Part shown: piece after piece, positions 1-64,000 of the stretch
How the letters are laid out: each line of letters begins with the position of its first letter
How positions within the stretch are numbered: the stretch's first letter is position 1
NCBI GenBank assembly: GCA_963695605.1
Contig: CAVOHI010000013.1
Coordinates: 9,598 to 73,597 of the forward strand
Length of the DNA stretch: 64,000 nucleotides
From: an uncultured Alphaproteobacteria bacterium
GTDB taxonomy: Bacteria > Pseudomonadota > Alphaproteobacteria > ATCC43930 > CGMCC-115725
Reading direction: 5' to 3'
The notes under the pieces: generated by a model
The model's database searches: none
The model's input: the letters and a program-made list of their open reading frames with translations, nothing else
What the model was told of the DNA's origin: nothing
Position numbers and translations under genes: made by a program

Positions 1-830
<830 letters not shown>

Positions 831-856
831 CTAACAGTTGCGCGCTTGCCCGAGTC

Positions 857-1660
857 TCACCGATGCGCTGCGGTCGATTGCGGCACAGGCGAGCCGTTTA
901 CCAGTTCCGGCCGGTATTCGAAATGCATCGTATCGTAGTGGGACCACTTGCCGCCCCAGATGAAGCCGTGCCGCTCGAAGATGTCGACGATCTCGGCCGG
1001 TAAGGTGTTGGCCGATGCGGTGCGGGGCCACAGCCAATACTCGGCATGGGCCGCATTGATGTCGATCGCCGCGCCCCAGGAATGCATGCTCGGTTCCCCG
1101 GTATCGGCCACGGTGCGGCAATTGTATGTTCCTGACGGCGGGTAGACATACCGCTTCAAGGGAGGGGGCAGCGCGTCCAGTTCCTCTGAGATTTCGGTCA
1201 GGCGCTCGGCAACGCCGTTGACCGACGTCACCCGAACCACATGGCCCCAGCTCTGCGGAAGCCAAACTACGGGCGCCAGCCTCGGGGTCACCTCGCCTTT
1301 CCAGCAATCCCCATACATCTTGTCGAAGAAAGCGCGGTTGCGGATACGGCCGGGATCGCCTTGTCGAACGAGCGCGGCGGCATTGACGCCCGCCGGATAG
1401 GGCAGGCGCAATTGGTCGAGGATCGAACCGTGCCGCAACATCTCCTCGAAGCTCCTGTCCGGCTGCCCGTCCGAGAGCGGCATCCGCGTGCCGTCCCGCC
1501 AGATCAAATACGTCGAATCGTAGCCGGCCAGCTGCTCGGGATAAGCCTGGACGAGAGCGTCAAGGCCGGCTCCCTCCGCCGCTCCGGCGATGCCGGAGAA
1601 CAAAAGAGCCAGGCCGGCTATGCTTCTCAGCCGGGCAGTTTCCAGCCGAGCCAGTCGCAC
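857..1660 (-). CDS. M15-family (VanY/D-Ala-D-Ala carboxypeptidase-like) secreted metallopeptidase
   Basis: C-terminal two thirds of track ORF 857..2374. Motifs: YNCRTVADTGEPSMHSWGAAIDIN and HGFIWGGKWSHYDTMHFEY. Putative signal peptide RLRSIAGLALLFSGIAGAAEG. Start assigned to the in-frame GTG at 1660, which is uncertain. Confidence 0.7.
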   Translation of the reverse strand: MRLARLETARLRSIAGLALLFSGIAGAAEGAGLDALVQAYPEQLAGYDSTYLIWRDGTRMPLSDGQPDRSFEEMLRHGSILDQLRLPYPAGVNAAALVRQGDPGRIRNRAFFDKMYGDCWKGEVTPRLAPVVWLPQSWGHVVRVTSVNGVAERLTEISEELDALPPPLKRYVYPPSGTYNCRTVADTGEPSMHSWGAAIDINAAHAEYWLWPRTASANTLPAEIVDIFERHGFIWGGKWSHYDTMHFEYRPELVNGSPVPQSTAAHR

Positions 1661-2447
1661 ACCGCGCGGCCCATCACGAGTTCGAGGTCGCGGCCCTTGA
1701 GCCACGGCATTTCCTCGGTGAACATCGTCACGCACTGTTTCCACGAGCACGGCATGCGGGTGATGTCGGTGCCCCAGAAGGTGCGCTGCGGGCCCAAACG
1801 CCTCGACGATTTGCTGCGTGTATTTGTGGATGTTGCGATAGGGATAGGGCTGGCTCGAATTGCCCGGTGCGCCGGTCGCCTTGACCGCCACGTTGGGATA
1901 TTTGGCGAGCGCCAGCAATGCCGGCTGGTTGCCGTGCGCAGCGTCGTCCTTGCCGTCACGAACCCGCGCGTAGTGGTCGATGATCAGCTTCAGCCCGGGA
2001 TGACGCTCGGCGATCTGCCCCACCTGCGACAGATAATTCGACGCCATCAGCGCGATCGGGATCCCGGCCTTCTCGGCCGCCGGCCACAGCCAGTCCATCG
2101 TCCCGTCGGTCATCCAATTGGCCTGGTGCGGCTGGGTGAATGCATAGCGCAGCCCGAGCATGCCCGGGCCGGCTCTTCCAGGTATCGATGAGCGAGCGGT
2201 TTTCGGGTTTGTCGAGCGGGAAATTGCCGAGGATCCCGAAGCGGTTCGGGTATTTGGCCGCAGCCTCCTCGGAGATCTTGCCGGAGTTCGGGTCCCACCC
2301 CGGCGGGTGCAACAGGCAGGCGTTGACGCCGGCTGCGTCCATGTCGCGGATGCATTCTTCCGCGGTATAGGCATTGACTTGGCGGTGGGCCTGATTCGTG
2401 GGCGGCCCGGCCGACCAGATGTGAACCTGTGCGTCGACGATCAGCAT
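1627..2447 (-). pseudogene. Amidohydrolase-2 family protein, interrupted by two +1 frame disruptions
   Basis: Three consecutive frames give one coherent protein: MLIVDAQVHIW...LIDTWKSRPG, then MLGLRYAFTQPHQANWMTDGTMDWLWPAAEKAGIPIALMAS...IVEAFGP, then QRTFWGTDITRMPCSWKQCVTMFTEEMPWLKGRDLELVMGRAVCDWLGWKLPG. Shifts lie near 2150-2165 (GGCCCGGGC) and 1786-1795 (GGGCCC). Confidence 0.75.
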
Positions 2448-2488
2448 GGCGTCTCACTCCGTTGTATCTGCCCAGGCTTTGCTAAGGC

Positions 2489-3790
2489 TCACTCGGCGGC
2501 GGCGAGCAGTGGCGGCTGTTTGAGATAGCTCTCGGCGAGCTGTCGCCCGGTCGCACGCATCAGCTGCTTGTCGAGCGCCGGCGTCCGCGCCGGCGGGACA
2601 CGAACCACCGTGTCGTTGCAGTAGGTCGGGATCACGACGTCGCCGTCGTGAAAGATGCCCTGGGGATCTTGGCCGGCCTTGACCGCCCGGATGCCGCGGC
2701 GGATCTGGTTGCGGAACATCGTGATGCCCCGATCGGTGGTACCGAGATGTTCCAGACCATGGACGGCGACCGGGCGCTGCGAGACCTGGGCTTCGAAATC
2801 GCCAGGATGCCGCTGGCTTTCCTCGTAGGTATCCATGCCGAGCTGGCCCGGCAGCATGATGCTCCGGTCGGCCCACCAGTCGGGGGTGATCACGCCCTCG
2901 GTCTCGCTGACGTGGCGGAGTTCGATCAACATCGTGTTGGTGTTGTCGAGCGGGACGATCCAACGGCTCATCATCGGCCCGCTGAACGGATGCTCGTTAT
3001 GGCCGGTTTCCCAGATCGGCGCGACCTGCTGCAGGTTGGGCAACACGTTCTCGACCGATCGCGACCAGATGTTGTCGCCGACCCGGCGGGTCGCAATGTA
3101 GATGATCCCGACCGGGGTTTCGGCGAAATCCAATTCCGGCAGGACACCGAATTCATCGGTGAACACCGCCCCGCTTACGATTGTGTGCAGGAACGCGGTG
3201 TGCACCGCGTCCATCGTGTTTTCGAGGATCTGCAGCCAGTTGCAGGGATAGAAGTATTTCTGGCCGGGCATCACGCGGAAACCGGGCCGCACAAAGCTGT
3301 CATAGGTCGGGAAAGCCGGCTTCTGCTCGGGGGGACCGAGATATGCGAACAGGATGCCGTGGGCTTCGTGGATCGGGTAGGCGCCGTGGAACAGCCGATC
3401 CTTCAGCCGGCTGGTTGGCGGCTCGCCGGGGGTTTCGAGGATCGTGCCGTCGACATCGAACAGCCAGCCGTGATAGCAGCAGCGTATCCCCTTGTCGCCG
3501 ACGAGCCCGAATTCCAGCGATGTGCCGCGGTGCGGGCAATGCAGTTCGAGCAGGCCGGCCGCGCCGCCGCGGTCGCGAAAGGCGACTAGCTCCTCGCCGA
3601 GGATCTTCACCCGCAGCGGCAGATCCCTCAGGTCGTCGGAGTAGCAGACCGGTTGCCAGAAGCGGCGCATATACTCGCCGCAAGCCGTATCCGGGCCGAC
3701 GTGAGTGAGCTCGGTGTCCTCGCTCGGCACACGGCGATGATGATAGCCGCTGTAACGCGCTTTCAAGAACGGGGCCCTGGTTGCCATCAA
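2489..3790 (-). CDS. Rieske [2Fe-2S] non-haem-iron oxygenase, alpha (catalytic) subunit
   Basis: 433-aa ORF with the Rieske motif CPHRGTSL...CCYHGW, followed by a catalytic domain (NWLQILENTMDAVHTAFLH). Confidence 0.85.
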   Translation of the reverse strand: MMATRAPFLKARYSGYHHRRVPSEDTELTHVGPDTACGEYMRRFWQPVCYSDDLRDLPLRVKILGEELVAFRDRGGAAGLLELHCPHRGTSLEFGLVGDKGIRCCYHGWLFDVDGTILETPGEPPTSRLKDRLFHGAYPIHEAHGILFAYLGPPEQKPAFPTYDSFVRPGFRVMPGQKYFYPCNWLQILENTMDAVHTAFLHTIVSGAVFTDEFGVLPELDFAETPVGIIYIATRRVGDNIWSRSVENVLPNLQQVAPIWETGHNEHPFSGPMMSRWIVPLDNTNTMLIELRHVSETEGVITPDWWADRSIMLPGQLGMDTYEESQRHPGDFEAQVSQRPVAVHGLEHLGTTDRGITMFRNQIRRGIRAVKAGQDPQGIFHDGDVVIPTYCNDTVVRVPPARTPALDKQLMRATGRQLAESYLKQPPLLAAAE

Positions 3791-3904
3791 AAGCCTCCTT
3801 GAGGTTAATCTCAGCGATTGTTTTTCGTCTTATTGATCTCCTCGCTAAAACCAACAAGCGTTCCTATGTCAAGAGAGGACCGTCCGGTGCAGCCTTCCTC
3901 GAGG

Positions 3905-4462
3905 TCACCGCTGCATACCCTCGGCGCCAGCGGGCACGTCGTAGAAAGCGAGCGTCATCGACACGCTTGAGTAAAACCCCATCAGGCAGATCACATCGGT
4001 GATGCCCTCATGGCCAAGCGCTTCGACCGCCCGGTCGAAGAGGCCTTTGGAGACCCAGCGTGAATTGGCGAGGCAGGTCGCCATTTCGTAGATGACCTGT
4101 TCGCGCTTGTCGTCAAACGAGGTCGGCAGCCCGGTCAGCATCGCCTCGACTTTGTCGGCCGGCAGACCGGCAGCCTTCGCGGCGCGTTCATGCGCGTTGG
4201 TCGGGTAGGCGGAATGCCATTTGCTGTTAATGATGACGACGGCGATCTCGCGCTCGCGCTCGCTCAGGGAGTAGCCAGTTCGGAAATAAGCGCCGAGCGG
4301 CCCCATCACCTTCACCAGCTTGGGGTTGTGGACATAAATCTTGTTCGGGCCGGGCAGGCGGCCGCGCGTCTCCAGCAGGGAGCGGTAGCCCTCCTGCTGT
4401 TCCGGGGTCATCTGGTCATACGGGATCTCGGCATAGCGGCCGAATGTCGGCTTATCGGGCAT
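3905..4462 (-). CDS. Carboxymuconolactone decarboxylase (AhpD-like) family protein
   Basis: Track ORF 3905..4516. The internal ATG at 4462 is preceded by GGAGG at 8 nt. Sequence is CMD-family-like (SEREREIAVVIINSKWHSAYPTNAHERAAKAAGL). Confidence 0.75.
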   Translation of the reverse strand: MPDKPTFGRYAEIPYDQMTPEQQEGYRSLLETRGRLPGPNKIYVHNPKLVKVMGPLGAYFRTGYSLSEREREIAVVIINSKWHSAYPTNAHERAAKAAGLPADKVEAMLTGLPTSFDDKREQVIYEMATCLANSRWVSKGLFDRAVEALGHEGITDVICLMGFYSSVSMTLAFYDVPAGAEGMQR

Positions 4463-4547
4463 CAGGCAAATCCTCCTTGTTGTCTGCACCAAATGGCCGG
4501 GTCGAAGCCCGGCCATTCTTCTCGATTTTGCGAACCGATCGGCTCGG

Positions 4548-4907
4548 CTACTTCTGGTCGGGCTGCAGCATCAGCCGCTCGACCCGGCCGCCTTCGATCA
4601 AATGCTTTTGCAGGATCTCGTCGAGATCTTCGGTGCTCTCGTAGCGGTACCACACACCCTCGGGGTAAATCACCATGTTCGGGCCGAATTCACAGCGGTC
4701 GAGGCAGCCCGCGGCATTGCAGCGAATGTTCTCGATGCCGAGAGTCTTTGCCTTCTCGCGCATGTAACCGCGCAGCTTCTCAACACCGCCGGCCGACGCG
4801 GCGCGCGCGGTGCAACACCCGCGCGGGTGACCGTCCGGGCGGACATTCGTGCACATGAATATATGGTGCTTATAAAAGAGCGGCGGGTCCGCCGGCGCAG
4901 TTGCCAT
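4548..4907 (-). CDS. Thioredoxin-like [2Fe-2S] ferredoxin
   Basis: 119 aa with HIFMCTNVRPDGHPRGCC...NAAGCLDRCEFGPNMVIYPEGVWY, the typical (2Fe-2S) ferredoxin-domain pattern. Confidence 0.8.
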   Translation of the reverse strand: MATAPADPPLFYKHHIFMCTNVRPDGHPRGCCTARAASAGGVEKLRGYMREKAKTLGIENIRCNAAGCLDRCEFGPNMVIYPEGVWYRYESTEDLDEILQKHLIEGGRVERLMLQPDQK

Positions 4908-5011
4908 TCCGATTCTCCATGTCGGTGTGATGACGGAGCGAATTTCGCATACCGCCGTTCGAGAGTAGGCTAGGAAACCTAACGCGTCGAGCCGCCTGCG
5001 GCAACGCTGCT

Positions 5012-7057
5012 ATGACAGAACCGGGGAACATGACCGACCGCAACCGTCTCGGCGAGGAAACGAGCCCGTATCTCCTGCAACACAAGGCTAATCCCGTTCA
5101 CTGGCAGCCGTGGAGCCCGGACACCCTCGCCGCGGCAAAGGCCGAGAACAAGCCGATCCTGTTGTCGATCGGCTATGCCGCCTGCCACTGGTGCCACGTG
5201 ATGGCCCATGAGAGCTTCGAAGATCCGCAGATCGCCGCGCGGATGAACAACCTCTTCGTCAACATCAAAGTCGATCGCGAGGAGCGGCCGGATCTCGATG
5301 CAATCTACCAACACGCACTGGCACTGATGGGCGAACAGGGCGGCTGGCCACTGACGATGTTCCTCACCCCCGATGGCGAGCCGTTCTGGGGCGGGACGTA
5401 TTTCCCGCCGGAGCAACGCTGGGGCCGACCGGGCTTTCCGCAGGTCCTCGAGGCGATGAGCAACGCCTATGCGCAAAAGCACGACGACGTCGCAAAAAAC
5501 GTGGTCGCTTTGCGCGAGGCGTTGCAAAAGCTCGGCCGTCCGGAACGCGGCGGCGGAATCGGCCGGGATGTGCTGGACCGGATTGCCGAACGCCTATTGC
5601 GCGAGACCGACCAGCTGCATGGCGGGATCGGCACCGCGCCGAAATTCCCGCAAACCGGCGTTCTCGAATTGTTATGGCGGGCCTGGAAGCGTACCGGCCA
5701 GCCGCCGTATCGCGATGCGGTCGTGAAAGCGCTCGACGCGATGTGTCAGGGCGGCATCTACGATCATCTCGGCGGCGGGTTCGCCCGCTATTCGACAGAT
5801 GCGCGCTGGCTGGTACCGCATTTCGAGAAGATGCTCTACGACAATGCCGAACTCGCCGATCTGCTGACCTTGGTTTGGCAGGAGACGAAGAGCCCGCTTT
5901 ATCGAGAGCGGGTCGACGAGACGCTCGCTTGGGTGGGCCGGGAGATGGTGACCCCGGAAGGCGGGTTCGCGAGCAGCCTCGATGCCGACAGCGAGCACGA
6001 GGAGGGCAAATTCTACGTTTGGTCCGAGGCCGAAATCGATGGCGTGCTCGGCGAGCGAGCCGCCTTGTTCAAACACTTTTACGACGTAACTGCAGAGGGC
6101 AATTGGGAAGGGAAGAACATTCTCAACCGGTCGAAGGCACTCGAACGTGCCGACGAACAGACCGAGCGAGAGCTGGCAGCCTGCCGGGCTCTCTTGTTGC
6201 GCGCCCGTGAGCACCGGGTGCGTCCGGGGTGGGATGACAAGGTCCTTGCCGACTGGAATGGGTTGATGATTGCGGCGATGGCCAATGCGGGGGTCGTCTT
6301 CGAGCGTCCGGAGTGGATCGACACAGCTCGCCGTGCCTTCGATTTCATCCGCGGCGAGATGACCGGCGCCGATGGCCGTCTGCGGCACGGCTGGCGGGCT
6401 GGGCACGCTCGCCATCCGGCTAATGTCGATGATTATGCCAATCTCTGCCGGGCCGCCCTTGTCCTGCACGGAGCGACCGGCGACGAAAAGTTCTTGTCAC
6501 AGGCCTGTGATTGGGTCGCCGTTCTCGACCGCTATTATTGGGACGAGCCGGCGGGCGGCTACTTTTTCGCCGCAAAGGACACCGAGGGACTGATCGCCCG
6601 CGCCAAAACGGCCGCCGATTCCGCCGTCCCGGCCGGCAACGGCACCTTGGTCGGGGTCCTGACGCGGCTGGCGATCCTGACCGGGGAAGAAACCTACCGG
6701 CGCCGCGCCGAGGTGATCGCCCAGACGTTTTCGGGCGAAGTCGCGCGTAACTTTTTTCCGCTCGCGACATTACTGAACAACGTCGAACTGCTCGAAAAGC
6801 CGCTACAGGTCGTTCTGATTGGGGAAGCCAACGACTTGGAGTTTCAGTCGCTGCGTCGCGCGGTCTACAATGTCTCGCTGCCCAACCGGATACTGCTCAC
6901 CCTCCCACCGGGGGCAGCTCTGCCGGCCGGCCATCCGGCATCCGGCAAGGGTCTCGTCGACGGGAAATCTGCCGCCTATGTCTGCGACGGGCCCGTTTGC
7001 TCACTACCAAACACGGATCCCGACAGTTTGCTCGAAACTCTCGGCCGAGTGCGCTAG
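5012..7057 (+). CDS. Thioredoxin-domain protein of the YyaL/DUF255 family (N-terminal Trx fold plus six-hairpin glycosidase-like domain)
   Basis: 681 aa with [52 protein letters not shown] and FYVWSEAEI motifs. An alternative ATG lies at 5030. Confidence 0.85.
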
Positions 7058-7091
7058 CGTCCCTTTCTTTTCAAGAAGCTCGAGGAAAGCC

Positions 7092-8066
7092 ATGGCGCAC
7101 GCAATTCGTTTCGAGAAAACGGGAGGCCCGGAGGTTCTAACGTGGCAAGCGGTCGAGGTCGGCAAGCCGGGCCAAGGTCAGGTTCGATTGCGCCACACCG
7201 CGGTCGGGCTCAATTACATCGACACTTACCACCGCAGCGGACTCTACCAGCTGCCGATGCCGAGCGGCCTTGGCTCCGAGGGCGCAGGGGTCATCGAGGA
7301 AGTCGGACCCGCTGTCAGCGGCCTCAAACCGGGTGATCGCGTCGCCTATGCCGGCGGACCCCTCGGCGCCTATGCCGACCAGCGGGTGATGCCGGCCGAC
7401 CGTCTCGTCCCGGTACCCGACGGCATCACCGACCAGCAGGCCGCGGCAATGATGCTGAAGGGCATGACCGCCTGGTATCTCGTCCGCCGCACCCACCCGG
7501 TGAAGCGTGGCGAGACGATCCTGATCCATGCCGCGGCGGGCGGAGTTGGCCTCATCGTCTGCCAATGGGCCAAACACCTCGGCGCCACCGTCATCGGCAC
7601 GGTTGGCGATGAGGCGAAGGCAACGCTCGCCAGAAAGAATGGCTGCGACCACCCGATTCTCTACAAGCACGAGGATTTCGCCGCGAAGGTCGATGATCTG
7701 ACCCAAGGCAAAAAGCTCCCGGTCGTTTACGACTCGGTCGGCAAGGACACGTTCTACAAATCGCTCGACTGCCTGGCTCCGCTCGGGCTGATGGCGTCGT
7801 TCGGCCAGTCTTCGGGCGCAATCGGTCCCGTCGACACCGGCATCCTTGCAGCCAAGGGATCGCTATTCCTGACCCGGCCAACTCTAAATACCTACACGGC
7901 GAGCCGGGAAGCCCTGCTGACCGCTGCCGGAGAGTTGTTCGATGTGGTGAAGAGCGGAGCCGTCAAGATCGCGGTCAACCAGACCTATCCGCTACGCGAA
8001 GCTGCCCAGGCACACCGCGATCTCCAGGACAGGAAAACGACCGGGCAAACCGTGCTGACTGTTTAG
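7092..8066 (+). CDS. qor: NADPH:quinone oxidoreductase (zeta-crystallin-type MDR)
   Basis: MAHAIRFEKTGGPEVLTWQAVEVGKPGQGQVRLRHTAVGLNYIDTYHRSGLY...AAAGGVGLIV. The internal ATG at 7092 has GAGGAA upstream. The upstream part of track ORF 6819.. overlaps the preceding gene. Confidence 0.85.
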   Translation: MAHAIRFEKTGGPEVLTWQAVEVGKPGQGQVRLRHTAVGLNYIDTYHRSGLYQLPMPSGLGSEGAGVIEEVGPAVSGLKPGDRVAYAGGPLGAYADQRVMPADRLVPVPDGITDQQAAAMMLKGMTAWYLVRRTHPVKRGETILIHAAAGGVGLIVCQWAKHLGATVIGTVGDEAKATLARKNGCDHPILYKHEDFAAKVDDLTQGKKLPVVYDSVGKDTFYKSLDCLAPLGLMASFGQSSGAIGPVDTGILAAKGSLFLTRPTLNTYTASREALLTAAGELFDVVKSGAVKIAVNQTYPLREAAQAHRDLQDRKTTGQTVLTV

Positions 8067-8081
8067 CGCTTAAACCATCGA

Positions 8082-8145
8082 GATTGCTTCGTCGCTGCGC
8101 TCCTCGTAATGACTCCGTCGTCATTGCGAGCGCAGCGAAGCAATC
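8082..8145. repeat. REP-like imperfect palindrome between convergent qor and rho
   Basis: gattgcttcgtcgctgcgctcctcgtaatgac ... gtcattgcgagcgcagcgaagcaatc. This is the 'gtcattgcgagcg..gcgaagcaatc' repeat type common in Rhizobiales intergenic regions. It could act as a bidirectional terminator. Confidence 0.6.
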
Positions 8146-8156
8146 CCGATCCTATC

Positions 8157-9413
8157 TTAAGTATTCATCGCGTCGAAGAATTCGGCGTTGCTCTTCGATT
8201 CCTTGAGCTTGTTGATCAGGAATTCCAGACCGTCGACGGTGCCCATCGGCGTTAAAACGCGTCGCAATACCCACATTTTCGACAGGACGCCGCGATCGAC
8301 CAGCAATTCCTCCTTGCGAGTACCGGATTTGGTGATGTCGATTGACGGGAAGGTGCGCTTGTCGGCGACCTTACGGTCGAGAATGATTTCCGAATTGCCG
8401 GTGCCTTTGAACTCTTCGAAAATCACCTCGTCCATACGCGAACCGGTGTCGATCAGCGCGGTCGCGATGATCGTCAAGGACCCGCCTTCTTCGATGTTGC
8501 GCGCAGCGCCGAAGAACCGTTTCGGCCGCTGCAAGGCGTTCGCATCGACGCCGCCCGTCAGCACTTTTCCCGAAGAGGGGACGACGGTGTTGTAGGCGCG
8601 CGCGAGACGGGTGATCGAATCGAGCAGGATAACTACATCCCGCTTGTGCTCGACGAGGCGCTTTGCCTTTTCGATCACCATCTCTGCAATCTGGACATGG
8701 CGTTGTGCGGGTTCGTCGAAAGTCGAACTGATGACTTCGCCCCGCACCGAGCGGGCCATGTCGGTCACCTCCTCCGGCCGCTCGTCGATCAGTAGCACGA
8801 TCAGGTAGACCTCGGGGTGGTTGGCCATGATCGCATGCGCGATATTCTGCAGCATGACCGTCTTGCCGGCGCGCGGCGGGGAAACAATCAAGGCCCGCTG
8901 ACCCTTGCCGAGCGGCGTGATCAGGTCGATGACCCGCGTCGTCAGGTCCTTGCGTGTCGGGTCGTCGAATTCCAACCCGAGCTTCTCCTCGGGATAGAGC
9001 GGCGTCAGATTGTCGAAGTTGATGCGCTGCCGCAGGCGATCGGGTTCGTCAAAGTTGATCGCATTCACCTTGAGGAGCGCGAAATAGCGCTCGCCGTCGC
9101 GCGGTGAACGGATCTGGCCTTCGACCGTATCGCCGGTTCGCAGGCCAAAGCGCCGGACCTGGCTCGGGCTGACATAGATATCGTCCGGCCCAGGCAGGTA
9201 GTTGGCTTCGGGAGATCGCAGGAATCCGAAGCCGTCCGACAGCACTTCAAGCACGCCGTCACCGGAAATCGGCACGTCGTTTTCGGCCAGCTGCTTGAGA
9301 ATGGCGAACAACATGTCCTGCTTGCGCAGCGAGGACGCATTCTCGATTTCCAACTCTTCGGCAAAAGCGAGGAGCTCTGCCGGGGTTTTACGCTTTAATT
9401 CCTGTAGGTTCAT
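8157..9413 (-). CDS. rho: Transcription termination factor Rho
   Basis: 418 aa with [40 protein letters not shown], the Walker A motif PPRAGKT, and the full Rho layout. Confidence 0.97.
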
Positions 9414-9626
9414 TGGGTTCGTATCGAGATGAGGACCAGGGCGCCTGTCGGGGCAGACTCCTGCGGAGAACGCTTCAAGCAGGGTCTTAGGTTCAGGCGA
9501 GGATGGACAGGGACTAGCAGAAAGAACCGGTTACCGGTTCGGCAATCCCCTTTATCCCGCTTGAGATAAGCCGGTCAAATGCGATTACAAGATCTCTGCT
9601 CATCAGAGAACGCAGCGAAACCTGGG

Positions 9627-10076
9627 CTAGAACGGCTTAACCACGACGAGCACAACGATCGCGATCAGCGCCAAGGTGGGCAACTCGTTGACCAAACGGA
9701 AAAACCGCGTCGAGTGGCAATTCTGGTCCGTCGAGAACTTGCCGCGCCAGCGGGCGAGTGCAATGTGAAAAACAGTCAATACACCAACAAGAGCAAGCTT
9801 AGCCCAAATCCAACCCATCTGCCAGTTGACCACCCCCGGTATTCCTATGAGCAACAGCCCGAAGATCCATGTAGAAAGCATTGCCGGCGTCATGATACCG
9901 CGTAACAGACGGCGTTCCATGACCTTGAAAGTCTCGGAAAGATCCGATTCGACCGGGGCCATCGAGTGATAGACGTAGAGACGCGGCAAATAGAGCAGGC
10001 CGGCCATCCAGGCGACCACGCTCACGATATGGAATGACTTGATCCAGGGATAAGCACCCGAAAGCCACCCGATCAA
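9627..10076 (-). CDS. hemJ: Protoporphyrinogen IX oxidase HemJ
   Basis: YPWIKSFHIVSVVAWMAGLLYLPRLYVYH...NELPTLALIAIVVLVVVKPF. Start assigned to the TTG at 10076, which overlaps the hemH TGA (TTGA). The upstream ATG at 10145 would overlap hemH by 70 nt. Confidence 0.75.
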   Translation of the reverse strand: MIGWLSGAYPWIKSFHIVSVVAWMAGLLYLPRLYVYHSMAPVESDLSETFKVMERRLLRGIMTPAMLSTWIFGLLLIGIPGVVNWQMGWIWAKLALVGVLTVFHIALARWRGKFSTDQNCHSTRFFRLVNELPTLALIAIVVLVVVKPF

Positions 10077-11099
10077 GCGGCGAGTCCGGACATCGCACAG
10101 TGAGCAAAATCGGCAGCACAGCCCACCACCCGATCCTCGGTGCAAGCACGGCGGACGAGCACGGCGAGCGATTGGATGAAGCCCGGCTCGGTCCCGACTG
10201 TCGGAACCCGATGATACGCCGGCACGCCCGAGGTAGTGGCCAGATCACGGTAATCGAGGTCCAGCTCGACCAGGGTCTCGGAATGCTCGGAGACAAAAGA
10301 AATTGGCGCCACGACGACGGGGACTTTGTCCTTACCCGCTCGGCGAATCTCGTCATCGGTTGCCGGACCGATCCATTCCAACGGCCCGACACGACTTCTG
10401 ATAGCAGACGGTCCAATCAAGACCCGGCCGATTCAGAACGCCGATCACGGCCGCGGCGGTTGTCTCGACCTGGTTGGGGTAGGGGTCACCGGCCCGGACG
10501 ATTCTTCTCGGCAAGCCGTGCGCGGTGAGCAGCAGCCGGGGCGGCTTCTCGTGACCGGCAGCAGCATCGAGCGCGGGTCCGATCATCCCGGCCACCGCTT
10601 CGACAAATCCCGGATCGGCGGGATAGCAGCACACAACCCAGGTTGGGCATTCAATTCCGCGGCGTGCTGCCGAGGCGCGCCAAGCGGCGAGCGACGAAGC
10701 CGTCGTCGTCGTCGAGAATTGCGGATAGAGCGGCAGGCAAACGACTTCGTCCGCCGCCCAACCGGCGACCTCGCGCGCGGTCTGCTCGCTGGTGGGGTAC
10801 CAATAGCGCATGGCGACAAAACACCGGTGCTGCGGCCCCAAAACTGTTTCGAGCGCTCTTGCCTGCGCCTCGGTGTTGGCGAGCAACGGCGACCCGCCGC
10901 CGAGCTTACGATAGATCTCCCGCGCCACCGGGCCTCGACGCCATGCGATGATCCGCGCCAGGGGCAGCCGAACGAGCGCAGGCAACCGGAGGATGGCGGG
11001 ATCGCTGAACAGGTTGAAGAGGAAGGGTCGCACCGCTTCCAACCGATCCGGACCTCCAAGGTTCATCAGCACGACCGCGGTACGAGCCACGTCAGGCAT
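10073..11099 (-). pseudogene. hemH: Ferrochelatase, one +1 frame disruption (probably an assembly artefact)
   Basis: MPDVARTAVVLMNLGGPDRLEAVRPFLFNLFSDPAIL...LDWTVCYQ continues in the next frame as SRVGPLEWIGPATDDEI...VSEHSETLVELD. There is one extra A in CAGAAGTCGT at about 10391-10400. The start overlaps the hemE stop. Confidence 0.9.
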
Positions 11100-12138
11100 C
11101 CATCGGTTCGGCCAGGAGGCGAGCGAGTGCCTGCACGTTCTCCGGCGGTGTTTCCGGCAGCACCCCATGGCCGAGGTTGAAGATGTAGGGTCCGCGGCCG
11201 AGGATTCGGCGCAGTCCCAGCACCGCCTCTTCGAGAGCCGCACCACCGGCAATCAGCAGGACAGGATCGAGATTGCCCTGAACAGTCCCAAGCGGCTGCA
11301 GGGTTTGGCGCCCGTAGCGTGGCGGCACCGCCGTATCGATGCCGATCCCGTCCACGCCGGTCTCGCGAAGATAGCGCTCATGCAGCATGCCGGCGCCACG
11401 GGGAAAACCGATGACCGGATAATTGGGAAAACGACGTTTCAACCCTGCTACGATGCGTCCGGTCGGCTCGATCACCCAGCGCACGAAAGCCGGTTCGGGC
11501 AGGATTCCGGCCCAGCTGTCGAACAGCTGCACGACCTCCACGCCCGCCTCAATTTGGCCGGTCAGGTACTCGATCGTGGCTTCGGTAAGCAAATCGATCA
11601 GCGCGCCAAACGCCTGTGGGTCGCGATACGCCCAGCTCTTGACCCGGCGAAAATCCCGGCTTCCGCCGCCTTCGACCATGTAGGTCGCAACCGTCCAAGG
11701 CGCACCGGCAAAACCGATCAGCGTCGTGCGAGAATCCAGCGCGCCTCTGACCCGCCGAGCCGCTTCACACACCGGGTCTAGAGTAGAACCAACACGCTCG
11801 AGGTTGAGCCTTGCAACCCCAGCAGGGTCCTCGATGCGCTCCAGCACCGGCCCTTCCCCCTCGTGGTAGGCTAGCTTTTGCCCGAGAGCGTGGGGCAGCA
11901 TCAGAATGTCCGAGAAAAGGATGGCGCCATCCATGCCATATCGGCGGATCGGCTGCAGCGTCAACTCGGCGGCGAGCAACGGGGTTAGACACAGCTCGAC
12001 AAAATCGGCGGCCTTGGCGCGAACCTCTCGGTACTCGGGCAAGTAGCGTCCTGCCTGCCGCATCAGCCACCATGGTGGTGACGAAAGCGCTTCGCCTGCC
12101 AGCGCGCGCAACAGAGGTTTTGCTGGCCCAGTTTGCAT
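11092..12138 (-). CDS. hemE: Uroporphyrinogen decarboxylase
   Basis: 348 aa with PPWWLMRQAGRYLPEYREVRAKA...ILFSDILMLP, the canonical HemE pattern. Confidence 0.95.
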   Translation of the reverse strand: MQTGPAKPLLRALAGEALSSPPWWLMRQAGRYLPEYREVRAKAADFVELCLTPLLAAELTLQPIRRYGMDGAILFSDILMLPHALGQKLAYHEGEGPVLERIEDPAGVARLNLERVGSTLDPVCEAARRVRGALDSRTTLIGFAGAPWTVATYMVEGGGSRDFRRVKSWAYRDPQAFGALIDLLTEATIEYLTGQIEAGVEVVQLFDSWAGILPEPAFVRWVIEPTGRIVAGLKRRFPNYPVIGFPRGAGMLHERYLRETGVDGIGIDTAVPPRYGRQTLQPLGTVQGNLDPVLLIAGGAALEEAVLGLRRILGRGPYIFNLGHGVLPETPPENVQALARLLAEPMDA

Positions 12139-12542
12139 CGATGCGCCGCCCTCCTTCCCTTATAAATCAGGTATAGGTAAAAATAGTGGTAGATTTAGAT
12201 CCGTGTGGATATCGGGGATTAAAAGTTATCCTCGGAACCCTAATCGGGCTGCGACCACTCGAACGCCGACCGATAGGGATGTGTATAAGATTGTGGCCTT
12301 TCTTTGCGCCGACGCAAAAGCTCGGGCTGTGATTGGATAGAGAGTCGGGGATGAACGCCATAACAAATCTGCCCTATGCCCGATTTACCCAGGGTGGGAA
12401 AAGTCGACCGCCCCATGGCACAATAGATGGGTGCGCGGAGGCAACCCGTGGAAAAACCCGAAGATGGCGCCTGCTCAACTGAATTTTCCCACATTAGGCT
12501 CAACTTACTCACATCCGCTTCGGATAATTCGGCGAGGTTGCC
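12139..12542. other. Predicted chromosomal replication origin (oriC)
   Basis: A 404-bp non-coding gap that is clearly AT-richer than its surroundings (e.g. tataaatcaggtataggtaaaaatagtggtagatttagat). It lies between hemE and the DUF299 gene, the conserved alphaproteobacterial origin position. DnaA-box-like 9-mers versus TGTGGATAA/TTATCCACA: TGTGGATAT 12204-12212 (8/9), TGTGTATAA 12280-12288 (8/9), TTATCCTCG 12226-12234, CGTGGAAAA 12447-12455, TTTCCCACA 12485-12493, TTCGGATAA 12519-12527 (7/9 each). Confidence 0.6.
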
Positions 12543-13361
12543 GTGACCCGCTTTCATCTTCACCTAGTTTCCGATTCCACCGGAGAAACAGTGCATTCGG
12601 TGGCCCGGGCTTGCCTCGTGCAGTTCGACGACGCTCAGGCCGTCGAGCATGTCTGGAGCATGGTGCGAACCCGCGCCCAGATCGACCGGGTGATAGCCGG
12701 GGTCGAAGCCAATCCCGGGGTCGTTCTGTTCACGATGGTCAACGACACGCTTCGCCAATTGCTGCAGGAGGGCTGCCGCCGGTTGCAGGTGCCGGCCATC
12801 CCGGTTCTCGATCCGGTCATTGGCGCGCTGGCTTCCTACCTTCATCGGAAGAGTCGTGGAGTTCCGGGCAAACAACATCTGCTCGACAGCGAGTATTTCG
12901 CGCGCATTGACGCGATTACCTTTGCCCTCAATCACGATGACGGACAATCGAGTTGGGGTCTCAACGACGCCGATGTCTGTCTCATCGGTGTGTCTCGTAC
13001 CTCGAAGACGCCGACTTGTCTTTATCTCGCGAACCGGGGCATCAAGGCAGCCAATGTGCCCTGTGTACCGAGAGTGCCGTTGCCGCCGGAGCTGACCGAA
13101 GCCGAGCACCCGTTGATCGTCGGACTGACAAACGATCCCGAGCGACTGATCCAGCTGCGCCGGAACCGGCTAGACCTGCTGCATCATGACGGCGCGACCG
13201 AGTATACGGATCTTGAGGCAGTCCGAGCCGAGGTGCGTGAAGCGCGGCGGATCTTCGCTCAAATGCATTGGCCGGTGATCGATGTGACACGCCGCTCGAT
13301 CGAGGAGACGGCGGCGTCGGTCATGAAGTTGTTGGCCCGCCGTCACGGCATGAATGACTGA
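12543..13361 (+). CDS. Pyruvate,phosphate dikinase/PEP synthase regulatory kinase-pyrophosphorylase (DUF299)
   Basis: 272 aa with FHLHLVSDSTGETV and the P-loop GVSRTSKTPT. GTG start. Confidence 0.9.
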   Translation: MTRFHLHLVSDSTGETVHSVARACLVQFDDAQAVEHVWSMVRTRAQIDRVIAGVEANPGVVLFTMVNDTLRQLLQEGCRRLQVPAIPVLDPVIGALASYLHRKSRGVPGKQHLLDSEYFARIDAITFALNHDDGQSSWGLNDADVCLIGVSRTSKTPTCLYLANRGIKAANVPCVPRVPLPPELTEAEHPLIVGLTNDPERLIQLRRNRLDLLHHDGATEYTDLEAVRAEVREARRIFAQMHWPVIDVTRRSIEETAASVMKLLARRHGMND

Positions 13362-13953
13362 GGGTTTGGTGCTCGCATCTGTGAGTACGATACGGGCGCA
13401 GCTGCTCGCCGCTGCCGGCGTCTATTTTCGGATCGAACCGGCCGAGCTTGACGAAGGTCTCCTTAAACAAGCCTGCCGGGCAGAGGGGCGGGATGCGGCC
13501 GATTGCGCGCTTGCTCTTGCCGAGATCAAGGCGCGCCAGGTTGCGGCGCGCTTTGGTCGAGCCCTCGTCATCGGCGCCGATCAACTTCTGGTCTGCGGCG
13601 AGATTTGGTTCGACAAGCCCGCGGATCTCGGACAGGCCCGCACCCAACTTCGGGCCCTGCGCGGGCGAACCCACGAGCTTGTCACGGCAGTTTGCGCCGT
13701 TCAGGACGGATCGCGATTATGGCATGCCGTGAGCCGCCCGCGTTTGACTATGCGACATTTCAACGACGCCTTCCTCGATGACTATATTGCCGCTGAGAAA
13801 GCCGACATTCTCGGATCCGTCGGCGCCTATCGGCTGGAGGGCAGAGGGGTACAGCTATTTGAATATATCGAAGGAGATTATTTCGCCATCCTTGGGCTGC
13901 CACTTCTGGAGCTTCTCGGTTTTCTGCGAACTACGGGCATCATCCTATCGTAG
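13354..13953 (+). CDS. maf: Maf-like nucleoside-triphosphate pyrophosphatase
   Basis: 199 aa with LVLASVSTIRAQLLAAAG...GADQLLVC...GAYRLEGRGVQLFEYIEGDYFAILGLPL. Confidence 0.9.
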   Translation: MTEGLVLASVSTIRAQLLAAAGVYFRIEPAELDEGLLKQACRAEGRDAADCALALAEIKARQVAARFGRALVIGADQLLVCGEIWFDKPADLGQARTQLRALRGRTHELVTAVCAVQDGSRLWHAVSRPRLTMRHFNDAFLDDYIAAEKADILGSVGAYRLEGRGVQLFEYIEGDYFAILGLPLLELLGFLRTTGIILS

Positions 13954-13994
13954 GCCGGAACCACTTTGGTGAGGAGCACTTTGAGGGTGAGGCA

Positions 13995-14858
13995 TTGCCG
14001 ATGAAAATCGCCGGGACAACCCGGCTGGCGGGGATCATGGGCTGGCCCGTCGCCCATTCCCGATCACCGGTGCTGCATGGCTTCTGGCTGGATGAGACCG
14101 GGACCGATGGCGCCTATGTCCCGTTGCCGGTGAGGCCGGAGCACATCGAGCAGGCTCTGCGCGCGCTGCCGCTCCTAGGCTTTCGTGGCTGCAATCTGAC
14201 GATACCGCACAAACAGACGGCGCTGCACATCGCCGACCGGGTCGAACCATTGGCGCGTCGCATTGGTGCGGTGAACACGATTATCGTCGCGCCTGACGGC
14301 ACTCTCGAAGCGCGCAATACCGACGTCTTCGGGTTTCGTGAGAACCTCCGGGAAGCGGTGCCGGATTGGCGGCCTGCGGAGGGTCCGGCTATGATCCTCG
14401 GCGCGGGCGGATCGGCGCGGGCGGTGGTAGCGGCGTTGACCGATGCCGGGGTCACCGAGATCCGGATCGTCAACCGCACGCTCTCGCGCGCCGAGATCGT
14501 GGCGCGTGATCTCGAGACATCGGGGACACAGATTACCGTCCACCCCTGGAGCGAGGCGAGGAATGTCCAGCGGCATGCCGGGCTGCTCGTCAACACGACG
14601 AGCCTCGGCATGATCGGTGAGCCACCTCTTGCTCTTGATCTGTTGCTGCCGCCGACGGCCCCGGTCGTCGATATCGTATACGTGCCGCTCGAAACGGATC
14701 TGCTGACCGCCGCTCGTCGGCGGGGAAACCCCGTTGTCAATGGCCTTGGCATGTTGCTGCATCAGGGCCGACCCGGATTCGAAGCTTGGTTCGGTGCACC
14801 GGTGCGAGTGACGTCGGAGCTGCGCGCGACGATCATCGCGACCCTGGCGTCGCCTTGA
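13995..14858 (+). CDS. aroE: Shikimate dehydrogenase
   Basis: 287 aa with WPVAHSRSPVLHGFW...GCNLTIPHKQ...NTDVFGF...GAGGSARAV. An alternative ATG lies at 14001. Confidence 0.9.
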   Translation: MPMKIAGTTRLAGIMGWPVAHSRSPVLHGFWLDETGTDGAYVPLPVRPEHIEQALRALPLLGFRGCNLTIPHKQTALHIADRVEPLARRIGAVNTIIVAPDGTLEARNTDVFGFRENLREAVPDWRPAEGPAMILGAGGSARAVVAALTDAGVTEIRIVNRTLSRAEIVARDLETSGTQITVHPWSEARNVQRHAGLLVNTTSLGMIGEPPLALDLLLPPTAPVVDIVYVPLETDLLTAARRRGNPVVNGLGMLLHQGRPGFEAWFGAPVRVTSELRATIIATLASP

Positions 14859-15457
14859 TTGTTCTCGGCCTTACCGGCTCGATCGGCATGGGCAAGAGCA
14901 CCGCCGCGGCGATGCTGCGGCGCCTCGGAGTGCCGCTGTTTGATGCAGATCTGGCGGTTCATCGACTGCTGGCGCCGTCCGGGGCCGCCGTTCCGGCCGT
15001 TTCCGCTGCGTTTCCTGATGTCGAAACAGAGGTCGGCGGGATTGATCGAGTGTTGCTCGGGCAACGGGTGTTCACTGATCCCATGGCGTTGAGGCGGCTT
15101 GAAAAAATTCTTCACCCGATGGTGGCCGCCGAGGAAAAACGGTTTCTTGCTCGCTTACGTGCCCGGCGAGAACCGCTGGCTGTGCTCGACATACCCCTGC
15201 TGTTTGAGACCGGCGCCGAGCGCCGGTGCGATTATGTGCTCGTCGTTTCGGCACCAGCCCTCGTGCAGCGGCAGCGTGTTATGCGGCGGCCGGGGATGAC
15301 CGAGATTCGCCTAGCCGCCATCCTGCGAAAACAGATGCCGGATCATCGGAAGCGGCAACGCGCGGATTTCGTGGTGCCGACCGGGGCAGGCCGTGGCCAG
15401 ACCTTGCGCCGTTTGAAGTCGATCGTCAGACTCCTCCGCAACAGGGGGAGACGGTAA
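14855..15457 (+). CDS. coaE: Dephospho-CoA kinase
   Basis: (M)IVLGLTGSIGMGKSTAAAMLRRLGVPLFDADLAVHRLL. The TTG start overlaps the aroE TGA (TTGA). Track ORF 14786.. extends upstream into aroE. Confidence 0.87.
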   Translation: MIVLGLTGSIGMGKSTAAAMLRRLGVPLFDADLAVHRLLAPSGAAVPAVSAAFPDVETEVGGIDRVLLGQRVFTDPMALRRLEKILHPMVAAEEKRFLARLRARREPLAVLDIPLLFETGAERRCDYVLVVSAPALVQRQRVMRRPGMTEIRLAAILRKQMPDHRKRQRADFVVPTGAGRGQTLRRLKSIVRLLRNRGRR

Positions 15458-16123
15458 TTGCGCGAAATCGTGCTCGACACCGAAACAACCGGTCTGGATC
15501 CGGCCGAAGGCCATCGCATCGTCGAGGTCGCCTGCATCGAGCTAGTCCACCACGTCCCGACCGGCCGCAAATTTCACCGTTACGTCAATCCGGAACGCGA
15601 CATGCCCGAAGAGGCTCTCGCGGTGCATGGGATTACCGCAGAGTTTCTAACGAAACAGGCGCCCTTTGCCGCGATCGCGGACGAGTTGCTGGCGTTTATT
15701 GGCTCGGACCGGCTGGTGATCCACAACTCCGAGTTCGACCTCTCGTTTCTGAATGCCGAACTGGCGCGCCTGCATCGAGATCCGATCAGCGGCGCCTTTG
15801 TCGACACTCTGGGGCTGGCGCGGGTGCGGTTTCCCGGAGCTCCGGCAAGCCTCGACGCGCTCTGCCGGCGTTTTGAGATCGACCTGTCGGACCGTGTCGA
15901 GCATGGGGCCGAGATCGATTGCAGATTGCTCGCTGCGGTCTATCTCGAACTGCTCGGTGGCCGGCAACCCGGTCTCGATTTCGCAACGCCCGCCGATGAG
16001 GTGGCCATAGCCGAGAGAGTCATGCGGCCGCCGCGCCCGCATTCGCCCTCGGCAGAGGAAGTGATCGCTCACCAGGCGATGCTGCGAATGATGACCGAGC
16101 CGATCTGGCTCGTGGAGGGGTGA
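15458..16123 (+). CDS. dnaQ: DNA polymerase III epsilon subunit (3'-5' exonuclease)
   Basis: REIVLDTETTGLDP...VIHNSEFDLSFL...HGAEIDCRLLAAVYLEL (Exo I-III motifs). Confidence 0.92.
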   Translation: MREIVLDTETTGLDPAEGHRIVEVACIELVHHVPTGRKFHRYVNPERDMPEEALAVHGITAEFLTKQAPFAAIADELLAFIGSDRLVIHNSEFDLSFLNAELARLHRDPISGAFVDTLGLARVRFPGAPASLDALCRRFEIDLSDRVEHGAEIDCRLLAAVYLELLGGRQPGLDFATPADEVAIAERVMRPPRPHSPSAEEVIAHQAMLRMMTEPIWLVEG

Positions 16124-16126
16124 GCC

Positions 16127-16636
16127 TCACACCACCGGGTTGCCGGGCGGAGCAGCGATTTGGGCGTCGGTCTGCTGGCGGCGCAACAGCTCGGCAAAGT
16201 CGATCGGATTGATCATCAGAGGTGGAAAACCGCCGTCACGGGTCGCATTCGCGATGATCGCGCGGGCAAATGGAAAGACGATCCTCGGTGTCTCGACCAG
16301 AACGAGCGGAGCCAGCATCTCCTGCGGCGCGTTCTTGACAGTTACGACTGTCCCGTAAGCGAGCTCGACGAGGAAGACCGGTTCGTTCTGAATGCGGGCA
16401 GTTGCGTTGATCGTCAGGACGACTTCGAAAACTTCCGGTCCCAGATTCTGTGCTTTGACATCAACGTTGATGTCGACCGAGGGCTGCGTCGTTTGCTGGA
16501 TCAGGCTCTGCGGCGCCCGCGGATTTTCGAACGACAAATCCTTAATGTATTGCGCGTTGACGATCAGCTGCTGCAGTCCGTCAGGCATTGCCGGCGGCAT
16601 GTCGCCTTGGCCGTTACCTCTCGCCTCTCCCGCCAT
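16127..16636 (-). CDS. secB: Protein-export chaperone SecB
   Basis: 169 aa with YIKDLSFENPRAPQSL...VETPRIVFPFARAIIANATRDGGFPPLMINPIDF. Confidence 0.93.
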   Translation of the reverse strand: MAGEARGNGQGDMPPAMPDGLQQLIVNAQYIKDLSFENPRAPQSLIQQTTQPSVDINVDVKAQNLGPEVFEVVLTINATARIQNEPVFLVELAYGTVVTVKNAPQEMLAPLVLVETPRIVFPFARAIIANATRDGGFPPLMINPIDFAELLRRQQTDAQIAAPPGNPVV

Positions 16637-16710
16637 TTACCGCCTCCCCAGGACCGCAGACCGCTGCCCTAACACGGATCGGGAAGGCGCATCAACGGTC
16701 GGCCCCGGCC

Positions 16711-17362
16711 CTAGCCTGCGTCGGGCACAAAAAGCAGGTCGGGCTCCTGGTCGGGTCGGGTCGGATCGACCCGCAGGACGGCACCGTTCGGCACCTTCAG
16801 CCCGGTCAGCGCGCGGATAAAGCCCCAATGAGTGACCACTCTGATTTGCAACCATGGCTCACCGGCGATCCGTCGACGGAAGCTCTGAGATCGTTCCCAG
16901 ACCATCCCCTCGCTTTCCTCCGTTTTGGGACGACCACGGATCCTGAAGAGGATCGAACGCCAGATCCGGCCAGCAGGTATGAAGCTCGGCTAAGGGCGCA
17001 CCGATGGCGCAAATGAACGAGAAGCGTTCGGCAATCAACGGCTCCACCGTGATCGGAAGGTCAAGATGTTCGGCAATGATCCCGGCGGTTTCGAGTGCGC
17101 GCGCGTAAGGACTCGTGATGAGCCGGCTGAGATTGAAAGACGGGAGAACCTGGGCTACGGCTCGTGCTTGGGGGCGGCCCTGATCGGTTAAATGCGGATC
17201 GCGGACGCCGGGGTCCTGGCGGGTGACGGAGAAGATCCGGTTGAATTCGGTTTGCCCATGGCGGATCAAAATCACTCGGGTTTTCCTCAATTTCGGAGGG
17301 AGCCGAGAAAACCCCGAGTTCTTCCGGTCGGAAGCGGCAGCGCGGATGGTGAAGCCGCGCAT
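16711..17362 (-). pseudogene. Histidine phosphatase (phosphoglycerate-mutase-like) family protein, one +1 frame disruption
   Basis: RVILIRHGQTEFN...TSPYARALETA in one frame. The C-terminus EESEGMVWERSQSFRRRIAGEPWLQIRVVTHWGFIRALTG is in the next frame. The shift is near 16923-16930 (CCCAAAA). Start is uncertain: ATG at 17362 or TTG at 17300. Confidence 0.65.
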
Positions 17363-17471
17363 CCTCGCACCAACGCGCTTGCCGTGGTGCCACCCGCGCC
17401 CCATGTAGTCGACATCCAGCCGAGGCCCGGAGCCCGGTATTTTCTCTACGGCGGCAGGGCGCGGAAGGGAG

Positions 17472-18134
17472 ATGGGCGACTTTCAGCAATACTTCGATAT
17501 TATCCTGTTCGCTATGGTTGCAGGTTTTTTGGTGCTGCGCCTGCGCAGCGTGCTTGGGCGGCGGACCGGAAATGAGCGGCGGCGCGAACTCTTTGTGCGG
17601 CGTACGCGACCGGCGCCGGAGAAGGGCCCGGCTCTGATCGAACCCACCCCGGGCGCGGTTGCAACGGCGGCCCCGCCGGCCGATGCGGTCGCGCAAGGAT
17701 TGAACCAGATCCATCGCGCCGATCCGAGCTTCGACCCGTCTCAATTTCTCGAAGGCGCGCGCACCGCATTCGAGATGATCGTCACTGCGTTTGCGAACGC
17801 CGACAAGGCGGGGTTGCGGCCGTTGCTGAGCGACGAGGTTTTCCAGCAATTTGTCACTGCGATCGACGAGCGTATCGCGGCCAAGGAGACGCTGGAGACG
17901 CGAATTCTGCGTTTGGACAGCTCGGATATCGTCGAAGCCGAACTGTTGGGGCGCAACGCGCAGGTGACGGTTAAGCTGACCTCGCAGCAAATCAACGTGA
18001 CGCGCGCGATGGACGGGAGCATCGTCGACGGCGACCCGGAGCACCCGACCGAGAAGACCGATTACTGGACCTTTGCGCGCGATACCCGATCGGCCGATCC
18101 AAACTGGGTTCTCGTCGCGACGAGCAGCGGCTGA
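17472..18134 (+). CDS. Tim44-like domain protein
   Basis: 220 aa. It has an N-terminal TM helix and then a Tim44-type C-terminal domain (FDPSQFLEGARTAFEMIVTAFANADKAGLRPLLSDEVFQQF...YWTFARD). It lies in the conserved position next to secB. Confidence 0.85.
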   Translation: MGDFQQYFDIILFAMVAGFLVLRLRSVLGRRTGNERRRELFVRRTRPAPEKGPALIEPTPGAVATAAPPADAVAQGLNQIHRADPSFDPSQFLEGARTAFEMIVTAFANADKAGLRPLLSDEVFQQFVTAIDERIAAKETLETRILRLDSSDIVEAELLGRNAQVTVKLTSQQINVTRAMDGSIVDGDPEHPTEKTDYWTFARDTRSADPNWVLVATSSG

Positions 18135-18163
18135 GCATCAGCCGCGGACCAGCCGCGCCGGCC

Positions 18164-19280
18164 GTGCCGCGGCGGCCGTACTCCTCGGTATCTTGGCGAT
18201 TGCCCTTGAGCATGACAGCGGTCCGAAGCGATTTAGCCTCGAGCCGGTTGGGTTTCGACCGTCTATCCGGTTGGACGCAGGATCACATCTCGGCGGCGGT
18301 CCCGGTTTTCCTGAAATCCTGTGCTCGGTTCTTGACCCGGGCAGATGTGGCTCCGCTCGATGCAGTTGCCATGAGCGTTGATTTCGGGCGGGTCGGAGAC
18401 TGGCGGCCATTGTGTGAGGCGGCGCAGGCATTGCCGTCCGGGGACGATGCGGCGGCCCGGGAATTTTTCGAGACGGGTTTTATCCCGTTTGCCGTAGCGG
18501 ACTACGGCAATCGCGGAAGGACTGTTCACCGGATATTACGAGATCGAGCTCAACGGCTCGCGGCAACGACATGGCCGCTATCAGACCCCACTTTACCGCA
18601 AGCCCCCAGATCTCGGCCCTGAGCTGCCGACGCGCGCCGAGATCGAGGACGGGACGCTTGCCGGGCGCGGGCTGGAACTCCTCTGGGTCGACGATCCGAT
18701 CGACGCATTCTTTCTGCAGATCCAGGGGTCGGGGCGCGTCCGGCTGAACGGGGGCGGCACGGTCCGGGTCGGCTACGACGGGCAGAACGGCCGTCCCTAC
18801 GTGCCGGTCGGACGACTGCTGATCGAACGCGGCGTGATCCCGCGAGACAAGCTGACGATGGCGGCGATCAGGTCGTGGATGAAGCAGAATCCGGAGGCTG
18901 GAGCCGCCCTGCGGCGCGAGAACCCCTCGTATGTTTTCTTTCGGGAAGTCAAGGGCGATGGACCAATCGGGGCCGAAGGGGCCGCGTTGAGCGCAGAGCG
19001 GAGCATGGCGGTCGATCGCGCGTTCGTGGCGCTCGGCATCCCGGTCTGGCTCGAAGCGGATGAGCGGTTCGCCGCGGCGGACAGTGTGCGTCGTCTGATG
19101 GTCGCGCAGGATACCGGGGGTGCGATCAAGGGCCCCGTGCGCGGCGATGTCTTCTGGGGTACCGGAGAGGCGGCGGGCAACCGTGCCGGGGTCATGAATG
19201 CCAGCGGCAGATATTACCTGTTGCTGCCGCGCGCAGTTGCACGCCGTCTTGCTCCCGGCCGGGTGGCGCGGCCGGATTGA
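18164..19280 (+). pseudogene. mltA: Murein transglycosylase A, at least one and probably two +1 frame disruptions
   Basis: FDRLSGWTQDHISAAVPVFLKSCARF...FETGFIPFAVADYGNR continues after about 18513-18516 as EGLFTGYYEIELNGSRQRHGRYQTPLYRKPPDL...FFLQIQGSGRVRL...AQDTGGAIKGPVRGDVFWGTGEAAG. A signal-peptide-like stretch (AAAAVLLGILAIAL...FSLEPVGF) sits in a third frame upstream of the GGG run at 18250-18252. The true start is unresolved. Confidence 0.8.
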
Positions 19281-19349
19281 TTTGCCGGCGGGATCAAGCC
19301 TAACTTTCGGTACGCTTGCTTTGAGCCGATGACGGCGGGCCCGAGTTGA

Positions 19350-20102
19350 ATGCGTGTAGCGCTGTTCGTCACCTGTCTGGTCGATTTGTTCCGCCCGACA
19401 GTGGGCTTTGCGGCCGTCAAACTGCTCGAAGACGCGGGGTGCACGGTTGAGGTGCCGCGTCGACAGACCTGTTGCGGCCAGCCCGCTTACAACTCCGGTG
19501 ACCGGGCCGATGCCAAGGCAATTGCCTTGCAGGTGTTCGATGCCTTTGCCGGCTACGACTATGTCGTCGCCCCTTCGGGGTCTTGTGCCGGGATGCTGCG
19601 GGTACACTACCCCGAGCTCTTCGCCGACGATTCCGAGAACCTCCCACGCGCGCAAGAACTCGCCGAGCGGAGTTGGGAACTCGTGTCCTTCCTCGTCGAT
19701 GTTTGCGGGATGCAGGCGGTCGCCGCGAACTGGCAGCGTCGAGTCACCTACCATGACGCCTGCTCAGGCCTGCGCGAACTCGGGGTCAAGCTGCAGCCGC
19801 GCCAGCTTCTCGCGTCCGTTAGCGGTTTGAGGCTCGCGGAATTGCCGGGGGCGGAAGTGTGCTGCGGATTTGGCGGCACCTTCTGCGTCAAATACCCGGA
19901 AATTTCCGACAAGATGGTGACCGACAAGGCGGCCGACATCGCCGGGACCGGTGCCGAAGCGGTTTTGTCGGGTGATATGGGCTGTCTGCTCAACATCGCG
20001 GGCAAGCTATACCGGCAAGGCCGGCTGGTCGAAGTACGTCATGTCGCCGAGGTTCTCGCCGGCATGAGCGACAGAGTTCCGCCGATCGGCGCGCCGCGGT
20101 AG
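19350..20102 (+). CDS. lutA: Lactate utilisation protein A (CCG-domain Fe-S oxidoreductase)
   Basis: 250 aa with VALFVTCLVDLFRPTVGFAAVKLLEDAGCTVEVPRRQTCCGQPAYNSG...EVCCGFGGTF. Confidence 0.85.
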   Translation: MRVALFVTCLVDLFRPTVGFAAVKLLEDAGCTVEVPRRQTCCGQPAYNSGDRADAKAIALQVFDAFAGYDYVVAPSGSCAGMLRVHYPELFADDSENLPRAQELAERSWELVSFLVDVCGMQAVAANWQRRVTYHDACSGLRELGVKLQPRQLLASVSGLRLAELPGAEVCCGFGGTFCVKYPEISDKMVTDKAADIAGTGAEAVLSGDMGCLLNIAGKLYRQGRLVEVRHVAEVLAGMSDRVPPIGAPR

Positions 20103-20107
20103 CTCGG

Positions 20108-20160
20108 ATGCCCTCAAACCAGCCGCAACTTCGAGGCCGCGGCCCGCGCCGGCCTCGCTC
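20108..20160 (+). pseudogene. Orphan 5' fragment of a lutB-like gene
   Basis: Nucleotide similarity to the real lutB start at 20680. Removing one C gives MPQTSRNFEAAARAGLA, compared with MLATSRHFEAAAQAGLA. Similarity ends at about 20160. Confidence 0.6.
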
Positions 20161-20445
20161 TCCCCGCGGGTTGAAGCTGCTACGAGACCGATGGTAAGCA
20201 CTTGCGGCGAAATACGTCCTGCGAATTGACCGGAGTTGGGCGGACCTTGACGCGAACATAGGATGAACAGATATGCCAGCCTGTTCGACCAGGAGCCCCG
20301 CCGATGCCTCAGATCGTTGCCGGTCCGCCTTCGCCACCCTGTTATCTCCTGATTTCGAGACCCGGAATTAAGGAATATCAATAGTTTGCTCCTGATCCAT
20401 TCTTGGCTTGCGCACAGCCGTAATCTCCAGGGCTTTTACGAAGAG

Positions 20446-20674
20446 CGGAGCGCTTGTTGCAGGTAGCTGCGTCAAACACCTGGAAATTTCCGACGAGATG
20501 GTGACCGATATTGCCGCGACTGGCGCCGAAGCGGTATTGGCCGGAGATCTCGGCTGTCTGCTCAAGATGGCGGGGAAACTCTACCGCCAAGCCCGGCAGG
20601 TCGAAGTACGCCACGTCGCCGAGGTTCTCGCCGGCATGGCCGACAGAGTCCCCGCTATCGGCGCGCCACGGTAG
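20446..20674 (+). pseudogene. Orphan 3' fragment of a second lutA-like gene
   Basis: CVKHLEISDEMVTD----IAATGAEAVLAGDLGCLLKMAGKLYRQARQVEVRHVAEVLAGMADRVPAIGAPR versus the lutA C-terminus CVKYPEISDKMVTDKAADIAGTGAEAVLSGDMGCLLNIAGKLYRQGRLVEVRHVAEVLAGMSDRVPPIGAPR. Identity is roughly 85% at nucleotide level by hand alignment, with a 12-nt in-frame gap. Upstream homology decays with frame breaks. Confidence 0.7.
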
Positions 20675-20679
20675 CGCCC

Positions 20680-22111
20680 ATGCTCGCAACCAGCCGCCAT
20701 TTTGAGGCCGCAGCCCAGGCCGGCTTGGCCAACCAAAATTTGCAGCGCGCGCTGGGTCTGGCGCGAACCGGGTTTCCCCTGCGGCGTCGCCTGGCTGTCG
20801 AACGGCTGCCGGAGTTCGAGGCGCTGCGCGAAACTGGCCGTTCGATCAAGGATCACACCCTCCAGCACCTCGACTTCTACCTCGAGCTCGTATGAGAGCC
20901 AGGTTGTCGCTTCGGGCGGCAAAGTGCATTGGGCGCGTACCTCGGAGGAGGCCTGCGCAGCGGTACTGCGGATCTGCCGCTCGGTGGGCGCCAAGCTCGT
21001 CGCTAAGGGCAAGTCGATGGTCGCCGAGGAGGTGGGGCTCAACGATGTCCTCGAGGCGAACGGCATCACCCCGGTCGAGACCGATCTCGGCGAATACATC
21101 ATCCAGCTGCGGCACGAGCCGCCCAGCCATATCATCGCACCGGCGATCCATCTGGTTAAGGAACAGGTCGCCGACACATTCCGGGCCGAGCATCGCTCGC
21201 TCGACCCGGACCGATTGTTGGCCGAGCCGCGGCAGATGTGCGACGAGGCGCGCTCGGTTCTGCGTCCACGTTTCCTCGCCGCCGATGTCGGCATCACCGG
21301 CGCCAATTTTCTCATCGCGGAGACCGGTTCGAGCATCATCGTGACCAATGAGGGCAATGGCGATCTGACGCAGACCTTGCCGCGGATCCATATCGTTATG
21401 ACCAGCATCGAAAAGCTGGTCCCGACATTCGAGGATGCCGCGACGTTGCTGCGTTTGTTGGCGCGCTCGGCAACGGGTCAGGAATTCTCGAGCTACACGA
21501 CGATCTCGACCGGACCGCGCCGGCCGGATGATCTCGACGGTCCCGAACAATACCATGTGGTCTTGCTGGACAATGGCCGCAGCGCAATGATCGGAACCGA
21601 GTTCCAGGACATGCTGCGCTGCATCCGCTGTTCGGCATGCATGAATCACTGTCCGGTCTACGCCGCGGTCGGCGGCCATGCCTATGGCTGGGTCTATCCC
21701 GGGCCGATGGGCGCGGTGTTGACCCCGGGCCTGATCGGCATCGAGCAAGCCGGACATTTGCCGAACGCCTCGACGTTTTGCGGGCGCTGCGAGAGCGTAT
21801 GCCCGGTCAAAATCCCGTTGCCCAAGATGATGCGGCATTGGCGTGAGCGTGAATTCGCCAAAAAATTGAGCCCGCCGGCCTACCGCAGTGGCCTTGCGGC
21901 GTGGGCATGGGTGGCGCGCCGCCCGGCGCTCTATCACGCGCTTACGGAGATAGGCAGCCGGGCGCTCGGCTGGGCCGGCAGCCGGCGCGGCCGGTTCCGC
22001 ACTCTGCCCCTGGCCTCTGGCTGGACCGGGGTGCGCGATATGCCGGCACCAGAGGGCCGCAGCTTTCACAGCCTTTGGGCGGAGCGGCAGAAGAGTGGAG
22101 TTGCGCGGTGA
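20680..22111 (+). pseudogene. lutB: Lactate utilisation protein B (4Fe-4S LUD-domain protein), one +1 frame disruption
   Basis: MLATSRHFEAAAQAGLANQNLQRAL...HLDFYLE, then the next frame gives YESQVVASGGKVHWA...CIRCSACMNHCPVY...FCGRCESVCPVKIP. The shift is at about 20881-20892. Confidence 0.85.
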
Positions 22112-22840
22112 GCGAAGCCCGCGAAAGGATTCTTGCCGCCATTCGGAGCTCGCTCGGCCGCGGTCGGCTCGATCCTGATGCGGAGGCGGATTTGCGCGCC
22201 CGCATCGCGGCGCATCGGCGAAATCTGGTTCCCGTCCGGGCGACGGCGCTCGACGAGCGGGCGCGGGTCGAGCTGTTCATTGCGATGGCCGAGGAGGTGC
22301 AGGCGAGGGTAACAAGGGTGGGCTCACCCGCGGAGGTGCCGGAGGCGATCGCGCGCTATCTCGCCGCGGAAAACCTTCCAGGCCGAGCTCGTCATGGCCC
22401 CCGACCCGAGGATCGACGACATCCCGTGGGACACATGGCCTTTGCTGCAGATCCGCCGCGGCCGGGCTGAGGCGGAAGACCGGGTCAGCGTCACCCACTG
22501 CCATGCCGCAATTGCCGAGACCGGCACTTTGATGCTGATTTCCGGAGCGCAGACCCCAACGACGCTCAATTTTCTTCCGGAAGCACATATCGTGGTGGTC
22601 CGCCGCGACCAGGTCGTCGCGACCTACGAGGATGGTTGGGACCGCCTGAGAACCGTCGAAACCACGGGAGGCTTGCCGCGCGCCGTCAACTTCGTCACCG
22701 GTCCGTCGCGCACGGCGGACATAGAGCAGCACATCGAACTGGGTGCGCACGGACCCGGGCGTCTCCATATTGTTCTCGTCGAGGATGTTCGGGTGGCGAG
22801 AAGTGAACGGGACGAGGGATACAGCGCGCCCGCGGGGTGA
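22108..22840 (+). pseudogene. lutC: Lactate utilisation protein C (LUD domain), one +1 frame disruption
   Basis: The GTG start overlaps the lutB TGA (GTGA). SEARERILAAIRSSLGRG...ARYLAAENLP, then the next frame gives ELVMAPDPRIDDIPW...AETGTLMLISG...NFLPEAHIVVV...TGPSRTADIEQ. The shift is at about 22378-22384. Confidence 0.8.
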
Positions 22841-23323
22841 CCACGGCCTATGGCAAGAAGCGGTTCGCGACGTGCGGCCGTTGCGCAACGGCGCGAGCGG
22901 CTAAGGCGCAAGAGCCGCCCCGTGAGGCGGTGGTTGCCTCGGCGCGAGTTGAGCGAGGCCGTACTACTCCCGCCACCCATGCCGCCCCTCGATCGTTTTG
23001 CCGGGATCGACCGGGCCAATGCTGAACGACTGAAGCGCGGTCTGCACAGGATCGAGGCACGCCTTGATCTTCACGGCATGACTCAAGCCGAGGCGCATGG
23101 GACTCTCTCTGATTTCGTTGCCGCATCGCGCGCCGCGGGACGGCGTTGCGTGCTCGTCATCACCGGGCGCGGACTCGGCCAGAGCGGGCCCGGCGTCCTC
23201 AAGAGTTCGGTTCCGCGCTGGCTGGAGGAATCGGAGCTACGGCGGCACGTCCTCGCGATCGCGCCGGCGCAGCCGCACCACGGGGGGCCCGGCGCCACCT
23301 ATCTGCTGCTGCGTCGACTCTGA
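22803..23323 (+). pseudogene. Smr-domain protein, N-terminal region frame-disrupted (one or two shifts)
   Basis: The Smr domain is clear in track ORF 22850..23323 (ARLDLHGMTQAEAHGTLSDFVAASRAAGRRCVLVITGRG...GVLKSSVPRWL). The typical N-terminal LWQEAVRDVRPLRNG motif is in a different frame starting at the GTG at 22803. The exact path between frames is unresolved. Confidence 0.6.
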
Positions 23324-23443
23324 ATCAAAACGAGACGATTGGTCGCATTTCACGCGAGAACGGCAAGAATGTCGGGGCATTTCTCTTGCAAGGATCTCTC
23401 AGCACCGTCAAAAGATGACCTAGCTTCCACATCACGAAATGCC

Positions 23444-24904
23444 ATGGCCGATAACAGTCAGCTCCTACCCTACGTTGATCGGCTGAAAACGGCGCGCGTG
23501 TTGTGTGTCGGTGACGTAATGCTTGATCATTACATTTATGGTCAAGTCGAGCAGGGGTCGCCCGAAGCGCCAATCCCGGTGCTTTGCGTCGAGCGCGAGA
23601 TGAAGACGTTGGGCGGTGCGGGAAACGTGCTGCGGAATCTGCGGGCCCTGGGAGCGGCTGCATCGTTTATCTCCGTCGTTGGCAACGACGAAGCCGGCCG
23701 CGAGATCGGACGTCTGGTGGAAGCGCAGGACGGCGCAGAGGCACACGTCCTCGTCCAGCCCCAGCGCATGACCACGGTAAAGACGCGCTATATCGCGGGC
23801 AATCAGCAGCTTCTCCGGGCTGACCGCGAAAGCTCGATCCCGCTCGATCCATACATCCGCGAGGACCTCTTGCGGCTGGCGCGCGAGCTTGTGAGCGATC
23901 ATTCGGTCGTCGTCATCTCGGATTACGCCAAGGGCGTGCTGACCGAAGGGGTGGCGCTCGAGATCATCCGGGCGGCGCGTGAGGCCGGCGCCCGTGTCAT
24001 CGTCGACCCGAAGGGTGGCGATCACATACGATATCGCGGCGCCGATCTGGTAAAGCCGAACCGGCGCGAACTGGCCCACGCCACGGGAATGTCTGTAGCG
24101 ACCGACGATGAGATAATTGCGGCCTCCCGCGCGCTGATCGAGCGTTGCGGTTTCAACGCGGTTCTCACCTCGCTCGGCGCGGAAGGGTCGCTGCTGACCT
24201 TGGCCGACGGTGCGGCCCACATTCAACGCGCCGAAGTCCGCGAGGTCTTCGATGTTTCCGGCGCCGGCGATACTGTCGTGGCGGCGGTCGGCGCCGCGCT
24301 CGCGGTCGACGTCGGCTTGACCGATGCGGCTCGTCTCGGAAATGTCGCTGCCGGCATCGTCGTCGGCAAGATCGGCGCGGCGGTGGTGTATGCGAGCGAG
24401 CTCACCGCCGCTCTAAGTGGCCGTGATCGCCACGACGCGGACAAGGTAGTGCCGCGCTCGCACGCGCTCGATTTGGTGGCGCGCTGGCGCCGCGATGGGC
24501 TCAAAATCGGCTTTACTAACGGCTGCTTCGACCTGCTGCACCCCGGGCATGTGGCGTTGCTCGGGCAAGCCAAGGCCGCGTGCGATCGGCTCGTCGTCGG
24601 GCTAAACAGCGATGGGTCAACGGCGCGGGTCAAAGGGCTCCGCCGTCCGATCCAGAGCGAAACCGAGCGTGCGGCTGTGCTGGCCTCGCTCGCGGCGGTC
24701 GACCTGATCGTCGTGTTCGAGGAGGATACGCCGATGGAGCTGATCCGGGACATCCGTCCGCAGCTCCTCGTCAAAGGCGACGACTATCGGCTCGATGAGG
24801 TCGTCGGGGCCGAGTTCGTCAAGCACGCAGGTGGCGAGGTGCTCCTCGCCAAAATCGTGCCGGGTTACAGCACGACGGCAACGATCGCGCGCCTGGCCAG
24901 CTGA
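23444..24904 (+). CDS. hldE: Bifunctional D-beta-D-heptose 7-phosphate kinase / D-beta-D-heptose 1-phosphate adenylyltransferase
   Basis: MADNSQLL...VLCVGDVMLDHYIYG...DVSGAGDTV (kinase), then GFTNGCFDLLHPGHV...KGDDY (cytidylyltransferase). Internal ATG at 23444 within track ORF 23339... Confidence 0.92.
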   Translation: MADNSQLLPYVDRLKTARVLCVGDVMLDHYIYGQVEQGSPEAPIPVLCVEREMKTLGGAGNVLRNLRALGAAASFISVVGNDEAGREIGRLVEAQDGAEAHVLVQPQRMTTVKTRYIAGNQQLLRADRESSIPLDPYIREDLLRLARELVSDHSVVVISDYAKGVLTEGVALEIIRAAREAGARVIVDPKGGDHIRYRGADLVKPNRRELAHATGMSVATDDEIIAASRALIERCGFNAVLTSLGAEGSLLTLADGAAHIQRAEVREVFDVSGAGDTVVAAVGAALAVDVGLTDAARLGNVAAGIVVGKIGAAVVYASELTAALSGRDRHDADKVVPRSHALDLVARWRRDGLKIGFTNGCFDLLHPGHVALLGQAKAACDRLVVGLNSDGSTARVKGLRRPIQSETERAAVLASLAAVDLIVVFEEDTPMELIRDIRPQLLVKGDDYRLDEVVGAEFVKHAGGEVLLAKIVPGYSTTATIARLAS

Positions 24905-25078
24905 AACACCTTAGCGGCAGACCGGCTGGGCGAGCCATCTCCCTTCCCGTCAATGCGAGTGCAACCGCGCCGGTGGGCCAATCGCCGCGGATAATTTGGC
25001 GACGCTCCAGCGTTGGTCTCAGTTCAGGGCGTTCGGCGCCACTTTTTTGGTTCGGCAGCGATGACGCCGCGGCGAACA

Positions 25079-25538
25079 TCACATTCCGCCAAATCCTCCA
25101 GCTTCGGGGTCGAGAAGGTGGCGCAGCCGGGTCGCCGCGATGCGGGCAAAGCGCATTGTCAGGGCGCGGCGGCGGCTGGCATCGAGCCTCATTGTGCTGC
25201 CGTCGCCGAAGCATGACCGCGCTGAACGAATCCGCCACCATCAGGCCACATTCATCGGGGATCAGCACGCGCGGAAAGTCGTTTGGCACGGCAAAGTAAA
25301 GGCGATCCGAGAAGTCACGGTAGGCGCCCCATTTGCGGTCGGCGCGAAAATCGGCCACGGACGTTTTGATCTCGACGATCACGAGGTCGCCCGTCTTGCC
25401 GAGAGCGAGAATATCGGCGCGGCGGCCGTTGGCGAGCGGGAATTCCATCAGGCTCACGTAAGCGAGGTGCTCCAGGGTGCGGCAGACGCCGCGCGCCAGA
25501 AGGGCGGCACCGGTCGGCTGGACGACGGATGCAGTCAT
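25079..25538 (-). pseudogene. MmcB-family DNA-repair protein, one +1 frame disruption
   Basis: EFPLANGRRADILALGKTGDLVIVEIKTSVADFRADRKWGAYRDFSDRLYFAVP... The C-terminus TMRLDASRRRALTMRFARIAATRLRHLLDPEAGGFGGM is in the next frame. The shift is at about 25196-25212. Span length is 460 nt, which is 1 mod 3. Confidence 0.7.
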
Positions 25539-25594
25539 GACGAACTGGGGATGATAAGGCGTATCATCGGACAGGGCGAGACAGACGGAGGTAG

Positions 25595-27325
25595 ATGATG
25601 GCGATGGTGACCAAGGTGGGCTTCCTGCGTCAGGCCTGGAAGCTCACCTGGCCGTATTGGAAATCGGAAGAGAAATGGTCGGCCGTCGGGTTGCTCGTCG
25701 CCGTCATCGTGCTGAACTTGATCACCGTAGGCCTTAACGTACGTTTTAATACCTGGTACAACGATTTCTACGATGCTCTTCAGCAATATAACTGGGCGCA
25801 GTTCTGGCGACAATTGGTGATCTTTGGGATCATTGCCTTTTTATTCATCGTGGTCGCGGTCTACTCGCTTTATCTAAGGCAGATCCTGCACATCCGGTGG
25901 CGGCGCTGGCTGACCGATCGCCTTTTGCACAATTGGCTCGAAAACCAGTCTTATTATCGCCTCCAGCTGAACCAGGCGACGACCCCGGACAACCCGGATC
26001 AGCGCATCTCGGACGATCTCGACCGTTTTGCGACGTTAACCTTGGGATTGTCGCTTGGACTGTTGAGCTCCTTTGTAACCCTCGTCTCGTTTCTATCGAT
26101 CCTGTGGACCCTGTCGGGTGCGCTGACGATACCACTGGGCGGCGGCGCCGCGATCCATGTCCCGGGCTACATGGTCTTTGCCGCGCTTATCTATGCCGTC
26201 GGCGGTACGGTGCTCACCCGCTGGATCGGTTATCCGTTGATTCAACTCAACTTTGATCAGCAGCGCTACGAGGCCGATTTTCGCTTCAGCATGGTCCGGC
26301 TCCGCGAGAACGCAGAGAACGTCGCCTTCTATGGTGGTGAAGCGCGCGAACTCGACACATTTCAGATCCGCTTCAAGCGGATCATAGGGAATTGGTGGGG
26401 GATTATCAGGCGTCGCAAGAAGCTGACCTGGTTCACCACCGGTTATGCTCAGCTCGCGATCATCTTCCCGCTCGTGGTGGCAGCTCCGCGTTATTTCGCG
26501 AAGGCGATCCAGCTCGGCGGCCTGATGCAGATAGTCTCGGCCTTTGGCCAAGTGCAGGATTCGCTGTCTTTCATCATCAGCTCGTACACGGAAATCGCCG
26601 AATATCAGGCTGTAGTGCAGCGGCTCTTCGGGTTTCAGCAGAGACTGAACGAGATTATTGCGGACCGGGAAGCGCCCCAGCCGATCGAAATCGACCATCG
26701 CGGCGCCGGTGTCGAGGTCGACATGCTCGATCTCAATCTGCCGGATGGCCAAATGTTGCGCCCAAATATCTCGCTGGCGGCAACTCCGGGAGAGGCGCTG
26801 CTGATTACCGGTGCGTCCGGGCTCGGCAAGAGCACCTTGCTGCGCGCCATTGCCGGTATTTGGCCGTTCGGGCGCGGCCGCATCCGCGTCGGCGAGGGTC
26901 GGTCCCTATTTCTGCCCCAGCGGCCCTACCTGCCGCTCGGCACCCTGGCCGACGCCCTAGCCTATCCCCGGGCCGCCGCCGAATTGTCGCGCGACAGTCT
27001 GGCCGAGGCACTCCGTGCGGTCGGGTTGTCCCATCTCGTCGACCGGCTCGGTGAAGAGGCGAACTGGGCTCAGCGCCTTTCGATCGGCGAGCAACAGCGG
27101 CTGGCCTTTGCCCGGGTCTTGCTGGCCCGCCCGGAGATCGTGTTTCTCGACGAGGCGACCTCGGCGCTCGACGAGGCCGCGGAGGTAGCGTTATACCGGT
27201 TGTTGCGGGAAGCACCGTGGAGACCGACGATCGTCAGCGTCGGCCATCACGGCACCTTGCGGCGTTTCCATGATACGGTCGTCGATCTCGCGCACAGCCC
27301 GGTCTCGCGGGCGGCCGTCGGCTAA
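25595..27325 (+). CDS. SbmA/BacA-like ABC transporter (fused permease-ATPase, YddA/Rv1819c type)
   Basis: 576 aa with WPYWKSEEKW...NTWYNDFYDALQ...NPDQRISDD, then an ABC ATPase domain (GASGLGKST, LSIGEQQRLAFAR, VFLDEATSALD). Confidence 0.85.
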   Translation: MMAMVTKVGFLRQAWKLTWPYWKSEEKWSAVGLLVAVIVLNLITVGLNVRFNTWYNDFYDALQQYNWAQFWRQLVIFGIIAFLFIVVAVYSLYLRQILHIRWRRWLTDRLLHNWLENQSYYRLQLNQATTPDNPDQRISDDLDRFATLTLGLSLGLLSSFVTLVSFLSILWTLSGALTIPLGGGAAIHVPGYMVFAALIYAVGGTVLTRWIGYPLIQLNFDQQRYEADFRFSMVRLRENAENVAFYGGEARELDTFQIRFKRIIGNWWGIIRRRKKLTWFTTGYAQLAIIFPLVVAAPRYFAKAIQLGGLMQIVSAFGQVQDSLSFIISSYTEIAEYQAVVQRLFGFQQRLNEIIADREAPQPIEIDHRGAGVEVDMLDLNLPDGQMLRPNISLAATPGEALLITGASGLGKSTLLRAIAGIWPFGRGRIRVGEGRSLFLPQRPYLPLGTLADALAYPRAAAELSRDSLAEALRAVGLSHLVDRLGEEANWAQRLSIGEQQRLAFARVLLARPEIVFLDEATSALDEAAEVALYRLLREAPWRPTIVSVGHHGTLRRFHDTVVDLAHSPVSRAAVG

Positions 27326-27368
27326 TCTAACGAGTATCAGCCATCCGGCGGAGTGGAGGAGCCGAGCG

Positions 27369-28862
27369 ATGACCGACAGCGAGCGCCAGCCGCGAGACGC
27401 GGAGGACCCGCTGCGCTCTGTCCGGATCGACAAGCGCGAGAGTCTCGAGGCGCTTGGGATCGATCCCTACCCCTACAGCTTCGAGCGGACGCATGAGGCA
27501 GGCCAGCTCGAGCGGCGTTACGCCGGACTCGCAGCGGGTGCCGAAACCGAAGATCGGGTGCGCGTCGCCGGCCGCATCAGGGCGATGCGCAACAGCGGCA
27601 TGTTCATCGACCTGCACGATGCCTCGGGCAAGATCCAGATCTTTTGCCACAAGGATTTGCTCGGTTCCGAAACGCTCGGAATGGTGCGGCTGCTGGACAT
27701 CGGTGATCTGATCGGCGTCGACGGCTTGGTTCGGCGGACGCCGCGCGGCGAGCTCACGGTCAACGCCTCCGGTGTTACGGTTCTCGCGAAGGCGCTGCGG
27801 CCGCTACCCGAGAAATATCACGGCCTCGCCGATGTCGAGCTGCGCTATCGCCAGCGCTATCTCGACCTGATCATGAACCCGCAGAGCCGCGACACGCTGC
27901 TCCGGCGCAGCCGGGTCGTCGCGGCGATGCGCGGCCATCTCGCGGAGCGCGGCTACGTCGAGGTCGAGACGCCGATGCTTCACACGATCCCCGGGGGCGC
28001 CTCGGCAAAGCCGTTCGTGACGCATCACAACGCGCTCGACATCGATCTCTATCTGCGGATTGCGCCCGAGCTGCATTTGAAACGCCTGTTGGTCGGTGGC
28101 GTTGCCGACAAATTGTTCGAGATCAACCGTTGCTTCCGCAACGAGGGCCTCTCGCCCCGGCATAATCCGGAATTCAGCACGCTCGAGCTCTACGAGGCTT
28201 ATGTCGACTACACCGCGATGATGAAGTTGACCGAGGAGCTCATCACCACCGCAGCCGAGACGGTGCTTGGGACATTGCGGATCGGCTACGGCGGGACCGA
28301 GATAGATCTATCGGCGCCGTGGCCGCGACGCAGCATGGCTGAACTCGTTCAAACAGCCACCGGGGTCGATTTCCTCGCTCTCGACAGCGCTGAGGCGGCA
28401 CGCGAGGCGGCCTCACGCGTCGGCGCGGCGCTGGCCGGCGGCGAGAATTGGGGGCAGGCTCTAGAAGCGGCCTTCGCCGCGCGCGTCGAGGATACTCTGA
28501 TCCAGCCGATTCACGTCACCGGATTTCCCCGCGACATCTCCCCGCTGGCCAAGGCCGACCGCAACGACCCGCGTCTTGTCGAGCGGTTCGAGACCTACAT
28601 CTACGGTTGGGAGATCGCGAACGCTTTTTCCGAGCTGAATGATCCGCAGGACCAGCGCGAGCGGTTCGAGGCGCAAATGCGGGCGCGGGCGGCGGGTGAC
28701 GAGGAAGCGCAGCTCCTCGACGAGGACTATCTGACCGCGCTCGAATACGGGCTGCCGCCCTGCGGTGGTCTCGGCATCGGCATCGACCGGCTGGTCATGC
28801 TGCTGACCGACAGCCCGTCGATCCGCGACGTCATTGCTTTCCCGACCCTGCGGCCGCGCTGA
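27369..28862 (+). CDS. lysS: Lysine--tRNA ligase (class II)
   Basis: MTDSERQ... with RYRQRYLDLI, FRNEGLSPRHNPEFSTLELYEAY and GGLGIGIDRLVMLL. GGAGG upstream of the ATG at 27369. Confidence 0.95.
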   Translation: MTDSERQPRDAEDPLRSVRIDKRESLEALGIDPYPYSFERTHEAGQLERRYAGLAAGAETEDRVRVAGRIRAMRNSGMFIDLHDASGKIQIFCHKDLLGSETLGMVRLLDIGDLIGVDGLVRRTPRGELTVNASGVTVLAKALRPLPEKYHGLADVELRYRQRYLDLIMNPQSRDTLLRRSRVVAAMRGHLAERGYVEVETPMLHTIPGGASAKPFVTHHNALDIDLYLRIAPELHLKRLLVGGVADKLFEINRCFRNEGLSPRHNPEFSTLELYEAYVDYTAMMKLTEELITTAAETVLGTLRIGYGGTEIDLSAPWPRRSMAELVQTATGVDFLALDSAEAAREAASRVGAALAGGENWGQALEAAFAARVEDTLIQPIHVTGFPRDISPLAKADRNDPRLVERFETYIYGWEIANAFSELNDPQDQRERFEAQMRARAAGDEEAQLLDEDYLTALEYGLPPCGGLGIGIDRLVMLLTDSPSIRDVIAFPTLRPR

Positions 28863-28917
28863 GAGATAGGCGCGGATCGTGTCGATGTACAACGGACGAT
28901 CGTGATTGGAGTGTTGT

Positions 28918-29406
28918 ATGAGTAAGAACAAGAATTCGGCAGCGTGCTGGTTGATGGGCATCGCGCAGGGCGTACTGCTCGTCGCGATGGCAGGCTGTGT
29001 CAAGCAGCCGATGACTGCGACGGTTAGCATTCCGCCGATCCCGGCAGGTGAGGCTCGGATCTGGTTCTATCGTGATTACGAGCCCTACGCCGGCAAGGGC
29101 CTTCCGGCGATCGCCGCCAATGGGGGATATGTCGGGGCGGCCGAATTGGGTGGCGCGTTCTATCGCGATGTTCCCCCTGGACATTACCTCGTGACCGTGC
29201 AGACCGTCGGCATAGATACCAATCAAACGGCCAAGTTCGAGCTCGCTCCGGCCCAGGAGGCTTATGTAAAAATCGTCTCGCTGCCGAGTTGGGACACGGG
29301 CGGGGACAGGAACGAATGGGAGCGGCCGACGTTTTACGCGTGGCTGATCCCGAACCAAGTCGCGCAAGCCGATGTCGCGCATCTCTCTTTTTACGGCGGC
29401 AGCTGA
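28918..29406 (+). CDS. Putative lipoprotein (DUF2846-like)
   Basis: Signal peptide with lipobox LVAMAGC. YRDVPPGHYLVTV-type motif. The family call is tentative. The track ORF starts at 28906. Confidence 0.55.
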   Translation: MSKNKNSAACWLMGIAQGVLLVAMAGCVKQPMTATVSIPPIPAGEARIWFYRDYEPYAGKGLPAIAANGGYVGAAELGGAFYRDVPPGHYLVTVQTVGIDTNQTAKFELAPAQEAYVKIVSLPSWDTGGDRNEWERPTFYAWLIPNQVAQADVAHLSFYGGS

Positions 29407-29442
29407 ACCTCGGCGACAGCGTCGCACAATTTCTCGCGACAC

Positions 29443-30735
29443 TCAGAAGTTTTCCAGGCTCAAGACCTCGCTGTCGTAGTCGTACGCGAAGATCTCGGCG
29501 TGCCGGCCCCAGTTGATTACGGTCTCGAGCACCCGCTCCGCCTCTTCCTCCGACAAGTGATCCTCGAGCTCGCGCAGAAACCTCGCCGCCGGTGCGCGAT
29601 GGCCGGGCCGCTCGTCGAGGACGCGCCGGATGTGGGCAGCCAGCGGCACATGCTTTAAGAGCGCTTCGGCAAAGATCTGCTTGCGGGCGAGCATGTCGGC
29701 CTCGGCGTATGCCCGGCCGAGCGGCGTTAGCTCGATGTCACCGCCGCTGACATGGGCGAATCCGAACAGCTGCAATGTCTCGATCAACGGGAACAGCTCG
29801 TCCATGACGAGGTTCTCCTCGTCGGCCAGATGGGGCAGATCGGCGCGGCCGTGATAGGGCGCCTCCGTCAGATTCTCGATCAGCCCCGAGAGCTGTTGGA
29901 CCGAGGCATCCGGTAGGCGAAAGCCGATCCCGATGGGCTCGGTTTTTGCCCCACGCCGTCCGTCGCGCCCGGGCTCGGTGGTCAAGAGGGTGTAGACCTG
30001 GTCGACGATCTGGCGAAAACCGGCACTCTCCGAGGAGCGTGGGCGCGGCAGCGAGATCGGGATTTGTGCGCGAATGCGGCCGGGATCGCTGCTGAAGATC
30101 AGAATACGATCGGCGATTTCGACCGCCTCCTCGATGTTGTGCGAAACGAAGACCATCCCTTTGGTCGGGATCCGGTGGGCGTCCCACAAATCGAGCAGAT
30201 CGCCGCGCAAAGTTTCCGCGGTCAGAACATCGAGCGATGAGAAGGGCTCGTCGAGGAGCAGGATATCGGGATCGACGACGAGCGCGCGCGCAAAGCCGAC
30301 GCGCTGCCGCATGCCGCCGGACAGTTCCTTCGGGTAGGCATTCTCGAACCCGTCGAGACCGATCAGATCGATCGCATTGACCGCACGCCGGCGTCGCTCC
30401 CCCCCAGAAATGCCGAGAGCCTCGAGCCCGAGCTCGACGTTGCCGAGCACGGTCAGCCATGGAAACAACGCATAGCTCTGAAAGACCATCGAGATGCCGC
30501 GAACAGGCTCGGCGACATTGATGCCGCGATACTCGACGACACCCTCGTTCGGCGGCACAAGCCCCGCGAGAATCCGCAAAAATGTCGACTTGCCGGATCC
30601 CGATTTGCCGAGGATCGCAACGATCTCGCCATCGCGCAGGGTGAAGTCGATGTGGTCGAGCACGAGCCGCCCATGGTGATCGGGAGTGCGGTAGGTCTTC
30701 GAGACGGCTTCGGTGCGCAGCAGCGGGTCGGTCAT
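29443..30735 (-). CDS. NitT/TauT-type ABC transporter ATP-binding protein with a ~190-aa C-terminal extension domain
   Basis: MTDPLLRTEAV...GKSGSGKST...LSGGMRQRVGFARAL...LLLDEPFSSLD. This is followed by a non-ABC domain (ADLPHLADEENLVMDELFPLIETLQLFGFAHVSGGDIELTPLG...). Internal ATG at 30735. Confidence 0.85.
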   Translation of the reverse strand: MTDPLLRTEAVSKTYRTPDHHGRLVLDHIDFTLRDGEIVAILGKSGSGKSTFLRILAGLVPPNEGVVEYRGINVAEPVRGISMVFQSYALFPWLTVLGNVELGLEALGISGGERRRRAVNAIDLIGLDGFENAYPKELSGGMRQRVGFARALVVDPDILLLDEPFSSLDVLTAETLRGDLLDLWDAHRIPTKGMVFVSHNIEEAVEIADRILIFSSDPGRIRAQIPISLPRPRSSESAGFRQIVDQVYTLLTTEPGRDGRRGAKTEPIGIGFRLPDASVQQLSGLIENLTEAPYHGRADLPHLADEENLVMDELFPLIETLQLFGFAHVSGGDIELTPLGRAYAEADMLARKQIFAEALLKHVPLAAHIRRVLDERPGHRAPAARFLRELEDHLSEEEAERVLETVINWGRHAEIFAYDYDSEVLSLENF

Positions 30736-30760
30736 TATGGACAGATTTACTACGAGTTGC

Positions 30761-32494
30761 TCAGTCGAGGCGCAAGCGTTCGGCGGCGAGATCATAGAGC
30801 CGACGCCAGAGCAGCCGATTGAAGGCGAGGACGTAGAGGCAGAGGACTCCGATGCCGAGCGCGATACGAGCGCTGTCGCCCTCGGCGGTCGTTCGCGCGA
30901 TATAAGCGCCGATCCCGGTGGCGGTCAGCGTTGTGTCGCCCCATTGGACCACCTCGGACACAATGCTCGCATTCCATGAGCCGCCCGCCGCAGTGACGGC
31001 GCCGGTCACATATGCCGGAAAAATCGCCGGCAGGATCACGCGTCGCCACCACAGTGATCGTCTGACGCCGAGATTTTGTGCCGCGCGTTGCAGTTCCACC
31101 GGCAACGCCGTGGTGCCGACGATGACGTTGAACAGAATGTACCACTGCGTCCCGAGGATCATCAGGGGGCTCAGCCAGATCTCCGGGTTCGCTCGGAACC
31201 GCAAGATCAGCACCACCGCGACCGGGAAGAACAAATTTGCCGGAAAGGCGGCGAGAAACTGCACGATGGGCTGAACGCGGTCTGCCAAACGCGGGCGCAG
31301 TCCGATCGCCACCCCGATCGGAACCCAAATTAGGGAGGCCACGCCGATCAGAATCAGCACCCGCGCGGCGGTCGCCATACCAAGAAGAAACACCCACCCG
31401 AACTCGACGAAGTCCACCGTCTGGCGGATGAAGGCAATAATCCATACAGCTGCCGCGGTGCCGAGCCCCAACAGAGCGATGTCGAACAAGCGGTCGAGCT
31501 CGGGCCACCGCTGGCGCTCGACCGGCGCCCGGCGCCGGCGAGCCAGGCCGGCCAGCGCGTCGTCGATGATCCGATTGAGTTCAAGCACTCCCGCCTGTAC
31601 CAGATCGAATAGGCGGGCGCGCTGCAGGACTATGAGAAACCACGGCCGAACATTGTCTTCGTCGGCCAAGGGGTCGGCCTGAAATTTGCGCGACCACGCA
31701 AGGAGCGGCCGAAACAACAGTTGATCATACAACAGAATGACGACGAACATGACCAATACCGCGTACCCGATCGCGGCAAGGTCGCGCTGATTGATCGCGG
31801 TCGCGATATACGAGCCGATGCCGGGGAGCATGATCGTCTGGCCGGCAACGGTGATGGCCTCCGAGGCAACGACGAAGAACCAGCCACCCGAAACCGACAT
31901 CATCATGTTCCAGACGAGCGACGGTATAGCGTGCGGCACTTCCAGGCGCCAGAACCGTTTCCAGGGCGACAGATGGTACATCCGAGCCGCCTCGATCAGC
32001 TCGGCCGGCACGGTGCGCAGGGACTGGTAGACACTGAAAGTCATATTCCAGGCTTGCGAGGTGAATATCGCGAAGATTGCCGCGCATTCGACGCCGAGCA
32101 GCCGGCCGGGGAAAAGGGCGATGAAGCCGGTCACGGTGATCGACAGAAAGCCGAGGATCGGCACCGATTGCAGGATGTCGAGGATCGGGATCAGAATCTT
32201 TTCCCCTTGTCGGCTCTTGGCCGCAACCGCCGCATAGACGAGGCTGAACACGAGCGATGCGACGAGCGCGCCGCCCATGCGCAGCACGGTGCGAAGCGCG
32301 TATTCCGGCAGCCACCGAGGGTCGAGGCTGATCGGCAGAACCTCGCCGACCTGATAGCGCGCGCTCATCGCCATGCCGCCCCAAGCGATTAGCGCTATCG
32401 CCCCGAGCACCATCGGCAGCGCGACGAGATCCCATAAATTGGGGCGCAGCCGGGACGGCCAGGCGATCAGGGGCAGGCCCCAGCGCTGTTCCAT
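30761..32494 (-). CDS. ABC transporter permease with duplicated (fused double) NitT/TauT-like permease domains
   Basis: 577 aa. There are two BPD-type permease modules (ILDILQSVPILGF... and a second half ending ...AAERLRLD) with many TM segments. Confidence 0.82.
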   Translation of the reverse strand: MEQRWGLPLIAWPSRLRPNLWDLVALPMVLGAIALIAWGGMAMSARYQVGEVLPISLDPRWLPEYALRTVLRMGGALVASLVFSLVYAAVAAKSRQGEKILIPILDILQSVPILGFLSITVTGFIALFPGRLLGVECAAIFAIFTSQAWNMTFSVYQSLRTVPAELIEAARMYHLSPWKRFWRLEVPHAIPSLVWNMMMSVSGGWFFVVASEAITVAGQTIMLPGIGSYIATAINQRDLAAIGYAVLVMFVVILLYDQLLFRPLLAWSRKFQADPLADEDNVRPWFLIVLQRARLFDLVQAGVLELNRIIDDALAGLARRRRAPVERQRWPELDRLFDIALLGLGTAAAVWIIAFIRQTVDFVEFGWVFLLGMATAARVLILIGVASLIWVPIGVAIGLRPRLADRVQPIVQFLAAFPANLFFPVAVVLILRFRANPEIWLSPLMILGTQWYILFNVIVGTTALPVELQRAAQNLGVRRSLWWRRVILPAIFPAYVTGAVTAAGGSWNASIVSEVVQWGDTTLTATGIGAYIARTTAEGDSARIALGIGVLCLYVLAFNRLLWRRLYDLAAERLRLD

Positions 32495-32679
32495 GCTCCC
32501 TCTTGCCGATGGTCGCCGCCGCGGGGGCGTCGCCTACCAGTACTCCAAGTCCGGCGGGCTGGCTAAACGTAAATTGGCGAAAGCTGCGAGGCTGCTTGCT
32601 GCAAACGGGCCGCGATTCTTGCTTCGGGCCGCCGAACTCCTGACAATGAGCTCGTTACCACTGTGACGGGGGTGCGGCC

Positions 32680-34026
32680 GTGGATATCGGCGAGAGGCGC
32701 CAAGCGAACATCCTGGTATTGGCTCCGGTTGGACGCATCGACAATCTCACGAGCACCGAGTTTCAGGAGCGGCTGCTCGCCGCCGTCAGCTCCAGCTCCG
32801 CGGACGTCGTTGTCGACTTCTCCGGGGTCGAATACATCTCGAGCGCCGGTCTGCGGGCACTGATGGCTGCCACGCGACTGAAGCCGAAGGACCGCCGGCT
32901 CGCCGTCGCCTGTCTCCATACGGTCGTGAGCGAGATCTTCGCAATCAGCCGGTTCTCGCACGTCGTGCCGGTCTTCGCCACCGTTGAGGAAGCGAGCGCC
33001 GCCTGGCAGGCCCCGCCGCGTCCCGAGGAGGCGGTTCCGCATGCCGAAACCCAACCGGCTGGACCGTTGCGTGTCCGCTTTTGGGGCACCCGCGGCTCAC
33101 TACCGGCGCCGCTGCGGGAGCGGGCGGTCCGCGCCAAGATCCGCGATGCGCTGCTCGCCGCTCGCGGGCACGTATTCGAGACCGAGCAGGCGATCGACGC
33201 CTTCATAGACAGCACGCTGCCATTTTCAGTACGCGGCACTTTCGGCGGCAATACCAGCTGTGTGGAGATCATTACCGGCGACGACGAATATGTGATCTGC
33301 GATCTCGGCACGGGCGTGCGTGAATTCGGGAACCGGGTACTTCGCAAGCACGGCCCCGGCCGCAAACACACCTTCAATATCTTTTTGTCGCACCCGCACT
33401 GGGACCATATCATGGGGTTCCCATTCTTTGCCCCCGCTTACATTCCAGGCAATCGGATTTGCATTTACGGCTGCCACGGAGTCCTGCGCGAGGCGCTGCG
33501 CACCCAGCACTCGGCTCCTTGGTTTCCCGTCGATTTTCATTCGCTTGGCTCGAGTATTGAGTTCATCACCCTGGAGTCCGGCCGCGCTTACGAAGTAGCC
33601 GGTCTTTCCGTCACCTCGATCAAACAGTTTCACACGGGAGATTCCTACGGCTATCGCTTTTCCCAAGGCGGGAAGTCGATCGTCTATTCTACCGACTGCG
33701 AGCACAAGAGCTCCCAGCTCGACGAAACCTACCCGTTCGTCGAGTTCTACCGAAACGCCGACCTGCTGATCTTCGATGCCATGTATTCGCTCGGTGACTC
33801 GGTCTCGGTCAAGGAGGATTGGGGTCATTCGAGCAATGTCGTTGCGGTCGAGCTGGCCCAGGCGGCACGCGTCCGGCGCCTCGTGCTATTTCATCACGAG
33901 CCGGCATATGACGACCGTATGCTCGAGGAGATCTTCGCCGATACCGTTCGCTTCGAGGCGATCAGCCGCCATGGCCGCGAGGTCGAGGTGATCTCGGCCT
34001 ATGACGGGCTAGAACTGGAATTGTGA
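32680..34026 (+). CDS. STAS (anti-sigma-factor-antagonist) domain fused to an MBL-fold metallo-hydrolase
   Basis: Residues 1-105 are STAS-like, with the phosphorylatable-serine motif DFSGVEYISSAGLRAL (Ser54 codon 32839-32841). From about residue 128 it is MBL fold: RFWGTRGSLP...GGNTSCVEI...DLGTG...HPHWDH (33391-33408)...DWGHSS...LFHHEP. Confidence 0.8.
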   Translation: MDIGERRQANILVLAPVGRIDNLTSTEFQERLLAAVSSSSADVVVDFSGVEYISSAGLRALMAATRLKPKDRRLAVACLHTVVSEIFAISRFSHVVPVFATVEEASAAWQAPPRPEEAVPHAETQPAGPLRVRFWGTRGSLPAPLRERAVRAKIRDALLAARGHVFETEQAIDAFIDSTLPFSVRGTFGGNTSCVEIITGDDEYVICDLGTGVREFGNRVLRKHGPGRKHTFNIFLSHPHWDHIMGFPFFAPAYIPGNRICIYGCHGVLREALRTQHSAPWFPVDFHSLGSSIEFITLESGRAYEVAGLSVTSIKQFHTGDSYGYRFSQGGKSIVYSTDCEHKSSQLDETYPFVEFYRNADLLIFDAMYSLGDSVSVKEDWGHSSNVVAVELAQAARVRRLVLFHHEPAYDDRMLEEIFADTVRFEAISRHGREVEVISAYDGLELEL

Positions 34027-36133
34027 CGCGCGGTCCTGCGGTGAGCCGAGGCATCGCTCTGCTGCGCGGTCCGGGTCGGGCGGGCGCGCTCGCGCTGGTC
34101 GCGGGCGCCTTAGTCCTGCGCATCATCGACCCCGGCGTCATCACCGAATTGCGCGTGCGCAGCTTCGACTTGGTAGAACGAGTGTGGCCGCGCGCAGCGG
34201 ATTCTGCACGAGTGGCGATTATAGACATCGACGAGAAGAGCCTCGCACGACTACGGGCAGTGGCCGTGGTCGCGGCACAAGGTGGCCGAACTCCTCCGCC
34301 GCATCGCTCAAGGGAAGCCGCGCGTCGTCGGCATTGACATTCTTTTCGCCGACCGAGATCGGCTTTCGCCCGACGAGATCGCGCGAGAACTGCCGGGCCT
34401 GCCTCCGGCTTTGGCCGACGCGTTGGCCCAGCTGCCACCGAGCGACCGCGACCTCGCCGAAGCAATTGCAGCGGTCCCGACGGTGCTTTCGTTCGCCCCC
34501 AGCCATGAGGAGATGGCGCGAAATTCAGCTCCGCTCCGCCTCGCCCCCATCCGCCAGGCCGGAGACGATCCGACGCCGTTTTTGAAGAGCTACAAATCCC
34601 TGGTGCAAAGCCAGCCCGATCTGCGCGCCGCTGCGTTGGCCGCCGGGAGCGACGGAGTCGAGCCGGATCCCGACGGCGTCGTCCGACGACTCGCTCTTGC
34701 TGTGACCTATAAACAGACGATCGTCCCAAGTTTTGCGGTCGAGGTCGTGCGTGTCGGCGGCGGCGAGCGCTCGATCGTGATCGATACCGGCGCGCTCGGG
34801 ATCGAAGAGCTTCAGGATCGGCGGCACCACCATCCCGACGGACAGGCGGGGCCGTGCGATCCTCCACTTCGCGCCGTCGCAGGCACGGTACTTCTCGGCC
34901 TCGGACGTCCTTGATGCGGCGTTCGACCCAGCCGAGCTGCGGGGGCAAGTGGTATTGCTCGGGGTTGCCGGCGTCGGCATCGCCGGGCTCCGGGAAACGC
35001 CGCTTGGTCTCGTCCGCGCGGTCGACCTCCATGCCCAGCTGATCGAATCGATCCTGCTCGGCGACCTGCTTCGCCGGCCTCCATTTCTTGATTGGTTCGA
35101 GCTTGCCACGGCGCTCGTTGCTGGGCTCGTGGTCATCTGGCTGCTGCGCTACGCGAGGCCGGTGCGCGCGGTCGGTGTCGCCTTGGCGATTGCGGCCGCG
35201 CTTTTTGGCGTTGAACTCGTGCTCTTCCGTTTTGCGGATCTTCTCTTCGACAGCACCTTTCCTTCGCTGACCTTGCTCGGCGCGTTGGGTGTGATGCTTG
35301 TCGGCAACCTTCGCGCCACGCAGGGGGAACTCGTCCGCGAACGCGAGGCGAAGCAGCGGGTCGAGGGCGAGCTTGCCGCGGCGCAGGCAATCCAAATGGG
35401 CCTGTTGCCGCGGCGGTTTCCTGCGTTTCCCGATCGTCACGACATCGATGTCTACGCCCGCATCGAGCCGGCGCGAATGGTCGGGGGCGACCTCTATGAT
35501 TACCTATTGATCGGAGAAAGCAGCCGCTTGTTCTTTCTGATCGCCGACGTGGCTGGCAAGGGCATTGCGGCAGCACTGTTGATGGCGGTGACGAAGGAGG
35601 TCATCCGCGACGCCGTGCTCACGTTTGGGCCGGCGCTCGACCGCATCCTCGCGGAAGCCAACCGGAAGACTGCGGCGGCGAGCGCGGAGCTGCAAAGCGA
35701 GGGCGGCGTCTTCGTGACCGCTTTCGCCGGGATTCTCGACCTTGGCTCGGGGGAGGTCGATTTTGCCAGTGCCGGGCACGATGCGCCCTTTGTTCTCGGC
35801 GGCAAAACCGGCTTACGGCGGCTCGTCACTGAAGGCGGTCCGCCGCTCGGCGCAGTCGACGACTTCCGCTTCCCGATCGATCACGACCGGATCGAGCCGG
35901 GCGAGATCTTGCTGCTCTACACCGATGGGATCACAGAAGCGGAGAACGCCAACCATACGCTCTATTCTTCGAAACGGTTAATCATAGCGCTGGGGCAGGC
36001 GCCGGTCGCCGATGCCCAGCACGTCGTTGCGGCGATAATCGACGACGTCAGCCGTTTTGTCGGCGGCGCCGAGCAAGCGGACGATATGACTGTACTGGCG
36101 CTGCGGAGAGTGGGCGGCGGCGCTGCTACCTGA
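34023..36133 (+). pseudogene. CHASE2 sensor - 3 TM - PP2C/SpoIIE serine phosphatase (RsbU-like), two +1 frame disruptions
   Basis: The GTG overlaps the upstream TGA (GTGA). CHASE2: VAIIDIDEKSLARL, then GQWPWSRHKVAELLRRIAQGKPRVVGIDILFADRD. Then IGGTTIPTDRRGRAILHFAPSQARYFSASDVL... VVLLGVAG, TM helices, coiled coil, and PP2C motifs GGDLYDY, IADVAGKG, LYTDGITEA, DDMTVLAL. Shifts are at about 34250-34257 and 34811-34818. Confidence 0.8.
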
Positions 36134-36716
36134 CCGTAATTTCGACGCGGCGGTTGCGGGGCTCGGGGGTTTGGTCGGGGGTAGGCACGAGCGGGTCGCG
36201 CTTGCCACGGCCGGCGATCGAGATTGTCTGGCGATCGACCCCGTCGCGAACGAGCGTGTCGCGGATCGCCGCTGCGCGTTGGAGGGAAAGCGCTTGGTTG
36301 TAGGGCAGGTTGCCGACCGTGTCGGTGAAGCCGATCACCTCGATTTCGTAAACCGGTCGTTGCTTTGTATCATCGAACACAGCGCGATAGGCGAGTTTGG
36401 ATTCGGGGGTCAGCTCGGCGCTCCCGACGATGAAATAGAGACGGAAGTGATGCGGCAGGATTGGCTGCGCCGCGATCGCGCTTCGGAAAATCACGTCGAT
36501 ATTGCCGCGGCTCTCCTCGACGGGTGCCGTGCTGCCGGCGCGCGACTTTGCCGTTGCATAGGGCTGCTCGAGGGTCGTAGCCGTCTTGCCCTCCTCGACA
36601 GTGATCGCCCCCACCCCGCCGTCTTCGGCATTGGGCAGCACCACGAACAGCGCTTGCCGGGGACAACCCGCGAGGAGGACGATTGAGGCGAATGCCGGGA
36701 GTGCCCGCCGCATCAT
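36126..36716 (-). CDS. OmpA-family lipoprotein (peptidoglycan-binding OmpA C-like domain)
   Basis: Lipobox IVLLAGC. The C-terminal motif is GFTDTVGNLPYNQALSLQRAAAIRDTLV...NRRVEITV. The start overlaps the FecR stop (ATGA), and the 3' end overlaps the convergent CHASE2-PP2C gene by 8 nt. Confidence 0.8.
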   Translation of the reverse strand: MMRRALPAFASIVLLAGCPRQALFVVLPNAEDGGVGAITVEEGKTATTLEQPYATAKSRAGSTAPVEESRGNIDVIFRSAIAAQPILPHHFRLYFIVGSAELTPESKLAYRAVFDDTKQRPVYEIEVIGFTDTVGNLPYNQALSLQRAAAIRDTLVRDGVDRQTISIAGRGKRDPLVPTPDQTPEPRNRRVEITVR

Positions 36717-37228
36717 CAGTGGTCGCCATAGACTTGAACCGCAAAGGTCGTACCGCGCACCCCCAGGATTGCGGTCGGCGTCTTGATCTTCATCGCCCCA
36801 GGGGTGCTGCGCGCAATGTCGCCGGAGACGACCGCCAAGGTTCCCTTCCGCATATCGGCCAGCATTGCGCCGCGGAAGTCATTCGAATCGAACTGGAATT
36901 CGTCGAGCGCGATTTGGCTGCTCGGACCGGCGGAGAATACCGTGTTATCGATGAAGGTAATGCCGATCCCGCCGTCCGAACCTGTTTCGATGACATCCTT
37001 GACGAACAGCATATCCCCGACTTCCGCGGGCCGACGCTCCCCGGAGCGCACGACCGCCGCCTGTCCGGTTACCTTTTTGATCTGGGCAATCGGCGAAGTT
37101 TCGGCCGCCGAAGGAACTCCCGCCGTCGCAATCAGCAATGCCGCGGCCAACCACAGCACCAAGCCCAATTTCTTCCTCCCCGCCAACTTCTTCCTCCCAG
37201 GTTGAATCAATGTCTCCTTAATACACAA
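36716..37228 (-). CDS. FecR-domain periplasmic protein
   Basis: Signal peptide LVLWLAAALLIATAGVPSAA, then a FecR-type beta domain (VTGQAAVVRSGERRPAEVGDMLFVKDVIETGSDGGIGITFIDNTVFSAGPSSQIAL...ILGVRGTTFAV). The more likely start is the TTG at 37186, preceded by GGAGG. Confidence 0.75.
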   Translation of the reverse strand: MCIKETLIQPGRKKLAGRKKLGLVLWLAAALLIATAGVPSAAETSPIAQIKKVTGQAAVVRSGERRPAEVGDMLFVKDVIETGSDGGIGITFIDNTVFSAGPSSQIALDEFQFDSNDFRGAMLADMRKGTLAVVSGDIARSTPGAMKIKTPTAILGVRGTTFAVQVYGDH

Positions 37229-37266
37229 GATCGGCAGGCCGTTAGCAGCAAGATGAGCAGGCTTCG

Positions 37267-37704
37267 GTGAAGAGAGCGTCGATCACGCTATTTGCCGACC
37301 CCGCGGAGTTCAGTCGGCTTCAAGCATTTGCCGTCGAGTTCGCGCACCAATGCGGCCTGCCGGATGACGAGCGGTCGCGGCTTCTGATCATTCTCGATGA
37401 GCTCTTCACCAACGTGGTAACGCATGGTTATGGGCCGCATTCGGCGGGAGGAACCGTCGCTGTGGCGCTCGGGTGGAAGAGGGACCGCCTGCGGATCAGC
37501 TTCGTCGACGACGGCCAGCCGTTCGATCCGCTCGCGTTCCGTGGGCCCGATTTGGAGGACGCCACAGAAGAACGCGGTATTGGGGGGCTCGGCATCCATA
37601 TTGTCTGCTCGCTCGTCCACCAGGCCCGCTACCGCCGCAAGGACGACCGCAACCACCTCCATCTGATACGGCGCATCGGGGTGCCGAGCGGGGCGGGCGG
37701 TTGA
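37267..37704 (+). CDS. RsbW/SpoIIAB-like anti-sigma-type serine protein kinase (HATPase_c_2)
   Basis: 145 aa with the N-box ILDELFTNVVTHG and the G-box RGIGGLGIHIV. GTG start. Confidence 0.75.
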   Translation: MKRASITLFADPAEFSRLQAFAVEFAHQCGLPDDERSRLLIILDELFTNVVTHGYGPHSAGGTVAVALGWKRDRLRISFVDDGQPFDPLAFRGPDLEDATEERGIGGLGIHIVCSLVHQARYRRKDDRNHLHLIRRIGVPSGAGG

Positions 37705-37711
37705 GCCTGGC

Positions 37712-38486
37712 TCATCTCGCCGATGCGGCGAGCAAAATCACGATTTCTGCGACTTGCTGGAATGCGCCGAGAACATCGCCGGTATAGCCGCCGATCTGGC
37801 TTCGTGCGAGTTCGGCGGTGGCGAAAACGATCACGCCGGCGAGGCAAAGCGCTATCACTCCGCGCATTGGTCCTAATGCCGCCAAAGCTATCGCGGCGCC
37901 GATAAGCGCCGCCGCAATCGCACCGCCCGCACTAGGTGTTCCAGCCATCGCTCCGAGACCATCGGGGCGTGCCGGCGTCAGTCCCATCATCGCCGCCGGC
38001 AAAGCGGCCCGCGAGGCGGCATGCGCCGCGATAAGCGCTAGACCGCCGTGGATGACATCACCGATGCCGGCGAGCGCGGCGGCCCGCAACAGCACACTCA
38101 GAACAATCGCCAGCACGCCGTAAGTGCCCTGCCGGCTGTCCCGCAGGATCTTGAGCTTTTCTTCCCGGTCGCGCCCCCCGCAAAACCCGTCGGCGGTATC
38201 GGCGAGCCCGTCCTCGTGCAACGCTCCCGTCAACGCGATCCCTCCCAGCACCGACAACAGCGCAGCCGGCCAACTGGCCAGGCCGATCAACTGGGCCACA
38301 AGGAGAGCGAACGCCGCCGCGCCGCCGATCCCGGCGCCGACGAGCGGAAATGTCCAGCCCGAAATCGGCGAGCCGCCACTCGCCCAATCGCGGATCGACC
38401 GGCAGCCGCGTGAAGAAGGCCGTGGCCGCCAGAAACCCGGCGAAAAAACCCGCAGGATAGTGCGAAGGATCCTCTGAGCGGCTCAT
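37712..38486 (-). pseudogene. cobS: Adenosylcobinamide-GDP ribazoletransferase (cobalamin synthase), one +1 frame disruption
   Basis: FLAATAFFTRLPV...LADF, then the next frame gives GWTFPLVGAGIGGAAAFALLVAQLIGL...HEDGLADTADGF...GTYGVLAIVL. The shift is at about 38355-38365 (GGG). Confidence 0.85.
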
Positions 38487-38542
38487 AGCAGCACGATAAC
38501 CGGTTTGGCCAAGGACGGGGTGAATGACTATATTTCAGTGCG

Positions 38543-39214
38543 ATGGCGACGATTACCGGAGCGGGGTTGACGTTGCTCGATCTTGATCGCTTACGGGGGG
38601 CGCCGCTGTGCCGCGACCCGTTCGACTTTGTCGTCGTCGAGAATTTTGTGGACCGCGACGCGCTGAGCCCCCTCGTCGCCGATTTCCCATCCGTCCCCGG
38701 TCACGGCAGTTTCCCGGTCGAAAGCCTGGTATGCGGGGCGGTCTTTTCCCGTCTCGTTGCCGCCTTGACCGGGCCGGCGCTGCGCAGCGCGGTCGGGGAA
38801 AAATTCGGCCTCGACCTCGACAGCCGTCCGACGATGGTGACGGTGCGCGGTAGGAGCGACGGCAAGGACGGGCGCATCCACACCGATTCGGAAAGCAAGA
38901 TCATCACATTGCTGCTCTATTTGAACCACGCCTGGGACCGCCCCGAAGGCCGTTTGCGGCTGCTGCGCGGTCCCGACAACATCGACGATTACGCGCGCGA
39001 GGTCGTGCCGCTCGCCGGCACCATGCTGGCGTTTCGCCGCAGCGCCCGCTCATTCCACGGGCATCGACCGCATGTCGGCGAGCGCCGAATGGTGCAGCTC
39101 AATTGGGTGACCGAGCCGGCGGTTGTCCGGCGCGAGCTCAACCGCCACCGCTGGTCGGCGCGCTGGAAGGCACTCAACCCGTTTGCGCCCCACCTCAGGG
39201 TTGGCGTCGCGTGA
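38543..39214 (+). CDS. 2OG-Fe(II) oxygenase superfamily protein
   Basis: 223 aa. The H-x-D...H facial triad is plausible (GRIHTDSESK ... FHGHRP). Substrate unknown. Confidence 0.65.
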   Translation: MATITGAGLTLLDLDRLRGAPLCRDPFDFVVVENFVDRDALSPLVADFPSVPGHGSFPVESLVCGAVFSRLVAALTGPALRSAVGEKFGLDLDSRPTMVTVRGRSDGKDGRIHTDSESKIITLLLYLNHAWDRPEGRLRLLRGPDNIDDYAREVVPLAGTMLAFRRSARSFHGHRPHVGERRMVQLNWVTEPAVVRRELNRHRWSARWKALNPFAPHLRVGVA

Positions 39215-39244
39215 AAAATCGATTAACTGATTGCGCGATAAGGG

Positions 39245-39841
39245 ATGGGCGGTAAACGCGGATCGAGAAGAACGATAATGCTGGGAATGCTTCGCTCCGT
39301 GGCCGTCGCCGCTATGCTTGTCGCTGCTCTCCCGGCTACGGCGCCAGCGCAGACCCAGGTGGTCGACGAGTTCAAGTTTGGCGTTCTCGCCCATGACATC
39401 GGACTGTTCGACAAACACGTCGAATCGGGGGCGGACATCAATTTCGAAATGTTGTTCACCCCGCCGGAATTCTTTCGCGTGATCGGGTCGCCACGGCCTC
39501 ATCTCGGCGGTTCGCTCAACACGGCGGGCAATACCAACGACGGCTATTTCGGCCTCACTTGGGGGATCACGCTAATCCAGAACCTTTTCGGGTGGGGCGG
39601 CAGTGTCTTCGCCAATGGCAGCCTCGGGGGCGCTCTGCAGGACGGCTATACCAACAGCGCCCCGCCGGACCGCAAGAAGCTCGGCTCGACCGCGCTGTTC
39701 CGCGAAAGCGTCGAGCTCGGTTATCAGCTGACGCCCAACCTCAGCTTGTCAGGGTTCGTCGACCATATGTCAAACGCGAACCTCGCGCCGCACAATGCAG
39801 GGATCACCGACGCTGGCGCGCGGCTCGGCTTCAAGTTCTAG
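39245..39841 (+). CDS. Acyloxyacyl hydrolase / lipid A 3-O-deacylase (PagL-like) outer-membrane protein
   Basis: Signal peptide, then FKFGVLAHDIGLF...GADINFE...LGSTALFRESVELGY...VDHMSNANL...AGARLGFKF. The likely start is the ATG at 39278. Confidence 0.7.
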   Translation: MGGKRGSRRTIMLGMLRSVAVAAMLVAALPATAPAQTQVVDEFKFGVLAHDIGLFDKHVESGADINFEMLFTPPEFFRVIGSPRPHLGGSLNTAGNTNDGYFGLTWGITLIQNLFGWGGSVFANGSLGGALQDGYTNSAPPDRKKLGSTALFRESVELGYQLTPNLSLSGFVDHMSNANLAPHNAGITDAGARLGFKF

Positions 39842-40417
39842 GCGCCTAGACGGACGCAAGCGCTCCCTCCTCCTCCTCGCCGTCGCTGTTTTTGCTGTTT
39901 CTCCATTAAACTATCAGCGACCGATCTGATCGGCTCCGCAGAAATCCTAGAGCCCCGGTCGCACCGGGCCTGAAAAACAGCCACAACCCTCGCTGATCCT
40001 GGCTGATATCCACCGTTTTCAATCAGTGTCCGCGTCGGGCGACACAGCATATCAATGGCGATTGTCATATCATATCGATGCTAAAATAGCAATACTTTTT
40101 TATTTTTATGACTGCCCGGCTTTGAGATTGACCCCAGCGATTATGGATCCGCCCAGAGCGTGCTCTAGCGCATCCCGCTAGCGCGATTTGGTCGATAAAA
40201 ACGGGCCAAAGTGGCATTCTAAATTCCAGACGGTGGGTATCACCATTAAATAAACTCAATATCTTGCATGCGCATGTGGCAGTTTCGCCACGCTGAGGCG
40301 AAAAGACCACCTGCGCGCCAAAGCTTTCTTGATCAGCCCCCGGCTCTGCATATCATGACGCGAGACGCAGGTGTCCTTTGTCCAGCTGACTGCAATCTTT
40401 GACTTCTCGGGGGAGCA

Positions 40418-42022
40418 ATGACCAGAAAACGAAATTTCGGCAGCGCCGCGGCGATTGGGGGCTTGACCGCGTCGATCGCGCTGCTGATGGGATTACCGGC
40501 GGCGAGCGCCGATGAACTGGCGGATCTTCGCGCCAATCAGGAGCTGCTGCAGCGCCGCATCGAGCAGCTGGCTCAGGCCGCGCAAGGACGCCCGGGCGTC
40601 CCAGGGGCTTACGGCGCGGAGGCACACCCAGGTGAAATGGCCACCCAAGGCAGCTTTCCGCGCTCGTTTCTGATCCCGGGGACGGATACCTCGATCCGCG
40701 TGGGCGGGTTTATCGACGAGACCCTCGATTACTACTTCGTCGGCGCGCAGCCGAACGGCAACCAGACTACAACCATCGGGGTCACCGGCCAGTTGGAATC
40801 GGCGCCACTCAACACGCACGCTTTTACAAGTGTTCCGGGCTTCCCGACCCCCGGAAATCTCGTGCCGCAGAGCACGGCTAGCTCGCGCGGCAACGGAAAC
40901 TTCTCGCAGAGCCCCCGGGAAACGCGCCTCAACGTTGAGACGCGCACACCGACTGCATGGGGCGAGTCGCGGACTTTCATTGAATTCGACTTTGCGGGCA
41001 GCGGCTCCTTCAGTTCAAATAACCTGACCACGGTGTCGGATAGCTTGATCCCGCGTTTGCGGTATGCCTACGGCACGCTCGGTGGTTTCCTCGCCGGGCA
41101 GGCCAACTCGAATTTCTCCGATCCTGACGCCAATCCGGAGACGCTCGATTTCGGCGGCCCTGCCGGCTTCGCGGGCGTGACCCGCATCCCTCAGGTTCGA
41201 TACACTCTTAATGGTCCATGGGGCAGCGCCTGGTCGGTCTCGGCCGAAACCCCCGAGACAGATATCGTCACACCGGCCGGCAACGTTAAAACGGACACGA
41301 ACCTCGGGCAGAACCCGGTGACCAGCCCGACGACAACGGGCTGCGTCGCCAACGGAATCACGATCAGCGCCGACCGCCGGGTGTGCCTTAGCCTTCAATC
41401 CCACCAAGTCCTCGGCGCCCGACCTCACCTTCGCTTCCTATTGGTCAGCAGCCTTGGGGCCACGTCGATTTCCGCGGCCTGGTCCGTCCGACACTGACAC
41501 TCAACGACGGCAAATTCGTCGACAGGACATTCGTCGGTGGCGGCGGCGGCGTTTCCGGCGACGTCAAACCGGGTTGGTTTGGTTGGGAAAAGGACGACTT
41601 TCAGTTCCAATTCACGGTTGGCAACGGCATTGGGCGGTATATCAACGAGAGCAACAACGCGGCACTGGCGACCAACTTCCTCTCGTCTCCGGCCACCGCC
41701 GCCGCTGCAGCAAGCATCCTAGTCAGGCCGATATTCGAATACGGCTATGCCCTCGGCTACCAGCACTTCTGGCTGCCCAATTTGCGATCCACCGCGGTTT
41801 ACGGTTACGCCTATACTGGTTATCCAACGAACGCTGATCGGGCCGACGCAGGGGGTCGTCTCGAACAGGGTGCTGCAGACTGCCCATATCAACTTGATCT
41901 GGAGCCCGGTCGCGTTCATCGATGCCGGCGTCGAATATTTTTGGGGGCAACGCCAGACCGCCTCTAATAACATCAAGGGCGATGAGCAAACCTTGATCGG
42001 CAAGTTCCGCGTCAAGTTCTAG
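40418..42022 (+). pseudogene. Outer-membrane porin with N-terminal coiled coil (DcaP-like), three +1 frame disruptions
   Basis: Signal peptide plus coiled coil (ADELADLRANQELLQRRIEQLAQ), then beta-barrel-like sequence. The protein continues through all three frames: ...NGITISAD, then AGCALAFNPTKSSAPDLTFASYWS, then QPWGHVDFRGLVRPTLTLNDGKFVD...YGYAYTGYPTNA, then LIGPTQGVVSNRVLQTAHINLIWSPVAFIDAGVEYFWGQRQ...LIGKFRVKF. Shifts are at about 41371-41380, 41443-41452 and 41828-41835. Confidence 0.7.
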
Positions 42023-42044
42023 CAGCGAAAACATCCGACCTTCG

Positions 42045-42077
42045 AGGCCCGCCGCGGTGTCGGCGGGCCTTTTTGTT
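42045..42077 (+). terminator. Rho-independent terminator after the porin gene
   Basis: aggcccgccg-cggtgt-cggcgggcct followed by ttttgttt. It lies between the convergent porin and LysR genes. Confidence 0.65.
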
Positions 42078-42097
42078 TCACTCCGCGGAGCCTGATT

Positions 42098-43079
42098 TCA
42101 TGCGGTCACAGACCCGCCGCGACCTCCCGCAAGCACATTCCGCAGCCAGGCGACGCCACGGTCCTCGCCATGATCGCGGTGCCATAATGCCATGATGTCG
42201 AAGGGCGGCGACGTATAGGGAGGTTCGAACAGCTTGAGACGATATCCGTTGGCGAAGGCGGCCGCGAGACGGCGCGGCAGCGGCGCCGCCATGTCGGACT
42301 GGCTGACCACTGCGAGCGGCGGCAGGGAAATGCGGCGTCGTCAGGCCGACCACGCGGCGCAATCCGCGCGCCGCCAGCGCGCCTTGCAGCAACCCGACTT
42401 CGCTGCGGGTGACCAGCCGTTCGAGGCCATGGTCGCTGACATAGCCGTTGATCGCGTGCTCGTCCTCGCCGGTTGCGGAGATGATCAGATGCGACAGTGA
42501 GGCGAGACGTTCGAGGGTCAGTTCGCCGTCGGCCGCCGGGTGGTCGGCGCTCAGTACCCAGACCCGGGTCTCCTGAAACAAGGTTTCACAGACAAAGGGC
42601 TCGGGCACTCGTCTAAAGCTGCCGATCGCGAGATCGATGCGACCTGCGAGCAGCGCCTCGGTCACCCCCATGTTGCTCGGCCGGATGCGGAGTTCGGCGT
42701 TTGGCGCCAGAGTTCGGACCCGGGCAATAAAGCCCGGCACCAGCACCGTGCCGACATACTCGCCGCAGGCGATCGTGAAACGCCGCTCTGTCTGCTCGGG
42801 CACGAATTCGGTCGGCCCCAGCGCCAGCTGGAGCTGCAGCAGCCCCTCGCGGAGCCGCGGCGCGATTTCGGCGGCCCGCGGGGTCGGCCGCATGCCATCC
42901 GCCACCCGCACGAACAGTTCATCGTGGAGCACATAGCGCAGCCGGTTCAGCGCATGGCTGATCGCCGACTGGCTCAGCCCGAGCCGCTCTCCGGCGCGCG
43001 TGACGCTGCGTTCCTCGATCAGCGTGTCGAAGACCCGCAGCAGGTTCAGATCGAGTGTGTGGAAATGCAGGTCATTCAT
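42098..43079 (-). pseudogene. LysR-family transcriptional regulator, one +1 frame disruption
   Basis: MNDLHFHTLDLNLLRVFDTLIEERSVTRAGERLGLSQSAISHALNRLR (HTH). The C-terminus LPPLAVVSQSDMAAPLPRRLAAAFANGYRLKLFEPPY...ALWHRDHGEDRGVAWLR is in the next frame. The shift is at about 42323-42331. Confidence 0.85.
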
Positions 43080-43167
43080 GCGTGCGATGCACAATTATCA
43101 TTCGCGTGCAAAGGGCGACTTGGGGCAACCTGCTGTTGAGATCAACTAAGGATCTGGAGACGCTGCT

Positions 43168-43536
43168 ATGTCGAGCTTGCTCAAATCGGCCGTTCTGAGT
43201 TTAGGGGTATTGGCGGGCACCGCGGTGGTCGCGCTGGCCCAGTCGGTCTCGTCGCTGCCGCCGAGCAGCCCTGCAACGGCTCCAACGGTTGCTACGCCCC
43301 CATCTTCGGCTAAAATTTTCCCCAACCCAGGCGGCAACACGACGTGGCAAGAAGAACACGCTCAGCCGGCGGTTGGCTATGAAGCCGACAGGTCGCAGCA
43401 TCCCTATTCGCCATCGATCGGCCCGCAGCCAGGATCGCACTCCTCGGGCAAAGACGTGCATTATGAGGCGACCGATGGCGACAATGCCCCGAGCCGCCAT
43501 CCATACACCTCCAATCTTGGTCCTAAAACAAACTAG
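43168..43536 (+). CDS. Small secreted protein of unknown function
   Basis: 122 aa with signal peptide MSSLLKSAVLSLGVLAGTAVVALAQ. The mature part is Pro/Ser-rich, with a repeated HPY(S/T)xxxGP motif. It is followed by a strong terminator and is divergent from the LysR gene. Confidence 0.55.
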   Translation: MSSLLKSAVLSLGVLAGTAVVALAQSVSSLPPSSPATAPTVATPPSSAKIFPNPGGNTTWQEEHAQPAVGYEADRSQHPYSPSIGPQPGSHSSGKDVHYEATDGDNAPSRHPYTSNLGPKTN

Positions 43537-43577
43537 CAATCACGCGGCGCACCTGCGCCGGTATATTCCTCCTTTCG

Positions 43578-43606
43578 AAACCCGCCGGCGCAGCCGGCGG
43601 GTTTTT
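43578..43606 (+). terminator. Rho-independent terminator
   Basis: aaacccgccggc-gca-gccggcgggttttt, a perfect GC-rich stem plus T run. Confidence 0.75.
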
Positions 43607-43801
43607 CGCGTTTAATTAGCACGGGAAGGGACCTCCCGCCGATCAGCGATGGCCGGCAAAAATTGCCAGGGCCGGTTGGGGTGGCCGGAAACGACCGAAT
43701 GGGGAAGTTTCCCCGTTTTCGTCGGCTGTGAAGCTTGATGCGGCGGTTCGGTCGGGGGCAGATTGGACGCGTTTGACGCCTGCAGCGGAGGGAGGCTTCG
43801 G

Positions 43802-45052
43802 GTGGAGACGCAGTTCTACGACACACTCGAGACACGCGATCCGGCCGATCGCGAAACGGCTTTGATGTCGGCGTTGCCGCAGGTCATTGCCGCAGCGAAG
43901 GAGCGCGCGCCCGCGTATCGCCGGCTGCTCGCGCGGGTTCATCCGGAAGATGTCGTCGACCGGCGCGCCTTGGCCGAATTGCCGCTGACACGGAAATCAG
44001 AACTGATCGAATTGCAGCGGCAGGTTCCCCCATTTGGAGGCTTGACGGCGGCGCCGATATCGTCGCTCCGACGGGTCTTCGTGTCGCCCGGGCCAATCTA
44101 CGAACCGGAGGGCCGGCGGCCGGATTACTGGCGCTTTGCGCGGGCCCTCTTTGCCGCCGGGTTTCGCGCCGGCGATCTCGTGCACAACACCTTCTCGTAT
44201 CATCTGACGCCGGCGGGCGCGATGGTCGAGAGCGGCGCCGAGGCGCTCGGCTGCCCGGTGATCCCGGCCGGCACCGGGCAGACCGAGCAACAATTGCGTA
44301 CGATCGCCGATCTGCGGCCGGTCGGCTACGTCGGGACGCCGTCCTTCCTCAAGGTCCTGCTCGACCGCGCGGCGAGCGAGGGCGGCGACGTTTCCTCGCT
44401 GAAAAAGGCGCTCGTCGGGGCGGAAGCTCTGCCGTCGGCGCTGCGCGCCGAATTCCGCAGCCGCGGGCTCGGCGTGCTGCAGTGCTACGGGACCGCGGAT
44501 ATCGGCATCATCGCTTATGAGAGCACGAGCCCGCAGGGCGAGCTTTGCGAGGGTATGGTGGTCGATGAGGGGATCATTCTCGAGCTGGTCATGCCAGGCA
44601 CCGGAGAGCCGGTGCCCCCCGGCGAGGTTGGCGAGGTCGTCGTTACGACATTGACGCCCGAATATCCGCTGATCCGCTTTGCGACCGGCGATCTGTCGGC
44701 GATGCTGCCGGGCCCGAGCCCATGCGGCCGGACAAACCATCGGATCAAGGGGTGGCTCGGCCGCGCCGACCAGACCACCAAGGTGCGCGGCATGTTCGTG
44801 CACCCTGAGCAAGTCGCCGAAATTCTGCGGCGCCACAAATCGATTATCCGCGCCCGCCTCGTGGTGGAGCGGCCGCGCAGCACCGACGAGATGACCCTGT
44901 TGACCGAACTCGGCGAACCGGCGGACGATGTGGGGCAGATCGCCGAAACCTTGCAGGCGGTAACGAAAATGCGCGGTACGGTCAGCCGCGTGCCGGAGGG
45001 CAGCCTGCCCGCCGACGGCAAGCTGATCGAGGATCGACGGCAATTGAAATAA
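43802..45052 (+). CDS. Phenylacetate-CoA ligase-like (PaaK family) adenylate-forming enzyme
   Basis: ETQFYDTLETRDPADRE...LPLTRKSEL...SYHLTPAG...GTPSFL...YGTADIG...TGDLS...GRADQTTKVRGMFVHP. The GTG at 43802 is preferred over the track start at 43763. Confidence 0.8.
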   Translation: METQFYDTLETRDPADRETALMSALPQVIAAAKERAPAYRRLLARVHPEDVVDRRALAELPLTRKSELIELQRQVPPFGGLTAAPISSLRRVFVSPGPIYEPEGRRPDYWRFARALFAAGFRAGDLVHNTFSYHLTPAGAMVESGAEALGCPVIPAGTGQTEQQLRTIADLRPVGYVGTPSFLKVLLDRAASEGGDVSSLKKALVGAEALPSALRAEFRSRGLGVLQCYGTADIGIIAYESTSPQGELCEGMVVDEGIILELVMPGTGEPVPPGEVGEVVVTTLTPEYPLIRFATGDLSAMLPGPSPCGRTNHRIKGWLGRADQTTKVRGMFVHPEQVAEILRRHKSIIRARLVVERPRSTDEMTLLTELGEPADDVGQIAETLQAVTKMRGTVSRVPEGSLPADGKLIEDRRQLK

Positions 45053-45183
45053 AATTCATCGAAAGGTCACAGTTTTTTCAAATCGGCGTCCCAATCGAGT
45101 CCCCATATTCTATGTGTAAGGTTGATCCTTACAGGTTTGTCCCCCAAACCTCGTACTCGGTCGAGCAATTCGACCGTGGCCAC

Positions 45184-45219
45184 GCGGCTCCGGTTTTCCC
45201 CCACCGGAGCCGCTTTTTT
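45184..45219 (+). terminator. Rho-independent terminator immediately upstream of ccmA
   Basis: gcggctccgg-ttttccccca-ccggagccgc followed by tttttt. Confidence 0.75.
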
Positions 45220-45233
45220 GCCCGCCGAGCACG

Positions 45234-45896
45234 TTGACCGGACCCGATCTGGTCGCCGAGGGTCTCGCTTGCCGACGCGGCGAGCGTCTGGTCTTTGCCG
45301 GGCTCTCGTTTCGGCTTCCGGCAGGGGGCGCTCTGCTGCTCACAGGAGCCAACGGCAGCGGCAAGACCAGCCTGTTGCGTGTCCTCGCCACATTGATCAT
45401 GCCGGCCGGCGGCCGTCTTCTCTGGGGCATTGCGCCAGTCGAGGCCGAGAGCGCCGCCTATCGCGCGCATCTGGACTTTATAGGTCATCAGGATGGCGTG
45501 AAACCCGGTCTTACGCCGCGTGAAACCCTGGCGTTCTGGGCAGCACTCCGGGGTACGGAGTCGAGCCGGGCGCCGTGCCTCCTCGACGCAGCGCTGGCCG
45601 CATTCGCCCTCGACCGGGTTGCCGACTGGCCGTGCCGCTGGCTCTCCGCGGGCCAGCGTCGGCGGGTCGCGCTCGCCCGGCTGGTTGCGGCGCCGGCCTC
45701 GATCTGGCTTCTCGACGAACCGACCAGCGGGCTCGACCACGAAAACCAATCGCGACTTGAGCAGGCAATCGCCGAGCATCGCGCTTCCGGCGGGCGTGCC
45801 GTTGTCGCCAGCCACACGCGGATTGACATCGGCGCCGCCACCACCATCACCCTCGATGCCTTTGCTCCGCTGTCGGACCATGCAGCCGCCGGCTGA
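45234..45896 (+). CDS. ccmA: Haem exporter ATP-binding protein CcmA
   Basis: GANGSGKTSLLR...LSAGQRRRVALARL...LLDEPTSGLD. It is followed by ccmB. TTG start. Confidence 0.88.
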   Translation: MTGPDLVAEGLACRRGERLVFAGLSFRLPAGGALLLTGANGSGKTSLLRVLATLIMPAGGRLLWGIAPVEAESAAYRAHLDFIGHQDGVKPGLTPRETLAFWAALRGTESSRAPCLLDAALAAFALDRVADWPCRWLSAGQRRRVALARLVAAPASIWLLDEPTSGLDHENQSRLEQAIAEHRASGGRAVVASHTRIDIGAATTITLDAFAPLSDHAAAG

Positions 45897-45898
45897 AG

Positions 45899-46564
45899 AT
45901 GGCGGCGTTTCTCGCCCTCTTTCGGCGCGATCTGAGCCTCGCCTTGCGCCAGGGCGGCGACACCGGTCTCGTCATCGGGTTCTTTGTTCTCGCTGTCGTG
46001 CTGTTCCCGTTCGGCGTCGGTCCCGAGCCGGAGGTCCTGCAACGCATCGGTGCCGGCATCATCTGGGTGGCGGCATTGCTCGCGGCTCTGTTGTCGCTCG
46101 ACCGGCTGTTCGAGGCGGATTATCAGGACGGCGAGCTCGATCTGCTGGCCCTTTCGAGCCTCCCGCTCGAGCTTGCGGTACTCGCAAAATGCGCCGCGCA
46201 TTGGGTGGCAACTGGCCTTCCTCTGGCGCTGACCAGCCCGTTTCTCGCGCTGTTGGTCGATCTCGATCCGGGGTCGATCGCGACATTGTTTGCCAGCCTG
46301 TTGATCGGCACCCCGACGCTCAGCCTGATCGGCAGCGTCGCTGCGGCGTTGAGCCTGGGGGCTCGGCGTCAAGGCGTCGTGCTGTCGCTCCTCGTCCTGC
46401 CTCTCTACATCCCACCGCTGATCTTTGGCGCCGGGGCGGTCGAAGCGAGCGCAGTCGGGAGCGGTGCCCGCGCCCATCTGCTGATCCTGTCCGCGGTCAG
46501 CTTGGCAGCTCTGGCGCTCTGTCCGTGGGCGAGCGCTGCGGCCTTGCGCCAGGCGCTGGAGTAA
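45899..46564 (+). CDS. ccmB: Haem exporter permease CcmB
   Basis: 221 aa with FRRDLSLALRQGGD...FPFGVGPE...YQDGELDLL, the typical CcmB pattern. Confidence 0.92.
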   Translation: MAAFLALFRRDLSLALRQGGDTGLVIGFFVLAVVLFPFGVGPEPEVLQRIGAGIIWVAALLAALLSLDRLFEADYQDGELDLLALSSLPLELAVLAKCAAHWVATGLPLALTSPFLALLVDLDPGSIATLFASLLIGTPTLSLIGSVAAALSLGARRQGVVLSLLVLPLYIPPLIFGAGAVEASAVGSGARAHLLILSAVSLAALALCPWASAAALRQALE

Positions 46565-46619
46565 GCGCGGCATCGTCGATGCTGACTTGACGCGATATCG
46601 GGATTACATCTACCCCGCG

Positions 46620-47396
46620 ATGATTAATTGGCTCGCCAACCCCGCGCGGTTCATGCGGCTGAGCGCAAGGGCTGTGCCGTGGTGCGGTTGGGCCGCCGTG
46701 GTCGTCCTTGCGGTCGGCCTTTTCTGGTCATTGGTCGTGGCGCCGCCGGATTATCAGCAGGGCGACACCGTGCGGATCATGTATGTGCATGTTCCGGCTG
46801 CGTGGATGGCGCTCAGCGTCTACCTGTTCGTCGCGGTGGCGAGCGCGGTTGGGCTCGTCTGGCGGCACCCGCTCGCAGAAGTGGCGGCCCGCGCATCCGC
46901 TCCGATCGGTGCGGCGTTTACCTTTGTCTGCCTCGCCACCGGCTCGCTGTGGGGCCGCCCGATGTGGGGCGCGTGGTGGGTGTGGGACGCCCGGCTGACC
47001 TCGGTGCTGATCTTGTTCTTTCTCTACCTCGGCTACATCGCGCTGGCGAATGCGTTCGACGATCTGTCGCGCGGCGGCAAGGCGGCCGCGGTGCTGGCGC
47101 TGGTCGGCGTAGTCAACCTGCCGATCATCAAGTTCTCCGTCGATTGGTGGAACACCCTGCATCAGCCGGCGAGCGTGATGCGGATCGGCGGACCCCGGAT
47201 CGACATCTCGATGCTCGCCCCGCTGCTGATCATGGCTGTGGGGTTCACGCTGCTGTTTGTCGCGCTGCTGATGGTGCGCATGAGAACCGCGCTGAACGAG
47301 CGCAAGGCGATGGCGCTGCGGCTCAATGTCGGTAACGTGCCAGCTGCGCGTCCGGAGCGCGAGCGGGCCGTTGCTGCCCGCACCGCGGTGCCGTGA
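46620..47396 (+). CDS. ccmC: Haem exporter / haem-handling protein CcmC
   Basis: MINWLANPARF...MYVHVPAAWMAL... and the WGRPMWGAWWVWDARLTS tryptophan-rich motif. Internal ATG at 46620. Confidence 0.92.
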   Translation: MINWLANPARFMRLSARAVPWCGWAAVVVLAVGLFWSLVVAPPDYQQGDTVRIMYVHVPAAWMALSVYLFVAVASAVGLVWRHPLAEVAARASAPIGAAFTFVCLATGSLWGRPMWGAWWVWDARLTSVLILFFLYLGYIALANAFDDLSRGGKAAAVLALVGVVNLPIIKFSVDWWNTLHQPASVMRIGGPRIDISMLAPLLIMAVGFTLLFVALLMVRMRTALNERKAMALRLNVGNVPAARPERERAVAARTAVP

Positions 47397-47569
47397 TGGG
47401 CGACATCAGCGCCTTTCTCGCAATGGGCGGCTATGCCGGGTTCGTGTGGTCGGCCTATGGGGTCGCGCTCGCGGTTCTCGGAGGTCTCGCCTTAGTCTCG
47501 TGGCGGCGCTACCGCGAAAGCACGGTCATCCTGGAGCGGCTGCAGCAGGACCCGCCGAAGCGACGATGA
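47396..47569 (+). CDS. ccmD: Haem exporter small membrane protein CcmD
   Basis: 57-aa ORF below the track cutoff, from my own translation: MGDISAFLAMGGYAGFVWSAYGVALAVLGGLALVSWRRYRESTVILERLQQDPPKRR. The ATG overlaps the ccmC TGA and the stop overlaps the ccmE ATG (ATGA). Confidence 0.78.
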   Translation: MGDISAFLAMGGYAGFVWSAYGVALAVLGGLALVSWRRYRESTVILERLQQDPPKRR

Positions 47570-48036
47570 CCCGCAAGCAGCAGAGATTGGGATTGCTCGC
47601 TCTCGGCATGGCGGCTCTTGGCGGAGCCACGGTGCTGGTGTTGAGCGCGTTCAACGACAATCTCGTATTTTTCTACAGCCCGACCGAGTTGAAGGCAAAG
47701 GCGGTTACGCCGGATCGCCGGGTGCGGATCGGCGGTCTGGTCGAGGCGGACAGCCTGTCGCGTGGCGCCGACGGGCGCAGCTTCTCGTTTCGCATCACCG
47801 ATGGCGCGGATGACGTGGCGGTCGTGTATCAGGGGCTGCTGCCGGATCTCTTCCGAGAGGGGCAAGGCGCCGTCGCTGAGGGGAAATTACGTCCCGACGG
47901 GGTCTTCGCCGCATCGAGCGTGCTGGCCAAGCACGATGAGAACTACATGCCGCGCGAGGTTGTGGACGCTCTGAAAAAGAGCGGGCATTGGCAGGAGGGC
48001 GGTGCGGCGCCGGCCGGAATGGCACAGAAGAAATGA
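47566..48036 (+). CDS. ccmE: Cytochrome c maturation haem chaperone CcmE
   Basis: MTRKQQRLGLLALGMAALGGATVLVLSAFNDNLVFFYSPTEL...LPDLFREGQGAVAEG...VLAKHDENYMP (His of the HDENY haem-binding motif). Confidence 0.9.
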   Translation: MTRKQQRLGLLALGMAALGGATVLVLSAFNDNLVFFYSPTELKAKAVTPDRRVRIGGLVEADSLSRGADGRSFSFRITDGADDVAVVYQGLLPDLFREGQGAVAEGKLRPDGVFAASSVLAKHDENYMPREVVDALKKSGHWQEGGAAPAGMAQKK

Positions 48037-48039
48037 TCG

Positions 48040-48579
48040 ATGGTACGCAAGCTTTTGTTCCTCTTGCCGGCGGCGCTGTTCGCCGTGTTGGTGGTCGCAT
48101 TTGCGGTCGGTCTGAGGCATGATCCGCACCTGCTCCCATCGGCATTGATCGACCGCCCGGCGCCCGATTTTGCCTTGCCCGGTCTTTTCGAGAGCGCCAA
48201 CGGGTTGACCCGCTACGATCTCGATGGTCGCGTGACGCTTGTCAACTTTTTCGCGTCCTGGTGCGCCCCGTGCCGCGAAGAGCACTCGGAGCTGATGGCG
48301 TTGGGCCGCCTTCCCGGGGTCACACTCGACGGTATCGCATATAAGGACAAACCGGAAGAGACGCGCCGATTTCTGGAACGTCTCGGCAACCCCTTCGGCC
48401 ATATCGGGGTCGACCGGAACGGCACGACAGCGATCGATTTTGGAGTTTACGGTGTTCCGGAGACGTATGTCGTGGACGCGACCGGCCACATCCGTTATCG
48501 CCACGTCGGCCCAGTGACCGCCGAGGATGTCAAAAGCGAAATCCTGCCCCTCATCCAGCAACTCGGTCGCGCCGAGTAG
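48040..48579 (+). CDS. ccmG: Thiol:disulfide interchange protein DsbE/CcmG
   Basis: N-terminal TM anchor, FASWCAPC redox motif and GVYGVPETYVVD. Confidence 0.88.
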   Translation: MVRKLLFLLPAALFAVLVVAFAVGLRHDPHLLPSALIDRPAPDFALPGLFESANGLTRYDLDGRVTLVNFFASWCAPCREEHSELMALGRLPGVTLDGIAYKDKPEETRRFLERLGNPFGHIGVDRNGTTAIDFGVYGVPETYVVDATGHIRYRHVGPVTAEDVKSEILPLIQQLGRAE

Positions 48580-48593
48580 CTCGCGCTCGGCAG

Positions 48594-49157
48594 TCAGGGT
48601 TCCGACTCTCGGTCTTCGCTAGAGACCTCGGCGAGAAAGCCGGGAAGATCATGCCAACCATAAGCGATAGCCTCGATCGTCGTGCCGCCGACCGCGATTG
48701 GCTTTCGGCTCACTTGGTGGGCGCCGAGTCGCTCGTAGAAGAACCGAGACGGATTGTCGCGCAGCACCCAAAGGATCGCCGAACGGCGGCCTGACGCGAC
48801 GAGCCGGCGGAACAAGGCGATCAGCAGCCTTCGCCCGATCCCTTGGTTCTGCCGATCCGGGGCGACGTAAAGGGTGAACACTTCGCCAGTGAAAGAGCGG
48901 TCTCCGCGGTTGGGCCCGCAGCTGCCAAAACCGAGGATGGCGCCGTTCGACCCTACGGCCACGCGTACATCCCGCGGCTCCCGCAGGATCACGCCGCGCC
49001 ACCCTGCCTCGCGGCGCCGTTCCGACAATCCGACGAGGTAGGCCGTGGAGAGCACCCCGGCGTAAGTCGTGCGCCAGGTCTCGACATCGAGGCGGGCAAT
49101 ACCGCGCGCGTCTCCCGACCGCGCCGGCCGGATCGTGATCTCACTCATGACCGCCAT
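48594..49157 (-). CDS. GNAT-family N-acetyltransferase
   Basis: ITIRPARSGDARGIARL...LYVAPDRQNQGIGRRLL (acetyl-CoA-binding Q/RxxGxG motif). Confidence 0.8.
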   Translation of the reverse strand: MAVMSEITIRPARSGDARGIARLDVETWRTTYAGVLSTAYLVGLSERRREAGWRGVILREPRDVRVAVGSNGAILGFGSCGPNRGDRSFTGEVFTLYVAPDRQNQGIGRRLLIALFRRLVASGRRSAILWVLRDNPSRFFYERLGAHQVSRKPIAVGGTTIEAIAYGWHDLPGFLAEVSSEDRESEP

Positions 49158-49282
49158 TTTGCCCGGTTTCGCGCGCCGAGGGGAGAGCCATGCGAGGCGA
49201 GGGATGCCTGGGTCGAGGTTCCTGCGGCTGCGTAATGCGTTGCCGCGTGGCCTTGCAACGCCGGCCCCGTTATGGTGCCCCT

Positions 49283-49849
49283 ATGAGGGGATGTCGGCTG
49301 CTTCATTTCAGCTTTGTTGCCGGGCTGCTACTCTCGATTTCTGCTGCGGGCTATCCCGGGAACTCAGAGAATCCAGGTACTGCCGCGTCGTCCCCGGCGG
49401 GGATGCCCGCCGAGCGGCTTGGCGGCCTCGCATGGACGGCCTACGCCTACCAAGCGAAATCCAGCAAGGTGTGCTATTTGGCCGGTGAAGCGAAGAAGAG
49501 CGAGCCAACCGGGGTCAAGCGCAAACATCCCTTGGCCATGGTAACCCATAGGCCGGGTGAGAAGATCGCCAACGTCGTCAGTTTCATTGAAGGCTATCCG
49601 CTCAAGGAGGGTAGCGATGTGTCGCTCGATATCGGCGGTGCGAAATTCGATCTGTTCACCAAGGGCGACAGCGCCTGGGCGCGGACACCCGAACTCGACA
49701 AGTCAATCGTCGAGGCGATGGCCAAAGGAAAGCAGGCGATTGTCAAGGGCACACCGCAGAAAGGAAAGGCCACCACGGACACCTATTCGCTCGCCGGCTT
49801 TGCCGAGGCCCTCGCACTGATCGACAAAGCCTGCGACGTGAAGCGCTGA
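49283..49849 (+). CDS. Invasion-associated locus B (IalB) family periplasmic protein
   Basis: Signal peptide, then WTAYAYQAKSSKVCYLAG...DIGGAKFDLFTKGDSAWA...IVEAMAKGKQAIVKGTPQKG...YSLAGFAEALALIDKAC. Internal ATG at 49283. Confidence 0.72.
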   Translation: MRGCRLLHFSFVAGLLLSISAAGYPGNSENPGTAASSPAGMPAERLGGLAWTAYAYQAKSSKVCYLAGEAKKSEPTGVKRKHPLAMVTHRPGEKIANVVSFIEGYPLKEGSDVSLDIGGAKFDLFTKGDSAWARTPELDKSIVEAMAKGKQAIVKGTPQKGKATTDTYSLAGFAEALALIDKACDVKR

Positions 49850-49879
49850 GCGGCACCGCTCCCCATATAACGGCGAGCC

Positions 49880-50992
49880 ATGCTGACCGAGGATTTATCC
49901 GAACCACCGCGTCGCAACCTTGTCGGTTTGGGCCGTGATGCGCTCGCCGCCGAAATGGCCGAATTTGGCGCCGAACCGTTCCGCGCACGCCAGCTCTGGC
50001 ACTGGATCTATCGTCGGGGCGCCACCGATTTCGCGGCGATGACCTCGTTGTCGAAGCCGTTCCGCGACAGGCTCGCGGCACGCTACATGCTGCAGCGGCC
50101 GGCGATATCGAGCGCGCTCGCCTCGGTCGACGGAACCCGCAAATGGCTCCTGCGCTTTGCCGATGGCGAGGAGGTCGAGACGGTCCATATCCCGGAGGAG
50201 GATCGCGGCACCTTATGCGTTTCCTCCCAGGTCGGCTGTACGTTGACCTGCTCCTTCTGCCACACCGGCACACAGCGGTTGGTGCGCAATCTGGCGTCGG
50301 ACGAGATCGTCGGACAGGTGATGATCGCGCGGGATGCGCTCGGCGAATGGCCGTCGCCGCAAGATGACCGGCAGGTGACAAACATCGTTTTGATGGGAAT
50401 GGGCGAGCCGCTCTACAATTACGAGAATGTCGCGGCCGCCTTGAAGATCGTTATGGACGGGGAGGGTCTGTCGATCTCGCGGCGCAAGATCACGTTGTCG
50501 ACCTCCGGGGTGGTTCCGATGATCCGCCGCTGCGGCGCCGAGCTGGCCGTCAATCTCGCCGTCTCGCTGCATGGGGTGCGCGACGACATACGCGATCGCC
50601 TGGTGCCGCTCAACCGCAAATACCCGATCGTCGAGCTGCTCGAGGCGTGCCGGAGCTATCCGGGGGCGAGCAATGCCCGCCGCATCACCTTCGAATACGT
50701 CATGCTGAAGGGCATCAATGACAGCCCGGCCGATGCGCGCGAGTTGGTGCGGCTGGTGGGCGGCATTCCCGCGAAAATCAATCTGATCCCGTTCAACCCG
50801 TGGCCGGGCGCGCCCTACGAGTGCTCTCCGGACGCGGCGATCAAGGCCTTTTCCGACATCGTCTTTGCTGCCGGCTATTCGGCGCCTGTGCGCACGCCGC
50901 GCGGCCGCGACATCCTTGCCGCCTGCGGCCAGCTGAAATCGGCGAGCGTCAGGGTGCGCCGGGGCGAGCGACCGCCACTGCCCGCCGCCTGA
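49880..50992 (+). CDS. rlmN: 23S rRNA/tRNA (adenine-C2)-methyltransferase RlmN (radical SAM)
   Basis: [11 protein letters not shown]...[18 protein letters not shown]...MGMGEPL...LAVSLH...[11 protein letters not shown]...[11 protein letters not shown]. Confidence 0.93.
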
Positions 50993-51025
50993 CTGCTGTC
51001 GCTGCCGCGCTTTCGGTTACCCCAC

Positions 51026-51826
51026 GTGTGGTATGCGCTTCTCGGATCTGCGCTCGCCGCCTATGGGGCGCTGGTCGGCGGGCTTTATGTCTTTCAACGC
51101 CATCTGCTCTACTTTCCCGACGGCGCGCGCCCCCAGCTTGGGGATTTCGCCGCGCTCGGCGTCCGCGAAATTACACTAAACACGGCCGACGGGCTGTCAC
51201 TGCTCTCCTGGTATCTGCCGCCACGTGATGGCCGCCCGGTCATTGCATATTTTCACGGCAATGGCGGCCATATCGGATACCGCGCCGAGCGCCTGCGGTG
51301 GTTTGCCCGCAACGGGTACGGGGTGCTGATGGCCGAGTACCGCGGCTATGGCGGCAACCCAGGGATGCCGAGCGAACCAGGCCTGATCGCTGACGGTGCC
51401 GCGGCTCTTGATTTTCTCGGTGGCCAGGGGATCGCGCCGAAACGGCTCGTGATCTACGGCGAGTTTCTCGGATCGGGAGTCGCCGTGCCCTTGGCCGTGC
51501 AGCGGGCGATTGCCGGGCTGATCCTGGAGGCGCCGTTCACCAGTGTCGCCGAAGTCGCCCAATATCATTATTCCCTTATCCCAGCCGCCGCGTTGGTGCG
51601 GGACCGGTTCGACTCGCTTGCGCGGATCGGCCAAGTCAAGGCTCCGATCCTGGTTCTTCACGGCGAGCGAGACCGGATTGTGCCGGCGCGGTTCGGCCGC
51701 GCGCTTTTTGACGCCGCGCCAGAACCGAAGGAGTTGTGGATCGCCGGAGAGGCCGGTCACGAGAACCTCGTCCGGTATGGCGCATTCGAGGCGATCCTCG
51801 ATTTTTTGCAGCGTCGGGTCGGCTGA
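51026..51826 (+). CDS. Alpha/beta-fold hydrolase
   Basis: 266 aa with FHGNGG and GEFLGSG (nucleophile-elbow-like, although the expected GxSxG serine reads F-L-G here). HGERDRIVP. GTG start. Confidence 0.75.
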   Translation: MWYALLGSALAAYGALVGGLYVFQRHLLYFPDGARPQLGDFAALGVREITLNTADGLSLLSWYLPPRDGRPVIAYFHGNGGHIGYRAERLRWFARNGYGVLMAEYRGYGGNPGMPSEPGLIADGAAALDFLGGQGIAPKRLVIYGEFLGSGVAVPLAVQRAIAGLILEAPFTSVAEVAQYHYSLIPAAALVRDRFDSLARIGQVKAPILVLHGERDRIVPARFGRALFDAAPEPKELWIAGEAGHENLVRYGAFEAILDFLQRRVG

Positions 51827-52022
51827 CTTGCCTGACTCTGTGGACGGTTTAGGGGATAGAGTCGCTATCCTGGGGGTAAGCCTGTGGGCAACGATTTTAC
51901 CGCTTGTACCGGAAATTTCCGGCGATAAGCTCCCTCGCGTGGTTGACACGGTGGACTCGAGGCCGTGGCCGACGGGTCGGCGGGCCAATTCAGGGGGAAA
52001 ATGGGAGCCCTCAGACCACACC

Positions 52023-52051
52023 AGGGGCGGTCCATTCGGACCGCCCCTTTT
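52023..52051 (+). terminator. Rho-independent terminator (plus-strand orientation)
   Basis: aggggcggtcc-attc-ggaccgcccct followed by tttt. It lies about 200 nt downstream of the hydrolase stop and 16 nt from the stop of the convergent ABC-2 permease. Confidence 0.65.
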
Positions 52052-52066
52052 GACTTCTGGGAGACT

Positions 52067-53020
52067 TCAAGCCCGGATCTCCTGGCGTTGGAAGGCGACA
52101 TAGGCAATCGCGAAAATGACGATCATTCCAGCGATGAGGCCAGTCATCTGCGGCCAGACGAGAATGAAGCTCTGCGCGGCCGGCAACGGCGTGCCGAGCA
52201 AGGCGCCCTGAACCTGGCTGTAAAAGACCGGTCCGAGGGCGCGGGTCGCCGGCTGCAGCAATGCGAGGGCGATTTCCGCAAAGAGCGTATTCGGCGAGAT
52301 CCGGTCCAGAACTTGTGAGATCTGTAGATAGCCGAGGTTCGGGCCGAAGATCCCTTCCGGCGGGCCTGCAATCAATGTCGCGACGAGCGGCGTGACAACC
52401 GACCAGAACAACGAGAACAAGAGCCATACGCCGAGAGCGGCAAGCGCCGCGGTGGCGGGGGCGCGGAACACCACCGAAAAGAGAAAGGCTACCGCCAGCC
52501 AGACCCCGCCATAGGCGATCGTCGCGACGAGAAACCCCAGCATGCGGAGCATCTCTTCGGTATTGGGCGGCAAACCGAGAAGCAACAGGCCGAGACCGAT
52601 TGTCAAGAGCCACAGCGAGAACAGGCCGATCGCCAGCGCCACCAGCCCGGCGAGAAATTTCCCGAGCAGGAGGGCGTCGCGGTAGATCGGCTGCGCCAGC
52701 ACCCGGCTCAAGGTACGGCGGTTGAATTCCCCGTTGATCGCATCGAAGCCGATCGCAATCGCGACCAGTGGGATCAGAAACCCCAACAATGCGATAAAGG
52801 ACGGTAGCGGATCCTGCGCCATCGTAAGCAAGCGCAGGAAAAGGAATGGGCTCTCGCCGATGCTGGCCCGGATCGACAGGATCGCGGCATAGGCGGCGGC
52901 AATCGCAGTCAGAAAAACCAGGGCTTCGAGGACCCACATCCGGGCCCCCGAAAGATAGTCCGCGGCCTCCTTGGCGACGACGACCCCGACCCCGGTGAAC
53001 GGCGAGCCTCTACGCCGCAT
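52067..53020 (-). CDS. ABC-2-type transporter permease
   Basis: 317 aa, polytopic and hydrophobic, with the ABC-2-like motif [24 protein letters not shown]. Overlaps the upstream ATPase gene. Confidence 0.72.
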
Positions 53021-53948
53021 CGCGGACCTCGTCGAAATAGCGGGTATAGACTTCGTTGAGGCTCGGCTCGGCGAAGCGGATGCCTAGCAGGTCCGATGAC
53101 GGGGCGAGGCGCCGCGCGATCTCGGCGCGCAGGTCGCTTTCGCAGTCGACCCGGTAGAGTTCGGGACCCAGAGCCTGCACCCGGACCGCACCCGGGACCG
53201 CGGCGAGGTGAGTACGGACAGCGGCGCCGCGAGCCTCGACATCGATCACATACCCGCCGCCCAGCACGCGGTGAGCCAGATCGGTCACGCTGCCCGACAG
53301 CGCGATGCGTCCGCGATTGAACAGGGCGACCCGGTCGCACACGCTCTGCACCTGGTCGAGATGATGCGAGGATAAGAGAACCGCGGTGCCGTCAGCCTTG
53401 AGCCCTCGGATCATGCCGAGAAATTCTTGGGTCGAATGTGGGTCCAATGTTGCCGTCGGCTCGTCGAGGATGGCGATGCTCGGGCGCTTCATCAGCACCT
53501 CGGCAAGCCCGAGGCGCTGGCGCATTCCGCGCGAGAACGTCGCGACCCGGTCCCGCCCGACATCGGGCAATCCGACTCGCGCCAGCGCTTCAGCAAACCT
53601 CTGGTCGATCTCGCGCCGTGACAATCCGGCCAGCCGCGCGGTATAGGCGAGGTTGTCGCGGGCCGAGAGCCCGTCGTAGAAGCCGACGGAATCGGGGAGA
53701 TAGCCGACCCGGCGCTTGACTTCGAGCGGGTCGCGCAACGGGTCGAACCCGGCCACTTCGGCACGCCCTTCGGTCGGTTCGGTCAGCCCGAGCAGCATCA
53801 GGATCGTCGTCGTTTTTCCCGACCCATTGGGCCCGAGAATGCCGACGATCTCGCCGGCGCGGACGTCGAGATCGATGTGGTCGACGGCCACCGTCGCGCC
53901 GTAGCGCTTGGTCAGTCCCTGCGCCCTGATGACGATTCCCTCAGCCAT
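53010..53948 (-). CDS. ABC transporter ATP-binding protein (ABC-2 subfamily)
   Basis: [31 protein letters not shown] and SSHHL. Confidence 0.88.
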
Positions 53949-53999
53949 ATCATTCTGCCTTCACTGAGGCCGGTGGGTGAGGGTCTGTGCCCATCCTGG

Positions 54000-55184
54000 T
54001 CAACGCCTGCCGAAGCGGGCGACGGCGAAAACGACGACCAGCAACGAGACTGCGATGACGCCGATCCCGACGGCACCCCACAGGGTCGAGGTCAGGACCG
54101 TGATGCGGAAGTTCGCCGATTCGGACTGACCACCGGCCGCATTGGCGCGGATCGTCGTTTGATAATCACCGGCAATGGCACGTGGCGACGGGGTCAGGCT
54201 GACCTTGATCTGCTGCGATTTCCCAGCTGCCAACTCGGGCAGCTGCTTGGGATCGAAGCTCGTCTTCCAGCCCTCGGGTGCCGTCGCGCTGAAGTCGACG
54301 TCGTGCGCCGCTTCGCTGCCGTCATTGCGAACGACGACGGTCAATTGCCCGTCCTGGCCGGCATAGGCCTCGCCGCTGAGACGCCCGCCCTCGCCGGCCA
54401 ACGCCAGCCGCGGCTGGCCGACGATCGTGATGGCGAGATCGAGATCGGCCGAAGCCGCCTCGCTCTTGGCGTGCAGCGCGAGCTTGTAATCTCCGGCTGG
54501 CGTGTCACGCGGCAAAGCCACCGAGGCTTCGATGTCCTTTGATTTGCCAGCCTCGATCGGAATGCTGGTGAGCTGCTGGCTGCCATAAGCTTCAGTGAAG
54601 GTGACCTGGAAGTTCTTCGGTGCGTCTGCACTGAAATTGATCGTCGCGTCGCGCCCGCTGTCATTCCCGACAGTCACTCGGAACTTGAACGAAGTCGTCG
54701 CGGTGCCGCGCAATGATGGGAAGTTGGTGGTGAGTTTGAGCTTGGCCGGAAGCTCCTGCCCGATCGTGACGGTGATCGGCAGCTTGAGATCGCTTCCCTC
54801 GCCCTTGGCATCGACGAGAAAACGGTATTCGCCCGGTCCGGTACCAGTGGGCGGCTCGAGCCGCAGCTGCAATTTCTCTTCGGTATCGGGCGCCACGATC
54901 GCCGATTCGACCGGCTGGCCGCCACCGAGGATCATTGCCTTCCAGCCTTGAGCGACATCCGGGACCGAAAGAGCCAATTGCTCCGGGGGGTGATTGAAGT
55001 TGCGCAACGACAGATCGATCGTCGTGGTCTCGCCGGCGCGGACGGTCAGCGCAGGATAACGTGTCGTCAAGAAGACGCCGGAGATGCCATTCGAGGGCTT
55101 GTCCGCGGCGCCGGCCGCTGCCGCCGTCAATAGGACGAAACATAGTGCGGCAAGGCGCAGCAACATCCTCGACACCTCCGACAC
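54000..55184 (-). CDS. Secreted, C-terminally membrane-anchored protein with repeated NEW3/CARDB-like Ig-fold modules
   Basis: Signal peptide. There are about 4 repeats of the pattern 'L..N....a..v.....aP.gW...f.p......ag.s..v...v.P...a.aGdY' (e.g. APEGWKTSFDPKQLPELAAGKSQQIKVSLTPSPRAIAGDYQTTI). C-terminal TM helix WGAVGIGVIAVSLLVVVFAV. Function unknown. Confidence 0.62.
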   Translation of the reverse strand: MSEVSRMLLRLAALCFVLLTAAAAGAADKPSNGISGVFLTTRYPALTVRAGETTTIDLSLRNFNHPPEQLALSVPDVAQGWKAMILGGGQPVESAIVAPDTEEKLQLRLEPPTGTGPGEYRFLVDAKGEGSDLKLPITVTIGQELPAKLKLTTNFPSLRGTATTSFKFRVTVGNDSGRDATINFSADAPKNFQVTFTEAYGSQQLTSIPIEAGKSKDIEASVALPRDTPAGDYKLALHAKSEAASADLDLAITIVGQPRLALAGEGGRLSGEAYAGQDGQLTVVVRNDGSEAAHDVDFSATAPEGWKTSFDPKQLPELAAGKSQQIKVSLTPSPRAIAGDYQTTIRANAAGGQSESANFRITVLTSTLWGAVGIGVIAVSLLVVVFAVARFGRR

Positions 55185-55296
55185 GAACCACTGACCTGGT
55201 AACGGGAACCTTGGCGCGCTGAAATACGTCAGTCGGCAGCAGGAGCGAAATTAACAATTTTTCATGTTGTCGGGCAAATCGGGCCGCCAAAGCGGG

Positions 55297-56106
55297 TCAG
55301 AAGGCGCTTCCAAAATTACGCGCGAACCAGCCTTTGGTCGGTGAACCTGGGGTGCCGGATGTGACGAGGGAATAGGCATCGACATACCACTCATTGCCCG
55401 GGTAATTGTGGCCGAGCACTGCCGCATTCTCTTTGGCCTCGTCGGTGAGGCCGAGCGCCAAATCGCACTCGACGAGGCGTTCCAGCGCTTCGGGAACATG
55501 CGTCGTCGTCTGAAAATTGTCGATGACCCGTTTAAACCGGTTCATCGCTGCCAGATACTGTCCCCGCTTCAGATAATAGCGGCCGATCTCCATCTCCTTG
55601 CCGGCAAGATGATCCCGCGTAAAATCCAACTTCAGCTTGGCGTCTCGCGCGTATTTGCTGTCGGGAAAGCGCCTTACGACGTCGTCGAGCGCCTTTAGAG
55701 CGAGTTCGGTGGTCTTCTGATCGCGACCGATATCGACGATCTGCACGTAATACGAGATCGCCTTCAAATAGTAGGCATAGGCGATGTCACGATGGCCTGG
55801 ATGAAGTTGAATAAACCGATCAGCCGCAATGATCGCTTCACCGTAATTTCCCGCCTCGTACTGAGCATAGGCCGACATCAGCTGGCTTTTCGTGGCCCAG
55901 ACGGAATAGGGGTGCTGACTTTCCACTTCCTCGAATGTCTTGGCCGCCGTGGGGTAGCGCTCCTCGACGAGTTCGTCCATGGCCTTGTTGTAGAGATCGT
56001 CAACCGGCTTCTCGACATAGGCCTCCTTTTTGGCGCCGCCGCACGCAGCCAGCGCGCCAATCAGCGCGGCCAAGCCGAACCAGCGAAATAAGGGCAACAA
56101 ACGCAT
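55297..56106 (-). CDS. bamD: Outer-membrane protein assembly factor BamD
   Basis: Lipobox IGALAAC with TPR-like repeats (YNKAMDELVEERYPTAAKTFEEVESQHPYSVWATKSQLMSAYAQYEAGNY...RFPDSKYARDAKLK...YYLKRGQYLAAMNRF). Internal ATG at 56106. Confidence 0.88.
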   Translation of the reverse strand: MRLLPLFRWFGLAALIGALAACGGAKKEAYVEKPVDDLYNKAMDELVEERYPTAAKTFEEVESQHPYSVWATKSQLMSAYAQYEAGNYGEAIIAADRFIQLHPGHRDIAYAYYLKAISYYVQIVDIGRDQKTTELALKALDDVVRRFPDSKYARDAKLKLDFTRDHLAGKEMEIGRYYLKRGQYLAAMNRFKRVIDNFQTTTHVPEALERLVECDLALGLTDEAKENAAVLGHNYPGNEWYVDAYSLVTSGTPGSPTKGWFARNFGSAF

Positions 56107-56183
56107 CGGCCTGCTCTGGAGAGGAATGTTGACGCGCCGGTTATAGCACAACTCGCCAGCGAACGAGCAAGCCGGCGCGCCCG

Positions 56184-57113
56184 TCAATCGCCGGCGAGCT
56201 GGAGCCCGTCCTGCCATTCCAGCTCGCCGCGATGTGTCGATCGGCTCACAGTGGTGTAGCACCAGGCCTCACCGTCCGCGAACAGCGCCGAGAGCAGGCG
56301 CCGGGTATGGGAATGCCCGGAGCGCACGCCGCGGAAGGATCCAAGCAGCGGAGCCCCGGCGAGATAGAGGTCTCCGAAGGCGTCGAGGAGCTTGTGCCGC
56401 ACGAACTCGTCGGCATAGCGCAACCCGCCGACGTTCAAGACATGATCGCGACCGACGACCACGGCATTGTCGAGCGATCCGCCGCGCGCCAAGCCCGCCG
56501 CCCGCAGCCGGTCGAGCTCGTCCAGAAGTCCGAATGTCCGCGCCCGGCTGAGTTCCGTCTTGAAGGTGTCCGAATCGAACATTAGACAAATGTCTTGCCG
56601 GCGAATCAGCGGGTTGTCGAAATCGATCTCAAAGCTCATCGAAAAACCGTGATCGGGGAGCAGCGCGGCCGTGGCACCGTCTTCGGTGACGCTAACTTCC
56701 TTCAGCACTTTGATCGCGCGCCGTGCGGCATCTTGTTCGACAACCCCGGCGCACTCGATCAGAAACAGGAAGGGCGCGGCACTCCCATCCATGATCGGCA
56801 CTTCGCAGCCATCGAGCTCGATGATCGCATTGTCGATGGCGGCACCGGCCAACGCCGCCATCAAGTGCTCGACCGTGCCTACCGTGTTTCCCTCGCCGTT
56901 GGACAGCACGGTAGAGAGCGGCGACCCGATCGTATTGGCCCAGTTTGCGCGAATCTCGACCGCCGAACCGGCTCGGCGGAACACGATACCCGTGTCCGCG
57001 GCGGCGGGGTGCAATGTCATTGCCACCCTTTCGCCCGAATGAAGTCCAATTCCCCGGCAGCCGATAGCTGTTTTCAGCGTCTGCTGAGACGCCGTCGCGA
57101 TATCCCCCAACAT
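56184..57113 (-). CDS. lpxC: UDP-3-O-acyl-N-acetylglucosamine deacetylase
   Basis: [21 protein letters not shown]...[17 protein letters not shown]...[10 protein letters not shown]...[17 protein letters not shown]. Confidence 0.93.
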
Positions 57114-57229
57114 GCGACAGTCTTCTATAAAGTGGTCCCCTGACGAGGGGGAAGCTACTTTTGCCCTGACTTCACCTCAAATCACTCTTTGTTGCGAATT
57201 GTTGCACCGCCGGAAGGATGTTCCAGGGG

Positions 57230-57575
57230 CTAGTGAAGACCCTCACCGCCTCGCTTTGCTCACCCCCTTTGCCGCAATGAGCGCGTGAAAGAAACACCCA
57301 GCGCTAGTTTATACGCTTCCCCGGCGAAAGCCGGGGCCTATCGTTCCACGACACGAGCCCAACCGCTGACAGGGCACTGCGATTGCTTCAAGGAAATTCC
57401 AAGCGGTGGAGGAATGGGCCGGCTTTCCCCACGGAACTAGTCCGTGGGCTGAAGGCCACGGGAAGGCGAGGGAAATTTTTGCTGATTACATTTCAAGCGC
57501 GATTTCTTCACAATGCTCAACGCGGGAGAGGGGCTAGCAACCCCCTAACCCTCCCTGAAAACCGCGAAAGTTAGG
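57230..57575. repeat. Cluster of REP-like palindromic elements in the ftsZ-lpxC spacer
   Basis: Hairpins: ccccggcgaaagccgggg (57320-57337); ccacgg-N7-ccgtgg-N8-ccacgg (about 57429-57461); gggagagggg...cccc..ccctccc (57525-57556). The 63-aa track ORF here is just their translation. Confidence 0.5.
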
Positions 57576-57590
57576 GTGGCGCCGGCAAAT

Positions 57591-59087
57591 CTAGTTGGCT
57601 TGGCGGCGCAGGAATGCGGGGATGTCGAGCAGGTCGTCTTCCCTGCTCAAATTGGGCCGATCGTCCGGCTCCAGCGGCGCCAGCCGGGGTTGGGCATTCG
57701 GCTGACTGGCCGGCTTCCCCGCCTGGACGGACGGGCGCGGCGGGGGCTCCGGCGCTGGTGCACGAGCGCGGCCCACTCCGGTCACCCGCTCGATCAGGCT
57801 GGGTACTCGCCCTTTCGGCTTCGGTGCGGCTTCTTTGGCGGCTGGGGGAACGGCGGGCTGGGTCAGCGGGACCGGGCGCGCCGCCCCGGCATCGGCCGGT
57901 TTGGGCGCGATGAAGGCACCGTTCCGTATTGCCGCAGTCTCAGCCGCTTCCGCCGCCTGCGGCAGCGGTTCGCTGTCGAACTCCGGTCGCGGCTTGGTCG
58001 ATTGCGCCGCATTCTGCGTGAGCACGGGCTGGGTGTAGCCGCCCGTCGTGGCTTCGCGCAGCGGGGGGACCGAATCGCGGCTGCTGACCAGGCTGATCGC
58101 CGGGCGCGGCTGCGCGACCGCTTCGGCGTCGATGCCTGTGGCGACGACGGAAATCCGCATCTTCCCTTCGAGCCTCTCGTCAAAGGTCGAACCAAAGATA
58201 ATGTTGGCCTCCGGATCGACCTCCTCGCGAATGCGATTGGCGGCCTCGTCGACCTCGAACAACGTCATATCGAGACCGCCGGTAATGTTGATGAGGACGC
58301 CTCTGGCGCCCTTCATCGATACGTCTTCGAGCAGCGGGTTCGAGATCGCGGCCTCGGCGGCATCGGTCGCCCGCTTCTCGCCTTCGGCCTCGCCGGTTCC
58401 CATCATCGCCTTGCCCATCTCGCCCATGACGGTGCGAATGTCGGCAAAGTCGAGATTGATGAGGCCGGGCATGACCATTAGGTCGGTAACGCCGCGCACC
58501 CCCGAATGGAGCACGTCGTCCGCCATCTTGAAGGCGTCCGCAAAGGTCGTGCGCTCGTTGGCGATGCGGAAGAGGTTCTGGTTCGGAATGATGATCAAGG
58601 TGTCGACAAATTTCTGCAGTTCCTCGATGCCGGCCTCGGCGCTGCGCATCCGATGGCTGCCCTCGAAATGAAACGGCTTCGTCACCACACCGACGGTCAG
58701 AATCCCCGATTCGCGCGCGATCCGTGCAATCACCGGAGCGCCCCCGGTGCCGGTTCCCCCGCCCATGCCGGCGGTGATGAACACCATGTTGGAGCCGCCC
58801 ATCGCCTCGAGGATGTCGTCGAGCGCCTCCTCGGCCGCAGCCCGCCCGACATCGGGGCGTGAGCCGGCGCCGAGCCCGCGGGTGACGCCGATCCCCATCT
58901 GGATTTTGCGCGGGGCGCTCGATTGCAGGAGCGCCTGCGCGTCGGTGTTGCAGACGACGAATTCACAACCGATCAAATTCGAGCGGATCATGTTGTTGAC
59001 GGCGTTCCCCCCGGCGCCGCCGACCCCGACCACCGTAATGCGGGGTTTCATCTCGTGCTCGTCCCTCGGGATGCTCAGATTGATCAT
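57591..59087 (-). CDS. ftsZ: Cell division protein FtsZ
   Basis: [20 protein letters not shown]...[13 protein letters not shown]..., a long Pro/Ala-rich linker, and the C-terminal [13 protein letters not shown] peptide. Confidence 0.97.
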
Positions 59088-59190
59088 GCGGTCCCCTCCA
59101 CTGCTGTGCCCCTAACGACACCCGGTCCGGTCCGGGCTCCCCCTCGCTGGCTCACGCTGTGGCCGGGCGAGCTACAAGTCGAATTCTGCC

Positions 59191-60525
59191 TCAAAAATTG
59201 TCCTTCAGCCAATGCCCCAATCGGCCGAAAACACCCCATCGTGGACCCTCCAGGCTGCGCCTTGCACCCGAGATCTCGGCGCGCTCGGATAGGGCGAAAT
59301 GCAGTAGCCCAGCGGTCGTCGCAAAGGCCGGACCACCAGTCGCCTCCGCGAGGCCCGACACCCGCTGCGGCCGCCCCATCCGCACCTGTTTATCCAAGAT
59401 CAGTCCGGCGAACTCGCGCGCCCCGTGCAGCTGGCAAGCCCCGCCGGTCAGCACGACACGCCGGCCCGCGACTTTGTCGAAGCCGCTCGCCTCCAGCCGA
59501 TTGCGCACCAGCTCGAAGGTCTCCTCAATGCGCGGCGCGATGATGCCGACGAGCAGGGATTTTGGCACATGGTTGACATGCCCCTCCTCTTCCTCGCCGA
59601 TTTGCGGGACCGCAATCATCTCGCGCTCGTCTGTGCTCGCTGAAATCGCTGTGCCGAACAACGTCTTCATGCGTTCGGCGTGGGCGACCCCGGTCGAGAG
59701 CCCGCGGGCGATGTCGTTGGTGACATGCATGCCGCCGACCGGCACGTAATCGGCAAAAATCAAATTCCCGTCGAAGAACACGCCGATCGTCGTCGTTCCG
59801 CCGCCCATGTCGATAACCGTTACGCCGAGACCGATCTCGTCCTCTACGAGACTGGAGAGTCCCGAGGCATAGGGGCTGACAACGAGAGCCTCCACCTCGA
59901 GATGCGAGCGTCCAACGGCGGCGGTGTGGTTGCGCACGCTGGCTGAGCTTGCCGTCACCACATGCATATTGACCCCGAGCCGCTCGCCGAGCATGCCGCG
60001 CGGATCGCGGATGCCGCGGCTGTCGTCAACCGAAAAGCCCACCGGGACGGAATGGATAATCTGGCGATCGCCCGGCTCGCGCATCAAATACCCGTGCTCG
60101 AGTACCCGCCGCATCTCCGCATCGGTGATCTCGCGCCCGGTGATGTCGATTTCCGCCTTGATGATCCGTGAGGCGGAGAAACCGCCGGACAGGTTTGCCA
60201 CGACACGCTCTATCGTCTCGCCGGCCATCTCCTCGGCGGCGTGCACCGCATTCAGCACGGAGGTACCGGTCGCCTCTAGGTCGACAATTCCCCCGTTGCG
60301 CACGCCACGCGAGATCTGATGACCAATCCCGAGAACCCGGGGCCTATCGTCCTCGACCCGTGCGATAAAGCAGCAAATCTTTGTGGTGCCGATATCGAGG
60401 GCGGTGATCAAGCTGCCGCGGGGCCGTGTCGCCGGTCTGCGGGGTTTCGCCTGGCCATCGGCTTCGTTCTTTGCCGCTTTTCGGGCGCCCTTCGCGCGAG
60501 TCGGCGCTTCATCCACTGTGGTCAT
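59191..60525 (-). CDS. ftsA: Cell division protein FtsA
   Basis: LITALDIGTTKICCFIA...VIDMGGGTTTIGVF...VVLTGGACQLHGAREFA. The ATG at 60525 overlaps the ftsQ stop (ATGA). The longer track ORF is an Arg-rich extension into ftsQ. Confidence 0.93.
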   Translation of the reverse strand: MTTVDEAPTRAKGARKAAKNEADGQAKPRRPATRPRGSLITALDIGTTKICCFIARVEDDRPRVLGIGHQISRGVRNGGIVDLEATGTSVLNAVHAAEEMAGETIERVVANLSGGFSASRIIKAEIDITGREITDAEMRRVLEHGYLMREPGDRQIIHSVPVGFSVDDSRGIRDPRGMLGERLGVNMHVVTASSASVRNHTAAVGRSHLEVEALVVSPYASGLSSLVEDEIGLGVTVIDMGGGTTTIGVFFDGNLIFADYVPVGGMHVTNDIARGLSTGVAHAERMKTLFGTAISASTDEREMIAVPQIGEEEEGHVNHVPKSLLVGIIAPRIEETFELVRNRLEASGFDKVAGRRVVLTGGACQLHGAREFAGLILDKQVRMGRPQRVSGLAEATGGPAFATTAGLLHFALSERAEISGARRSLEGPRWGVFGRLGHWLKDNF

Positions 60526-61388
60526 GTGTTCTTCGCCGATGGGCGTCCCTTCTTGGTTGTCGGCGATGTCGGCGGTTCTTTCGGCACCTCCGGGTTGACC
60601 CGCAGAACCAGCCGATCCGGGAGGCGCACATCGACGGTCTGCACGTCGCGCTTCAGGATGGCGCTCGATCGCTCGAGCCGGGCGAGCTGAGCCCAGGCGC
60701 CGGCCGGCGCCTCGGCCGGGAGGAGGACATCGATCGCGTTGTCGATGCGCAAGTTCCAGCGGCGGTCGCCAACCCGGATCGCGGCACTGACGCGAGCGGC
60801 GAGCTCGGGCTCGGTCGCCAGTATGTCGAGCAGATCCGCGGCATGTCCCGCCGCACCTTCGCCGACAACCAACGGCAGCTTGGCAAAGCGGTCGAGCCGG
60901 GTCACCGGGATGACGCTGCCCTCGCGGTCGATCAGCTCGAGCTCGCCGCCGTGCTGCCAAAGGGCGAGCGGTTTGCGCTCGACGAGGCGCACGTAGAGCG
61001 TGTCCGGCAGGCGGCGCTCGACCACCGCGGAGCGAACCCAGGGCAAAGTCTCGAGTTGTTCCTTGGCCCGCCTCGGGCTCATGGCCAGAATGGGCGTGCC
61101 GGGGCCGGTGCCGAGCGCAGCGAGGATCGTCTCGCGATCCGTCGTTTCGCGTCCTTCGACTTTGATGTCAGTCACCACCAACCCCAGCCGCGCGGTGCCG
61201 TCGAGCATCCGGTCGGCCGTATACTGCAGCGCCGTTTGGCCGAGGGGCGAGCGGCTCAGCTGAACGGCTGCGTACAACCCGGCCGCCAACAAAACCGGGA
61301 TGCCGACCCACAGGCTCACGCGGCGGAGGAGGGTAGAGAGACGGCCGCGTCGCGGGCGTCGCGGTGCCGACCCCTTCATCCGTCGCAT
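60522..61388 (-). CDS. ftsQ: Cell division protein FtsQ
   Basis: [15 protein letters not shown], a TM helix ([19 protein letters not shown]), and POTRA/FtsQ domains ([21 protein letters not shown]...[31 protein letters not shown]). The ATG at 61388 overlaps the 3' end of ddl by 13 nt. Confidence 0.85.
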
Positions 61389-62296
61389 GACGCATTCTCC
61401 ACCATCCAGGCGACCAGCTCGTCGAAGCCGATGCCAACATGACGAGCGATATCGGGCACCAGTGAAGTCGGCGTCATCCCTGGTTGCGTGTTCACCTCGA
61501 GGAGATAGAGACAACCGCAACCTTCCGGCGTGTCGTCATAGCGCAAATCGGCGCGGCTGACGCCGCGGCAACCGAGCGCGCGATGCGCCCGCAAGCCGAT
61601 GTCGAGCGCCTCTTCATAGACCGCCGGCGGAACCGGCGCCGGTGTCAGATGATCCGATCCGCCCGCCGTGTATTTCGCGGTGTAATCGTAAAAGCTGCCG
61701 CGCGGGACGATCTCACAGGCGCCGAGTGCCCGGTCCCCCATCACCGCCACCGTGAGCTCTCGCCCGGGGACAAAGCGTTCGATCAGCAACTCGGCGCCGT
61801 AGCACCACTCCATTACCTCCTCGCGCCAGGAATTGTCGTTGATCCGCACGATCCGCACGCCGACGCTCGATCCCTGATTGGTCGGCTTGACCACAAAGGG
61901 AGTCGGCATCGGGTCGCTCTCGAGCAGCATTTCGCGGCTGGCGACTACGCCTTCGGCGACGGGCAGGCCGGCATCGCGGAATACCGCCTTCGCCGTCGGC
62001 TTATGCATCGCCATGGCCGAGGCGAGGACGCCCGAATGGGTGTAGGGGATCCCCAGCATCTCGAACACGCCCTGAACGGTGCCGTCTTCCCCGCCGACGC
62101 CATGCAATGCGTTGAAGATCAAGTCGGGGCGGGGGTCCAGCGCGCGCATCAGCCCCGGCAAATTACGGCCGACATCGATGGTCCGCACCTCGTAGCCGCG
62201 CTCCACCAGCGCCTTGGCGCATTCGCGCCCGCTCGACAGCGAAACCGCGCGCTCAGGTGACCACCCGCCCATCACCACCGCCACGGTTTTGGTCAA
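61376..62296 (-). CDS. ddl: D-alanine--D-alanine ligase
   Basis: (M)[22 protein letters not shown]...[16 protein letters not shown]...[11 protein letters not shown]...[17 protein letters not shown]. The TTG at 62296 overlaps the murB TGA (TTGA). Confidence 0.9.
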
Positions 62297-63345
62297 GGAG
62301 CCCCCTCGGCTTGTATTGCCGTCACGCCCGCGAAAGCGAGGGCCCAGGGCGTGCCTCTGAGCGCAACAGGAGGGCCAGCGGTCCAGCCGGATGGGCCAGT
62401 GGATTCCCGCTTTCGCGTGAAAGACGAGTTCATATCCTGCATCTCGAAGTTCGAACAGCCGATGCGCTCGATTTCCCACTCCAGCAAAATCCCGGAGATG
62501 TCGTGAACGCGGCGCCTGACCTCTTCGCCGAGGCCCTCGAGATCGGCCGCTGTGGCGGTGCCGGTGTTGACCAGAAAATTGGCGTGCTGCTGCGACACCA
62601 TTGCTCCGCCGCGGACGAGACCTCGACAGCCGGCGGCATCGATCAGGCGCCACGCGCTTTCGCCAGGTGGATTTTTGAATGTCGATCCGCCGGTACGGGC
62701 GCGCACCGGCTGCGTCGCTTCCCGGGCGGCGCGGATCTCGTCGAGCCGGCGGCTAATCGCAGCGCGATCCCCGGGAGCGCCGCGCAGCCGAGCTTCAATA
62801 ATCACCCAGCTCGGATCGACATTGCTGTGGCGGTAGGAGAGCCCCATCGCCCGGTTGTCGACGGTATAGGTCTTGCCGGTGCGGTCGAGTGCGATCGCCG
62901 AAACGAGCACATCCTTGATTTCCCGGCCATAGGCTCCGGCGTTCATTCGCAGGCTGCCGCCGACCGAGCCGGGGATGCCCGAAAGGAACTCAACCCCGCC
63001 CAACCCCGCATCGGCCGCGGCAAAGGCGACGATGCGGCCGAGAGCCGCCGCGCCGGCGCGGACCTCCTCGTGCTCGATCTCGATCGCCGCGAACCCGCGC
63101 CCGAGTCGGATCACGACGCCGGGAATGCCGCCGTCGCGCACCAGCAGGTTCGAGCCTACCCCGATCACGGTCACCGGGATCCTCGGCGGCAAGGACGCGA
63201 AAAACCCGGCGAGATCGGCAAGGTCGGCAGGTCGGAACAAAACCTCGGCGGTGCCTCCGACGCCAAACCAGGTCTGCTTGCCGATCGCCGCATCCGCGGT
63301 CAACCGGCCGCGTACCGGAGGGAGCCGCGCAATGAACGAGTTCAC
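62293..63345 (-). CDS. murB: UDP-N-acetylenolpyruvoylglucosamine reductase with an atypical ~55-aa C-terminal tail
   Basis: [27 protein letters not shown]...[12 protein letters not shown]...GIPGSVGG...[10 protein letters not shown]...LEWEIERIG. The ORF then continues through a REP-like sequence to 62293. The GTG at 63345 overlaps the murC TGA. Confidence 0.86.
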
Positions 63346-64000
63346 GCCACGCGACTCGGCGATTGCAGCGCCGCAAGATCGGCCGGCAAACTGTTGGCCC
63401 AGCCGGTGATCGACCCAGCGCCCAGGCAAACCACCATATCGTCGGGGCGCGCCAGCTCCCGGATCATCGAAGGCAACTCGGTCGGATCGGCCAAGGGGCG
63501 GGCGTTGCGATGGCCATGCTCGATCAACCCGGCAACCAGAGCGTCGCGGCTGACGCCCTCAATTGGCGCCTCCCCGGCCGCATAGATGTCCGCGACCAAA
63601 ACGACTTCGGCGTCGTTGAAGCAGGTGCAGAACCCGTCGAAAAGATGCAAGACGCGCGTATACCGATGTGGCTGGACGACGGCGATCACCTTTCCCGCAA
63701 CGATCGCGCGCGCCGCCTTCAGAACCGCTGCGATCTCGACCGGGTGGTGGCCGTAATCATCGATGACGGTGACGCCGTTCCACTCGCCGGTTTGCGTAAA
63801 TCTACGTTTTACACCCTTGAAATTGTAAAGCGCGGCCCGCAGGGCGTCGTCGCCGAGCGCCATCGCCTCGGCTACCGCCGCTGCGGCAAGCGAGTTTTGC
63901 ACATTGTGGTGGCCGAACATCGGCAGAAAGAGATCCGCAATCGTGCGCCCCCGATCCATCAGCGCGTCGGAGATCACGATGTCGTACCGGGCGCCGTCCG
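63342..64000 (-). CDS. murC: UDP-N-acetylmuramate--L-alanine ligase, C-terminal part; continues past the right edge
   Basis: [18 protein letters not shown]...FKGVKRRFT...[19 protein letters not shown]...VVQPHRYTR...IYAAGE. Confidence 0.92.

Follow-up and report, generated by a model that had tools for sequence, protein, structure and literature searches.

A widespread partner-switching-like gene cluster in which a STAS domain is coupled to a putative MBL-fold phosphodiesterase

The locus described here has three parts in common with the RsbU–RsbV–RsbW and SpoIIE–SpoIIAA–SpoIIAB systems: a STAS domain with a DS(A/S)GL-type serine motif, a GHKL kinase (HATPase_c_2) and a phosphatase of the PP2C/SpoIIE family. 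It differs from both in lacking a linked sigma factor, in having a periplasmic CHASE2 input and in the genetic joining of an MBL-fold domain to the STAS domain, and its NCBIfam equivalog scores are all far under the cut-offs. Partner-switch-like systems with another output have been described. SiaABCD of Pseudomonas aeruginosa comprises a PP2C phosphatase (SiaA), a kinase (SiaB), a STAS-like protein (SiaC) and a diguanylate cyclase (SiaD) (PMC9239204, PMC8457831); its output is a nucleotide second-messenger enzyme of the same operon rather than a sigma factor, but makes c-di-GMP (GGDEF), whereas the locus reported here has an MBL-fold hydrolase and a CHASE2/FecR/OmpA input. In the All4160/HenR/Alr3423 system of Anabaena PCC 7120, All4160 is a STAS-glycosyltransferase whose function is set by STAS phosphorylation; a PP2C phosphatase acts with a kinase to switch it, and the non-phosphorylated form is active (PMC13555669). 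All4160 is a STAS–enzyme fusion, as here, but the enzyme is a glycosyltransferase in place of an MBL phosphodiesterase-type hydrolase; moreover, the parts found here, an envelope sensor among them, make up a single conserved cassette in which fusion is optional and most relatives have two genes.

CHASE2 sensors also recur beside FecR-domain proteins where the output is a histidine kinase or an adenylate cyclase. The Burkholderia BiofilmReg operon encodes a LysM-FecR protein and a CHASE2 histidine kinase (PMC5192318), and a Campylobacterota cluster combines a CHASE2 adenylate cyclase, FecR and a cAMP phosphodiesterase (PMC9239204). A CHASE2 membrane sensor thus lies beside an exported FecR protein in these systems as in the present one, the peptidoglycan-binding element being LysM in BiofilmReg and an OmpA-like lipoprotein here; in contrast, the transmitter here is a PP2C domain feeding a STAS switch. 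The initial annotation of this DNA was aware of no characterized STAS–MBL switch, and a literature search found no paper on a STAS/MBL/CHASE2-PP2C cassette. The principle is preceded by SiaABCD and All4160 (PMC9239204, PMC13555669), STAS phospho-switches on a non-sigma enzyme that are already characterized, and any newness therefore lies in the use of MBL as the partner and in the CHASE2/FecR/OmpA input.

The window, a stretch of 64,000 nucleotides from an uncultured Alphaproteobacteria bacterium, contains the following features, of which the five adjacent genes and all their domains, as first annotated, were recovered in Pfam profile searches of the window ORFs.

32680..34026, forward strand: STAS–MBL fusion gene, 448 aa (Pfam STAS and Lactamase_B_2)
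32842..32844, forward strand: codon of Ser55 of the Y-I-S54-S55-A-G-L motif, predicted to be the phospho-acceptor (TM1442 alignment)
33391..33408, forward strand: HxHxDH metal-binding motif (H238, H240, D242, H243), invariant in an 82-sequence alignment
34023..36133, forward strand: CHASE2-TM-PP2C/SpoIIE phosphatase gene, spread over three ORFs (Pfam CHASE2 and SpoIIE)
36126..36716, reverse strand: OmpA-like peptidoglycan-binding lipoprotein gene, 196 aa (Pfam OmpA, E 2.5e-17; lipobox LAGC)
36716..37228, reverse strand: gene for a FecR-domain exported protein (Pfam FecR, E 1e-7; N-terminal signal-like segment)
37267..37704, forward strand: RsbW/SpoIIAB-type GHKL serine kinase gene, 145 aa (Pfam HATPase_c_2, E 7e-22)

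The start of the phosphatase gene (SpoIIE/PP2C match, Pfam E 8e-44) lies on the STAS–MBL stop, confirming a reported GTGA overlap at 34023–34026. The OmpA-like gene is convergent with the phosphatase gene, overlapping its end by 8 nt, and the NCBIfam matches of its product are OmpA-type lipoproteins, every one under cut-off. The kinase gene is divergent from the FecR gene; N, G1 and G2 boxes are seen in the kinase sequence, and its NCBIfam matches, of RsbA/RsbW type, are again under cut-off. A window-specific 1-nt insertion at about 37205 leaves the 5' end of the FecR ORF uncertain.

The fusion protein consists of a STAS domain (residues 1–105; Pfam match 7–105, E 2e-15), a Pro/Ala-rich disordered linker (approximately 106–129) and an MBL phosphodiesterase-type domain (130–448; Lactamase_B_2 match 230–406, E 6e-19), and the fused architecture is present in all of the best 120 listed homologues (74–95% identity). 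The AlphaFold2 model has a pLDDT of 91, with low confidence in the linker at 110–127, and its pTM of 0.87, taken by itself, suggests an interface between the STAS and MBL domains. The STAS serine proposed earlier as phosphorylatable does align with a phospho-acceptor, but the residue is Ser55 and not Ser54: Ser55 aligns with Ser59 in the DSAGL motif of TM1442, and is Ser or Thr in nine of nine divergent fused homologues, while position 54 is variable. Its equivalent in SpoIIAA is Ser58.

Of at least 600 stretches matched in a pattern scan, at least 594 encode a relative. The best 80 of these, with four found earlier, were mapped (n=84), and gene presence was counted in the 64 related loci for which 4.5 kb or more of sequence was available downstream. 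The cassette order is STAS, MBL, CHASE2-PP2C, OmpA (reverse strand), FecR (reverse strand) and RsbW-like kinase (forward strand), and among the mapped loci both order and strand are constant in Alpha-, Beta- and Gammaproteobacteria, Binatia and Rokuibacteriota. CHASE2-PP2C directly follows the MBL gene in 62/64 loci, OmpA and FecR are each present in 57/64, always adjoining one another, and the kinase gene, the least conserved member, is present in 51/64. The gene set is hence strongly conserved as a neighbourhood, and the locus belongs to a signalling gene cluster that is widespread in bacteria but unstudied. No other family was conserved in the cassette flanks of the mapped loci. In particular, no sigma factor was a conserved neighbour in the 84 loci, a sigma-70 family ORF occurring in only one, in agreement with the earlier statement that none is encoded here. 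The kinase gene is absent from about 20% of cassettes, including loci L003, L008, L009 and L011 of the fused clade, which suggests that phosphorylation may come from elsewhere or be dispensable.

The fusion, initially taken as the defining feature, proved not to be one. Of the 84 mapped loci, 67 have STAS and MBL as separate, adjacent and translationally coupled genes, with a 4–7 nt overlap or a gap of <45 nt; the fused form falls into three separate clades of the MBL-domain tree. In Chloroflexota the order is reversed (MBL-STAS), either alone or, as is often the case, continuing into a Hanks kinase that does or does not carry AAA_16-TPR, and a STAS domain is in the same chain as the MBL domain in 54 of the best 150 family representatives. 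The fusion in the window is a lineage-specific one within an older six-gene cassette, and the gene-fusion (Rosetta-stone) pattern supports a putative functional link between STAS and MBL.

The nature of that link could be classical sequestration, in which the RsbW-like kinase would bind and inhibit the MBL protein, as an anti-sigma factor does a sigma factor, until dephosphorylated STAS frees it. All three canonical partner-switch parts are there, and the MBL protein, separate in most genomes, could be sequestered. However, repeated STAS/MBL fusion, in both orders, is ill-suited to competitors for one kinase surface, some cassettes have no linked kinase, and in Chloroflexota a Hanks kinase stands in place of the GHKL kinase; this arrangement is considered improbable. 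We know of no sequestering role for the fused Hanks kinase, which favours phospho-STAS acting on MBL over release of MBL from an RsbW-type kinase.

The MBL domain has a proper set of metal ligands. The HPHWDH motif read initially is present (H238–H243, nt 33391–33408), and all eight ligands (H238, H240, D242, H243, H318, D339, H383 and H405), plus Asp208, do not vary among 82 diverse family members with a mean column identity of 35%, so that selection probably acts on MBL catalysis. Of four findings named beforehand as able to overturn the original idea, three were checked (neighbourhood, serine alignment and ligands), and it survived each. In fold and profile the neighbours of the domain are phosphodiesterases (RNase Z, YhfI/BA1088, PhnP, PDE1 and Apyc1), with 13–20% identity to solved structures; by Foldseek RNase Z is the best single structural match, and the predicted fold lies nearest to it and to the cyclic-nucleotide phosphodiesterases of YhfI type. 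Scores are far under the cut-offs for both the RNase Z model (71 versus 293 bits) and the cyclic-nucleotide phosphodiesterase model NF041851 (52 versus 400 bits). Precomputed Pfam matches place PF23023 (Anti-Pycsar_Apyc1) on the fusion protein and its relatives. Cyclic mononucleotides are hydrolysed by both YhfI and Apyc1 (PMC9117128), and Rv1339 is a cAMP phosphodiesterase of PF12706 type (PMC9293780). The PF12706 MBL phosphodiesterases (atypical class II: YhfI, BA1088, Apyc1 and Rv1339) and RNase Z have the same fold as the fusion protein and its complete HxHxDH/H/D/H/H ligand set, but none is STAS-linked, and the present family has its own helical insertion of about 45 residues between the first two strands (approximately 143–186). 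The candidate substrate is most likely a phosphodiester, a cyclic nucleotide second messenger being ranked above RNA. Neighbours of family members include a cNMP-binding histidine kinase, a PilZ protein and an HDOD protein, cyclic-nucleotide hints that are anecdotal.

Sigma factors are sometimes encoded far from their own regulators, and the cluster might be an ordinary RsbU/V/W module for a distant sigma factor, with MBL as a passenger in a housekeeping role such as RNA processing. The structural match to RNase Z would fit, as would the name 'anti-sigma factor antagonist' that the fused protein bears in source databases. Against this, STAS–MBL coupling is kept across several phyla, with at least three fusions and a reverse fusion in another phylum, and the RNase Z equivalog score is far too low; such a module seems very unlikely.

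Alternatively, MBL could be the input, sensing or turning over a cytoplasmic small molecule and so altering STAS–kinase engagement, while the real output would be a target of the RsbW-like kinase encoded elsewhere (in Chloroflexota, the fused Hanks kinase and STAND-like ATPase). In RsbR (globin-STAS) and YtvA (LOV-STAS) the N-terminal non-STAS domain is an input, and the MBL-STAS and MBL-STAS-Pkinase-AAA_16-TPR orders fit a path from sensor through STAS to kinase equally well; the cassette would then combine envelope (CHASE2) and cytoplasmic signals. However, the mapped loci have no conserved neighbour that could serve as the downstream target, whereas sigB, spoIIAC and hsbD are each encoded beside their own switch, and SiaD likewise belongs to the SiaABCD pathway (PMC9239204). 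In addition, the kinase is the least conserved member while MBL and the phosphatase are nearly universal, and strict invariance of the catalytic residues is what an effector enzyme, more than a ligand sensor, typically shows. An input role is thus rather unlikely.

The cassette is more probably a self-contained, partner-switching-like system in which the regulated partner is a dedicated MBL-fold phosphodiesterase and not a sigma factor. We infer that phosphorylation gates MBL hydrolysis; the direction of signal flow, the active phospho-state and the substrate are likewise inferred. The CHASE2 domain of the membrane phosphatase would detect a periplasmic envelope cue, jointly with the exported FecR-domain protein and the OmpA-like lipoprotein, predicted to be peptidoglycan-anchored. 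The cue would determine how active the cytoplasmic PP2C domain is; this domain would remove the phosphate from Ser55, and the RsbW-like kinase would re-phosphorylate it. The phospho-state of STAS would then directly control the MBL enzyme, in trans in the common split form and in cis in the present fused lineage. By analogy with All4160, the unphosphorylated STAS form would be expected to be the active one.

In the window, the reading frame of the phosphatase gene is interrupted, a point against the switch reading. Both breaks noted initially were confirmed by tblastn with an intact 698-aa orthologue, which aligns over its whole length while moving from frame 1 to frame 2 and then to frame 3. 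In DNA alignments with three close relatives (L005–L007), each break is one inserted base, near 34251 and at 34807, and deletion of one base per site restores a 702-aa ORF. Were these two +1 insertions real, the phosphatase gene would be a pseudogene and the module dead in this genome. This is very unlikely: at least 10 further window-specific single-base indels hit neighbouring genes within approximately 18 kb, including ABC transporter, cobS, porin and LysR regulator genes; the nearest relatives, long-read metagenome bins, have their own, different breaks (L001 and L002); and 48–67% identity to the intact orthologue is kept on either side of each break over the full length. Together these point to sequence error, rather than decay of a single gene, as the probable cause. 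In a hydropathy scan of the restored 702-aa ORF, the transmembrane segments annotated after CHASE2 are present, but there is one N-terminal transmembrane segment too.

The ORF listing and Pfam scans bear out five adjacent genes with the domains that the initial annotation had claimed for them.

32680–34026, + strand: STAS-MBL fusion of 448 aa, with STAS at residues 7–105 followed by Lactamase_B_2 (ORF listing and Pfam)
34023–36133, + strand: SpoIIE/PP2C phosphatase with a CHASE2 sensor, spread over three ORF fragments that overlap (Pfam)
36126–36716, − strand: OmpA-family protein with a lipobox (Pfam)
36716–37228, − strand: FecR-domain protein (Pfam)
37267–37704, + strand: RsbW-type HATPase_c_2 kinase (Pfam, E 7e-22)

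The GTGA stop/start overlap at 34023–34026 is present in the window sequence, as is the HPHWDH motif (nt 33391–33408). The phosphatase gene encodes a SpoIIE domain (E 8e-44) with Asp-containing motifs, and CHASE2 matches extend over all three of its ORF fragments (Pfam). CHASE2 lies between TM segments, and the cassette includes a gene for an exported FecR-domain protein, adjacent in 57 of 64 related loci; this is the arrangement of a CHASE2 sensor with a FecR-domain accessory protein. Translation of the kinase gene reveals an N box (ELFTNVVTH), G1 (DDGQPF) and G2 (GIGGLG); this marks it as a GHKL serine kinase of the RsbW/SpoIIAB type, as in partner switching, with scores that fall short of the RsbW equivalog cut-offs. 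No RNA family was found in an Rfam scan of the window, and a scan for promoters and terminators gave nothing exceeding shuffled background.

The phosphatase gene of the window contains two frame breaks, as first described: in tblastn, an intact 698-aa orthologue from the related locus L003 aligns along the whole gene, with the reading shifting from frame 1 to frame 2 and then to frame 3. Alignment to close relatives (L005–L007, all genes intact) places the two 1-nt insertions near 34251 and at 34807. Removal of one base per site restores an ORF of 702 aa. From its N-terminus, the product has a TM segment, CHASE2, more TM segments and PP2C, with the TM segments at about 20–42 and 353–409. The same comparison reveals at least 10 more window-specific single-base indels in about 18 kb (25207, 25594, 37205, 38362, 38561, 41370, 41448, 41830, 42134 and 42318), which set the window apart from most or all four of the related loci compared, are nearly all insertions, and break an ABC transporter gene, cobS, a porin gene and a LysR gene. 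The nearest relatives, which are long-read metagenome bins, carry their own, different breaks within the same phosphatase gene. The window-wide pattern has the appearance of systematic sequence error rather than biology. Together with the differing breaks in the nearest relatives, it leads us to read the phosphatase breaks as sequence errors and not as decay of the module. The breaks could instead mark a pseudogene, with the module dead in this genome, but this is very improbable and is largely rejected because the insertions are window-wide.

Amongst the other affected genes, cobS (cobalamin-5-phosphate synthase; 37712–38486, − strand) is split into overlapping ORFs (37712–38299 and 38058–38486) by the insertion at about 38362; its counterpart in the related locus L001 is intact, at 254 aa. 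A porin-like gene (40418–42022, + strand) lies in at least two ORFs (40418–41497 and 41747–42022), and the C-terminal part of a LysR-type regulator (42078–43094, − strand) is aberrant; window-specific insertions coincide with both defects.

The closest DNA to the window, about 89% identical over 21 kb, is locus L006 from an uncultured alphaproteobacterial bin. The fused architecture is common to the 120 best listed homologues in a metagenome protein collection (74–95% identity). A scan of one genome per species gave at least 600 pattern matches, with a relative encoded by at least 594 of them; the 80 best were retained. These fall in the Alphaproteobacteria (Stellaceae bins, Roseospira, Rhodospira and Novosphingobium), in the Burkholderiales and Dechloromonas group (Duganella, Rugamonas, Pseudoduganella, Dechloromonas and Rhodoferax) and elsewhere, including Gammaproteobacteria bins, Candidatus Binatus, Rokuibacteriota and more. 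The cassette is thus not a single-genome curiosity, with relatives encoded at no fewer than 594 loci across several phyla. The five families were placed on the loci by iterated profile searches. Amongst the 64 loci that extend 4.5 kb or more downstream, CHASE2-PP2C is found in 62, OmpA and FecR in 57 each, and the RsbW-like kinase in 51. The gene set is therefore conserved as a neighbourhood, the order STAS/MBL, CHASE2-PP2C, OmpA (−), FecR (−) and kinase (+) being kept almost everywhere in the mapped loci.

Individual loci depart from this order. In L003 (74% identical; 1–14000) a phage-type integrase and IS fragments immediately precede the cassette; the kinase gene is absent, and FecR is followed directly by a histidine phosphatase gene and cobS. 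L008, L009 and L011 likewise lack the kinase. The OmpA-FecR pair is duplicated in L040 (3389–5705), and the kinase/FecR/OmpA block is inverted in L029 (14105–15652). OmpA and FecR are missing from L043 and L066, in which the kinase follows the phosphatase, and from L064, in which the kinase precedes a phosphatase lacking CHASE2. In L036 the kinase gene follows an inverted STAS gene, and no phosphatase gene was found at this locus.

At 67 of the 84 mapped loci, separate genes encode a STAS protein of about 120 aa and an MBL protein of about 320 aa; these genes overlap by 4–7 nt or are separated by a gap of less than 45 nt; at L016 the split arrangement was confirmed by Pfam. In a neighbour-joining tree of the MBL domain, the fused form appears in three separate clades (that of the window, L026 with L031, and L043 with L050), each nested among split lineages. 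The STAS-MBL fusion is secondary. The MBL domain (residues about 130–448) forms a family in its own right: when 1.84 billion representatives were searched exhaustively and without profiles, 1022 of them matched at E ≤1e-30. The best 150 of these include 13 STAS-MBL proteins, five MBL-STAS, 36 MBL-STAS with a long C-terminal region, and 76 full-length MBL alone. The long forms, from Anaerolineae and Ardenticatenales, are MBL-STAS-Pkinase proteins, with or without AAA_16 and TPR. Fusion in both orders in distant phyla, and in the same order in three separate clades, is strong evidence from gene fusion that STAS and this MBL family act together. Around the MBL-STAS and MBL-STAS-kinase genes of Chloroflexota there is no PP2C gene, no RsbW gene and no consistent partner.

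Ser54 had been proposed as the phospho-acceptor of the fused protein. The HMMER alignment does not bear this out: Ser59 of TM1442 (DSAGL) pairs with Ser55 of the Y-I-S-S-A-G-L motif. All nine divergent homologues have Ser or Thr at position 55, and position 54 is variable. The STAS domain thus carries a putatively phosphorylatable Ser/Thr at the conserved DS(S/A)GL position, as in partner-switching antagonists.

The metal ligands of the MBL domain (H238, H240, D242, H243, H318, D339, H383 and H405) are invariant in an 82-sequence alignment with a mean column identity of 35%, as is Asp208. The AlphaFold2 model is confident (pLDDT 91, pTM 0.87), with matches to MBL structures down to E 1.7e-14; with the ligands, this identifies an MBL-fold binuclear metallo-hydrolase. 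Residues 110–127 form a disordered linker in the model, and strands 1 and 2 are separated by a helical insertion of about 45 residues. Foldseek against PDB returned RNase Z first (15–18% identity), then YhfI, BA1088, the PhnP family, ELAC1, yeast PDE1 and Apyc1 (13–20% identity overall), and BA1088, RNase BN/ZiPD and YhfI rank top in the profile search. Both were more informative than a single-protein PDB sequence search, which gave weak RNase Z and STAS matches. All of these structural and profile neighbours are phosphodiesterases.

The flexible arm of RNase Z lies at a position other than between strands 1 and 2, so the insertion of this family sits elsewhere; with a TIGR02651 score of 71 bits against a cut-off of 293, an RNase Z identity was rejected. 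By score, membership of the curated model for YhfI/Apyc1-type cyclic-nucleotide phosphodiesterases was likewise rejected (NF041851, 52 bits against a cut-off of 400). As both scores are far under threshold, the protein belongs to neither curated family. Precomputed Pfam assigns PF23023 (Anti-Pycsar Apyc1), but this label is a hint only, since a Pfam rescan of the MBL domain with E up to 10 did not return it. YhfI prefers cAMP and cGMP, and Apyc1 breaks down cyclic mononucleotides (PMC9117128); Rv1339, in the same Pfam family, is a cAMP phosphodiesterase (PMC9293780).

Some neighbours of more distant relatives are weak hints toward nucleotide signalling. In L092 and L093 (4519–7317), which represent one lineage only, a cNMP_binding-HisKA-HATPase_c histidine kinase gene is directly upstream of a reverse-order MBL-STAS gene. 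Stand-alone MBL relatives, with no adjacent STAS, adjoin a PilZ-domain gene on a Leptospira interrogans plasmid (L085, 6001–7414; 37% identity) and an HDOD-domain gene on a Magnetococcus plasmid (L086, 5077–6888; 31% identity).

Control of sigma factors is the textbook role of partner-switching modules, and a few recent cases switch enzymes. In agreement with the initial annotation, no sigma factor was found in the 64-kb window, and searches with RpoE and FliA seeds revealed none as a conserved neighbour. With these seeds, jackhmmer found no sigma factor around the mapped loci; phmmer gave one true ECF sigma factor near one Duganella locus, a sigma-70 family ORF thus being present at one of the 84 loci. 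These searches are of modest sensitivity and cover the window and the locus flanks; a more distant target may exist. Clustering of all flanking ORFs gave no further family common to the lineages, and neither approach revealed a kinase-sequestered target encoded with the module at the 84 loci. The lack of a shared flanking family and the single sigma-70 gene suggest that the cassette is self-contained. A sigma factor encoded far away, with the MBL domain as a passenger, would lie beyond the flanks, and we consider it extremely unlikely. The largest flank cluster comprises dCache-PAS-GGDEF proteins (16 of 84 loci). At these loci dCache-HAMP-PAS-GGDEF diguanylate cyclase genes lie less than 6 kb from the cassette (e.g. 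L083, 15634–17646), probably at the background frequency for such genomes. A known anti-phage defence system was rejected, as the component proteins fit no defence-system model: four of the five proteins had no match amongst PADLOC models, and the OmpA domain alone matched the MotB-like ZorB model.

The STAS phospho-switch is rather likely to act directly on the MBL phosphodiesterase. This is favoured because the MBL protein is the sole candidate target encoded in the cassette and because the fusions argue for direct contact. Sequestration of the MBL protein by the kinase, in the classical manner, is improbable, as a fused Hanks kinase stands in for the GHKL kinase in Chloroflexota; this replacement also favours direct switching. 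The main alternative, in which MBL serves as an input, like the non-STAS domains of RsbR and YtvA, and the output is distal, appears unlikely. If switching is direct, activity probably resides in the unphosphorylated form, by analogy with All4160, a STAS-glycosyltransferase of Anabaena PCC 7120 (PMC13555669). A periplasmic CHASE2/FecR/OmpA sensor would set STAS phosphorylation, phospho-STAS would directly gate a dedicated MBL phosphodiesterase family, and the gated signal would be a cytoplasmic phosphodiester. We tentatively propose a widespread signalling pathway that ties the envelope, through the phospho-STAS-gated MBL, to this phosphodiester, most likely a cyclic nucleotide and possibly RNA. 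Within this envelope-to-phosphodiester reading it is conceivable, at a similar level of caution, that the pairing is old enough for repeated fusion in Proteobacteria and, in Chloroflexota, for fusion in the reverse order together with STAND-type ATPases and eukaryote-like kinases. If true, STAS would be a general phospho-regulatory module for the MBL phosphodiesterase family.

An envelope-derived cue is a reasonable inference for the input. In Burkholderia, a LysM-FecR protein is paired with a CHASE2 histidine kinase (PMC5192318), and in Campylobacterota a FecR protein occurs with CHASE2 adenylate cyclases and a cAMP phosphodiesterase (PMC9239204). These pairs use other transmitters, whereas that of the cassette is a PP2C phosphatase; the peptidoglycan-binding element is an OmpA-like lipoprotein here and LysM in the Burkholderia pair. 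A non-sigma enzymatic output is already known in principle from SiaABCD of Pseudomonas aeruginosa and from All4160 (PMC13555669). What the cassette would add is a new output class, an MBL phosphodiesterase, and a new input, CHASE2 with FecR and OmpA-like partners. Full-text literature searches found no description of the STAS-MBL pair or the cassette, in line with the earlier suspicion that such a switch is uncharacterised, and source databases name the fused protein only 'anti-sigma factor antagonist'. Relatives occur in cultured, tractable genera (Duganella, Rugamonas, Dechloromonas, Novosphingobium and Roseospira), and the cassette offers an experimental handle on the cues of CHASE2/FecR pairs and on the control of catalysis by STAS phosphorylation. 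Should a cyclic nucleotide prove to be the substrate, a second-messenger phosphodiesterase under post-translational switching would be present in many bacteria of soil and fresh water.

Envelope genes adjoin the Chloroflexota MBL-STAS-kinase genes in L090 (4748–10802), L096 (2191–3414) and L097 (2315–3838), encoding a PDZ protein, Amidase_2, the anhydro-MurNAc kinase AnmK and LytR_cpsA_psr. The plasmid collection contains only more distant, stand-alone MBL relatives, and the rhizobial ones (about 30% identity) are in unrelated contexts. In P0125, a divergent fused STAS-MBL paralogue (45% identity), HxHxDH has decayed to D-L-R-W-D-H, other ligand positions are altered and the phospho-acceptor is Thr; judging from these residues, it may have lost catalysis and serve only in regulation.
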